Assembly: GCA_040285825.1 (NCBI GenBank) | Contig: JAUPSS010000001.1 | Coordinates: forward strand, 868,001-932,000 | DNA: 64,000 nt | DNA from: Eukaryota sp. TZLM1-RC | Lineage: Eukaryota; Protista; Metamonada: BaSk clade | Direction: 5' to 3' | Part shown: positions 1 to 64,000 of the stretch, piece after piece | How the letters are laid out: the number at the start of each line of letters is the position of its first letter | Numbering within the stretch: the stretch's first letter is position 1 | Position numbers and translations under genes: made by a program | Notes under the pieces: model-generated | Database searches by the model: none | Told to the model about the DNA's origin: nothing | The model's input: only the letters and a program-made list of their open reading frames with translations

Positions 1-149
1 GGGTGATTCTGAAGATTGTGCATTTTAGGTTTTTGTAGATCTTGATTTAGCATGTTATTCGCAAAAATTTCCTTTTGTGAGAAATTGTTACTGTAATTTT
101 AACAAAAATATTCGTTTTCTACGCAAAATCAAATCAAATCAAATCAAAA

Positions 150-514
150 GAAACTAAAACACACAAGAAACAAAATTATTTGGAAACACTTCTGTACAAA
201 GCGAAAATGATACGATTCTTTCATAAATTCCCTGCAAAATTGTTACCACTTGAACGACATAAATTATCAAAATCATTGATGAAATTCAAGGCGAACTGTT
301 CAAAGTTGACAAAAATCGAAAAGGCAAACGGAACAAACGAAAACTTCGAATAAAGGTTCTTATTTAAATCATTTAATATCTCAGTATATTTATCTCTCTT
401 ACGATCTTCAGCCTTGTTTAAATGGCCATTAGTACTAAGTAAAATATCATCGCGATAAAACAAAGCAAAGGGATCAACTGTAGTGAAATCAACAACAACT
501 TGAGAGGAATCCAC
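150..514 (-). mobile_element. RLE non-LTR retrotransposon family A, 3' fragment
   Basis: VVVDFTTVDP...AEDRKRDKY...FVPFAFSIF matches the endonuclease end of the long copy at 33393-33962. Confidence 0.85.
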
Positions 515-544
515 AAAATTTCCATCTTTTATGCATAACTTTTA

Positions 545-810
545 ATCCAATAAAGAATAAAATAATCAAATACACAACTAAAACTCCATATCCTCAAAGT
601 GTGCCTCCTCTACCACAAAACAATCAATTACTAAAGATTTAGAATATTTCCCAAAAAAATACAGAATGAATCAGAAATTAATTCACCATTCCCTTAAAAA
701 TAAATAATACAATACGGTTTTGCCAGTCAACACACTTGAAAATTCTTCCAGTTCTTTCCTTTTCAACTACATAAAAATTCTTGACGGAGACCATTGCAGC
801 CTTATCCAAA
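545..810 (-). mobile_element. Degenerate 3' fragment of a family B-like RLE LINE
   Basis: Reverse complement resembles the LINE B end (ERTGRIF..VYWQNRIV; EEA.FEDMEF); repeated at 2190-2580, 22140-22533 and 31440-31832. Confidence 0.7.
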
Positions 811-869
811 GTGATTTTAACAACAATATTGATTTTCTACTGAAAATCAAATCAAATCAAAAAAATCTA

Positions 870-1570
870 AAGCAAATAAGAAACAAAACTATTTGGGAAC
901 GCTTCTGTACAAAGCGAAAATGATACGATTTTTCCATAAATTCTCTGCAAAATTCTTACCACTTGAACGACATAAATTACCAAAATCATTGATGAAATTC
1001 AAGGCGGATTGTCCAATGTTGCCAAAAATCGAAAAGGCAAAAGGAACAAACGAAAACTTCGAATAAAGGTTCTTATTTAAATCATTTAATATCTCAGTAT
1101 ATTTATCTCTCTTACGATCTTCAGCCTTGTTTAAATGACCATTAGTACTAAGTAAAACATCATCGCGATAAACAAAAGCAAAGGGATCAACTGTAGTGAA
1201 ATCAACAACAACTTGAGAGGAATCCACAAAAGGAGCAATTAAATCACCTCGACGTGAATTAAACAGATTATTATTGCTATAATGCCTCAACAACGGTTCT
1301 ACTTTGCACCTCAAATTGTAACACTTGAACATCTCATATGTCACATCACGAACGGCATTATGAAGAACTGATCGATATTGAAGGAATTTCTTACAACTAA
1401 CAATATGACGGAAATTGGTAGTGGGTTTTTCATTACAAATACAAACAGAATTGCCCAGGAAAAACACTTGGATACAGCCCCAATCTCAACGGCATGTTTT
1501 GTTTCCATGCTTCATTTGTTAAGTGAAGACCAAATAGCCTTGGTTGCTGAGATATAAAACTAGTGCACTT
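870..1570 (-). mobile_element. RLE LINE family A fragment (CCHC finger + endonuclease)
   Basis: CICNEKPTTNFRHIVSC finger, HNAVRD, RRGDLIAP..VVDFTTVDP..KRDKY. Confidence 0.88.
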
Positions 1571-1789
1571 CTGGCTTGTTTTTCTTTTCTTTTCTTTTTG
1601 TCTTTTTGTTTTTTTGGTCTGATTGCATGGTGCTTGATCAATGAGGGTGATTCTGAAGATTGTGCATTTTAGGTTTTTGTAGATCTTGATTTAGCATGTT
1701 ATTCGCAAAAATTTCCTTTTGTGAGAAATTGTTACTGTAATTTTAACAAAAATATTCGTTTTCTACGCAAAATCAAATCAAATCAAATC

Positions 1790-2160
1790 AAAAGAAACTA
1801 AAACACACAAGAAACAAAATTATTTGGAAACACTTCTGTAAAAAGCGAAAATGATACGATTCTTTCATAAATTCCCTGCAAAATTGTTACCACTTTGAAC
1901 GACATAAATTACCAAAATCATTGATGAAATTCAAGGCGGATTGTCCAATGTTGCCAAAAATCGAAAAGGCAAAAGGAACAAACGAAAACTTCGAATAAAG
2001 GTTCTTATTTAAATCATTTAATATCTCAGTATATTTATCTCTCTTACGATCTTCAACCTTGTTTAAATGGCCATTAGTACTAAGTAAAACATCATCGCGA
2101 TAAACAAAAGCAAAGGGATCAACTGTAGTGAAATCAACAACAACTTGAAAGGAATCCACA
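1790..2160 (-). mobile_element. RLE LINE family A 3' fragment
   Basis: Near-identical to 150-514. Confidence 0.85.
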
Positions 2161-2189
2161 AAATTTCCATCTTTTATGCATAACTTTTA

Positions 2190-2580
2190 ATCCAATAAAG
2201 AATAAAATAATCAAATACACAACTAAAGCTCCATATCCTCAAAGTGTGCCTCCTCTACCACAAAACAATCAATTACTAAAGATTCAGAATATTTCCCAAA
2301 AAAATGCAGAATGAATCAGAAATTAATTCACCATTCCCTTAAAAATAAATAATACAATCCGGTTTTGCCAGTAAACACACTTGAAAATTCTTCCAGTTCT
2401 TTCCTTTTCAACTACATCAAAATTCTTGACGGAGACCATTGCAGCCTTATCCAAAGACCCAAGCAAGGAAAAAACAAATGAACATAAAATGTATTGGGCA
2501 TGTGAATATTCATTGACAAAAGAAGTATGTTTCACGAATTAAAAAAATTTTGTATTTTTCGCCAGCAAGAAGAAAACTAT
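2190..2580 (-). mobile_element. Family B-like RLE LINE 3' fragment
   Basis: SHAQY.LC.FVFSLLGSL.KAAM..KERTGRIF..VYWQNRIV as in 55207-56550. Confidence 0.8.
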
Positions 2581-2581
2581 T

Positions 2582-3087
2582 TGATGCCGTTAGGCAGATG
2601 AACACACGAAACAAAGAGAGAATTCTGAGTTTATAAAATTAATTCATAAACCAATATCACGAAGAAATCTACTAAATCAATTTAAGTTAAACAACAACAC
2701 TTTTTTCCGTTTTTTTGAAGACATTGAGCAATACATGAACACGGCAGAAAAAGAAGTTGTCCAATTTTTACGGTAATTTTTTTGACATCATTACACACAG
2801 TTCAAATGTACATTTGTTGGTATAAGTCGAGAAGTCGAGATGAACAGAATGACATAACATATATTATTGACATTATTAGTCTCAATAAACTAGAAGGAAC
2901 CATCACATTCGCTACTCAAGAACAGCTAACCTGCATTCCAGGCTACACCGTTGGTTGTTGTTGAATTATAATTGATTTAGTAGAGTTCTTTGTATTTCGA
3001 CTGATCACGTTATACTCGATTATGAATCAGTTATTAAAAAACTTAGTGTTCTCTCTCCTTCGTGTGTTCATCTGCATAACGGCATCA
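2582..3087. mobile_element. 506-bp TIR-bounded mini-element (deletion derivative of the virus-like element at 31833)
   Basis: Left end TGATGCCGTTAGGCAGATGAACACACGAA and right end TTCGTGTGTTCATCTGCATAACGGCATCA are inverted at 28/29, with imperfect pairing to ~55 bp; first ~128 bp match 31833-31960. Confidence 0.8.
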
Positions 3088-3326
3088 CCTTTTCATAGAC
3101 AACGCAAAACTGAGTCAAAGTATATGGTTTAATTACCTTACGTGTTTTAAAGACGTTCACAGATGTTTGGTCATCAAACACCTGTATATTTTTCAAATTT
3201 ATCTCAACTACTATCACCCATAAAAAACACCTGCAACCTCAAAAGATTTCGGAATAACAGAATGTGAATTTATGCATTTCCAATCAGCTCAATCAAAAAA
3301 TGCCACCCCAAATATGAAACATATTA

Positions 3327-3506
3327 TATGAAACAAAAATCTTGGTTGTCGATAAAGACAGTGAAAAATCAACAGAACAAGAACTCACAGATGACTTGCT
3401 CTCAATCATTTATATCTTCAATTGCAGACAAATGGGTAGACGAAGGTATAAAAGCACAAAAGGTGAAAATTTATCCATCGAGGTTACAGAAGAAAATTCT
3501 TCGTAA
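3327..3506 (+). pseudogene. IS607-family serine recombinase (TnpA) C-terminal remnant overlapping a TnpB/Fanzor2 N-terminal remnant
   Basis: Frame from 3327 reads YETKILVVDKDSEKSTEQELTDDLLSIIYIFNCRQMGRRRY (IS607 TnpA C-terminus); the overlapping frame from 3328 reads KSWLSIK..TCSQSFISS..KAQKVKIYPSRLQKKIL (TnpB N-terminal motif). Confidence 0.75.
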
Positions 3507-3928
3507 AATTACCCATAAAGGAGAATTCTATTGTGCATCCCGCTCATCATATCACAAACAAGACATTACCCCATTGGTTGCCCTAACTTTTGAGAGACAA
3601 ACAAAGGCATTGGGTAGAGCATATTTGGAAGATGAAACTTATTCATAAATGTTTATTTCATTAATAAATTGAATTTCTATAATTGAACATCATACAATGC
3701 TTCACTGAACCTGAATTATGTCTTTACACCCAAGATCACCATTATAAATACAACTGTCTAAATTTTAAAAAAAAAGTGATTCAATCAATCAAGATGATTC
3801 AATCAATCAACATTTTGACACCATAAATTCAATAGACTTGATGACTAGACACTAGCATTAGTAGAGAAAAATTCGTTAATGAAACTTTATTTATAAGTCA
3901 AGTTTGAGACAACTTTTGACAATTTTCT

Positions 3929-4036
3929 AGACAGCAAGCAAATCAAGATTTTGTAGAGGAAATCTTGGTTTAATGATAGTCGTCCCATTAGTTATGATTT
4001 AATTTAATCAAGTGTGCAAATTCAATAAATTAACTT
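3929..4036 (+). mobile_element. 108-bp 3' tail of RLE LINE family C with a 10-bp TSD
   Basis: Same tail as 6924-7065 and 7878-8220; flanked by ACAATTTTCT at 3919-3928 and 4037-4046. Confidence 0.8.
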
Positions 4037-7000
4037 ACAATTTTCTTCAAAAAAGATTTCTTGACAAATTCAGGATCTTGGTTGACATTCCAATGCCCAT
4101 ATTTTCTATAACAAGAAGAGTCATCTTTCCTATCACAGTTGTCGCCAAACTTGCACTTATAAGGAATCACTGGTATAGGTTCATGGGAAAAAGTGAAGCG
4201 ATGGAGAGGATCCTTAAGACCTTCACAACTTACCCCATGTTCACATACTTCCAGCTCAACGTGGTCAAATAGTCTGCAGTGTTCCTCATTTTCCACATCT
4301 TTACAAAATCCTGAATATCGACAAATATGTTTAAATCCCCTTAAATGCTTGGCTCCCTCGGAGGTCTTTCCCATATGATCCACATAGTAATACTCGCAGG
4401 TATAAGGATTAGGACATTGAGGTAGTTCAGAGTTTATATTAGCAACATTTTTAGTAATAGAGGAAGATCTTGGTTTTTGAAACGATTTTGTGGATGTAAA
4501 ATGTTGAAAAAATGTTCGATGAGATAGTGAAGCCAACTGGTTACAATTTTTAAAGGGGCAACGTGGAACATGGTGAAATTTTGAAATATGATCTCTTTCA
4601 TCAACACGTTGGCAGGGAAAGAGCAAATCATGACATGGAAGCATAAAATTTCGAGAATTTTGAATTAAATCATATTTAATTAAATCTTGGCATTGTGCTA
4701 GACAATCCCCAAATCCACTAAATATAATTGAATCAAAAAACTTGTGGAAAATGGAAAGTACAAATGATAAAACAGTCATTGCACCAGGAATAGGGTTTCT
4801 GAAAGCTCCACAACCAAGAGGGCAAATCACCAAATGAGTAATTCCGTGTTTAATGGCAGCTAAAAAGACACAAGTCCATCTCTTGTATAGTAATTGTAAA
4901 TCATCAAAATGAGCATAGTCTTCACCAAAGTTTTCGACTTCCTTTTTTTGTGGATTTTGAGGAGCAGCAGTACTTATAATGGTAACTCTTTGTGGTTTTT
5001 CAAGTAATTGATATCCAGTAGCTTCCATTGTTTTGAAAATTTCCACATTTTCGGTAACTACAACATCAATTTTAGCTGTTTTCCATGGATATGCTACCCT
5101 TTGTCCAGAAACGACCTGTCCACCATACTGTTCAGGATCCAAAGCAGCACCTAGAGTTGTTCTTCTGAAAAGTGATTCTTCCTGGGCACTTGCACCCGTG
5201 AGATAACCACCACCAGGATGTTCCTCATTAGCCATGTTGAGGACACCAACACGGTTAGTGGCAGGATCAAGGCCAATCGCACATTCAAGACAGTCTTTTT
5301 CCAAAAACTCGATCGGTTTAACATCATTAGTTGCAACAAAATCAAAATCCTGATTAAAAAAATCGTCAAAAAAATAGACAGAATTACATAGCAAATTACA
5401 ATTCAATCTAATAAAGGATTCACCATTCAGAGCATAACCATTGGCATTCACGACTCTCAAAGTATGAGCTAATATGATGCACAACACAAGCCTATAACAA
5501 TTGTTGAATCTTCGTCTAAGAGAGGGAAGGTCATAGGAATTGATTAGGAAATGGATTAATTGATCATTGTAATTTTCGACTAAATTTCCATAGTAATGCA
5601 GAGCCAAATCAACATGGGCCTTTTGTTCGGCAAAACAAACAGGATACGCAAGAGCAGGATTGAATTCCTCAACCAAAACTAATATAATTTCTCTATTTTT
5701 CCCTTTAATTCTACAATTAAAAATCGTACCTCTTTTTAGAACACATTCATCCTCTGTGCTGACCAGAACAACTCTTCTATCCCCAAACAAAGTGATCTTG
5801 TGCTTTGTGGAAGTGAGGCTCTGGTCAATGACGTGTTTCAGAGTTGAGAAATTTGGACAAGGAATGAAGACTAGTTCGAATAAATAGAATTCATTAAAAG
5901 AAATTCTAAAATTTTGGTTGGAAGTGTCAATTGATTGAATGATCTCTGATTGATCTTCTTTTGAAAAGACCAAATATTCGAACAATGAAATGTCAGCCAA
6001 TATTTGGTCATTTAGATAGATTGTCTGTGAATTCGGTAATAGTTGAGCCAAATTTTCGTCAATAACAGAATGATTAATTGGTGATCCATCTTCGACAACG
6101 ACTGTGATCGACGTCAAGGCTAAAATTTTAGAAGTTTGATCTCTTCCCCTGCTCTTGAGCTCTACTATTTCCTTTTGCTTATCCATTAATTTTTGTTTCA
6201 ATTTTTGAATCAATTGATTGTTTTTTTCATTATTATTGACCGCCAACTGATCACTGTTAGTGGACATTTCTAAAATTTCTGCCTTTAAACCCAAAACTTC
6301 CTTTTCCAAATTTTCAATGATTTCCGATCGGTCGGCTACACAATTTTTCAAAGAGTCAAGGATAGCAACAAATTCTTCATTAATTTCTTTAATTTTCCCA
6401 TATTGCCCTTCTAATTCATCATGAGAGTCAGAAAGATCCTTGAAAGCTGATTCTGATTGGTTCAAGGAAAAAGAAAGTGATTTAATAACTGATGAATAAT
6501 TGGTAGATTTTTCGGAGAGATCACAAAAAAGATCATAAAGCTCATTGAAAGAAGTTGAAAATGTTTTGAATTCTGAACGTTGTGACTGAATGGTTTCCTC
6601 TAAGTGAGTAATTTTTGACTCCAATTCAACAATTAACGTAGACTTAAATTGAATTTCTGTATTCAATTCAGCAATCAAGTCTTGATTATTCTTGATTGAT
6701 TGACAATTTGATTGATTCTCGGTTGATAATTCCGAATTACTGGCTTTAAGAGACATAATCTCTGATTCCAGTGATTCTTTTTCAGACGTTAGAGATTTGA
6801 TTTGAGTAGTTAATTCAGCAATTGATGAATTTAATTCTGCAAATTTAGAACTTTTCATCAATAATTCTTGAATCTTTGAATTAATTTCAGCATCTTTTTC
6901 TTTTAATAATTCAATTTTATCACGGTTTTTCAATCGAATTAGAGAAGCTTTAGCTAGACAGCAAGCAAATCAAGATTTTGTAGAGGAAATCTTGGTTTAA

Positions 7001-7877
7001 TGATAGTCGTCCCATTAGTTATGATTTAATTTAATCAAGTGTGCAAATTCAATAAATATATATATATTTTATCACCATTATCTTTTTCATTTTTCTTAAT
7101 TTCTTCTTTTAATTCACTATTCAACAGACCCAACTCATCTAATGCACTTGATAATTCATTATTTTTACTGTTAATTAAGGTGATTTCATCTTTTAACTCA
7201 GTAATAATTGAGTTTAACTGTTCCTTTTCCAGAATTAATTCCTTTTCACTCTCCGAGTTACTACTAATTTTTGCTTTAATTTGATCCAATTCAAGTTCTC
7301 TTTCGGATATAACACTACCTAATTTTTCTTTTTCTAGCACAACCAAGTAATAATTTGTTTCTAATCTAACCAACGAGTCAGTTTTGAGCTGACAAGTTTT
7401 CTGACATTCTGAATATTTCGAAGTGATCTCTTCTAACTGAGACTTAAAATTTTAACACTGTTCCTCAGTCAAGGTTAAATTTGACCGAAGCTCTTGAATT
7501 TGATCGGAAATGTCTTGATTTTGAGCTTCCAAGTCTTGTTTTTCTTCACTAACTTTGTTGAAATTTCGTTGTAATTTTTCATAAAGTTTTGATAATTCCT
7601 GATTTTTGACCGTCATGTCATTTAATTGATTGGTAACGTCAGCAATTTTGACCTTATCAGATTCTACTTTGGCTTTCAAATGATTAATCTCTTCCTTTAA
7701 AAATCCAACTTGTCGTTGATTGAGCTCCTTTGATTCAAGCGCAAAGTTTTTAAAATTTTGTTCCAAAATTTCGTAATCTGACTTTGACTCTGCAAGACTT
7801 TGGGTTAATTCTTCACATTTCTGTTCGAATTCAGCAGACTTCCGTTGAAAACCTTTCAACTTGTCAATTTGAGACAA
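4030..7877 (-). pseudogene. Coiled-coil + bacterial-type PARG macrodomain (TIGR02452/DUF2263-like) + tandem PBZ-like zinc fingers, interrupted
   Basis: VGVLNMANEEHPGGGYLTGASAQEESLFRRT and LGCGAFRNP motifs; six C..C..H..H fingers such as CEHGVSCEGLKDPLHRFTFSH; split by a LINE tail at 6924-7065, a break near 7450 and LINE insertions at both ends; 4030-6933 is open for 967 aa. Confidence 0.85.
6924..7065 (+). mobile_element. RLE LINE family C 3' tail with a 10-bp TSD
   Basis: Ends in AATAAA(TA)n; flanked by ATTTTATCAC at 6914-6923 and 7066-7075. Confidence 0.8.
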
Positions 7878-8220
7878 ACATAGAAAATATGATAAACTTA
7901 TTGAAGAGGCTAATGTCGATAGAAATACACAGCTGGTTTTTATTGCTTTCCCATTTTCGATAAATGGAAGATGATCAGTTGAAGCAGAAACTTTTTTGGA
8001 TGACTTCCAAACAATGGTGCAAGAAAGAACAATGAAAGATTTGATATTTTTTTATGGCGATCACGAGATTCAATTTGCCATTATTCAAAGATTACCTCGG
8101 TTTTTCAATCGAATTAGTGGAGCTTTAGCTAGACAGCAAGCAGATTAAGATTTTGTAGAGGAAATCTTGGTTCAATGATAGTCGTCCCATTAGTAATGAA
8201 TTAATTTAATTAAGTGTGCA
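7878..8220 (+). mobile_element. RLE LINE family C 3' fragment
   Basis: Translates with stops to RKYDKLIEE..FIAFPFSING..FLDDFQ..QERT..DFVEEILV, an RLE C-terminus. Confidence 0.7.
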
Positions 8221-8740
8221 TGTTTTGTTTTAATGCATCCGAAATTTCTCTAAATGGTACTTTAATTGGTGCATCACCACCTTGTTGACGTTTAATATTA
8301 ATTCTGTGAGAACATTGATCAATAATTTGGAAAAGATAAATGGAAAATGGATTTGATGTTGTGATTGAATTAATATTCAATGGTCTACTTCCAAATCCAT
8401 TATCACCACTTTGATATCCCTCAATTGATGTGAATTGTTCAATAACATTAGCATAAGTCATTGTTAGTACTAATTTATCATTTGTAATGGAATCGCGTGG
8501 TTGTCGGAAATTGTACATTGGTGTACCCAAGATGGTATTTAAATCATTGGGATTACCAGTTGATCTATCTGTATTTAATGAATAATGTGTATTATTGTTC
8601 ACATTTACACCATTGTATATTAAATTTTGTATCACATTATCAGTATTCAAATCAATTCCAGAATCATATAACAATGTATCAGGGAAAATCAATTCTGTAA
8701 TTTCATTACAAGCTTTGTGCCAATTTTCAATTTCTTCAGT
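8221..8740 (-). pseudogene. Orphan Asn-rich coding fragment, possibly viral
   Basis: Open frame of about 170 codons with no ATG start; 3' end fused to a LINE tail; composition like the 32-40 kb block. Confidence 0.3.
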
Positions 8741-8847
8741 AACGAATGTTCATGTTCAATAAATACATATATTCAATGTTCGATTTTCACTTTTCGTTCA
8801 GGTTCAGGTGTTGACGAAAGATCATATCTCAACTACACCTTGGAACC

Positions 8848-11800
8848 ATGGTTAAGCCCGTACTTTCGTCACTTCTACTACCTGCTACCTTTTTCGTTTG
8901 TCTTTTATCTAGACAATCTTATTTCTTATTTGCTTTTGTTCCTTCGCTTTTTCTTGCTATTAAGCTTCCGAATCAGAAATAGCCCCCGCTGCTCTCTTTT
9001 GCATTATCCTTTCTTGGTTTAGTCGCTTCTGCAGTAATCATTCCATTTGACCTCCCCCTTCTTCAGTCTTTATATATAGGTACTTGTTCTGATTCACTAT
9101 GTATACCACCATTTGCGTACTATGGTTCACTTGTTTTCTTGTTATTCATCTATCTTCGACTGCAACCTTCTTCATGCACGCTCTCCTCACATGTCCCTCT
9201 CCTGTCCAATGTTTATCTCAAAACCATTCTCATCCTACTTTCCTTCTCTTTCGTCCCCACACCCACCTACTTCGTCTTCTTCACCCTCATATCGCTTGTT
9301 TTGTCATCTCCAACTTCTCCTCTCCTCTCCCACAACCTCTACCATAAGATCTTATCCATTTGTTCATTTTCCCACCTCTACTACATTCTTCTCTCCTCTA
9401 CTCTCTCCCTTCCTTACTTTCATGATCCATCTACTCTTCTTCCACTTCCTGTGTCTTTCTTCTCCACACTACACATTCTTACCCTAATTCTCTCCATTTA
9501 TCTTCACTCATCCCCTTACTTTTTCTCTCCACATCACCGTATTCCCCAAGCAGATAGTGTTGAACCTAGTCTAATCTCTCTTTCTTTTGTTCCTGACACA
9601 ACTGCTTCTATTAGTGTAGCATCTGTAATTTCTTTTTTTCTCATGTGGATTAGTATTAATTGCTACCTTCTTTTACCCTTCACCTTGGCTGATTCCGTTG
9701 CTGATATATGGAATGATTCTGATTATTTTTAAATTAAGAACTTGTGGTTTTAAACGAGGTTATAGAGTTTTATTATTTTCTATTATTTCAATTAATTTAA
9801 CATTTATTTCTTTTTTCTAAACAACCAAGAGCTGTGACGTTACTTTCAGCAGCTTTCTTTCTATTTTTGAACCCTTTTGGTCTATTGGTGACGTTTTCGC
9901 CACGTCAGCATAGGTACTTTTTGAAATTTTTGAGAATTATTTACACAATTGACCACTCTATTATTGTTTTTACTGCTTCTTTATTAATCACCTTAAATTT
10001 ACCTACAGTTCCATTTATTTTACTATTCTTATTATCAGTTCATTATATTCTTCATCCTTTATCATCAAATAAAAAAATTACAAATTTGATGTTATTTATT
10101 TCTTTTGGTTTTGTTTTACTATTTTATTCCACTTTCTCTTCTTTTATTTCCTCAATCTGTGATTCTCAATTCGCAATTGTGTTGGGCGTTTGTAAGACCC
10201 AATCTTATTATTATTCAGTTATTATCTTTATTTTAATTTCTTCTTTATCTCATTTAAATTATTTACTAAGAAGAATAGATGGTGAAAGTAGAACCTCTTT
10301 GTCTTTTCAATCTCCTTTATTCTTAAAATTCAAATCAGTAATTGGAGTTTGCTTTATTAGCATATACTTGTTATTTAGAGTTTGTTTATTGGAAATTGTT
10401 ATATTAGCAATCTTTGTGGTTATTGTTTTACTCCCAATTGTTGGAATTCGAAATTCTTTAATTGACTTTATCGGATTTTCTAGTTTGGTTTTTGGTCATT
10501 GCTAGTTTATTTATAATCCAATACACCCCAGTAATGGATTATTTATCCACACTTCTCCCAGCTCATTATGTAGACGTGATATCACGTTATCATTTTGACC
10601 TTTTATTTGATCGATTTGTTTTTCTTATTTTTCCAGTATTATCTTTTGTTTTTTTTAAGGGAATTGACTTTAATCAGCGCTTCATTTCCCTTTCAAGACC
10701 TTCAATTATCAAAAATTTAGTCGTTTTTCATTCTAGTAATTTCAACATTCCAACCATATATTTTAAATCTAATACCGTTAATAATTTGTATTTTTGATTT
10801 AACTCTAATCAAACACACAAACGGAACTAGTAGGAAGCTGCTTTATCTAATAACCTCAATTTTAACAATAACTCGATTAACAATTACTTATTTATCAATA
10901 GCATTGCCTCAAGATTTTATTAAAAGTCCCATATTTAAAATATTTGCATTACCCTCACTCAACCATTGTGACTCTGTTTTTTGTCTAGAGCATGCTTTAA
11001 TTTTATTACCTTTGGTTATTCAATTAATCATTTCTACCTCCTTCATCAAATCACCTTCCCCATCAATCACGTCGCCTGTGATTGCTTTATTTACATCGCA
11101 ATTCCAACTACTTGGCCCAGCTTTCATGCATACAGTGGCAGTAGTGTTTGCTTGGGTATCTATTCTATCTATAAGAGATCCTTTTTCTATTATTCTAGGA
11201 GCTTCCTGTTTAGGCTTTCTTAGTTCTCATCATTGGAGACATCGGAAAAAACTTGTTTGGTTGGTTCTGTTGGGGTTAGTGTTTGGGGTTGTTTCCAAAA
11301 TTTTGTTGTCTTCTTTATGTGATCTCTATCCTGATCTCCATTCTTCATGGCCAAAATTTTACGAATTTTTCGGAGTGTCTTGCACATCCAACTCTTTCCT
11401 TTTTCACTTCAGTTTCCCCATTTTAGCCATATTTTGCCTCTATAGGTCCATGGCCAATCCCCTTGACTTGAGCTTATACTGCCCCGAAACTGAAGATGAA
11501 GTTTCTCCCATCGCTTTTAAAATTGAAAAGTTTTTGTTACCGCTTTTAAGACCTTGTCTAATTATTTTATTGTTCTTTATCGGTGTTCAACGTGCATCTG
11601 TTCCTGCTTTGCTTTACGTAATTGTAGCACTTTGGTTGGTGTATTCGGACTCTGTTTTTACTGAGCTGAAAAGGGCAAAAACTTTCACGTTTTGTTTGTA
11701 TGTTTTAAACTGCTCTGTTTTGATTTCACAATCAATATTTCAGTTGAGCTTTTTCAGTGAATCTTCTGATCTCTTCTCGATCTCTTCTATTCTAGGTCTA

Positions 11801-14557
11801 GATCAATATCATTCTTACTACTCGGCGCTCAAATTATCAGCTTCACTATTGGATTTCATTGTCCACGGCATCTCTTCTTCTTTGGATGTATTGGTTTACT
11901 CTGCTTCCTTCAAAAGATATCTTTCTTCAGTTAAAACCAGCAGAGATTTGGCCATTCAACGAGTCTTGGATGATGAAAAGTTAAGTAAGCTTAGGCGGGA
12001 AAGGATTTTAAAGCAACAGTTAACAGAGAAGGAAGCTACTGAAAGCAGATTGGAAATGTTAAAGTCCAAAAGACTTGGTAAAAGAGATACATCAGCTCGT
12101 CAAATATTTGAAGAAGAGATCAAAGCACATCAAGACGTTTTAAGTGACTTGTCAAGTAGTGCAGAAGAGATCAAAAAGGATCATGATGACCTGTCAGGTC
12201 AAGAGAAGTCAAGTGACGTTGACGTATCTACTGATCAGAAACTTGATGAAGAGGTCACACCAGATCAAGATGACACGTCTGAGCCTCAACCATCATTTTT
12301 ACTTCGAATGGCAACCAAACTTCAGTCAATCATTTTGAACTTCTTCAATATCAACATTTCTGACCTACCACCACGTCATCAAACGTCACCATTACGTTGG
12401 TTAAAGCACAATATCTATAGATACTCTTCTGTATTGTCTTGCTTGCTTTGCTATCTCGCTGCTTTGTGGTTTCCTTCAATTCCCACCGTGATGATTGCTT
12501 TCACCACGATCACTTTTGGTTTAATGTCCAAATATGGAGGCAAAGCTAGGTTTTGGCAGTTTATTTTGGGAATTTATCTATCTTTATTATTAATCCATTA
12601 CATTTTCACCTTTCCTTTCTTTTGTTTTTGTGTTTCGCCATCAGATTCAATTACCATTTCCTTTGGTAAGTCATGTCTAGATCCCACCAAGTGTCCTGTT
12701 CCAAGGGAGCTTATCGATCCATCAAGTCACCCCTCAGCCCTAAGTTCGCAACTCATTTACCTTGTTGGTATTGCTCCTATTGGTAGCTTCCTCTTCTCCT
12801 ACCCTCCCTTGCTGATTGCTGCATTGGGTATCGTTCTTCATCGTTCTATCTCGTTTAGAATGGGCAGGTGGGGAATTGATGTAGAGGAGAGAGTTGGGGT
12901 TCGTCAAGTTTGGGGTAGGGTCGTGGTCTTCTTCAAGACTCTAATGGAGAAGCGTTTCGACGCTATTGGAGTAGACCTCTACCCATTTATGTTTTTTATT
13001 GATATACTTCAGTTAATTGCGCTTCCATTTGCCTTTTTTAGTAGCTCAACAGCTTCCCAGTCGGTAATCCAATCAGTCCAGCTCAGTTATTTACCTGGTT
13101 TCCTTGCAATTTGGTTGATTGTTCAGTTTCTGTTAATCATTATTGATAGAACTCTTTTCTATTTGAGATTCGCAAGACTAAAAGCTCTGATTCATTTCAT
13201 TTCTAATTTCACTGTGTTAATTGTTTTTTGTTTAATTTTCCCCCGCAGTAATCACGAATTACCAATTAATGCACCTTTTCTCCTAGTCGCGGCATTTCTG
13301 CGGTTTGTGGCTGCCGTGTTGAGCTCTCTACAACTTCGTTTTGGTTTTCCGCCACCTTCTTCCAAAGCCTTTTTGATGAAGTCTTACGGTTCTTTTAATA
13401 ATTATGGATACCAAGCCTTTAGAGTCATTCCTTTTCTTTATGAAATGAAATGTTTGTTGGATTGGTCTTTGACTACTACTGCATTGGAATTTAATTACTG
13501 GATGCGAATAGAAGATATTTATTCTTCACTGTTCTTAATCAAATGCAGAAGGTTATCTACAGCGAAAAGGGGTCGAAATTTTGGTGACCCACAACCAAAA
13601 TTTGACAAATTTTCGCAAGGTTTTCTTTTGTTTTTCGGTCTTACGCTCTTATTATGTTTGCCCTTAATTTTATTTAGTTCTGCTAACCCAGTCTCCAAAC
13701 CAAACCCTATCCAACAGGCCAGTATTGATGTAAGTTTCAATAACTACTTGCCCATTTTCTCTCAGCATGAAGTGCACAAAGTCGATGTTATCCCGGCTAC
13801 ACAATACAATGCAATTGTTAGCCATCACTCCTTGCTCCGTGATTCCAACCGTGCAGATGTAAGAAAGATTACCTTTTTCACTTCATCTGATTCTGTGTGG
13901 ACCATTGCTCCTCCTGCCATGAACGGGCTAGTAGAAGCTTTGGAGGATGGAAGGGGAATAGTATCTGTTACTTTGTCGTTTAACAGACACTATCCAAGCG
14001 ATAGGAGGACAGCAAAGGGATGGTACTCGTTCAATTTAGATCATGAACATTGTTTAGAGTTGGCCAAGTTATTTTCTGGTGATTTAGAAGAAGTAACAAT
14101 ACCTTTACTTCCAAGAGCTGCATTAATTCCTCTGGCCGAATCACCAATCTTTTCTGATCAACGTGAGGATACTCTCATTCAGCGCAGAGAGCGTGACGGA
14201 CAGACTTATTGGTTGATCAAGGATGCTGATTCAAGAGAACCATTCTATATGTATACTTATAGTTTAGAATCGACCGCTGCACTTGGTGCTTATGCCAGCG
14301 GGGGTTTGATTGGATTGTATCTATCAATTGTGATTGGTGTTGGTAGGTTTGTTCGACTTTCATTTTCGGACAGCAAGTCCCAAATTTTTGTTTCAGCTCT
14401 CCCAAATGTGGATAAATTACTTGAAATCTGTGAGGATTTGTTCCTGGCCAGGAGTATCTCAGATTTGTTCCTTGAAGAATCAATTTACAAGGAAATCATT
14501 CAGATATATAGAGATCCAGATACTTTGATTGAATTAACCACACCACCAGTTAAATAG
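8848..14557 (+). CDS. Piezo-type mechanosensitive channel (5' part frameshifted; 10904-14557 open)
   Basis: IPFLYEMKCLLDWSLTTTAL..WMRIEDIY, GLIGLYLSIVIGVGRFVR and LEESIYKEIIQIYRDP are Piezo C-terminal motifs; many TM segments; hydrophobic ORF pieces run upstream to the ATG at 8848. Confidence 0.88.
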
Positions 14558-15711
14558 TTATTGGTGATAGGTAGTTAATTTAAATAGTGTTTTCGTGCTA
14601 TATCTTTTGAATAAATAAAACAGTATCTTTTTTGAGCTACTGTCTCGTTATCCGCTACGTTAACTCCAATAATCAATTTCAACAAAATGGTTTTAAAACA
14701 AGCTTTTCATGGGATGGATGCTCTTTAATTGAGCGACTTTTGAGCGTTAAACAAAGCTTTTTCCTACTGTATTTGGAATGGTAGCATCCGGTACAAGACG
14801 TGATGTGAAGTAATGTCAAATACTACAATGTTGTGAATTTCCAGATGATAGAAGAAAAAATGGCTACCAAAAACACATGAAACTTCTGTTGATGATACAG
14901 CATATTTATTGGTATTCAGCTCAAAAATCAGAATAATAACAAGTAAACTCTCACCAATTTTAAGGGGCATTGTTATTGCACAAACTACCTAACAACTCTT
15001 CGAAAATTGAGAAAAAAGGCACACAGTGTTTTTTCCCTATTTTTTTGGATTCAACAAACATTGAAATCAGCAGTGATTTAATTTCTCGATTTTGCATTTA
15101 CTGTCTATGTGTATGTAAGGTTGTCAAAACACAACGGAATTAATCATGAAAAATAAAGTTTGAACTTCTTGGATACAAATTTGGACTCCTTGTGACTGAA
15201 ATTGACTGAGGAAATTTTGAAGTTGCAATTCCCAAAAAATTGGACAATTGAACTGCGAAGACTAAAAAGATGTTGTGCAAGCAGCCAAGTTATAAAAATG
15301 GACATAAAATTCTTATTGATCAGTGTTCCGGCCATACAAACAAAACTAGAATTTTAGATCATCTTTTGTCTATTTGTAAACACAAAATTCTCTTTCGAAT
15401 GTGGTTGTTTTTGGGGTTGAATAGAATTGAACGTTCTTTTGCTCAAGTTCAACACCATTGTCAGTATTTTTGAACTGCAAAAATATGGTGAGAAGACGCT
15501 ACTACCTTGAATTCTCAAAATATTTTTTTTTCACATTTTCAGTAGATTGGATGTCGGTACACAGACAGACAACCATGAATGTTGCTTAATATCATTTCAC
15601 TAACAAACTTAATTTCAAACTGCTTTAAAAACCGGCAACTGTTCAAAAATTATCGTAGTAAAGTTAAATTCTTCATTTTATAGTTCTAGTGTAGCTTCTG
15701 AAATACTTCTG

Positions 15712-15790
15712 AAATACGCCAACTCTTGATGAATCCTTATAAAGTTTGGACATCATTAAACTCAAGTACTTGGGAACATTGCTGTACGAG
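15712..15790 (-). mobile_element. Short LINE family A 3' end fragment
   Basis: VPKYLSLMMSKLYKDSSRVGV matches 33393-33470. Confidence 0.75.
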
Positions 15791-16109
15791 GCGTGGGAAT
15801 AGAAAGTTGTTCGGGGAGGAGCTGTGGAAAGGCGTGATTGGCCAAAGGTTTGCTTGGAGGGAAGTCTTGGATTGTAATACACGGGTCCAGGTGTATGAAG
15901 TCTTTGCTTAAAGTGTCATTTTCATTATGGGGATTCTCATGTAGCACGATATGTCCAAAATTGAGTAATAAATGGTGGTCTAGATGGGGCACGTATAGAA
16001 TGTAACAAATATATGAAATATGTTGTGTGAAATGGCACCTAGCAACGATGATCAAAGGGAAATAGAAATTATTCATTGGCAATTTTGGAAATTATCTTGT
16101 TTTCTCACA

Positions 16110-18746
16110 ATGCTCTCGTGTCCACATTGTTCAATGGATTTCAATGAAGAGTCTCGTGTGCCACTGGTTGTTTGCAGTCAGCGCCATAGTGTATGCGGTG
16201 TATGCTCTGATGCTGTGGAATCCTGTCCGATCTGCAATGAAGATATCCTGCCGTCACCGGAAGTCAACATCAGTTTGCGCGATATAGCCAAAGCTTCTTG
16301 CAAGGAGGACCTCTGTGTACACATTCCCTCTAACCAGGTCAAACTGTTGCACATGATTGGTCAAGGAGGATATGCCCAGGTGTTTGCTGCTTCTTGGTTT
16401 GATTCAGACGTCGCCGCCAAGACTGTTGCTCTCACAGAAGAAGGTAAGAAACGACTGAGGAAAGAGATTGGTATCATGGCCAAGATTGATCATCCCTTTA
16501 TCCTCCGTGTTTTTGGTCTGGTCAGCTTAATGGACAGACTTGCCATAATTATGGAACTTGCTGAAGGTTCTCTGTCAGTGCCGTCAAGGTTGACTAAACA
16601 AAGTCTCTTGTTTGCCAAGAAGATCTGCCAGGCAGTCCGTTTCCTGCACTCCAAATCACTTGCGCATGGAGATCTCAAGCCCGAAAACATTCTTTTTGTC
16701 AATGGACAAGTGAAATTAGCCGATTTTGGAACATCCAGGACTGTTGCCAAGACTTCCACGGCCACCAATCTATCATGTACAGCTCGGTATGCAGCCTTGG
16801 AACAGTTTGAGAACAAATTGTCTCTTGCCTCAGACATCTATGCAATTGGAATCATCCTTTGTGAGTTACTCTGCAATTATAGACCATTTGTCAATATGGA
16901 TCAGATTGCCATAATGGGAGCTAAGTATTTCAAGACACCATTTGCTTTGGGTGAACACGTTCCCAGTGTGCTCAAAGAATTAATCGCCCAGTGTTGCTCT
17001 TCAGATCCAGCTGCCAGACCAAGTATTGCTCAAGTTCTTCTAGTTTTGGATCAATTGGATGACTTTGCTGAAGAAGGTGATGAAAATCCTATTAATATTA
17101 ACAATGATGTTCAAACGCAACTGCAATCTGCAAACTCCACAATCGAGTCTCTACGAAAGAATGTTGCTGATTTGGAGGCTTCCAATCAACAACTCACCAA
17201 CGATTTGACAGAACGGGATTCCAGAATTGCCTGGTTGGAAGAAGAAAAAGCCGGTATCAATGCCTCCAATCAACACCTCAGTCACTCTTTGGAAGAACGT
17301 GATGCTAGAATTGCCACCATGGAAGAAGCTTTAAATGCCAGCAAGGCCGGTATTGCTGAGAAAGATACAGGAATTGCCAACCTTAGATCTACCATTGATG
17401 AATTGGAAAAGCAAAATACTCTACTCAGTAGAACTAATTCTGACTTAGCAAGCAGAATTGCTGACCTTGAAGCGTTGTTGAGAGAGTGTCATTGTAATCA
17501 ACCTTTGAACAATATCGATGATCATCATCCTCCATCTAAGGAAGAAATTTTGGAAGACATAAAGTCGAATGTAAATTGGAATGGATTGGGAGATGAGGTG
17601 AGGAAGGGTGTTGAGGGTTTGGTTGATGGTTCTATCACTAAATTGCATCTTCGGCACAACAACATTACCTCTGAAGGCGCTAGTGCTCTCGCCCGTGCTC
17701 TGGAGAGCAATTCCACTCTGACTGAATTGTATCTTGGGTTCAACAACATTACCTCTGAAGGCGCTAGTGCTCTCGCCCGTGCTCTGGAGAGCAATTCCAC
17801 TCTGACTGAATTGAATCTTTTGGGCAACAACATTACCTCTGAAGGCGCTAGTGCTCTCGCCCATGCTCTGGAGAGCAATTCCTCTCTGACTACATTGAAT
17901 TTTGGGGGAAACAACATTACCGCTGAAGGCGCTAGTGCTCTCGCCAGTGCTCTGGAGAGCAATTCCACTCTGACTACATTGTATCTTGAGACCAACAAAA
18001 TTACCTCTGAAGGCGTTAGTGCTCTCGCCCGTGCTCTGGAGAGGAATTCCACTCTGACTAAATTGTATCTTGTGAGCAACAACATTACCACTGAAGGCGC
18101 CTGTGCTCTCGCCCGTGCTCTGGAGAGGAATTCCACTCTGACTATATTGCATCTTCAGTCCAACAACATTACCGCTGAAGGCGCTAGTGCTCTCGCCCGT
18201 GCTCTGGAGAGCAATTCCACTCTGACTGAATTGTATCTTCGGTACAACAACATTACCTCTGAAGGCGCTAGTGCTCTCGCCCATGCTCTGGAGAGCAATT
18301 CCACTCTGACTATATTGAATCTTGACTCCAACAACATTACCTCTGAAGGCGCTAGTGCTCTCGCCCGTGCTCTGGAGAGCAATTCCACTCTGACTACATT
18401 GGATCTTGGGTTCAACATCATTACCGATGAAGGCGCTAGTGCTCTCGCCCGTGCTATGGAGAGGAATTCCACTTTGACTACATTGGATCTTCACAACAAC
18501 CAAATCACCGATGAAGGTGCTGGTGCTCTCGCCCGTGCATTGGAGAGCAATTCCACTCTGACTAAATTGGATCTTTGGCGCAACAACATTACCGCTAAAG
18601 GCGCTAGTGCTCTCGCCCGTGCATTGGAGAGCAATTGCACTCTGACTACATTGTATCTTGGGGGCAACAACTTTAGCAATTCAACCAAATCCAAACTTCA
18701 ACAAATAGAATCTAATCGTCCTTCTCTTCAGATTTTCCTTGAATAA
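16110..18746 (+). CDS. RING-like zinc finger + protein kinase + coiled coil + 13 RI-like LRRs
   Basis: CPHC..C..H.VCGVC..CPIC; GQGGYAQV, VAAK, HGDLKPEN, DFG; 28-aa LRRs; likely start MLSCPHC at 16110. Confidence 0.92.
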   Translation: MLSCPHCSMDFNEESRVPLVVCSQRHSVCGVCSDAVESCPICNEDILPSPEVNISLRDIAKASCKEDLCVHIPSNQVKLLHMIGQGGYAQVFAASWFDSDVAAKTVALTEEGKKRLRKEIGIMAKIDHPFILRVFGLVSLMDRLAIIMELAEGSLSVPSRLTKQSLLFAKKICQAVRFLHSKSLAHGDLKPENILFVNGQVKLADFGTSRTVAKTSTATNLSCTARYAALEQFENKLSLASDIYAIGIILCELLCNYRPFVNMDQIAIMGAKYFKTPFALGEHVPSVLKELIAQCCSSDPAARPSIAQVLLVLDQLDDFAEEGDENPININNDVQTQLQSANSTIESLRKNVADLEASNQQLTNDLTERDSRIAWLEEEKAGINASNQHLSHSLEERDARIATMEEALNASKAGIAEKDTGIANLRSTIDELEKQNTLLSRTNSDLASRIADLEALLRECHCNQPLNNIDDHHPPSKEEILEDIKSNVNWNGLGDEVRKGVEGLVDGSITKLHLRHNNITSEGASALARALESNSTLTELYLGFNNITSEGASALARALESNSTLTELNLLGNNITSEGASALAHALESNSSLTTLNFGGNNITAEGASALASALESNSTLTTLYLETNKITSEGVSALARALERNSTLTKLYLVSNNITTEGACALARALERNSTLTILHLQSNNITAEGASALARALESNSTLTELYLRYNNITSEGASALAHALESNSTLTILNLDSNNITSEGASALARALESNSTLTTLDLGFNIITDEGASALARAMERNSTLTTLDLHNNQITDEGAGALARALESNSTLTKLDLWRNNITAKGASALARALESNCTLTTLYLGGNNFSNSTKSKLQQIESNRPSLQIFLE
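17637..18675 (+). repeat. 84-bp tandem LRR array, 13 variable heads
   Basis: Near-identical framework ATTACCTCTGAAGGCGCTAGTGCTCTCGCCCGTGCTCTGGAGAGCAATTCCACTCTGACT between variable xLxLxxN codons. Confidence 0.95.
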
Positions 18747-18853
18747 ACACATTTCAATCACTTTTATTGTCAACACAAAACCAATTACAAAAATCGTCCA
18801 ACACCAACACAAATCAAAACCCAATATAAACTAGAAAAAACAACATTCATAAC

Positions 18854-19045
18854 TGCCAACATCGTAGTCCAGTGGGTTTGCTCTTCGTTCTCTGCTTTGG
18901 CAACAGGGTTCGAATCCTATCTGCTGTACTTCTGGCAAAAGGGGACCCCAAAGTGGGAGCCAGCATTTCCTTTCCCACTTTCCGGGTCTGACTGCATGGT
19001 GCTTGATCAATGAGGGTGATTCTGAAGATTGGGCATTTTAGGTTT
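18854..19045 (+). ncRNA. tRNA-derived Pol III element (SINE-like or small ncRNA)
   Basis: A-box TAGTCCAGTGG at 18865-18875 and B-box GGTTCGAATCC at 18907-18917, 42 nt apart as in tRNA; hairpin AAAGTGGGA..TCCCACTTT; T-runs near 19036-19047. Confidence 0.6.
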
Positions 19046-20547
19046 TTGTGGATCTTGATTTTGCATGTTATTCGCAAAAATTTCCTTTTGTGAGAAATTG
19101 TTACTGTAATTTTTTAACAAATATATATTTATTTTCTGCGAATAATCAAGTCAAATCAAAAGAAACTAAAACACACAAGAAACAAAACTATTTGGGAACA
19201 CTTCTATACAAAGCAAAAATGATACGATTCATCCATAAATTCCCTGCAAAATTGTTACTACTTGAACGACACAAATTACCAAAAATCATTGATAAAATTC
19301 AAGGCGGATTGTCCAATGTTGCCAAAAATCGAAAAGACAAAAGGAACAAACGAAAACTTTGAGTAAAGATTCTTATTTAAATCATTTAATATCGCAGTAT
19401 ATTTACCTCTTTTTCGGTTTTCACTAAGTAAAACATCATCACAATAAAAAAAAGCAAAGGTATCTCTTGATCATCAGAATCGAGACTAAAACAATTATTG
19501 TTTCCAGACGCATGTGTGGAAATTTTTTTAAACTCTTGAGGAACTTCGTAATTGACTTGGCCTTTTTTTGTGAATCTTGTAAAGCTATAGATTGTTCAAA
19601 ATATTATACGTGTTACAGCACAGGTAACTCCTCTATCTTCTATCTTCCTTTTCAATTTGCTTCTGGAAATTTACTAATAATTTAAAAGAAGGAATATGGG
19701 ATATCACACGGTTATGGAAATTTGTTTGCTTAAAGCTAAAACAGTATTGTCTTACAACTCCAAAAATACTTGAAAATACTAACGGAAACTGTTGCAGAGT
19801 TTATACCGGTTTAAAATTCGAATCAGATTTTTTGATCACTTAGAATTGTTGCAAAACCTGTATTGTTCTTCGATCGTGAACAAGACAAATTGTTAAATAA
19901 CATGCTCTTAATTGAACGTATTTTATTGTTCTAGTGTTCTAGTGTTTTATTCTAAGTGTTTCAAGAATATTCAGTTAACCAGAGAACGATCTTTATGAAG
20001 AGCTATCAAAATTGCCACTTCATAATCCTTTATAGACTGGTTTTACTTATAAATTTTGTTTTGTCAAATTCGATTTAAAATAGGAATTTATGCAAAATTC
20101 ATCACTATTTCACAATGTTTGCAAAATTCCGATCTCCTTTGATGAAAAGAGTAAAATTAAAGAGTACAACGTACCCTTATCGTAGGTAGGATGTGTTGCG
20201 CATGTTAAGTATTATTATACAATTTTTATGGCTCACAGCAAACGCTTATCAAAGAAGATTGTAATTTCATATTATCTGGTGTCAATAAGATTATCCGTTG
20301 TGTCCTATCTTTTTATGCTTTGCTATTCATCCTTTAATGAATGAATTAATACAAGAATTTCAAGCTATTCAAATTACTGCTTATATAAATGAAATTTTAA
20401 TTATTGGTCCAATTGCTTCATTGAGAAAAATTGTTAGAATTGTTCAACAACTATTATCAAATTAGTCTTTCCTTAAATATTTCTAAATGCTTGTTGATTG
20501 GTAAAGAGATTGCTGAACTGGTTATTGATGATCAAATTGTTCCTGAT

Positions 20548-21535
20548 GAACAAATTTCCTAAGAAATTTGTTCTCAAAGTATTGAATTGACGTGCAGAAT
20601 CATGAGAAATTGTGGGAGATGAAGAACGAAGAAGATGATTAATTTTTGATCCAAAACATACATTTAGAACCGAAAACGCTAAATGTTTGTCAATTTCTAG
20701 ATCTTGAATAGCCAAAGTTGCTCTTCGATTTTTTTCAAAATACCTGACAAAATCGAATTAACTTTTTCACAAGTTCCAAATTTAAAGCCAAGAAAACGAA
20801 TAACATTTTCTTCATAATCAAAGTATTTGATATATGTTTCATTAAATGCTACCCCAGCATCCTGATTACCAATAGTGAAACACTTGGGCAATTTTATATC
20901 TAACACTTTTTGGACAGGACAACGAAATGTTGTACCCGTGCTGTAGAAGAAACAAAGGGCCGATAAGTGATAAATCATCTGCATAAGCACATATATGAAT
21001 GTCAGGAAAATCCAACTTAAATTTTACCAAAATTGATTGCAGTGCTAAGCAAAAGAAAAATGGACCCAATGGATGGACCTCTTGACGAAACAATATACTG
21101 AGAATGAAAAATTAAGTAAGAGGGTGATCCATACATCAATTTCAAATACGTCAAAAGTGGAGAATAATGTAGTTTAAGTTATTGTAAAATACTTGAGCGA
21201 AAGACCGTGTTGAAAGCATTTTTAGAATCAATGTTCAATAAATAATTCTCGCCTTTTTAATTGAAAAATAAATCTGTACACAACGCAGCACAAATTGTGC
21301 CATCAGAAATGCCAATTGCAAACTGATAAGGACGAAAAAAATTAATTGCGGATGACTTAACTCTTTTAAAAGAAATAATTGCTGATAATCTCATTATGGA
21401 CTCACCAACAGCAATAGGTCTGACACCACCCCCAGGCTTACTTAAAACAACTAAACGAGATGCCGTTAACGCTTGTGGTAATTTGAAACGTCCCATGATA
21501 ACACTATTAAAAAGGAAAGCTAAATCATCCACGAT
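20548..21535 (-). mobile_element. Degenerate LINE family A RT fragment
   Basis: KPGGGVRPIAVGE, QFAIG, PLGPFFFCLAL, AYADD in broken frames. Confidence 0.85.
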
Positions 21536-21749
21536 TTATGCTTTTTTTCTTTTCTTTTTGTCTTTTGTATTTTTGGTCTGATTGCATGGTGCTTGATCAG
21601 TGAGGGTGATTCTGAAGATCGGGCATTTCAGGTTTTGGTGGATCTTGATTTTGCATGTTATTCGCAAAAATTTCCTTTTGTGAGAAATTGTTACTGTGAT
21701 TTTAACAACAATATTGATTTTCTACGCAGAATCAAATCAAATCAAAACA

Positions 21750-22533
21750 ATCTAAAGCACATAAGAAACAAAATTATTTGGGAACACTTCTGTAAAAAGC
21801 AAAAATGATACGATTCTTCCATAAATTCCCAACAAAATTGTTACCACTTGAACGACATCAATTACCAAATTCATTGATGAAATTCAAGGCGGATTGTCCA
21901 ATGTTGCCAAAAATCGAAAAGGCAAAAGGAACAAACGAAAACTTCGAATAAAGGTTCTTATTTAAATCATTTAATATCTCAGTATATTTATCTCTCTTAC
22001 GATCTTCAGCCTTGTTTAAATGGCCATTAGTACTAAGTAAAACATCATCGCGATAAAACAAAGCAAAAGGATCAACTGTAGTGAAATCAACAACAACTTG
22101 AGAGAAATCCACAATATTTCCATCTTTTGTGCATAACTTTTAATCCAATAAAGAATAAAATAATCAAATACACAACTAAAACTCCATATCCTCAAAGTGT
22201 GCCTCCTCTACCACAAAACAATCAATTACTAAAGATTCAGAATATTTCCCAAAAAAATGCAGAATGAATCAGAAATTAATTCACCATTCCCTTAAAAATA
22301 AATAATACAATCCGGTTTTGCCAGTAAACACACTTGAAAATTCTTCCAGTTCTTTCCTTTTCAACTACATCAAAATTCTTGACGGAGACCATTGCAGCCT
22401 TATCCAAAGACCCAAGCAAGGAAAAAACAAATGAACATAAAATGTATTGGGCATGTGAATATTCATTGACAAAAGAAGTATGTTTCACGAATTAAAAAAT
22501 TTTGTATTTTTCGCCACCAAGAAGAAGACTATT
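21750..22533 (-). mobile_element. LINE A 3' fragment followed by LINE B-like 3' fragment
   Basis: Duplicate of 1790-2580. Confidence 0.8.
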
Positions 22534-23040
22534 TGATGCCGTTAGGCAGATGAACACACGAAACAAAGAGAGAATTCTGAGTTTATAAAATTAATTCATA
22601 AACCAATATCACGAAGAAATCTACTAAATCAATTTAAGTTAAACAACAACACTTTTTTCCGTTTTTTTTGAAGACATTGAGCAATACATGAACACGGCAG
22701 AAAAAGAAGTTGTCCAATTTTTACGGTGATTTTTTTGACATCATTACACACAGTTCAAATGTACAATTGTTGGTATAAGTCGAGAAGTCGAGATGAACAG
22801 AATGACATAACATATATTATTGACATTATTAGTCTCAATAAACTAGAAGGAACCATCACATTCGCTACTCAAGAACAGCTAACCTGCATTCCAGGCTACA
22901 CCTTCGGTTGTTGTTGAATTAAAATTGATTTAGTAGGGTTCTTTGTATTTCGACTGATCACGTTATACTCGATTATGAATCAGTTATTAATAAACTTAGT
23001 GTTCTCTCTCCTTCGTGTGTTCATCTGCATAACGGCATCA
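22534..23040. mobile_element. Second TIR mini-element
   Basis: Same TGATGCCG...CGGCATCA inverted termini; near-identical to 2582-3087. Confidence 0.8.
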
Positions 23041-23279
23041 CCTTTTCATAGACAACGCAAAACTGAGTCAAAGTATATGATTTAATTATCTTACGTGTTT
23101 TAAAGACGTTCACAGATGTTTGGTCATCAAACATCTGTATATTTTTCAAATTTATCTCAACTAATACCACCCATAAAAAAACACCTGCAACCTCAAAGGT
23201 TTCGGAATAACAGAATGTGAATTTATGCATTTCCAATCAGCTCAATCAAAAAATGCCACCTCAAATATGAAACATATTA

Positions 23280-23460
23280 TATGAAACAAAAATCTTGGTT
23301 GTCGATAAAGACAGTGAAAAATCAACAGAACAAGAACTCACAGATGACTTGCTCTCAATCATTTATATCTTCAATTGCAGACAAATGGGTAGACGAAGGT
23401 ATAAAAGCACAAAAGGTGAGAATTTATCCATTGAGTTTACAGAAGAAAATTCTTCGTAAC
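23280..23460 (+). pseudogene. IS607 TnpA / TnpB-Fanzor2 remnant, copy 2
   Basis: Duplicate of 3327-3506. Confidence 0.72.
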
Positions 23461-23937
23461 ATTACCCATAAAGGAGAATTCCATTTTGCATCCCGCTCAT
23501 CATATCACAAACAAGACATTACCCCATTGGTTGCCCTAACTTTTGAGAGACAAACAAAGGCATTGGGTAGAGCATATTTGGAAGATGAAACTTATTCATA
23601 AATGTTTATTTCATTAATAAATTGAATTTCTATAATTGAACATCATACAATGCTTCACTGAACTTGAATTATGTCTTTACACCCAAGATCACCATTATAA
23701 ATACAACTGTCTAATATCAATTTTTCCTGTCAAAGTAGTTATACCAACATCCACACAGCAGAGATAACTCTATGATGGCGATTTGATCAATTCCTAGAGT
23801 ATGTGTACCTCAAAATATCAAAACCCATTAGAATGGTTTATGCCATTATCCTATATATATTAATGCGAGTGTGAGTGGGTTTTATATTCAATTAGTCTTT
23901 TCATAAAATAAATAACAGTGGTTTGATTGAATTCCTC

Positions 23938-24672
23938 ATGAAACTAACTGTTATAGGCCACTGGGCAGGATATCCTAAAGCTAATGACGCTACCTCTGGT
24001 TATTTGCTCCAGCACGATGGTTTCAATGTTCTTATTGATTGTGGTAGTGGTGTATTGTCCAACATGTTGCACTTCGTTTCTTACACCGAACTGCATGCAG
24101 TTGTCATCTCCCACTACCACCATGATCATATTGCTGACGTAGGTCCACTACAATACGCTAGGCTAGTGGAAACACAGCTAGGCAAGGTGAATTCTCCACT
24201 CAAAGTATATGGCCCATCGTATGATCAGGATACACTGTCAAAGTTAAAGAAACCTCCATTTGTTGACACTGTTCCATATGACCCGCAAAGCCGAAAAAAA
24301 ATAGGTCCGTTTGAGTTGGAATTTCATGAAAATATCCACTCAATTAAATCATTTGCCATTAAGGCTACTTGTGGATCCAAATCAGTAGCTTATTCAGGAG
24401 ACACTGCCTATCATGAGACATTGGCAGAGTTTGTGAGTGATGTAGATTTGTTCATTTGCGAGGCGAGCTTCTATCCTTGGCAAGATGCAGTGCCTTATGG
24501 ACACTTAACAAGTACAGAAGCAGCGAGAATTGCTCAAAAAGCGTCAGTAAATCATCTTTTACTTACACATTTACCTCACTTCGGAAATGTAAACGAGTTG
24601 CTTGAGGATGCTAAGAAACATTTCGAACAGAGAACGAGTCTGGCATTCAAAGGGTGGTGTTGTGAGATATAG
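23938..24672 (+). CDS. Metallo-beta-lactamase-fold hydrolase (RNase Z/YhfI-like)
   Basis: MKLTVIG.WAGYP, LIDCGSG, SHYHHDH, YSGDT, EAS, GHLT, LTH; intronless and bacterial-like. Confidence 0.9.
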   Translation: MKLTVIGHWAGYPKANDATSGYLLQHDGFNVLIDCGSGVLSNMLHFVSYTELHAVVISHYHHDHIADVGPLQYARLVETQLGKVNSPLKVYGPSYDQDTLSKLKKPPFVDTVPYDPQSRKKIGPFELEFHENIHSIKSFAIKATCGSKSVAYSGDTAYHETLAEFVSDVDLFICEASFYPWQDAVPYGHLTSTEAARIAQKASVNHLLLTHLPHFGNVNELLEDAKKHFEQRTSLAFKGWCCEI

Positions 24673-24680
24673 TTGTTTTT

Positions 24681-24728
24681 GTGGTTTGATTCCATTGTGG
24701 TTTGATTCCATTGTGGTTTGATTCCATT
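24681..24728 (+). repeat. 16-bp tandem repeat x3
   Basis: GTGGTTTGATTCCATT three times; single copy in the paralog near 54333. Confidence 0.9.
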
Positions 24729-24892
24729 GGAATGTGGAAGTGTAAAGAAAATGGTGTGCTGTTAAAGTAACTACAAGTGATTCAATCAATCAACATTTTG
24801 ACACCATTAATTCAATAGACTTGATGACTAGACACTAGCATTAGTAGAGAAAAATTCGTTAATGAAACTTTATTTATAAGTCAAGTTTGAGA

Positions 24893-26834
24893 TTTTTGAT
24901 GTGCTTCTTCATGATTTTCCTGAACTTTCTGCATATTTTTATTTATTTTATGGAAAAAAATCAGACTTAATTTTTGACTCCTTTACCCTTGAATCTTCTT
25001 CTGGTGTGAAACAAGGTGATCCTCTTGGCCCTTTGCTGTTTTGTTTGGCTATTCATAATATTATTAAAATGACACAACAAGATTTCCCTGATTTGCGTAT
25101 TGTTGCCTATATGGATGACATTTCTATTATTGGTTCTTTTGAAAGCATTTCTAGGGTTTCTGAAGACATTGCGGCGAAATACAAAGAAATTGGTTTAGCT
25201 TTGAACCCATCTAAATGTCTCTTGATTGGTAGAGAAAAACAATCTTTGATGATTGGTGGAGCTCAGATTCCTTTTATCAATTATGACCAACAAGCTTTTA
25301 AGTTTCTTGGATGTTGGCTTGGCAATTTGGATGAAATTTATTCCCAGTTAAACAATTTATTGGAGAAGTTTGACAAGGATCTTAGTTTAATTGCTGAATG
25401 TGACATTGAGAAACACATCAAATTTTTATTTTAAAAATTTGTTATTCTGGAAAAATTCACTCATATTTTAAGGTCAACTCCCCTTCGGTATCTCTCAATT
25501 TTTGCAGATCTTTTAACAAACTTCGAGTCAAATTTTTTTCTTCTTTATTAGAAGTAAATGAATCTTTAATTCGAAGTCATGTATTTTGTTCAGCAGATTT
25601 GGGTGGAATTGGATTCACCAAATCTTCGATTCTGTGTAAAGCAGCATTTTTGGGAGGTGGTAAAAATTTTGTTTTTGAATTTTTCCAAAGGTTCCCTTTT
25701 GATGTTCATCTGATCAATGGTGAATCAAATTTTTACTTGAATCAACTGCAATTTGAATTAGAAAATTTGCCTAGTGATATCTGGATTCAGTGTTTTCCTC
25801 AAAACGTTCAAGAAATTCCCACTCGATCACTTCCAAATTTACGTTTTTGCTTGAAAAAGCTTCAGCACCATCTGGTTAAATTATATGAAGGCTTGGATTA
25901 TGAAGTAAGACTTGGCTTGGCCAAAACTAGAAATCCCGCTTTCGGTAATTTTTTAAAGGATATTCGTGATAGTTCTGCTGCTGCTTTAGTAACTCAAGTT
26001 CCCTCTGTTTATGGACTTTTGCTAAAAGACAATGAATGGCTTTTAAACATGCGTTTTCGTTGTTTTCTGTGGCCAAACAATTTGCCCAATCATTTAACTT
26101 GTAAATGTGGTAAACCTCTTTTGTTTACTCATCTTTTGAACTGCAAACATTTCATTACATTTAGAAGCAAAGTGCATAATAACGTCAGGGACCAAATTTA
26201 TGTAATGTGCAAATCATATCGTGTAGATTCCTTTTTAGAACCGCTGTTATCAAAATTAATTCTTGATGATCCCAATATTGATAGTACGTGTTACAACAGA
26301 GCTTCTATGGGTTTGACTAGAGGTGATCTAGTTGTTCCCGGTTTAAATGGTAGTTTTACTATTTTGGACGCCATGTCTATTGACCCTTGTAATTCCTCTA
26401 ACGAACATTTCATTAACTCGGATGTAAATAATCCTCTTCTTGCAGGCGAAAAATATAAAATTGCTAAATATGCGAAACCCATTTCCTCGGTTAATGAAAA
26501 TTCTCATGCCCAATATAATTTATGTCCATTTGTTTTTTCTTTGCTTGGATCTCTAGGTAAGGCTGCTATGGCTTTCCTTGAGGATTTTGTTGTAGTTGTA
26601 AAGGAAAGAACTGGAAGAATTTTCAATCGTGTTTACTGGCAAAACAGGATTGTATTTTTCTATTTTTAAGGGAATGGTAACACTAATTTCTGATTCACTA
26701 TCTTCTTTTGGGAAATTTTCTGAATCTTTAGCGATTAATTGTTTTGATGTAGGGGAGGCAGGTTTTGAGGATGTGGAGTTTTAATTGTGTATTTCATATT
26801 TGTTGTTGAATAAAAATATTCTTTTTTAAAAAAA
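24893..26834 (+). mobile_element. 5'-truncated RLE (CRE-like) LINE family B with poly(A) and a 10-bp TSD
   Basis: GVKQGDPLGP, AYMDD, CKC..HLLNC, RGDLVVP..D..DP..KYK..KY; TSD AAGTTTGAGA at 24883-24892 and 26835-26844. Confidence 0.92.
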
Positions 26835-29800
26835 AAGTTTGAGACAACTTTTGACAATTTTCTTCAAAAAAGATTTCTTGACAAATTCAGGATCTTGGTT
26901 GACATTCCAATGCCCGTACTTTCTATAACAAGAAGGGTCATCTTTCCTATCACACTTGTCGCCAAACTTGCACTTATAAGGAATCACTGGTATAGGTTCA
27001 TGGGAAAAAGTGAAGCGATGAAGAGGATCCTTAAGACTTTCGCAACTTACCCCATGTTCACATACTTCCAGCTCAACGTGGTCAAATAGTCTGCAGTGTT
27101 CCTCGTTTTCCACATCTTTACAAAATCCTGAATATCGACAAATATGTTTAAACCCCCTTAAATGCTTCGCTCCCTCGGAGGTCTTTCCCATATGATCCAC
27201 ATAGTAATACTCGCAGGTATAAGGATTAGGACATTGAGGTAGTCCTGAGTTTATATTAGCAACATTTTTAGTAATAGAGGAAGATCTTGGTTTTTGAAAC
27301 GATTTTGTGGATGTATAATGTTGAAAAAATGTTCGATGGGATAGTGAAGCCAACTGGTTACAATTTTTAAAGGGACAACGTGGGACATGGTGAAATTTTG
27401 TAATATGATCTCTTTCTTCAACACGTTGGCAGGGAAAGAGCAAATCTTGACATGGAAGCATAAAATTTCGAGAATTTTGAATTAAATCGTATTTAATTAA
27501 ATCTTGGCATTGTGCTAGACAATCCCCAAATTCACTAAATATAATTGAATCAAAAAACTTGTGAAAAATGGAAAGTACAAATGATAAAACAGTCATTGCA
27601 CCGGGAATAGGGTTTCTGAAAGCTCCACAACCAAGAGGGCAAATCACCAAATGAGTATTTCCGTGTTTAATGGCAGCTAAAAAGACACAAGTCCATCTCT
27701 TGTATAGTAATAGTAAATCATCAAAATGAGCATAGTCTTCACCAAAGTTTTCAACTTCCATTTTTTGTGGATTTTGAGGAGCAGCAGTACTTATAATGGT
27801 AACTCTTTGTGGTTTTTCAAGCAATTGACATCCAGTAGCTTCCGTTGTTTTGAAAATTTCCACATTTTCGGTAACTACAACATCAATTTTAGCTGTTTTC
27901 CATGGATATGCTACCCTTTGGCCAGAAACTACATGTCCACCATACTGTTCAGGATCCAAAGCAGCACCTAGAGTTGTTCTTCTGAAAAGTGATTCTTCCT
28001 GAGCACTGGCACCCGTGAGATAACCACCACCAGGATGTTCCTCATTAGCCATGTTGAGGACACCAACACGGTTAGTGGTAGGATCAAGGCCAATCGCACA
28101 TTCAAGACAGTCTTTTTCCAAAAACTCGATCGGTTTAACCTCATTAGTTGCAAAAAAATCAAAATCATGATTAAAATAATCGTCAAAAAAATAGACAGAA
28201 TTACATAGCAAATTACAATTCAATCTAGTAAAGGATTCACCATTCAGAGCATAACCATTGGCATTCACGACTCTCAAGGTATGAGCCATTATGATGCACA
28301 ACACAAGCCTATAACAATTGTTAAATCTTCGTCTAAGAGAGGGAAGGTCATAGGAATTGATTAGGAAATGGATTAATTGATCATTGTAATTTTCGACTAA
28401 ATTTCCATAGTAATGCAGAGCCAAATCAACATGGGCCTTTTCTTCGGCAAAACAAACAGGATAAGCAAGAGCAGGATTCAATTCCTCAACTAAAACTAAT
28501 GTAATTTATCTATTTTTCCCTTTAATTAAAAATCGTACCTCTTTTTAGAACACATTCATCCTCTGTGCTGACCAGAACAACTCTTCTATCCCCAAACAAA
28601 GTGATCTTGTGCTTTGTGGAAGTGAGGCTCTGGTCAATGACGTGTTTCAGAGTTGAGAAATTTGGACAAGGAATGAAGACTAGTTCGAATAAATAGAATT
28701 CATTAAAAGAAATTCTAAAATTTTGGTTGGAAGTGTCAATTGATTGAATGATCTCTCATTGATCTTCTTTTGAAAAAGATCAAATATTCGAACAATGAAA
28801 TGTCAGCCAATATTTGGTCATTTAGATAGATTGTCTGTGAATTCGGTAATAGTTGAGCCAAATTTTCGTCAATAACAGAATGATTAATTGGTGATCCATC
28901 TTCGACAACGACTGTGATCGACGTCAAGGCTAAAATTTTAGAAGTTTGATCTCTTCCCCTGCTCTTGAGCTCTACTGTTTCCTTTTGCTTATCCATTAAT
29001 TTTTGTTTCAATTTTTGAATCAATTGATTGTTTTTTTCATTATTATTGACCGCCAACTGATCACTGTTAGTGGACATTTCTGAAATTTCTGCCTTTAAAC
29101 CCAAAACTTCCTTTTCCAAATTTTCAATGATTTCCGATCGGTCGGCTACACAATTTTTCAAAGAGTCAAGGATAGCAACAAATTCTTCATTAATTTCTTT
29201 AATTTTCCCATATTGCCCTTCTAATTCATCATGAGAGTCAGAAAGATCCTTGAAAGCTGATTCTGATTGGTTCAAGGAAACAGAAAGTGATTTAATAACT
29301 GATGAATAATTGGTAGATTTTTCGGAGAGATCACATAAAAAGATCATAAAGCTCATTGAAAGTAGTTGAAAATGTTTTGAATTCTGAACGTTGTGACTGA
29401 ATGGTTTCCTCTAACTGAGTAATTTTTGACTCCAATTCAACAATTAACGTAGACTTAAATTGAATTTCTGTAATCAATTCAGCAATCAAGTCTTGACTAT
29501 TCTTGATTGATTGACAATTTGATTGATTCTCGGTTGATAATTCCGAATTACTGGCTTTAAGTGACATAATCTCTGATTCCAGTGATTCTTTTTCAGACGT
29601 TAGAGATTTGATTTGAGTAGTTAATTCAGCAATTGATGAATTTAATTCTGCAAATTTAGAACTTTTCATCAATAATTCTTGATTCTTTGAATTAATTTCA
29701 GCATCTTTTTCTTTTAATAATTCAATTTTTTTAAAAAAATTAATTTTATTCTAAACCTATAAATCAACATCTAAAAAATCCATCTCTCCCAAAACAAAAA

Positions 29801-30575
29801 CACTAGATGCAACTCTCTCATAGTGAGATCCAAGAGAAAGCAAAGCATCAAAAACCATCTTCAACATCCCCTTAAAAATAGAAAACACAATTCTATTTTG
29901 CCAAAACAATCTGTTGAAATTTCTGCCAGTTCTTCTCTTTACAATCATTTCAAAATCATCCAAAAAACGTAAAGCAGTTGGTGCAAGTGAACCAAAAGGG
30001 GAAAATACAAATGGATAAAAATTGTATTTTGCATGCTGTAGACTGGCCAATTTGGACAAAGGTTCATTGTATTTTTTGAATTTAAAATTTTCAGCATTTG
30101 AAAGGGGATTATGAATTTCAGAATTGACAAGCCTTTCATTTGAGGCATTACAAGGATCAACAGACATTACATCCAATAAAATAAAGCTTCCATCTAATCC
30201 AGGTAATCTGACATCACCTCTATTATTCTCATGAAAATCATTTTCAGCATCAAACAGATTTGACAACAGAGGTTCCAAGAAGGATTCAATTCTATGAGAT
30301 TTACACATACAATATAACTGGTCTCTTACAGCATCATGAACCTTACTTCTAAAAGTAATAAAATGTTTACAATTTAACAAATGAGTAGTTGTAATTTCTC
30401 GAGAACATTTACAAATTAAATTATGAGGTAAATTATCAGGCCAGATAAAGGAACGAAATCTCATATTCAGAGTCCAAGCAGAATCGGGGGTCTTAATTCA
30501 ATTTTATCACCATTATCTTTTTCATTTTTCTTAATTTCTTTTTTTAATTCACTATTCAACAGACCCAATTCATCT
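26826..30575 (-). pseudogene. PARG-PBZ gene copy 2 (frameshifted, LINE-interrupted, 5' deleted)
   Basis: Highly similar to 4030-7142; frameshifts near 28500, 28775 and 29340; fused at ~30575 to the 3' end of a kinase-LRR gene. Confidence 0.85.
29730..30493 (-). mobile_element. 5'-truncated RLE LINE family D with a 12-bp TSD
   Basis: CKC..HLLNC, HDAVRD, RGDVRLP..DVMSVDP..KFKKY; TSD TAATTCAATTTT at 29718-29729 and 30494-30505. Confidence 0.85.
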
Positions 30576-30740
30576 AAATCCAAACTTCGACAAATAGCAT
30601 CTAATCGTCCTTCTCTTAGCATTGTCGTTAAATAAACACATTTCAATCACTTTTATTATCAACACAAAACCAACTATAAAATCGTCCAACATCAATACAA
30701 ATCAAAACCCAATATAAACTAGAAAAATCAACATCCTCGT

Positions 30741-30935
30741 TTGCCAACATCGTAGTCCGGTGGGTTTGCTCTTCGTTCTCTGCTTTGGCAACAGGGTTCG
30801 AATCCCATCTGCTGCACTTCTGGCAAAAGGGGACCCCAAAGTGGGAGCCAGCATTTCCTTTCCCACTTTCCGGGTCTGACTGCATGGTGCTTGATCAATG
30901 AGGGTGATTCTGAAGATTGGGCATTTTAGGTTTTT
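30741..30935 (+). ncRNA. tRNA-derived Pol III element, copy 2
   Basis: TAGTCCGGTGG A-box and GGGTTCGAATCCC T-loop/B-box. Confidence 0.6.
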
Positions 30936-31049
30936 GTGGATCTTGATTTTGCATGTTATTCGCAAAAATTTCCTTTTGTGAGAAATTGTTACTGTGATTT
31001 TAGCAACAATATTGATTTTCTACTGAAAATCAAATCAAATCAAAAAATC

Positions 31050-31832
31050 TAAAGCACATAAGAAACAAAATTATTTGGGAACACTTCTGTACAAAGCAAA
31101 AATGATACGATTCTTCCATAAATTCTCTGCAAAATTTTTACCACTTGAACGACATCAATTACCAAATTCATTGATGAAATTCAAGGCGGATTGTCCTATG
31201 TTGCCAAAAATCGAAAAGGCAAAAGGAACAAACGAAAACTTCGAATAAAGGTTCTTATTTAAATCATTTAATATCTCAGTGTATTTATCTCTCTTACGAT
31301 CTTCAGCCTTGTTTAAATGGCCATTAGTACTAAGTAAAACATCATCGCGATAAAACAAAAGCAAAGGGATAAACTGTAGTGAAATCAACAACAACTTGAG
31401 AGGAATCCACAAAATTTCCATCTTTTATGCATAACTTTTAATCCATTAAAGAATAAAATAATCAAATACACAACTAAAGCTCCATATCCTCAAAGTGTGC
31501 CTCCTCTACCACAAAACAATCAATTACTAAACATTCAGAATATTTCCCATAAAAAGTACAGAATGAATCAGAAATTAATTCACCATTCCCTTAAAAATAA
31601 ATAATACAATCCGGTTTTGCCAGTAAACACACTTGAAAATTCTTCCAGTTCTTTCCTTTTCAACTACATCAAAATTCTTGACGGAGACCATTGCAGCCTT
31701 ATCCAAAGACCCAAGCAAGGAAAAAACAAATGAACATAAAATGTATTGGGCATGTGAATATTCATTGACAAAAGAAGTATGTTTCATGAATTAAAAAATT
31801 TTGTATTTTTCGCCAGCAAGAAGAAAACTATT
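31050..31832 (-). mobile_element. LINE A and LINE B-like 3' fragments
   Basis: Duplicate of 1790-2580. Confidence 0.8.
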
Positions 31833-31937
31833 TGATGCCGTTAGGCAGATGAACACACGAAACAAAGAGAGAATTCTGAGTTTATAAAATTAATTCATAA
31901 ACTAATATCACGAAGAAATCTACTAAATCAATTTAAG

Positions 31938-32485
31938 TTAAACAACAACACTTTTTTTCGAATTTTCAACATCATATTTAGTGATGTATTCATTTAAACT
32001 AAAATCACGAATTGTTTGTGGTGATAAATATTCTGCAAGTCTATTTAATTTTTTAATTTCCATTCCAATATTAAAATTGAATAGTTTAACATTTTTCACA
32101 ATTCCGTGTTGTGTGAATGCTGGCCAATATTGTTCTTTTCCATCCAATTCATCCACCCAATCTAAATAAAAATAAAACTCTAGTTCAGAAATAAATGGGA
32201 TTTTTTTACAGATAAATCATTGAATTCGCTAGATTCCATCAAATGTTCTTTTCCAATATAAATTGTCTCTGGTACATTATTCATCAACACACTGATGATT
32301 TAACGTTTTTCATAGTTTGTCATTAATGGATGTATTTCAAATAAATCATTCAAGGATTTATATTGTAATTCACCACCAGCTGAAGTCAGTTGTATTGTGT
32401 CAACTACCCATTTAAATGTTGTTGGGTTAAATTTTAAATTAATTTTATCAACACTATTTGGTTTAATTCGTTTTGGTATGGTCAT
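31938..32485 (-). pseudogene. Hypothetical viral protein, about 180 aa (one stop, one frameshift)
   Basis: ORFs 32300-32485 and 31938-32156 join through a TAA and an A-run frameshift. Confidence 0.4.
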
Positions 32486-32511
32486 TTATAGGCAAAAAAT
32501 ACAAATATTTA

Positions 32512-33225
32512 TTACCATAATGCATTAATAGAATTATTCCTCAACCATTCCTCTTTTTCATCAATTTCCATATCTTTAAACATTGTCACAACTTTAAATC
32601 CCATTTCTTTGTATTCTGTAATTGATTTTTCGTGATATTCAATGAATTCTCGAATTTCACAATCTTTATAAACATCCTCACCATCACGACTTCGTAATAA
32701 TATTCGTTCTTTTAATTTATCAAAGTCAATTCCTAAATCAAGAACAACAATCTTATCAAAACATTCATTTAAATATTTTATACCTCTATAAACAAGATTT
32801 TCCATTGATTCATATGTAGCATTAACAGTGTATCCTTTTTCATTGTAATTTTTTCCAAATAAATGCAAATCACCCAAAAGAAATCTATCAAATAATGAAT
32901 TATCATTACCATTTTTCCAATTATCAAAATCCAAATATCTGGATGTTCTTGTGATGATTTGAAATGTGGATGAAATTAATTGGAGATCTCTCAATTCAAT
33001 TTCATTTCGTTTGTATTTTTTTATTGCATCGAGAAATGTCAATAAACTTTCCTCATAATTTTTACCATTAATAATTGCAATACTTTTATTGTTATGATTA
33101 TATACATTCCAATCATTAACATTTTCAACAATTGGTTTGGCATTATAATACTTTGAAATTAATTTACACATTGTTGATTTTCCAGCACCAGGAGGACCTT
33201 CAACCAAAATTGCATATCTTTGCAT
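32512..33225 (-). CDS. Deoxynucleoside/thymidylate kinase family protein
   Basis: VEGPPGAGKST P-loop, ENVNDW, FDRF, ERILLRSRDGE lid. Confidence 0.85.
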   Translation of the reverse strand: MQRYAILVEGPPGAGKSTMCKLISKYYNAKPIVENVNDWNVYNHNNKSIAIINGKNYEESLLTFLDAIKKYKRNEIELRDLQLISSTFQIITRTSRYLDFDNWKNGNDNSLFDRFLLGDLHLFGKNYNEKGYTVNATYESMENLVYRGIKYLNECFDKIVVLDLGIDFDKLKERILLRSRDGEDVYKDCEIREFIEYHEKSITEYKEMGFKVVTMFKDMEIDEKEEWLRNNSINALW

Positions 33226-33233
33226 TTTTGGTG

Positions 33234-33248
33234 AATAAAATCATTTTT
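33234..33248 (-). promoter_or_regulatory. Candidate viral promoter motif AAAAATGATTTTATT
   Basis: 8 nt upstream of the dNK ATG; identical 15-mer 6 nt upstream of the RING gene ATG (36616-36630). Confidence 0.5.
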
Positions 33249-33249
33249 T

Positions 33250-35873
33250 TAAGTAAAGTAAGAATTAACCAAATTTGAGTTTATTCTATGGATGCCACCA
33301 TATATAAAGTTTCCGTCTGGTATTTTCTTTTTTATTATTTTATTTATTTAAAGAATCAAATAAAAACAAAACAAACTAAAACACATAAGAAACTAAACCA
33401 CGCCAACTCTTGATGAATCCTTATAAAGTTTAGACATCATTAAACTCAAGTACTTGGGAACACTTCTGTACAACGCGAAAATGATACGATTTTTCCATAA
33501 ATTCTCTGCAAAATTCTTACCACTTGAACGACATAAATTACCAAAATCATTGAGAAAATTCAAAGCAGACTGACCAAAATTGCCAAAAATCGAGAAGGCA
33601 AAAGGAACAAACGAAAAATTCGAATAGAGCTTCTTATTTAAATCATTTAGTATCTCAGTATATTTATCTCTTTTACGATCTTCAGCCTTGTTTAAATGGC
33701 CATTAGTACTAAGTAAAACATCATCGCGATAAACAAAAGCAAAGAGATCAACTGTAGTGAAATCAACAACAACTTGAGAGGAATCCACAAAAGGAGCAAT
33801 TAAATCACCTCGACGTGAATTAAAAAGATTATCATCACTATAATGCTTCAACAAAGGTTCTACTTTGCAACTAAAATTGTGACAGTTGAACATCTCATAT
33901 GTCACATCACGAACGGCATTATGAAGAACTGACCTATATTGGAGAAATTTCTTACAGCTCACAATATGACGAAAATTGGCAGTAGGTTTTTGTTACAAAT
34001 ACAATAAGAATTGTCCAAAAGACCACTTGGATACATCCCTAATCTCAACCGCATGTTTTGTTTCCAAGCTTCATTTGTTAAGTGAAGACCAAATGGCCTT
34101 GGTTGCTGAGATATTAAACTAGTACAGTTCTGCATGTCTGATAAAAAGGCAGCAAAGACGGGATTATTAATCTTAGTCACACTAAGTCGTTTAGAAAAAT
34201 CCAGGTCTTCAAAACCAATAGGAACAGACTTCTGTAATTTCACAACAGCAAGATGAAGGTTGGTGAAAGATCTCGAAGGCACAGCAGGCAAACTTGAAGG
34301 AAAACTCCTATTCCAAATATCAACAGGTAGTTCTTGCACCATTTTTTCAAGAGAAATTAATAACGGATGTGATTCATTTAAAGAAATATGATCAAAACGA
34401 AGTTTCCATTCAAAAAGAAAATTTTTCATACCACCAATAAAAGCACTTTTGCATAAATACTCTGCTTTTGAAAAACCAACTCCACCAAATTTAGGACTAA
34501 AAAATGCATGATAAGGAATTTTAGATGGACAAACTTCTACTAAATTTCCTAAGAAATTTGTTCTCAAAGTATTGAATTGACGTGCAAAATCATGAGAAAT
34601 TGTGGCAGATAAAGAACGAAGAAGATGATTAATTTTTGATCCAAAACACACATTTAGGACCGAAAACGCTAAATGTTTGTCAATTTCTAGATCTTGAATA
34701 GCCAAAAGTTGCTCTTCGATTTTTTCTAAAATACCTGACAAAATCGATTTAACTTTTTCACTATTTCCAAAATAAGATCCAAGAAACCGAATAGCATCTT
34801 CCTCGTAATCAACGTATTTGATAAAAGTTTCATTAAATGCCACCTCCGCATGCTGATTACCAATAATGAAACACTTGGGCAATTTAATGTCTAACCCTAT
34901 TTGTTTGGCCAGAAAAACAAAATGTTGTAAACCGTGTTGTAAAAGAGACAAAGGGCCAATAAGTGATAAATCATCTGCATAAGCACATATATGAATGTCA
35001 GGAAAATCGGACTTAAATTTTACCAAAACTGATTGCAGTGCTAGGCAAAAGAAAAATGGACCCAATGGATCCCCTTGTTTGACCCCTCTTGACGAAACAA
35101 TATTCTCAGAATGAAAAATTAAGTTAGAGGGTGATCCATACATCAATTTAAAATACGGCAAAAGTGGAGGATAGTGTAGTTCAAGTTCTTGCAAAATACT
35201 GGAGCGAAAAACGGAGTTGAAAGCATTTTTAAAATCAATGTTCAATAAATAATTTTCGCCTTTTTGATTGAAAAGTAAATCTGTACACAACGCAGCACAT
35301 GTTGTGCCATCAGGAATTCCGATCGCAAACTGATAAGGACGAAAATAATTAATTGCGGAGGACTTAACTCTTTTAAAAGAAATAATTGTTAATAATCTCG
35401 TTATGGACTCACCAACAGCAATAGGTCTGACACCACCTCCAGGCTTATTTTATTTATTATTTTTATTATTTTATTTTTAACAGCAATATTCATTGCATCA
35501 TCCAAGACTGAAAAAAAGAAATCATCATGTGATGGGTGTTTCATAACAGCATGTAAAAATTCGTGCAACAACACATAGAAATAAAACGAAAAATATTCAG
35601 GAATGAACATACCATCAATATCAAAACAAAAATATATTTTATTTGAATGTAAATAAACATATGATGTTTTTTTTGTTATTTTTTTGAAATTACATTACAA
35701 TTCATTTCACTTATTTTATCCATTGTGATTGTGTATGGTTTATATAATTTCATTTTCATCAATACTAATATAACACCATTTCTCAGACGATACAACATTA
35801 TTGCTCTTTTACGTGTCTGTGCACGTATTGTTATAATATTTCCTGTTGTTTCACGATGGTAGAAAATCTTCAT
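33250..35873 (-). pseudogene. WLM-like zinc metallopeptidase (NCLDV type), split by a LINE
   Basis: KTSYVYLHSNKIYFCFD..YVLLHEFLHAVMKHPSHDDFF (HExxH) at 35460-35670; putative C-terminus KKKIPDGNFIYGGI resumes below 33335. Confidence 0.6.
33349..35444 (-). mobile_element. 5'-truncated RLE (CRE-like) LINE family A
   Basis: RPIAVGE, QFAIG, IDFKNAFN, GVKQGDPLGP, AYADD, finger and RLE; probable TSD TTATTTTATTTATT at 33335-33348 and 35445-35458. Confidence 0.92.
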
Positions 35874-35992
35874 TTTATAAAGTAATATTTAACCCTTTCA
35901 CTTTTCTACTAGAGGATAATTTTTTTTATTTTATTTTTAATATATTACAAACATAACTACTAGAAAACATTGCACGTAAAGACTGGCACTTA

Positions 35993-36343
35993 CTATTTCG
36001 TATGGGTAAGTTGTATTATAGTGGATGTTCTACCATAGATAAAATCTTTTACCCTATCAACTTTAACAAATTGACAATCACTAGAATCATAACCATCAGG
36101 GTGGTTACGATATTTGAATGTCGTGTGTCCCATAAAACCATAGTACATTTTCACACAAGCAGCAGCAGCATTGTTGAAAACAAAATGGAAAGGTTTGGTT
36201 TCACAGGTTGGATATTCATTTCCAGTTTCTTCCAAATATTCCCAAGTAGCAGCAGAATATGGTGTCTCATTATTTTCAATACTTCCACCAGGAAGTTGAA
36301 AAGATGGCAAACCATTTTTATCCTTGGCAACAATAAAAAGCAT
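35993..36343 (-). CDS. Nudix hydrolase (5' end uncertain)
   Basis: LPGGSIENNETPYSAATWEYLEETG Nudix box, with W in place of the usual R. Confidence 0.75.
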   Translation of the reverse strand: MLFIVAKDKNGLPSFQLPGGSIENNETPYSAATWEYLEETGNEYPTCETKPFHFVFNNAAAACVKMYYGFMGHTTFKYRNHPDGYDSSDCQFVKVDRVKDFIYGRTSTIIQLTHTK

Positions 36344-36636
36344 TCTGAGTGATGCATCGTGTCTATAAGTTGTAAAGACAGAAGATACATATCGAAAACC
36401 CTTAATATTTATAAATATTTCATCTTTGGTGGCGTTCTAATAAAATTCCGCATTTCACAATATTGAGAAAATCAATCCATAGACTTTTACCTGGCCACCT
36501 GATAATTTTTTATTATTCGGATGATATATTCATCATGTTGTAGATAAATTTCCAATTGAAATACAGTATAATATATTAATGAAAAATGTTTATGATATTG
36601 AACAATTTTGTGTATAAAAATGATTTTATTTTTTTA

Positions 36637-37854
36637 ATGGAGTGTCCAATTTGTGTACAAAATTTTATAAAATCGAGAAAAGCAATTGAGTGTCCAACCT
36701 GTAAAATTAAAATTTGTGAAAAATGTATCAAATTAAATGCACAAAATCAAATAAAATTTTCCTGTATGAGTTGCAATAATGAATGGGTAAATGTTTTTGT
36801 TGAGCAACACTTTGGGAGTTTATTTCTAAGAAATATTTTGAAAAAACAAATTGAACACGAATTTGAATTTGAAAAACAAAAATTCCCACAAATGTCAAAA
36901 ACAGCCAGTTTGAAAAGAGAATATGAAAAATTATTAACCACCATAAACAAACTAAACAAAGAAATGGGGAAAAGAAGATATAGAATTAAAAAGATTAAAG
37001 TTGAAATTTTCACGCGTCCATATAATGAACAACTTGAATTGTTGAATGAATATCACCAATTATGTGATTATCTGGATCAACATGATGAGGAATATAAAAG
37101 TTATGTTAATCGCAAACGTGAAATTTATTCTATTTTAAATGATACTGATGATGAGGTTGGTGAAACACGACCTTGTTCAAAATGTAATGGTTACATTAGT
37201 TCTGGTAAATGTACAATTTGTGAAGATGAATATTTTAAAAAATGTATGGAACCAACACACGATGGAAAATGTGACAAGGACATATTGAAAAATTTAACTG
37301 AAATTAGACGTTCAACAAAACCTTGTCCAAAATGCTCAGTTCCGATTCAAAAAATTGATGGTTGTTCACAAATGTGGTGTACAAAATGTCACACTGCATT
37401 TGACTACAACACTCTCATCATTGTTACAAGTAATATACATAATCCGCATTATTTTCAACATTTACGTGAATTAAATATCCAACAACAAAATAAATGTGTG
37501 AATCTAATGGATGTTATATTTTATTATCGTTGAAGATCACGTATTCATTATCATAATTATTTTAAATATTGTGGAGATGATAATTGTGTTTGTTCAATTA
37601 TTGACCCAATTCATAAAAAACTTGAAAAATTGTGTCTAAGAATTGTTCACAATGTTCAAAGACCAATTGAAATAATTGAAAAATATGAAAACATGTATCT
37701 AGCGAATGAAATATCTGTGGATGTTTTAAAGAAAAAGTATTTTGAACTTCGTTTTAAAAATATGATGTTTGGAGAAGTTCAAGCATTGTGGAATGTAATG
37801 CAAGATTTATTTTGCAAAGAATTGAGAAACCTTGAATCTTCCAAACCCCATTGA
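36637..37854 (+). CDS. RING/IBR-type E3 ligase-like protein (viral type; stop at 37531-37533 may be premature)
   Basis: MECPIC..CPTC..CEKC..CMSC; TKPCPKCSVPIQKIDGCSQMWCTKCHTAF..IHNPHYF; 37630-37854 is in the same frame. Confidence 0.75.
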
Positions 37855-37941
37855 CATCTTACTTGATTTATTTTACAAAGAAGTTGAAATAATTTCAAAA
37901 AGATTTAATAAAAAGAAAATAATACTGTAAATAAAAATTCA

Positions 37942-38130
37942 TTATTTTATTGTCAAATATTCTGGATTGAAATTAAACAAGTCATAAATATTTATAAGTG
38001 CAGGTGGATTTTTTAATAAACAATATTGTAAAATTGTCCCACCATCATTCATTCTGTCAATAAGAAAAGCATTTCTAGTTATTTGTTTTTGGAAAATTTC
38101 AAAATATAGTCTTTCAAACTCTAATAACAT
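37942..38130 (-). CDS. Small hypothetical protein
   Basis: ATG at 38130 preceded by AAAATCGATTATTTT, a variant of the promoter-like motif. Confidence 0.35.
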   Translation of the reverse strand: MLLEFERLYFEIFQKQITRNAFLIDRMNDGGTILQYCLLKNPPALINIYDLFNFNPEYLTIK

Positions 38131-38159
38131 TTTTACAAAAAAAATAATCGATTTTTTTA

Positions 38160-39000
38160 TTAAAACTCTTCCAACACAACACCTAAACAAAACATAATTC
38201 CGTGAACCATTTTTGGTATAATGGGGTTAATTGGTGTTACTGTCAAATCTGATGGGAATATTTGTTCTTTAGCTGCAACATAACGTCCTGTGCGTTCTTG
38301 ATAACCATATGAACGTTTGTGTTTCTTTGAGTGTACCTTATATCCAATTCCAGCATCAATTGACATGTATGATCGTAAAGCATAACTAGCACCAGCTGCA
38401 GGGAATTTTGTCTTTTCCATTGAACCCAATGCTAATCCACCCTCAGCTGCTCTACCACCTCTAACAGCATTTTGATTTGATAATTTCATTGTTGGGTTGC
38501 GGGAAAAAATCTTTTTAGCGCAGAAATGTAATTGTAAAGTGTATGGAACTGCAAATATTGTAATTAAATTTTCAATTTCATCACTATGTTTATCAACAAA
38601 TTTCTGTTGTTTTAAGTGGTGTGGTATTTTTTGAACCAATCCATAAACTTCATCCTTCTCTAACGATTCACCATGAAGTCCCAGATATCTCTCTAAAAAT
38701 CCAGATGTTACATAACCCCATGTTTCACGTTTATCCATTGCAATTGGATTAACAATGATGTGTGGTGCATAATCAGATTCAGCTAGTGGGAAATCATATG
38801 GATGATGTATTGCCACAATAACAGATTTCTGAGCAGCTGATGCAAATTTATCTCCAACTGTTGGGTGTCTAATTGTGTGGAGAATTATTTCTTTTCGTTG
38901 ATTACCAATTGTTCTTTTCTTCCAATTATTGAACCAATTCGATAATCAGTTCCATCCATTGTGTATGCATTAAATTTAATATGCCGTATATCACCTGTTG
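38160..39000 (-). pseudogene. Highly divergent RNA polymerase second-largest subunit (RPB2/beta), C-terminal fragment
   Basis: RHPTVGDKFASAAQKSVI, DFPLAES..PHIIVNP..KRETWG, GGRAAEGGLALGSMEK..AAGASYAL occur in RPB2 motif order; frameshift near 38890. Confidence 0.7.
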
Positions 39001-39435
39001 CAGAATATTGTTCATGTTAAGCAGCAAAAAAATGTTGAAAAAATGTTACAAGCACACATCTATTTTAAATTAATGCAAGGATTAATTCAAGGAATTGAGG
39101 TTTTTGAACAATCCTTTTCTGAATTAAAAAATGAAGTAAAGGGTAGTCCTGTATTTTCACTAGAATTAGATGGGTTGAAACGTCAAATGAATTTTGATTA
39201 TATAGAAGATGCTGATAAATATTATACCGAACTGAGATTAAATCTCTCTCGTATTAAAAATGCACATAATAGTTCAAAATATATTAATAAAAAGGATATT
39301 GTTAGAAAGAAATGCCCACAGTATTCAAAAGTTTCATTAATTGAACATTATGAAACAACTAGATCTGGTGATGAAAGCGAAACAACAATTTTATATTGTG
39401 AAGAATGTGAATATTATACATGTATTTATAATTAG
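38998..39435 (+). CDS. TFIIS/RPB9-like zinc-ribbon protein (5' end uncertain)
   Basis: C-terminal CPQ..ETTRSGDESETTILYCEEC resembles QTRSADEPMT..C..C. Confidence 0.65.
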   Translation: MQNIVHVKQQKNVEKMLQAHIYFKLMQGLIQGIEVFEQSFSELKNEVKGSPVFSLELDGLKRQMNFDYIEDADKYYTELRLNLSRIKNAHNSSKYINKKDIVRKKCPQYSKVSLIEHYETTRSGDESETTILYCEECEYYTCIYN

Positions 39436-39678
39436 AAAATTGAATTTTTTCTAAAAAATGAATCTCCAATACGCTATTGGTTATACGATTGTTTTAACTT
39501 ACTTTTTAATTGTATACTTTTTATTTATGGGGGAAAACCACAATGAGAAGAAGATCAACGTTTAATTTTAATCTCGTAATTGTTATCACTCAACACTAGT
39601 ACATTTTCTGTTCCAATATAGAAATTTGCATTTTCTGTGAAATAAACATCTTTTTCAAATTTCAGTGTTTTGAATTGA

Positions 39679-40074
39679 TTAACTCGATCTAAATTTTCCA
39701 GTGATATTTCTAGCAACCTCTAAATATTCACCCAAATCAAACATTGGTTCTTGATATGATGTCAAGACACGTCTTGTATTTTTTGGTATTTTAGCACGAA
39801 CAACAATATAATTCCAAGGTCTAGGTCTGTAAAAAAAGTCAAATGAGTGTGAGTTACCAAATACTCTGTGATTTAATATTCGAATAATATTTCCCAAATA
39901 TGTTTGATTGTTAATATTCACAACATCTTCTTTTTCTCTAATACCATCAGCTATTCCTCGATTTGTTTTTACTTGATATAAGTTTTTGATTTCATTCGTT
40001 GTTATTTCTGACAATTTAACATCAGTTGGATCGTGGTATTCATTGAATGCAAATGTTATTGTGTATTCTTGCAT
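39679..40074 (-). CDS. Hypothetical protein (viral block), probably part of a longer broken ORF
   Basis: 131-aa ORF with no recognised motif. Confidence 0.35.
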   Translation of the reverse strand: MQEYTITFAFNEYHDPTDVKLSEITTNEIKNLYQVKTNRGIADGIREKEDVVNINNQTYLGNIIRILNHRVFGNSHSFDFFYRPRPWNYIVVRAKIPKNTRRVLTSYQEPMFDLGEYLEVARNITGKFRSS

Positions 40075-40318
40075 ATGTTAACCCGTGCGTCTAATTGAAC
40101 AGGAACCATCATCACCAAGAACTTGATTGAAATATTTCATTAAATTATTATGAATTTGGGTATGACCTTCTGGAAAATATGGTGCATCAATTTCATATTT
40201 TTTGTTGTTGTGGTTATACTTATTTTACTACCATATGAAAACAATAATGGATAATGTCCAGTAATTGAAACTACATACATTTTTCAATTAAAAAAACCCA
40301 TTGATATTCCTAACGCTA

Positions 40319-43300
40319 TTGGTAAGTTAGACTCAACTGGAATAGTAAGAGCCTTAACACCATCTTTACCGCTGAAATCGCCTGTCAACCTCGGTTTTCG
40401 ATCATCAGGGTATATTACTAATACAATAGGGGAACTGAATTTATAGTTCGATTCAATTGCATAGCCCATTTCGATTAATTCGTCAAAAATTTGGTTAGCT
40501 ATTTGTAATTTCTTTGGGTTGAGACCCCTTGCTGGTTTATGTACAACAGCGTTACTATTATAAAAGGGGATTGACATGGGTGGACAATCGATGCCTTCTT
40601 TATTGGGCGTTTCGCTGAATACGTCCTTGGATTGAGCTAATATATCAGACAAACTCTTATTATACTCACTATCATCTTATTTAATCTCACATCCAGATCT
40701 ATCTAATTGCTGGGTAAAATCTTCTTCACTGCTGGGAATAGATTCTACATGACTGATTTGGTGAGTTTTAATTCTGTTATCAAATTCGGTTTCAGCATTT
40801 AGTAAAGTGCGGCGCTCTTCGTCTAGTACAATTACTAAACGGTCAGATGTCAATAACCCAAGTTGTTGTAACATGTCTAGCCCAATTAAAAATTTGTTTG
40901 AACCCGGGATTATCGGGAGAGTATGATTTATTGAAACTTGGATCGCGATGCTACCAACATTGAACGTCAGAATGCCTTGTGCACTTCCAAGCGAATTGGT
41001 CGATACGTTACTAGCAGGGATGAATTATGTGATGTCGTTTTCATTGATGGACATTGAACACAGATTTGCTAGGTCTAGGGAAATGACAGAACAATAGGCA
41101 GCTGTATCTATCATGCCTTTTATGACTGTACTGTTAATTCTTACCTGAGGTTCAAAAAACTGAGGCTGCTGGGATCTGTTGTGGTTTATACAAGGAGCAG
41201 TGTTACCTGTTTGGTTGCATAAATCTCTTTCTGTATTATTTATTACATTAATCTGATTATTTATGTTGCTATTTCCATTGTTCAAGAAAGAGAGTGGATT
41301 TAAGAGGGCTGTTTGAACTGAATTGTCCGATTAAGTAGAAGAACAAATCTGATTCAATTCGGGAGCTGTTACATGCGATGATTTGTTTTTGTTATTAAAC
41401 TTGTTATTAAGGACGTTTTATCCACGATATGTATTACTTCTATTACCACGGCCACCTCGGCCCCTAGTTCCTCTATACAAACTACCACGGCCTCTACTTC
41501 GGCCTCTAAAATTGCCTCTACTGCCTCTACTAAAGTTTCCACGGCCTCTACCATAGCCGGCGCCTTTTCTTTGATTTATAGGGACCAATGAGCGACTACA
41601 GGTTGGGTCCCTACATTCTGTTATAATATGACTTGGGATTTGACAAAAGGTACAAAATTTCTGTCCCCCTCTGGTGTGTTTACCTTTTTTCAATTGAGGG
41701 AATTGTTGGTCTTCAGGGTCGGTTCTTCTTTTCCTTTCTGACGAATGAAATTCTCCTGTTTCTAATTTAGGTTTGTTCGCCTCTTTTCTCAGTAGTTGGA
41801 AGGTTTCCTTGTTCGGTGCGGCTTGCATCCAAGACAAAAGTTTCTCTCTGGCCACTTTGGTTAAATCGTTGAACGAGACTAGTTTGTCGTTCCAAAAAGA
41901 TTGTTTACCGTAAATCTCGAGTAAATTGCTCGTTAATGCCAAGTTATCCAGACCTGTTAAGAAGGCGTTAGCTACGGTCGACATTGGAAGTGTAAATACC
42001 CCTCTTGAAAGTTCGAGTTCTTCAATTCTGGCCGATGGGTCGGATATGTATGTGCACATCCTTAAGATGTCTCCAAAATTTTCCATATAAATCGCGTATT
42101 CTCTTTCTGCGTCGGCGGATGTAGTTACCTTTTGCCAGTTGAATTTAGATTTAAAAAGAGCTAATTTTGCATCATGTAATGATGTGAACTGGCTTCTCCT
42201 ACACAGTAGTAATAATATTTCGGCATCTGTAGGTTTCATACTCACGAGTTGTTGTTGTTTCCAGAAAGATATAATTCTGGCATGGATGCAACCTGAGATT
42301 CCCTGGGGATTCGCTGTTGATAAGACTGATCTAAAAAGATCATAAGAGTGAACAGGTACCCCTATCTTCTTTATGAAGCTTTGATCTATTCTGTATAATT
42401 TTGGTGTTTCCATATTATTCAATTTGGACTGTAAATCGTTTATTTGTTGCTGAGTGTGAGTTGAGTCTCCACTCTGTACTGAGATCAACAGAGCTAAACT
42501 GTTTATCATCTTCGTTATTTGTTCTCGGTGTTGAGGGGTGCTGGATTGTGGGATCTGTATTTGATCGACGTTTTGAGCTCCGTCTCTACCAGTTGTGTCC
42601 CAGAGGGCGAATTCCATGAGGAAATGTACTATTTTCATCTGAGTTTCAGGGAATTCGAGTCTAGGGAGCTCGTGTGTGGTTGCATGTTCTATGGCCTTAG
42701 TTCTGTAATGATAACCAACATGGGACTGTAAGTTTTGATTTAATATGAGGCGTGGATCGAGTGGGTTTTGACTGTGTTGTTGTTGAAATCCAGTTGCCTG
42801 TAGATCTTGTAAACTAAGACCTTGTCCCGTTGTGTGTGTGGTGTCAACCGAGGATTGTGGAACTCCTTCCATCGGTTGTGATGAATCACCAGGTTGGATT
42901 GTGAGGACGTCTAACCCTATTGGTCCTGTGTTTGGTTGAGGTAAGGTGTCTACATGCAGCTGCTGAACTGATTTCGATTCATCTTGGAAATTTAGTTGAA
43001 TTGAGGGCCGGAAAGCCCTGATGCTCTTGAAGGGTGTATTCTCTAAACCAATGATGGGGGTAAAGGTGAAAACCTCGTTCTGTACCCATGAATCGCCTAT
43101 TTGGAGGTTCCTGTTATTAGGAGGAGACATGTTTATATCATCTCGTCTATAAATGACCCCTAATTCTTCATATATGAGCCTGAAATGTTGTGAGGCTGGT
43201 CTCATTTCAACGTAATTTGGTCTATGTGAGACTGGGTAGTATTCATGAACCTCTCTAACTACCGTATAGTCCTCTCCGGGGGCGCTAAGCTCTTCGTAAA

Positions 43301-43526
43301 TTTTGTCTATACCAACTCTGAACCAGTCAGGTAGGAGGCGGACGTTCTCGGGACTATCTAGTTTCCCAGAGAAGTCGGTACCAACTTCCATTACCTCTAA
43401 CTACCGAATTCTGAATCCTTTGCTATCGAGGGTGGCGTTATTCCCCAAAAAAATCGTCACGTTCTGTGCGAGGTTTTGCCATTATATTTTTTTATTCTGT
43501 GTCGAGAGGCGAGAGTCTCATTCTCA
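40319..43526 (-). mobile_element. Ty3/gypsy-like LTR retrotransposon, 3'-truncated (gag, protease, RT start)
   Basis: Gag 41418-43391 with CTFCQIPSHIITEC knuckle; protease MIDTAAYCSVIS; RT start ELIEMGYA..FSSPIVLV..KPRLTGDF; possible PBS starting TGG at 43481; no RNase H or integrase. Confidence 0.8.
41418..43391 (-). CDS. Gag-like protein with CCHC knuckle and RG-rich tail
   Basis: C-X2-C-X4-H-X4-C and GRGRGNFSRGSRG repeats. Confidence 0.75.
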   Translation of the reverse strand: MEVGTDFSGKLDSPENVRLLPDWFRVGIDKIYEELSAPGEDYTVVREVHEYYPVSHRPNYVEMRPASQHFRLIYEELGVIYRRDDINMSPPNNRNLQIGDSWVQNEVFTFTPIIGLENTPFKSIRAFRPSIQLNFQDESKSVQQLHVDTLPQPNTGPIGLDVLTIQPGDSSQPMEGVPQSSVDTTHTTGQGLSLQDLQATGFQQQHSQNPLDPRLILNQNLQSHVGYHYRTKAIEHATTHELPRLEFPETQMKIVHFLMEFALWDTTGRDGAQNVDQIQIPQSSTPQHREQITKMINSLALLISVQSGDSTHTQQQINDLQSKLNNMETPKLYRIDQSFIKKIGVPVHSYDLFRSVLSTANPQGISGCIHARIISFWKQQQLVSMKPTDAEILLLLCRRSQFTSLHDAKLALFKSKFNWQKVTTSADAEREYAIYMENFGDILRMCTYISDPSARIEELELSRGVFTLPMSTVANAFLTGLDNLALTSNLLEIYGKQSFWNDKLVSFNDLTKVAREKLLSWMQAAPNKETFQLLRKEANKPKLETGEFHSSERKRRTDPEDQQFPQLKKGKHTRGGQKFCTFCQIPSHIITECRDPTCSRSLVPINQRKGAGYGRGRGNFSRGSRGNFRGRSRGRGSLYRGTRGRGGRGNRSNTYRG

Positions 43527-45552
43527 TTGCAAGGAGGACCTCTGTGTACACATTCCCTCTAACCAAGTCAAACTTTTGCACATGATTGGACAAGGAGGAT
43601 ATGCCCAGGTGTTTACTGCTTCTTGGTTTGATTCAGACGTCGCCGCCAAGACTGTTGCTCTCACAGAAGAAGGTAAGAAACGACTGAGGAAAGAGATTGG
43701 TATTATGGCCAAGATTGATCATTCCTTTATCCTCCGTGTTTTTGGTCTGGTCAGCTTAATGGACAGACTCGCCATAATTATGGAACTTGCTGAAGGTTCT
43801 CTGCCAGTGCCGTCAAGATTGACTAAACAAAGTCTCTTGTTTGCAAAAAGGATCTGCCAGGCAGTCCGTTTCCTGCACTCCAAATCACTTGCACATGGAG
43901 ATCTCAAGCCCGAAAACATTCTTTTTGTGAATGGGCAAATCAAATTAGCCGATTTTGGAACATCCAGGACTGTTGCCAAGACTTCCACGGCTACCAATCT
44001 ATCATGTACGGCACGGTATGCAGCCTTGGAACAGTTTGAGAACAAATTGTCTCTTGCCTCAGACATCTATGCAATTGGAATCATCCTTTGTGAGTTACTC
44101 TGTAATTATAGGCCATTTGTCAATATGGATCAGCTTGCCATAATGGGAGCTAAGTATTTCAAGACACCATTTGCTTTGGGTGAACACGTTCCCAGTGTGC
44201 TCAAAGAATTAATCGCCCAATGTTGCTCTTCAGATCCAGCTGCCAGACCAAGTATTGCTCAAGTTCTACTAGTTTTGGATCAATTGGATGACTTTGCTGA
44301 AGAAGGTGATGAAAATCCTATTAGTATTAACAATGATGTTCAAACGCAACTGCAATCTGCCAACTTCACAATCGAGTCTCTACGAAAGAATGTTACTGAT
44401 TTGGAGGCTTCCAATCAACAACTCACCAACGATTTGACAGAACGGGATTCCAGAATTGCCTGGTTGGAAGAAGAAAAAGCCGGTATCAATGCCTCCAATC
44501 AACACCTCAGTCACTCTTTGGAAGAACGTGATGCTAGAATTGCCACCATGGAAGAAGCTTTAAATGCCAGCAAGGCCGGTATTGCTGAGAAAGATACAGG
44601 AATTGCCAACCTTAGATCTACCATTGATGAATTGGAAAAGCAAAATACTCTACTCAGTAGAACTAATTCTGACTTAGCAAGCAGAATTGCTGACCTTGAA
44701 GCGTTGTTGAGAGAGTGTCATTGTAATCAACCTTTGAACAATATCGATGATCATCATCCTCCATCTAAGGAAGAAATTTTGGAAGACATAAAGTCGAATG
44801 TAAATTGGAATGGATTGGGAGATGAGGTGAGGAAGGGTGTTGAGGGTTTGGTTGATGGTTCTATCACTGAATTGTATCTTGGGTTCAACAACATTACCTC
44901 TGAAGGCGCTAGTGCTCTCGCGCGTGCTCTGGAGAGCAATTCCACTCTGACTGAATTGAATCTTGGGTTCAACAACATTACCTCTGAAGGCGCTAGTGCT
45001 CTCGCCCGTGCTCTGGAGAGCAATTCCACTCTGACTATATTGAATCTTGACTCCAACAAAATTACCTCTGAAGGCGCTAGTGCTCTCGCCCGTGCTCTGG
45101 AGAGCAATTCCACTCTGACTGAATTGAATCTTTTGGGCAACAACATTACCTCTGAAGGCGCTAGTGCTCTCGCCCATGCTCTGGAGAGCAATTCCTCTCT
45201 GACTACATTGAATTTTGGGGGAAACAACATTACCTCTGAAGGCGCTAGTTCTCTCGCCCATGCTCTGGAGAGCAATTCCACTCTGACTAAATTGTATCTT
45301 CAGTACAACAAAATTACCTCTGAAGGCGCTAGTGCTCTCGCCCGTGCTCTGGAGAGCAATTCCACTCTGACTAGATTGTATCTTAACTCCAACAAAATTA
45401 CCTCTGAAGGCGCTAGTGCTCTCGCCCGTGCTCTGGAGAGCAATTCCTCTCTGACTGAATTGTATCTTTGGAACAACAACATCAGCAATTCAACCAAATC
45501 CAAACTTCGACAAATAGCATCTAATCGTCCTTCTCTTCACATTGTCGTTTAA
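43527..45552 (+). pseudogene. Kinase-coiled coil-LRR paralog (8 LRR heads) lacking the RING exon/5' end
   Basis: Near-identical to the first paralog from CKEDL (16299) onward; upstream sequence is retrotransposon, so the ORF-track start at 43303 is a read-through. Confidence 0.85.
44866..45485 (+). repeat. 84-bp tandem LRR array, 8 variable heads
   Basis: Same framework as 17637-18675 with a different module order. Confidence 0.95.
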
Positions 45553-45660
45553 TAAACACATTTCAATCACTTTTATTATCAACACAAAACCAACTATAAA
45601 ATCGTTCAACACCAATACAAATCAAAACCCAATATAAACTAGAAAAATCAACAACCTCAT

Positions 45661-45855
45661 TTGCCAACATCGTAGTCCAGTGGGTTTGCTCTTCGTTCTC
45701 TGCTTTGGCAACAGGGTTCGAATCCTATCTGCTGCACTTCTGGCAAAAGGGGACCCCAAAGTGGGAGCCAGCATTTCCTTTCCCACTTTCCGGGTCTGAC
45801 TGCATGGTGCTTGATCAATGAGGGTGATTCTGAAGATTGGGCATTTAGGTTTTTG
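45661..45855 (+). ncRNA. tRNA-derived Pol III element, copy 3
   Basis: A/B boxes and hairpin as at 18854. Confidence 0.6.
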
Positions 45856-47089
45856 TGGATCTTGATTTTGCATGTTATTCGCAAAAATTTCCTTTTGTGA
45901 GAAATTGTTACTGTAATTTTAACAAAAATATTCATTTTCTACGGAAAATCAAATCAAATCAAAACAATCTAAAGCACATAAGAAACAAAACTATTTGGGA
46001 ACGCTTCTGTACAAAGCGAAAATGATACGATTCTTCCATAAATTCCCTGCAAAATTGTTACTACTTGAACGACATAAATTACCAAAATCATTGATGAAAT
46101 TCAAGGCGAACTGTTCAATGTTGCCAAAAATCGAAAAGACAAAAGGAACAAACGAAAACTTTGAGTAAAGATTCTTATTTAAATCATTTAATAACGCAGT
46201 ATATTTACCTCTTTTTCGGTCTTCACTAAGTAAAACATCATCACATTAAATAAAAGCAAAGGTATCTCTTGATCATCAGAATCGTGACTAAAACAATTAT
46301 TGTTTCCAGACGCATGTGTGGAAATGTTTTTAAACTCTTGAGGAACTTTGTAATTGACTTGGCCTTTGTTTGTGAATCTTGTAAAGCTGTAGATTGTTCA
46401 AAATATTATACGTGTTACAGCACAGGTAACTCCTCTATCTTCTACCTTCCTTTTCAATTTGCTTCTGGAAATTTACTAATAATTTAAAAGAAGGAATATG
46501 GGATATCAAACGGTTATGGAAATTTGTTTGCTTAAAGCTAAAACAGTATTGTCTTACAACTCCAAAAATACTTGAAAATACTAACGGAAACTGTTGCAGA
46601 GTTTATACCGGTTTAATACTCGAATCAGATTTTTTGATCACTTAGAATTGTTGCAAAACCTGTATTGTTCTTCGATCGTGAACAAGACAAATTGTTTAAT
46701 AACATGCTCTTTATTGAACGTATTTTATTGTTCTAGTGTTCTAGTGTTTTATTCTAAGTGTTTCAAGAATATTCAGTTAACCAGAGAACGATCTTTATGA
46801 AGAGCTATCAAAATTGCCACTTCATAATCCTTTATAGACTGCTTTTACTTATAAATTTTGTTTTGTCAAATTCGATTTAAAATAGGAATTTATGCAAAAT
46901 TCATCACTATTTCACAATGTTTGCAAAATTCCGATCTCCTTTGATGAAAAGAGTAAAATTAAAGAGTACAACGTACCCTTATCGTAGGTAGGATGTGTTG
47001 CGCATGTTAAGTATTATTTTACAATTTTTATGGCTCACAGCAAACGCTTATCAAGAAAGATTGTAATTTCATATCATCTGGTGTCAATA

Positions 47090-48830
47090 AGATTATCCGT
47101 TGTGTCCTATCTTTTTCTGCTTTGCTATTCATCCTTTAATGAATGAATTAATACAAGAATTTCAAGCTATTCAAATTACTGCTTATATAAATGAAATTTT
47201 AATTATTGGTCCAATTGCTTCATTGAGAAAAATTGTTAGAATTGTTCAACAACTATTATCAAATTTGTCTTTCCTTAAATATTTCTAAATGCTTGCTGAT
47301 TGGTAAAGAGATTGCTGAACTGGTTATTGATGATCAAATTGTTCCTTTCATTAACTCTTTTGAATCAGGATTCGATTTTTAGGTGGTTATTTAGCCAATT
47401 TTGAGGATATATGAAATCACTTTTCCTCCCTTTTTGCACATTTTGAACAGGAAATTGCTGTTCTTTCAGATTTAGATATTCAAAGACATCCTAAATTTTT
47501 CTTTCTCAGAATTTGTTATTCAGAAGAATTTAGTCATATCCTACGATCAACCTTACCATCTCTCTCGAATTTTGCAGAATTTTAAATGAATTAAGAACAA
47601 AATTGTTGGATGATATGCTCAATATTGATTCTTCTGTTTTCCGTGGTCATATTTGTTTATCACAGAATTAGGAGGCTTAGATTTTAACAATTCTAAATAT
47701 TTGTGTAAAACTGCATCGATTGGTGGATGCAAAATTTTTGAATTATTGAAATGTTTTCCTGAAAACAAACATTTAATAGAATGTTGTGGTATTGATTATT
47801 TGGGGAAGGAAATTGGAGAACGAAATTGAATCCCTCTCTCCTCACATCTGGTCCACATGCTTTCCTACCGATATTGAAGAAATTCCCGCCAGAACTTTGA
47901 TTTCTTGAAGATCTACATACACCAAATTGCAGAAATAAATACTAAGGGTTTTTGAAAACTTGCATTTTATTTTTGATCTTAGCTTGCATAAAGAGAAGAA
48001 TCTCGTTTTTACCAACTGTTGTATTGATCTTAAGGAAAGTAGCTCAAGTTGTCTTATTTACCAAATTCTAGATGTTTATGTTTTATTCTTAAATCGCCAT
48101 CAAAGGACAACTGCCTTAAACATGAGGTTATTTTCTGTGGCCATGCAGTTTGCCAAATGAATTGATCTGTCGTTGTGGTCAGCTTCTTATGTTGAATCAT
48201 TTATATTATTGCTAATTTAATATTACCTAACGATCAGTTGTTGATGATGTTGTTAGTTACCAACTGTAAGCCATGTGCAAAAGTCACCATATTGAAGCTT
48301 TTGTTGAACCACTTCTGCGTAAATTGCCACCTGAGAATGATGATAATACTTTTGGAAAACGCCGTGCTGATTTAATGACTTCTGCGTCTGATGGTGTGAT
48401 GAAAGTTGTTGATGGTTGTGAAGATTCAGCAATTGATTTTGCCAAAAAAGATGAAACTCCACTCTGCTTCATTGAAAAGAGCAAAATCAAGAGCCTTTAT
48501 CTCGCCTAGGGTTTGTTGAGCATGTGAAATATCAGTTGGTTCCATTTGCTGTTTCTCTTTTTGGTAACTTTGGAATCTTTGGTATAAAATTTGTCGAAGG
48601 ATTCTGATGTTTCCTAAAAGAAAGAGCAGGAAACGAGCTGATCATTAATTTCAGGTACATTAGAGTTGTTTTTAGTATACTTAAAACAATTTCAGAAATG
48701 ATAACCAAAACAGTTACAATTATCACTAGAGTATACAGATCGTGCACTTGAGATATTAGATGATGTGGATGGGTGTATTGAGAAATTATTGAGTTCTAGT
48801 TTGTTGTTTATTTTTTTTGTTTGCGTTTCA
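47090..48830 (+). mobile_element. Heavily degenerate RLE LINE (another family)
   Basis: FFCFAIHP..TAYINE (eroded YxDD), MCKSHHIEAFVEPLL..RRADL, VPFAVSLFG; first part duplicated at 20295-20545. Confidence 0.7.
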
Positions 48831-49944
48831 AAATAAAAGAAAACATGATAGAAGATGCTGCTGAAAATGAGTACTAGAAATACGATACTGTATAAAACCA
48901 CAGCCATTGTAAAAGAAATCTCCTGTTGAGTTTACAAAAGCTGAATTCCCAACTTCGATTCCCTTCATCAATCCCCCAAACCCAATGTAGTCTTTTGAGA
49001 GCACCGTAGAAAAGCTCTGACATCAATGATGCTGATGACACTTAAAGCCAACAACCTCTGTGCTTTGCCTTTGTTCAAAATGATGGTTGGGTCATAATCA
49101 TACCCTCTTTTAGACGAATGAATGCTACTTTTGAAGCCTTATGTAATCTACCACGCAAAACAAAGAAGTGCTAATTTTTATGGAATAAATGAGAAACAAC
49201 TAGTGCCGATGGGTAAGCCTGGGACTGTTTCAAAAACCTTCGATCTATTTATAAATCAGTCTTTCCAAATTGGATTGAGAACAATATCTCTTTGTATTTT
49301 CTTGTTAGTAAACATTTGTTTATATTATTTCTCTTACAATGATTAAAGTTCATTAAATAACTACTAAAAAAATCTACCTGAATTGGCTCTAAGCCTACGC
49401 AGCGGTCCATTACAAGTCCTTATCCAATAATATCCTTCAGAAAGAATGGCACGGAAAGGGTGGCACGGAAACCTTTGGTAAATTGATGATGACAGGTTTT
49501 CCAACATGAAACCAGGCCCATCGTTGGTGAGAGTTCTCACAAACAGAAGAGATGTCTGATGTCTCCTGAACACTGCAAATTAAGTTATAGAAGCCGTTGA
49601 GTTGGTTTGACTCCAGAAAGTATGCGAAAAGTCAGCGGCACATGGTTTGACGGAGGTTTGGAGGGAAACTGAAATTGGGTGAATAGTATTCAACATAAAA
49701 GTCAACCAAAAAGTTTAATGGATTTGATCAACAAAATAATCATCAGCTCGAACAAGTTCATTCTCCCACATTGTATTCTCACATAACCCGAAGTAATACT
49801 CTGATAAACAGATATCAAGTAGAATAGGAAACTAAGTCCCCTCCACGTAATAATACCTTTGGAAAGGGGTTACAACGGTGAAGACCCTTCGATTCTTCTT
49901 TTCAGTTCAATTAATATGTACATACTATTTGATTCGATTGTGTT

Positions 49945-50140
49945 TATTCAATCGTGTTTACTGGCAAAACAGGATTGTATTTTCTATGTAAGAAAATGGA
50001 GAAAATAGTTTCTGATTGACTTTCTTCTTTTGGAAAATTTTGTGAATTAGTAATAAACTGTTTCAATGCAGGGGAGGCAGGTTTTGAGGAGCTTTAGTTG
50101 TGTATTTGATGATTTCTTATTCCTTATTTAATAAAATGAA
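49945..50140 (+). mobile_element. LINE family B-like 3' fragment
   Basis: TTCAATCGTGTTTACTGGCAAAACAGGATTGT..GGGGAGGCAGGTTTTGAGGA as in 26620-26770. Confidence 0.75.
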
Positions 50141-50254
50141 TGCTTTTTAATGTATCCTTTTGAGTTTATGTATTTGTCAATCAAACAATGGACCTTACTT
50201 GTGCCCTAGATATAGGCTGACATAGTATTACAATGTTAATCTCCAGACATGATG

Positions 50255-51163
50255 CTACGGAGTTTTGGATAGCCAATCCCAAATGATGTGGTTTGTCTCT
50301 TCTGGATTTGTTTCAGCGGGACAATGACCTTCGCCTTCAATAACTACTATTGAAGTGTTCAGTAGCTCTTCCAACCACCTTCCTTCTTCTAACGGAACCA
50401 CTGCATCCTTGTCTCCCCATATTATCAGTCTTGGGAGATCCCCGATTGACCTTATTAAATCAACACCAATATCCTCACTTTGAGTTGCCATCATTTTAAC
50501 TAAGCATTTATGGGTCTCGGGCATCTGTAGTGGAGTGAAGTGTCCTTCAATCTCTTCCTCTGTAGGTACCCTTCCATAAGCTTTAATTAGACTCCTTTCA
50601 AAGCGACTTCTTCTTTTGAGTACTGCTTTGGTAATTGGATAAATCAATGGTCTCAGTGGTCTCAAGCTGCATATGAATTTCGCTACAGCTGGAATGACTG
50701 GTTGTAGAGCCGGGGCAATAAAGATTAAACGTTCTATTTTGTGTTCTTTCTCCTTTTTCATCATTATTGCACTAGCACATCCCATTGAATGAGCAATAAT
50801 TACCCATTTCAGGGTATCTGATATGCTATACTCTTGCTCTACATGTTGTATTACACCCCATAACAACCTGGCTCTATCATCATGACCATGAACAAAATTT
50901 GTACATCGACAGGATAGCCCAAAGCCAACCATATCAATGGCTAACACAAAGAAACCCTTTTCAGCAAGAAAGGGACCAAGGAACCTCCAATTGTATGTAT
51001 TACCAAACATACCGTGGTTCAACAACACAAGTGTACAATCCCTAACAGCTTTGTTCGCTGGGATCCATCTTTCTGTATGTAGATCTAGTGAGTTTACTGT
51101 TAAATAATCTGAAGTGTGAGAATAGAGGAGGGACATTATGTGCGAACTTTCTGTGGTTTTCAT
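50255..51163 (-). CDS. Alpha/beta hydrolase (start may be the ATG at 51136)
   Basis: HGMFG, IDMVGFG, AHSMG nucleophile elbow, IWGDKD, GHCP. Confidence 0.88.
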   Translation of the reverse strand: MKTTESSHIMSLLYSHTSDYLTVNSLDLHTERWIPANKAVRDCTLVLLNHGMFGNTYNWRFLGPFLAEKGFFVLAIDMVGFGLSCRCTNFVHGHDDRARLLWGVIQHVEQEYSISDTLKWVIIAHSMGCASAIMMKKEKEHKIERLIFIAPALQPVIPAVAKFICSLRPLRPLIYPITKAVLKRRSRFERSLIKAYGRVPTEEEIEGHFTPLQMPETHKCLVKMMATQSEDIGVDLIRSIGDLPRLIIWGDKDAVVPLEEGRWLEELLNTSIVVIEGEGHCPAETNPEETNHIIWDWLSKTP

Positions 51164-51320
51164 TTGAAATGCATACTTTCGTCAAGCATCATTCACACTT
51201 ATTCCAAGAACTTTCATCCTTGGTGAGATCGTCCATAGACGTTCTAGAATCCTTGAATAATTGGCCACCAAGCTCAGTGAGCCCATTTCTCCTCTAGAAC
51301 AATACGTAGCTTTGAAACTA
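51137..51320 (-). ncRNA. Putative Fanzor omegaRNA scaffold
   Basis: Immediately 3' of the Fanzor stop; stems GTTCTAGA/TCTAGAAC, GCTC-act-GAGC, CGTC-tatg-GACG, CCAAGGA-tgaaag-TTCTTGG, GTGTGAAT/GTTCGCAC. Confidence 0.55.
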
Positions 51321-52823
51321 GTTTCTTTGTGGTCTCTGGAACGCTTCTGGTCTTGTTCCATAGTAGTGCTCACTAATTGCAATTTCTAGCTGATTTAGTG
51401 ATGCAGAAATGTCTCTAGACGATACTTGATTACATTCCGGTCAACTGAAATAGGCGTTGTGAACTTTAACTTCACCATCAACTTCTCGATAGATCTTTTG
51501 GTGTAGCATCTTGCAGCAGTTCACCTTTGCAGATGTCATATATTCATCTCCGATCTTCACATTAGCAAATGAACGTTGTAACAACTTGAGAAATGCCTTA
51601 CGTGGAGTTTTCACCTTTTAACGTGATGTACCACCACCTCCATTGCCAAACCACACCTTTACTTCTCGACCGTTTGCAAATTTTTTCACTTTGTTGATAA
51701 TGGAGCTGAATCTTTTCTGTTTTCTTATAAAGAAGTCAAATGTGTTTCTCTTCAATGCTTTTCGAGCACTCACATATAATTGCTGCTTTAGCAATGATCG
51801 TCTTACGTTATTACCTTCATAGTCCTTATAGTCACCGATAGCTGATATTTCAAGCAGATAATGGTTCAATTTCTGCACGTCATAAACATCTATTGATGAG
51901 TGGGTCAGTGAAGCGGAGTGATTGATTTTTCGTTGCTTTGGTGCCAAGAAGATATTGGATACGGTCGGCCCTGAACGTGTTCCAATACTGGAACCACATA
52001 GATTTGAATGGTTGGGGTCGATGGCCCAGAACAACATTTCCGTTTGGTCATCAGGTGCCTGCCACTCAGTAGCTTTTGGTTTCTGGCGAGGTCTTGGCCG
52101 TTCAACCTTGGCTTGCAAGGTATGTTTTCTATTCCGAGTGGTTTCGTAGTAGTCAAGTTCCCCTCTGGATCTCTTATTACTCAAGGCTTCTCCAGACAAT
52201 CTCACTCGTGTTGCTTTGGGGTGCGGTTTGAAAGTTATACGGACACTATCACCATTAGAAGACATGTTGTAGTCATTAGCTTTTGTTTTAAAAAATAAAT
52301 AAGGGTTTTTCAAAATTGTTTGTGATGTGTTTTTGGAGATAAAATGGTTGAGAACCCATGTGGAAAAGGGGACAAAAGCAGGCTTCAAACTAGCGATGGG
52401 AGTGAGTCTATGTCGTCTAAAGGTATATGGAAAGGCTTGCTCCAGGTAGTTTTGGATTGTTAAGCCGCAACGAAAGATGTAGGTACCGTTCTCTTGATTA
52501 AGAGTCACTCTTAGAGAAGAAAGAAGAGTGTTGTACCTGTGAGGATCACCAACCAAATAGTTAAACAGAGTAAGAGCCATGGTATGGTGAGTGTTGAACC
52601 AAGAAAGAAGAGGTTCACGAAAGTTCGTGCTGTTGTGAAGAACAGAACCAGCATAAGTGGCTGGTGCAGGGCAGATATAACCTACCGCATACGAGCGGAA
52701 GAAGTTAAGCTTCCACGACACAAGTCCATCAGCAAGAAGCTGCTGGCAGTTGCCTTGCAGCTGGCGGCACTTTTGGTCATCAAACATCTGTATATTTTTC
52801 AAATTTATCTCAACTAATACCAC
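51318..52823 (-). pseudogene. Fanzor1 RNA-guided RuvC nuclease (two in-frame stops; 5' end uncertain)
   Basis: LTPIASLKPAFVPF, SNGDSVRITF, WAIDPN, VWFGNGG; past TAA 51618 the frame continues GDEYMTSAKVNCC..*PEC..SRDISASLN..GTRPEAFQR to TAG 51318. Confidence 0.85.
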
Positions 52824-52932
52824 CCATAAAAAACACCTGCAACCTCAAAAGATTTCGGAATAACAGAATGTGAATTTATGCATTTCCAATCAGCTCAATC
52901 AAAAAATGCCACCTAAAATATGAAACATATTA

Positions 52933-53112
52933 TATGAAACAAAAATCTTGGTTCTCGATAAAGACAGCGAAAAATCAACAGAACAAGAACTCACAGATGA
53001 CTTGCTCTCAATCATTTATATCTTCAATTGCAGACAAATGGGTAGACGAAGGTATAAAAGCACAAAAGGTGAGAATTTATCCATCGAGGTTACAGAAGAA
53101 AATTCTTCGTAA
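52933..53112 (+). pseudogene. IS607 TnpA / TnpB-Fanzor2 remnant, copy 3
   Basis: ETKILVLDKDSEKSTEQELTDDLLSIIYIFNCRQMGRRRY overlapping KSWFSIK..KVRIYP. Confidence 0.75.
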
Positions 53113-53590
53113 AATTACCCATAAAGGAGAATTCCATTTTGCATCCCGCTCATCATATCACAAACAAGACATTACCCCATTGGTTGCCCTAACTTTTGAG
53201 AGACAAACAAAGGCATTGGGTAGAGCATATTTGGAAGATGAAACTTATTCATAAATGTTTATTTCATTAATAAATTGAATTTCTATAATTGAACATCATA
53301 CAATGCTTCACTGAACTTGAATTATGTCTTTACACCCAAGATCACCATTATAAATACAACTGTCTAATATCAATTTTTCCTGTCAAAGTAGTTATACCAA
53401 CATCCACACAGCAGAGATAACTCTATGATGGCGATTTGATCAATTCCTAGAGTATTTGTACCTCAAAATATCAAATCCCATTAGAATGGTTTATGCCATT
53501 ATCCTATATATATTAATGCGAGTGTGAGTGGGTGTTATTTTCAATTAGTCTTTTCATAAAATAAATACCAGTGGTTTGATTGAATTCCAC

Positions 53591-54325
53591 ATGAAACTAA
53601 CTGTTATAGGCCACTGGGCAGGATATCCTAAAGCTAATGACGCTACCTCTGGTTATTTGCTCCAGCACGATGGTTTCAATGTTCTTATTGATTGTGGTAG
53701 TGGTGTATTGTCCAACATGTTGCACTTCGTTTCTTACACCGAACTGCATGCAGTTGTCATCTCCCACTACCACCATGATCATATTGCTGACGTAGGTCCA
53801 CTACAATACGCTAGGCTAGTGGAAACACAGCTAGGCAAGGTGAATTCTCCACTCAAAGTATATGGCCCATCGTATGATCAGGATACACTGTCAAAGTTAA
53901 AGAAACCTCCATTTGTTGACACTGTTCCATATGACCCGCAAAGCCGAAAAACAATAGGTCCATTTGAGTTGGAATTTCATGAAAATATCCACTCAATTAA
54001 ATCATTTGCCATTAAGGCTACTTGTGGATCCAAATCAGTAGCTTATTCAGGAGACACTGCCTATCATGAGACATTGGCAGAGTTTGTTAGTGATGTAGAT
54101 TTGTTCATTTGCGAGGCGAGCTTCTATCCTTGGCAAGATGCAGTGCCTTATGGACACTTAACAAGTACAGAAGCAGCGAGAATTGCTCAAAAAGCGTCAG
54201 TAAATCATCTTTTACTTACACATTTACCTCACTTCGGAAATGTAAACGAGTTGCTTGAGGATGCTAAGAAACATTTCGAACAGAGAACGAGTCTGGCATT
54301 CAAAGGGTGGTGTTGTGAGATATAG
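53591..54325 (+). CDS. MBL-fold hydrolase (YhfI-like), copy 2
   Basis: Nearly identical to 23938-24672. Confidence 0.9.
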   Translation: MKLTVIGHWAGYPKANDATSGYLLQHDGFNVLIDCGSGVLSNMLHFVSYTELHAVVISHYHHDHIADVGPLQYARLVETQLGKVNSPLKVYGPSYDQDTLSKLKKPPFVDTVPYDPQSRKTIGPFELEFHENIHSIKSFAIKATCGSKSVAYSGDTAYHETLAEFVSDVDLFICEASFYPWQDAVPYGHLTSTEAARIAQKASVNHLLLTHLPHFGNVNELLEDAKKHFEQRTSLAFKGWCCEI

Positions 54326-54529
54326 TTGTTTTTGTGGTTTGATTCCATTGGAATGTGGAAGTGTAAAGAAAATGGTGTGCTGTTAAAGTAACTACAAGTG
54401 ATTCAATCAATCAACATTTTGACACCATAAATTCAATAGACTTGATGACTAGACACTAGCATTAGTAGAGAAAAATTCGTTAATGAAACTTTATTTATAA
54501 GTCAAGTTTGAGACAACTTTTGACAATTT

Positions 54530-56597
54530 GGTATAAAAACTGTTGAAGGTGCTTCTGTTGCTTCAATGACTTCAGATGTTTTTTTCAATAGTCAACAACA
54601 TCAATATATTTTCAATTTGGATTTCAAAAATGCTTTCAATTCTGTGAAACGTGATTGTATTTTTGATGTGCTTCTTCATGATTTTCCTGAACTTTCTGCA
54701 TATTTTTATTTATTTTATGGAAAAAAATCAGACTTAATTTTTGACTCCTTTACCCTTGAATCTTCTTCTGGTGTGAAACAAGGTGATCCTCTTGGCCCTT
54801 TGCTGTTTTGTTTGGCTATTCATAATATTATTAAAATGACACAACAAGATTTCCCTGATTTGCGTATTGTTGCCTATATGGATGACATTTCTATTATTGG
54901 TTCTTTTGAAAGCATTTCCAGGGTTTCTGAAGACATTGCGGCAAAATACAAAGAAATTGGTTTAGCTTTGAACCCATCTAAATGTCTCTTGATTGGTAGA
55001 GAAAAACAATCTTTGATGATTGGTGGAGCTCAGATTCCTTTTATCAATTATGACCAACAAGCTTTTAAGTTTCTTGGATGTTGGCTTGGCAATTTGGATG
55101 AAATCTATTCCCAGTTAAACAATTTATTGGAGAAGTTTGACAAGGATCTTAGTTTTATCGCTGAATGTGACATTGAGAAACACATCAAATTTTTTATTTT
55201 AAAAATTTGTTATTCTGGAAAATTCACTCATATTTTAAGGTCAACTCCCCTTCGGTATCTCTCAATTTTTGCAGATCTTTTAACAAACTTCGAGTCAAAT
55301 TTTTTTCTTCTTTATTAGAAGTAAATGAATCTTTAATTCGAAGTCATGTATTTTGTTCAGCAGATTTGGGTGGAATTGGATTCACCAAATCTTCGATTCT
55401 GTGTAAAGCAGCATTTTTGGGAGGTGGTAAAAATTTTGTTTTTGAATTTTTCCAAAGGTTCCCTTTTGATGTTCATCTGATCAATGGTGAATCAAATTTT
55501 TACTTGAATCAACTGCAATTTGAATTAGAAAATTTGCCTAGTGATATCTGGATTCAGTGTTTTCCTCAAAACGTTCAAGAAATTCCCACTCGATCACTTC
55601 CAAATTTACGTTTTTGCTTGAAAAAGCTTCAGCACCATCTGGTTAAATTATATAAAGGCTTGGATTATGAAGTAAGACTTGGCTTGGCCAAAACTAAAAA
55701 TCCCGCTTTCAGTAATTTTTTAAAGGATATTCGTGATAGTTCAGCTGCTGCTTTAGTAACTCAAGTTCCCTCTGTTTATGGACTTTTGTTAAAAGACAAT
55801 GAATGGCTTCTAAGCATGCGTTTTCGTTGTTTTCTAAGGCCAAACAATTTGCCCAATCATTTAACTTGTAAATGTGGTAAACCTCTTTTGTTTACTCATC
55901 TTTTGAACTGTAAACATTTCATTACGTTTAGAAGCAAAGTGCATAATAACGTCAGGGACCAAATTTATGTAATGTGCAAATCATATCGAGTAGATTCCTT
56001 TTTGGAACCGCTGTTATCAAAATTAATTCTTGATGATCCCAATATTGATAGTACGCGTTACAACAGAGCTTCTATGGGTCTGACTAGAGGTGATCTAGTT
56101 GTTCCTGGTTTAAATGGTAGTTTTACTATTTTGGACGCCATGTCTATTGACCCTTGTAATTCCTCTAACGAACATTTCATTAACTCGGATGTAAATAATC
56201 CTCTTCTGGCAGGCGAAAAATATAAAATTGCTAAATATGCGAAACCCATTTCCTCGGTTAATGAAAATTCTCATGCCCAATATAATTTATGTCCATTTGT
56301 TTTTTCTTTGCTTGGATCTCTAGGTAAGGCTGCTATGGCTTTCCTTGAGGATTTTGTTGTAGTTGTAAAGGAAAGAACTGGAAGAATTTTCAATCGTGTT
56401 TACTGGCAAAACAGGATTGTATTTTCAATTTTTAAGGGAATGGTAACACTAATTTCTGATTCACTATCTTCTTTTGGGAAATTTTCTGAATCTTTAGCGA
56501 TTAATTGTTTTGATGTAGGGGAGGCAGGTTTTGAGGATGTGGAGTTTTAATTGTGTATTTCATATTTGTTGTTGAATAAAAATATTCTAGAAAAAAA
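54530..56597 (+). mobile_element. 5'-truncated RLE LINE family B with poly(A) and a 15-bp TSD
   Basis: LDFKNAFN, GVKQGDPLGP, AYMDD, RLE; TSD AACTTTTGACAATTT at 54515-54529 and 56598-56612. Confidence 0.92.
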
Positions 56598-58871
56598 AAC
56601 TTTTGACAATTTTCTTCAAAAAAGATTTCTTGACAAATTCAGGATCTTGGTTGACATTCCAATGCCCGTACTTTCTATAACAAGAAGGGTCGTTTTTCCT
56701 ATCACACTTGTCGCCAAACTTGCACTTATAAGGAATCACTGGTATAGGTTCATGGGAAAAAGTGAAGCGATGAAGAGGATCCTTAAGACCTTCACAACTT
56801 ACCCCATGTTCACATACTTCCAGCTCAACGTGGTCAAATAGTCTGCAGTGTTCCTCGTTTTCCACATCTTTACAAAATCCTGAATATCGACATATATGTT
56901 TAAACCCCCTTAAATGCTTCGCTCCCTCGGAGGTCTTTCCCATATGATCCACATAGTAATACTCGCAGGTATAAGGATTAGGACATTGGGGTAGTTCAGA
57001 GTTTATATTAGGAGCACTTTTAGTAATAGAGGAAGATCTTGGTTTTTTGAAACGATTTTGTGGATGTAAAATGTTGAAAAAATGTTCGATGAGATAGTGA
57101 AGCCAACTGGTTACAATTTTTAAAGGGGCAACGTGGAACATGGTGAAATTTTGAAATATGATCTCTTTCATCAACACGTTGGCAGGGAAAGAGCAAATCT
57201 TGACATGGAAGCATAAAATTTCGAGAATTTTGAATTAAATCGTATTTAATTAAATCTTGGCATTGAGCTAGACAATCCCCAAATCCACTAAATATAATTG
57301 AATCAAAAAACTTGTGGAAAATGGAAAGTACAAATGATAAAACAGTCATTGCACCAGGAATAGGGTTTTTGAAAGCTCCACAACCAAGAGGGCAAATCAC
57401 TAAATGAGTAATTCCGTGTTTAATGGCAGCTAAAAAGACACAAGTCCATCTCTTGTATAGTAATTGCAAATCATCAAAATGAGCATAGTCTTCACCAAAG
57501 TTTTCAACTTCCTTTTTTTGTGGATTTTGAGGAGCAGCAGTACTTATAATGGTAACTCTTTGTGGTTTTTCAAGCAATTGACATCCAGTAGCTTCCGTTG
57601 TTTTGAAAATTTCCACATTTTCGGTAACTACAACATCAATTTTAGCTGTTTTCCATGGATATGCTACACTTTGGCCAGAAACTACCTGTCCACCATACTG
57701 TTCAGGATCCAAAGCAGCACCTAGAGTTGTTCTTCTGAAAAGTGATTCTTCCTGAGCACTGGCACCCGTGAGATAACCACCACCAGGATGTTCCTCATTA
57801 GCCATGTTGAGGACACCAACACGGTTAGTGGTAGGATCAAGGCTAATCGCACATTCAAGACAGTCTTTTTCCAAAAACTCGATCGGTTTAACATCATTAG
57901 TTGCAAAAAAATCAAAATCATGATTAAAAAAATCGTCAAAAAAATAGACAGAATTACATAGCAAATTACAATTCAATCTAGTAAAGGATTCACCATTCAG
58001 AGCATAACCATTGGCATTCACGACTCTCAAAGCATGAGCTAATATGATGCACAACACAAGCCTATAACAATTGTTGAATCTTCGTCTAAGAGAGGGAAGG
58101 TCATAGGAATTGATTAGGAAATGGATTAATTGATCATTGTAATTTTCGACTAAATTTCCATAGTAATGCAGAGCCAAATCAACATGGGCCTTTTCTTCGG
58201 CAAAACAAACAGGATACGCAAGAGCAGGATTGAATTCCTCAACCAAAACTAATGTAATTTCTCTATTTTTCCCTTTAATTCTACAATTAAAAATCGTACC
58301 TCTTTTTAGAACACATTCATCCTCTGTGCTGACCAGAACAACTCTTCTATCCCCAAACAAAGTGATCTTGTGCTTTGTGGAAGTGAGGCTCTGGTCAATG
58401 ACGTGTCTTAGAGTTGAGAAATTTGGACAAGGAATGAAGACTAGTTCGAATAAATAGAATTCATTAAAAGAAATTCTAAAATTTTGGTTGGAAGTGTCAA
58501 TTGATTGAATGATCTCTGATTGATCTTCTTTTGAAAAGACCAAATATTCGAACAATGAAATGTCAGCCAATATTTGGTCATTTAGATAGATTGTCTTTGA
58601 ATTCGGTAATAGTTGAGCCAAATTTTCGTCAATAACAGAATGATTAATTGGTGATCCATCTTCGACAACGACTGTGATCGACGTCAAGGCTAAAATTTTA
58701 GAAGTTTGATCTCTTCCCCTGCTCTTGAGCTCTACTATTTCCTTTTGCTTATCCATTAATTTTTGTTTCAATTTTTGAATCAATTGATTATTTTTTCATT
58801 ATTATTGACCGCCACCTGATCACTGTTAGTGGACATTTCTGAAATTTCTGCCTTTAAACCCAAAACTTCCT
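56587..58871 (-). pseudogene. PARG-PBZ gene copy 3 (5' deleted, frameshift near 57045)
   Basis: PGGGYLTGASAQEES and PBZ-like fingers; joined to Piezo sequence through TTCCT at 58867-58871. Confidence 0.85.
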
Positions 58872-61800
58872 GACACAACTGCTTTTATTAGTGTAGCATC
58901 TGTAATTTCTTTTTTCTCATGTGGATTAGTATTAATTGCTACCTTCTTTTACCCTTCACCTTGGCTGATTCCGTTGCTGATATATGGAATGATTCTGATT
59001 ATTTTTAAATTAAGAACTTGTGGTTTTAAACGAGGTTATAGAGTTTTATTATTTTCTATTATTTCAATTAATTTAACATTTATTTCCTTTTCTAAACAAC
59101 CAAGAGCTGTGACGTTACTTTCAGCAGCTTTCTTTCTATTTTTGAACCCTTTTGGTCTATTGGTGACGTTTTCGCCACGTCAGCATAGGTACTTCTTGAA
59201 ATTTTTGAGAATTATTTAGTAGGAAGCTGCTTTATCTAATAACCTCAATTTTAACAATAACTCGATTAACAATTACTTATTTATCAATAGCATTGCCTCA
59301 AGATTTTATTAAAAGTCCCATATTTAAAATATTTGCATTACCCTCACTCAACCATTGTGACTCTGTTTTTTGTCTAGAGCATGCTTTAATTTTATTACCT
59401 TTGGTTATTCAATTAATCATTTCTACCTCTTTCATCAAATCACCTTCCCCATCAATCACGTCGCCTGTGATTGCTTTATTTACATCGCAATTCCAACTAC
59501 TTGGCCCAGCTTTCATGCATACAGTGGCAGTAGTGTTTGCTTGGGTATCTATTCTATCTATAAGAGATCCTTTTTCTATTATTCTAGGAGCTTCCTGTTT
59601 AGGCTTTCTTAGTTCTCATCATTGGAGACATCGGAAAAAACTTGTTTGGTTGGTTCTGTTGGGGTTAGTGTTTGGGGTTGTTTCCAAAATTTTGTTGTCT
59701 TCTTTATGTGATCTCTATCCTGATCTCCATTCTTCATGGCCAAAATTTTACGAATTTTTCGGAGTGTCTTGCACATCCAACTCTTTCCTTTTTCACTTCA
59801 GTTTCCCCATTTTAGCCATATTTTGCCTTTATAGGTCCATGGCCAATCCCCTTGACTTGAGCTTATACTGCCCCGAAACTGAGGATGAAGTTTCTCCCAT
59901 CGCTTTTAAAATTGAAAAGTTTTTGTTACCGCTTTTAAGACCTTGTCTAATTATTTTATTGTTCTTTATCGGTGTTCAACGTGCATCTGTTCCTGCTTTG
60001 CTTTACGTAATTGTAGCACTTTGGTTGGTGTATTCGGACTCTGTTTTTACTGAGCTGAAAAGGGCAAAAACTTTTACGTTTTGTTTGTATATTTTAAACT
60101 GCTCTGTTTTGATTTCACAATCAATATTTCAGTTGAGCTTTTTCAGTGAATCTTCTGATCTCTTCTCGATCTCTTCTATTCTAGGTCTAGATCAATACCA
60201 TTCTTACTACTCGGCGCTCAAATTATCAGCTTCACTATTGGATTTCATTGTCCACGGCATCTCTTCTTCTTTGGATGTATTGGTTTACTCTGCTTTCTTT
60301 AAAAGATATCTTTCTTCAGTTAAAACCAGCAGAGATTTGGCCATCCAACGAGTCTTGGATGATGAAAAGTTAAGTAAGCTTAGGCGGGAAAGGATTTTAA
60401 AGCAACAGTTAACAGAGAAAGAAGCTACTGAAAGCAGATTGGAAATGTTAAAGTCAAAAAGACTTGGTAAAAGAGATACATCAACTCGTCAAATATTTGA
60501 AGAAGAGATCAAAGCACATCAGGACGGTTTAAGTGACTTGTCAAGTAGTGCAGAAGAGATCAAAAAGGATCATGATGACCTGTCTGGTCAAGAGAAGTCA
60601 AGTGACGTTGACGTATCTACTGATCAGAAACTTGAAGAAGAGATCACATCAGATCAAGATGACACGTCTGAGCCTCAACCATCATTTTTACTTCGAATGG
60701 CAACCAAACTTCAGTCAATCATTTTGAACTTCTTCAATATCAACATTTCTGACCTACCACCACGTCATCAAACGTCACCATTACGTTGGTTAAAGCACAA
60801 TATCTATAGATACTCTTCTGTATTGTCTTGCTTGCTGTGCTATCTCGCTGCTTTGTGGTTTCCTTCTATTCCCACCGTGATGATTGCTTTCACCACGATC
60901 ACTTTTGGTTTAATGTCCAAATATGGAGGCAAAGCTAGGTTTTGGCAGTTTATTTTGGGAATTTATCTATCTTTATTATTAATCCATTACATTTTCACCT
61001 TTCCTTTCTTTTGTTTTTGCGTTTCGCCATCAGATTCAATTACCATTTCCTTTGGCAAGTCATGTCTAGATCCCACCAAGTGTCCTGTTCCAAGGGAGCT
61101 TATCGATCCATCAAGTCACCCCTCAGCCCTAAGTTCGCAACTCATTTACCTTGTTGGTATTGCTCCTATTGGTAGCTTCCTCTTCTCCTACCCTCCCTTG
61201 CTGATTGCTGCTTTGGGTATCGTTCTTCATCGTTCTATCTCGTTTAGAATGGGCAGGTGGGGAATTGATGTAGAGGAGAGAGTTGGGGTTCGTCAAGTTT
61301 GGGGTAGGGTCGTGGTCTTCTTCAAGACTCTAATGGAGAAGCGTTTCGACGCTATTGGAGTAGACCTCTACCCATTTATGTTTTTTATTGATATTCTTCA
61401 GTTAATTGCGCTTCCATTTGCCTTTTTTAGTAGCTCAACAGCTTCCCAGTCGGTAATCCAATCGGTCCAGCTCAGTTATTTACCTGGTTTCCTTGCAATT
61501 TGGTTGATTGTTCAGTTTCTGTTAATCATTATTGATAGAACTCTTTTCTATTTGAGATTCGCAAGACTCAAAGCTCTGGTTCATTTCATTTCTAATTTCA
61601 CTGTGTTAATTGTTTTTTGTTTAATTTTCCCCCGCAGTGATCACGAATTACCAATTAATGCACCTTTTCTCCTAGTCGCGGCCTTTCTGCGGTTTGTGGC
61701 TGCCGTGTTGAGCTCTCTACAACTTCGTTTTGGTTTTCCACCGCCTTCCTCCAAAGCCTTTTTGATGAAGTCTTACGGTTCTTTTAATAATTATGGATAC

Positions 61801-62945
61801 CAAGCCTTTAGAGTCATTCCTTTTCTTTATGAAATGAAATGTTTGTTGGATTGGTCTTTGACTACTACTGCTTTGGAATTTAATTACTGGATGCGAATAG
61901 AAGATATTTATTCATCGTTGTTTTTAATCAAATGCAGAAGGTTATCTACAGCGAAAAGGGGTCGAAATTTTGGCGACCCACAACCAAAATTTGACAAATT
62001 TTCGCAAGGATTTCTTTTGTTTTTCGGTCTTACGCTTTTATTATGTTTGCCCTTATTTTATTTAGTTCTGCTAACCCAGTCTTCAAACCAAACCCTATCC
62101 AACAGGCCAGTATTGATGTAAGTTTCAATAACTACTTGCCCATTTTCTCTCAGCATGAAGTGCACAAAGTCGATGTTATCCCGGCTACACAATACAATGC
62201 AATTGTTAACCAACACTCCTTGCTCCGCGATTCTAACCGTGCAGATGTACGAAAGATTACCTTTTTCACTTCATCTGATTCTGTGTGGACCATTGCTCCT
62301 CCTGCCATGAACGGGCTAGTAGAAGCTTTGGAGGATGGAAGGGGAATAGTGTCTGTTACTTTGTCGTTTAACAGACACTATCCAAGCGATAGGAGGACAG
62401 CAAAGGGATGGTACTCGTTCAATTTAGATCATGAACATTGTTTAGAGTTGGCCAAGTTATTTTCTGGTGATTTAGAAGAAGTAACAATACCTTTACTTCC
62501 AAGAGCTGCATTAATTCCTCTGGCCGAATCACCAATCTTTTCTGATCAACGTGAGGATACTCTCATTCAGCGCAGAGAACGTGACGGACAGACTTATTGG
62601 TTGATCAAGGATGCTGATTCAAGAGAACCATTCTATATGTATACTTATAGTTTAGAATCGACCGCTGCACTTGGTGCTTATGCCAGCGGGGGTTTGATTG
62701 GATTGTATCTATCAATTGTGATTGGTGTTGGTAGGTTTGTTCGACTTTCATTTTCGGACAGCAAATCCCAAATTTTTGTTTCGGCTCTCCCAAATGTGGA
62801 TAAATTACTTGAAATCTGTGAGGATTTGTTCCTGGCCAGGAGTATCTCAGATTTGGTCCTTGAAGAATCAATTTACAAGGAAATCATTCAGATATATAGA
62901 GATCCAGATACTTTGATTGAATTAACCACACCACCAGTTAAATAG
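58867..62945 (+). pseudogene. Piezo copy 2 (5' truncated, internal deletion at ~59218, frameshift near 62055)
   Basis: Near-identical to 9590-9943 plus 10828-14557. Confidence 0.88.
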
Positions 62946-63755
62946 TTATTGGTGATAGGTAGTTAATTTAAATAGTGTTTTCGTGCTATATCTTTTGAAT
63001 AAATAAAGCAGTATCTTTTTGAGCTACTGTCTCGTTATCCGCTACGTTAACTCCAATAATCAATTTCAACAAAATGGTTTTAAAACAAGCTTTTCATGGG
63101 ATGGATGCTCTTTAATTGAGCGACTTTTGAGCGTTAAACAAAGCTTTTTCCTACTGTATTTGGAATGGTAGCATCCGATACAAGACGTGATGTGAAGTAA
63201 TGTCAAATACTACAATGTTGTGAATTTCCAGATGATAGAAGAAAAAATGGCTACCAAAAACACATTAAACTTCTATTGATGATACAGCATATTTATTGGT
63301 ATTCAGCTCAAAAATCAGAATAATAACAAGTAATCTCTCACCAATTTTAAGGGACATTGTTATTGCACAAACTACCTAACAACTCTTCGAAAATTGAGAA
63401 AAAAGGCACACAGTGTTTTTTCCCTATTTTTTTTGGATTCAACAAACATTGAAATCAGCAGTGATTTAATTCCTCGATTTTGCATTTACTGTCTATGTGT
63501 ATGTAAGGTTGTCAAAACACAACGGAATGAATCATGAAAAATAAAGTTTGAACTTTCTGGATACAAATTTGGACTCTTTGTGACTGAAATTGACTGAGGA
63601 AATTTTGAAGTTGCAATTCCCAAAAAATTGGACAATTGAACTGCGAAGACTAAAAAGATGTTGTGAAAGCAGCCAAGTTATGAAAATGGACATAAAATTC
63701 TTATTTGATCAGTGTTCCGGCCATACAAACAAAACTAGAGTTTTAGATCATCTTT
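62946..63755. repeat. Duplicate of the Piezo downstream region 14558-15365
   Basis: Colinear near-identity, diverging after TTTAGATCATCTTT. Confidence 0.85.
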
Positions 63756-64000
63756 AAGTACACTCTTCGAACATTACAGAAAAGATTGACTGGAATGTAT
63801 GAAAAAGATCTTTATAATAATATATGCAGCTCGGCTGTTTTAAATCAAGATCTTCAATCATTGTTATTGGAAAAGGGTGTTTGTGAAAATAAGTCATCAG
63901 ATTCTTCACTTTTTGTAACTATTGTACCACGAAGATTTGGATTGTGTGCCACTAATGAAACATTTGTAACAAAAATGAGATTATATTTGAACAAATATAT

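Follow-up and report, generated by a model that had tools for sequence, protein, structure and literature searches.

Gene A and its family

We analysed a stretch of 64,000 nucleotides (the window) from Eukaryota sp. TZLM1-RC, i.e., Skoliomonas litria, a free-living, anaerobic, bacterivorous metamonad from Lake Manyara (PMC11603281), a soda lake. The window contains a gene with a leucine-rich repeat (LRR) array, which we call gene A, as well as a paralogue (gene B) and a relic, laid out as follows:

16110..18746, + strand: gene A, an intronless open reading frame (from the ORF list) of 878 aa with a RING-like finger, a kinase, a coiled coil, an LRR array and a cap
16119..16238, + strand: RING-like zinc finger with C3HC4 spacing, aa 4-43 (zf-RING_5, E=0.0036)
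16344..17039, + strand: Ser/Thr kinase, non-RD (HGD replaces HRD), aa 79-310 (Pkinase, 1.9e-44)
17097..17489, + strand: probable coiled coil (from sub-threshold coiled-coil Pfam matches, aa 310-459)
17538..17627, + strand: predicted helical N-cap preceding the LRR units (helices at 10-20 and 27-39 in the model)
17637..18675, + strand: 84-bp RI-type LRR units, 12 full and 1 terminal, with variable codons 2, 4, 6, 7 (and 12)
18477..19115, + strand: 3' segment (units 11-13, cap, flank), nearest to RCC1-LRR genes on other contigs
18676..19423, + strand: cap and 3' flank, common to all family genes wholly or partly
30566..31370, + strand: relic consisting only of the C-terminal cap and 3' flank
43527..45552, + strand: gene B, whose RING was lost to an upstream gag-like element
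44866-45482: gene B array, 7 full units and 1 terminal unit

The product of gene A is identical to an 878-aa NCBI protein encoded on a 4.04-Mb contig. Its kinase has intact catalytic motifs, namely GQGGY (the Gly loop), VAAK (the beta-3 Lys), HGDLKPEN and DFG, and by these motifs it is predicted to be an active non-RD protein kinase. No transmembrane-like segment was found in the protein outside the kinase core, within which its most hydrophobic stretch lies. The kinase is N-terminal, and the intracellular RING-kinase architecture previously proposed for this gene is supported, with a zf-RING_5 match that is weak and falls below the Pfam cut-off. A plant-type LRR receptor-like kinase was ruled out by the N-terminal kinase and the lack of a membrane span. 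Gene A does combine C-terminal superstructure-forming repeats with an N-terminal signalling domain, as NLR-type proteins do; a domain search of the 878-aa protein and its paralogues detected neither NACHT nor NB-ARC, and an NLR (STAND) receptor was ruled out for want of this central NTPase.

All close relatives of gene A came from Eukaryota sp. TZLM1-RC, on the one 4.04-Mb contig. The 84-bp unit was found behind three heads, i.e., the RING-kinase of gene A (RING-kinase A), a distinct RING-kinase B and RCC1, and a single contig carries at least 11 RING-kinase-LRR genes of the family, at least five RCC1-LRR genes lying elsewhere. We read eight genes with the RING-kinase A head, two of the three known with kinase B and two of the five known with RCC1 (on other contigs), and extracted 134 units from these 12 genes. 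The relic in the window is not a donor, because it holds no variable codons. A metagenome scan for relatives returned only unrelated kinases (25-26%), the genome paper mentions neither leucine-rich repeats nor kinases (PMC11316075), and a literature search turned up no account of a protist family of this kind. The family is best explained as young and clustered, with one pool of 84-bp LRR units in common.

Three public runs of one DNA sample, and none of RNA, were found; they consist of assembled contigs, which covered gene A, the array being spanned by no single piece. One contig differed from the kinase part of gene A at 24 sites, each found in some paralogue and never all in one, and is either a further paralogue or a mosaic. 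In run X2, the contig ends at two loose ends (window 17924 and 17956) encode a related LRR unit whose framework is different, which shows that the sample contains one more LRR subfamily.

Neighbouring genes

A Piezo channel gene is duplicated with the cassette (10904-14557 and 59293-62945; also in loci L003 and L004), its second copy in the window being split by a frameshift. Beside family genes lies a microbial-type PARG with a coiled coil and a zinc-finger-like tail (4030-6933, 26826-29729 and 56587-58871 (-)); PARGs are often associated with host-virus conflict. A bacterial-type metallo-beta-lactamase-fold gene (23923-24672 and 53576-54325; also in L002, L004 and L006) is named Anti-Pycsar Apyc1-like in neighbouring loci. 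Two open reading frames on the minus strand had no Pfam match: one of 401 aa (51618-52823) and a gag-like one of 657 aa (41418-43391), which has a CCHC-like motif and an RG-rich end followed by a protease-like stretch, and which adjoins and truncates gene B at ~43527. The 3' end of a non-LTR retroelement, with a T-rich tail, recurs on the plus strand at 1616 and 21575 and stands seven times in tandem in locus L008 (13711-19581). A virus-like block of low GC (32512-38816) encodes a deoxynucleoside kinase (dNK, 1e-13), a RING/IBR protein and a very divergent RPB2-like fragment; a retroelement interrupts it, and nothing ties it to the gene A protein.

An RI-like repeat array

The gene A array is a tandem repeat of period 84 (12.4 copies, zero indels) whose neighbouring units are 88% identical in DNA, and Pfam recognised at least 10 LRR_6 repeats in it (LRR_6, 1e-80). 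An AlphaFold model was made without an alignment (pLDDT 85.6). The modelled LRR domain resembles ribonuclease inhibitor (RI; TM 0.83 to 2bex), which was also the top PDB match. With units numbered as 28 codons from the T of TxLxLxxN, codons 2-6 lie on a beta strand and codons 12-24 on a helix in the model. By domain search, PDB match and model, the array belongs to the RI-like (NLRC3-type) LRRs, having a 28-residue beta-alpha repeat, the LxxLxLxxN motif and a horseshoe fold. The modelled strand includes variable codons 2, 4 and 6 and is followed directly by codon 7; that the x-positions of LxxLxLxxN point to the concave binding surface is established knowledge, stated too in PMC3341825.

Exchange of units within and between genes

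The original prediction of concerted evolution is supported by framework silent diversity, four-gamete failures, shared units and the chimeric make-up of gene A. Silent sites of the framework are less diverse across genes and contigs (0.065) than those in the unique 5' parts of the kinase-A paralogues (0.098), and 80 of 210 framework site pairs failed the four-gamete test. The variable codons are nearly unlinked, forming 95 distinct four-residue codes among the 134 units. The number of units per gene ranges from 6 to 25, identical units stand next to one another in runs, and genes A and B have units in common at shifted positions, one of them identical. Through unequal crossing-over and gene conversion, units are copied and exchanged both inside one gene and from gene to gene, and the framework with its silent bases is therefore nearly uniform.

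By sequence comparison, gene A is a chimera whose 3' end carries the trace of an ectopic exchange. Its cap shows 1/78 differences to the RCC1-LRR gene P0124 (locus L012, on another contig) versus 8-12/78 to kinase paralogues, its flank 5/246 to the same RCC1-LRR locus versus 13-25/246, and its unit 11 is two differences away from an RCC1-gene unit (L009) versus nine from any kinase-gene unit; the left edge of the chimeric segment is uncertain, lying at unit 10 or 11. Moreover, a kinase-A start fragment sits directly upstream of a kinase-B gene, a trace of N-terminal swapping.

As far as read, the family genes have in common the cap and, completely or partly, a 3' flank of ~700 bp with a non-LTR retroelement at its end, so that homology is available for ectopic exchange; in gene A the flank from 18985 on is the 3' end of such an element, on the minus strand. 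Neither poly(A) nor a flush target-site duplication was found at the cassette edges in six loci, and a retrotransposed origin of the cassette was not confirmed. At L012:13876-14251, window-type left (15788-15913) and right (18934-19115) cassette flanks are joined without a gene, resembling an empty site or a deletion product. A tRNA-like head with motifs resembling A and B boxes (18854-18930), located in the 3' flank that the genes have in common, was rejected, having no ARAGORN or Rfam match.

Probable selection at the binding face

Diversifying selection at the x-positions of LxxLxLxxN, as originally predicted, is supported. Counted pairwise on non-independent, recombining units from one strain, rather than with a formal site model, pN at codons 2, 4, 6 and 7 was 0.505 versus a framework pS of 0.065, a ratio of 7.8 (gene bootstrap 5.7-12.1; 134 units, 12 genes), and array A alone gave 7.9. 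Minimum-event counts on the same units gave a ratio of 4.7-7.2 at the variable codons, which is a lower bound because variable sites saturate. At these exposed positions, four or five in number, amino-acid change is ~5-8 times faster than silent change, and codons 2, 4, 6 and 7 hold 7, 12, 16 and 15 kinds of amino acid, respectively. Variation was not spread evenly with a ratio near or below 1; instead, nonsilent events cluster in 4 of the 28 codons (P=2e-15). The picture of four variable codons in a near-identical framework was thus confirmed for codons 2, 4, 6 and 7, but codon 12 is a fifth variable site (S/D/A, pN 0.44) and codon 9 varies weakly (pN 0.19).

Codon pattern of the array

Within the gene A array, codon 6 ends in G in 11 of the 13 units and codon 7 in C in 12 of 13, exactly as claimed, and codon 2 ends in A in all 13. 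Codon 4, said to be always NAT, is so in 13/13 units of gene A, but this is broken in ten paralogue units; the paralogues have ggt, cgt, agt, gtt, att, act, caa and gaa. From the amino acids and local codon usage, 9.2, 3.1, 2.7 and 5.9 such third bases of 13 are expected at codons 4, 6, 7 and 2, respectively (P = 0.011, <1e-5, <1e-5 and 3e-5 for the excess observed), and the pattern is therefore not due to chance.

Third bases remain as in the recent ancestor unit unless a new amino acid requires another. Departures were forced by the amino acid in 17/19 cases at codon 6, 13/16 at codon 7 (30/35 for the two together) and 2/2 at codon 4, and in pairs with the same amino acid, third bases differed in a fraction of 0.034 at variable codons versus 0.039 in the framework. 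On a simple reading, the codon restriction reflects a recent common ancestor unit, little time for silent change and selection retaining amino-acid change. In other organisms, D, N, Y or H occupies the codon 4 site in 80% of repeats (n=1206). Galdieria arrays end in T at codon 4 and in A at codon 2 (37/38 each), and a Linnemannia array has NAC at codon 4 in 12 of 13 units; in both, codons 6 and 7 end in mixed bases, as expected of older arrays.

Interpretation and alternatives

Taken together, these results are best read as those of a cytosolic sensor family that evolves in concert and is under diversifying selection, a reading to which we assign a probability of roughly 0.78. Diversifying selection would retain ordinary point mutations because the residues affected would line the concave binding face. 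The horseshoe would bind a changing target, conceivably a viral, bacterial, selfish-element or conspecific non-self protein, the coiled coil would relay binding, and the kinase and RING would be switched. Most non-RD kinases have been linked to innate immunity (PMC3085482), and the earlier label of an immune-type receptor is one that we infer for gene A.

We consider it unlikely that the selection is real and the role is not defence, i.e., that the arrays serve as targeting modules for endogenous partners or in prey sensing, like the Giardia Nek-ankyrin proteins. Giardia, a relative, has 133 Neks that join a kinase to variable ankyrin arrays, some with a coiled coil and RING and thought to act in localisation (PMC3218828), and Skoliomonas feeds on bacteria (PMC11603281). 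However, the Giardia repeats are described as divergent, not as homogenised with few hypervariable sites, and continuous diversification fits a moving target; the link of non-RD kinases to innate immunity argues in the same direction, although kinase-B members are RD kinases.

Relaxed constraint, in which exposed residues drift in a selfishly amplifying, partly dead family, is improbable. The region is transposon-rich, full of nested duplications and retroelements, gene B is truncated and a cap-only relic is present. Framework pN/pS is ~1 (0.062/0.065), and the framework itself is therefore weakly constrained. Yet a 5-8 fold excess of amino-acid over silent change is beyond the reach of drift, the nonsilent events are concentrated in few codons, and the units contain no stop codon (0 in 134). 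Moreover, pN/pS among paralogues is 0.18 for the kinase and 0.17 for the RING, both of which are under purifying selection.

The original prediction had offered targeted mutagenesis as an alternative source of the variation, which our data do not support. A base-precise diversifier that writes the variable codons (by DGR-like adenine mutagenesis, a deaminase or templated donor patching) is very improbable and, in the sampled genes, largely refuted. In its favour, AAT, AAG and AAC templates in a DGR would yield NNT, NNG and NNC codons, 12/16 NNG and 13/16 NNC codons are present, and reverse transcriptases (RTs) are frequent nearby. With all ambiguous paths read as silent, silent events per site reached 3.6 at variable codons versus 1.06 (P=0.005), a mild excess that points weakly toward a mutator; the other path rules gave 2.0 vs 1.0 (P=0.14) and 0.8 vs 0.8 (P=0.61).

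Against a diversifier, silent diversity beside the variable codons is not elevated, amounting to 0.034 in flanking codons 1, 3, 5 and 8 versus 0.071 far away, and the mutational spectrum is framework-like (transitions/transversions 23/33 at variable codons vs 31/35). Silent-capable adenines are fixed (codon 13 is A in 122/122 units, codon 2 in 129/134) and silent-capable T sites are fixed to the same degree, which rules out DGR-type change whichever strand is considered. The codons tac, cac, aaa, gaa and tgg occur, which A-to-N change cannot yield from a fixed G or C; on invariant silent-capable adenines and changing G and C third bases, a DGR was ruled out. TCG is missing at codon 6, though Ser is the residue most often found at this position in other organisms (39%), and every allele is linked through single steps.

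Nor was a source of donor sequence found in the ~270 kb read (the window and ten loci): there was no non-coding template repeat with a dedicated RT, and the orphan donor arrays that had been proposed were absent, all 134 units lying in frame inside complete arrays. The neighbouring RTs resemble those of non-LTR retrotransposons by their ORF motifs, and a short-protein search of limited length range had no LRR-only Skoliomonas protein at E<=1e-60 among the matches listed. Diversity-generating retroelements (DGRs) produce codon-patterned variation, and lamprey VLRs carry their diversity on the concave LRR face; the S. litria family differs from them in lacking, within this ~270 kb, flanking donor LRR cassettes, an incomplete germline gene, a template repeat and adenine-specific change, and VLR-type assembly was ruled out on the first two counts.

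Finally, an assembly artefact of collapsed or mis-polished repeats is barely credible, since polishing errors would ignore codon position, frame and structure across 12 genes and the public-run contigs cover the whole gene with paralogue-type variants, even if unit order may be wrong in places in an assembly of R9.4 Nanopore reads (41x) with Illumina polishing (PMC11316075).

Comparison with known systems

Two analogies had been drawn, with fungal NLR repeats and with VLRs; the latter fails on donors, while the former is supported. The Podospora het-d/het-e/het-r WD40 repeats and the TPR/ANK NLRs likewise have near-identical repeats that evolve in concert, both inside a gene and among genes, four codons of the binding face under diversifying selection, variation in repeat number and swapped N-terminal domains (PMC4986451, PMC12222747). 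Our family falls within the het-e regime of more than ~80% DNA repeat identity with exchange within and between genes (88%, shared units, a chimera) and of a few binding-face codons with dN > dS (ratio 4.7-7.8, by counting methods), while the amino-acid repeat identity of array A, at 76%, is below the 85% cut of PMC4986451. Unlike the fungal proteins, the gene A family has RI-type LRRs, of which the fungal NLR survey reports none, lacks NACHT/NB-ARC, bears a RING-kinase or RCC1 N-terminus, belongs to a unicellular metamonad and is known from sequence alone.

The ROCO LRR-GTPases/LRR-kinases of Ectocarpus are similarly clustered, with fast birth and death and selected concave-face residues, but each of their LRRs forms an exon of its own, spare exons lie in their introns, and they have Roc-COR (PMC3341825); the S. 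litria array has no introns, no spare units in the ~270 kb read and no Roc-COR. Tetrahymena, also unicellular, has young LRR genes next to a non-LTR retrotransposon, with ectopic recombination proposed, but its arrays are of 90-bp exons and introns and of another LRR class (PMC6564038). The Giardia Nek-ankyrin and Protein 21.1 families, too, have expanded in a metamonad and combine kinase, coiled coil, RING and variable repeats, differing in ankyrin repeats that are divergent, many dead kinases and another domain order (PMC3218828).

The NLRC3-like arrays of corals, Mortierellaceae and Galdieria also belong to the 28-residue class and are homogeneous, with the same variable positions and the third base of codons 2 and 4 frozen, yet have other N-terminal domains and mixed third bases at codons 6 and 7. 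In the red alga Galdieria partita, three adjoining genes (L011, 4785-17417) contain LRR arrays whose 84-bp units are homogeneous and vary at the positions seen in S. litria, the same regime as in the S. litria family. In the sister species TZLM3-RCL, protein P0009 (RCL1_008928) has the same RING non-RD kinase head followed by TPR repeats (aa 386-816), at least 11 units of 34 aa that are 75% identical with a few variable columns at the protein level. This kinase-TPR protein is a candidate parallel sensor, and it suggests that the RING-kinase head is reused with differing variable repeat domains.

Discussion

The codon pattern that prompted this analysis reflects no new mutational mechanism, but ordinary inheritance and selection. 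The evolutionary signature is one already known from sensors; what is new is the lineage and the architecture, with neither a NOD nor a membrane span. It is a long shot that the reshuffled pool of LRR modules, under three signalling heads, might furnish new specificities within a clonal population, possibly in a directed way; if true, such within-clone shuffling would constitute an anticipatory recognition repertoire in a protist, and over evolutionary time the shuffling has taken place. How single-celled eukaryotes recognise viruses, intracellular bacteria and non-self is largely open, and this family offers a concrete candidate in a cultured organism.
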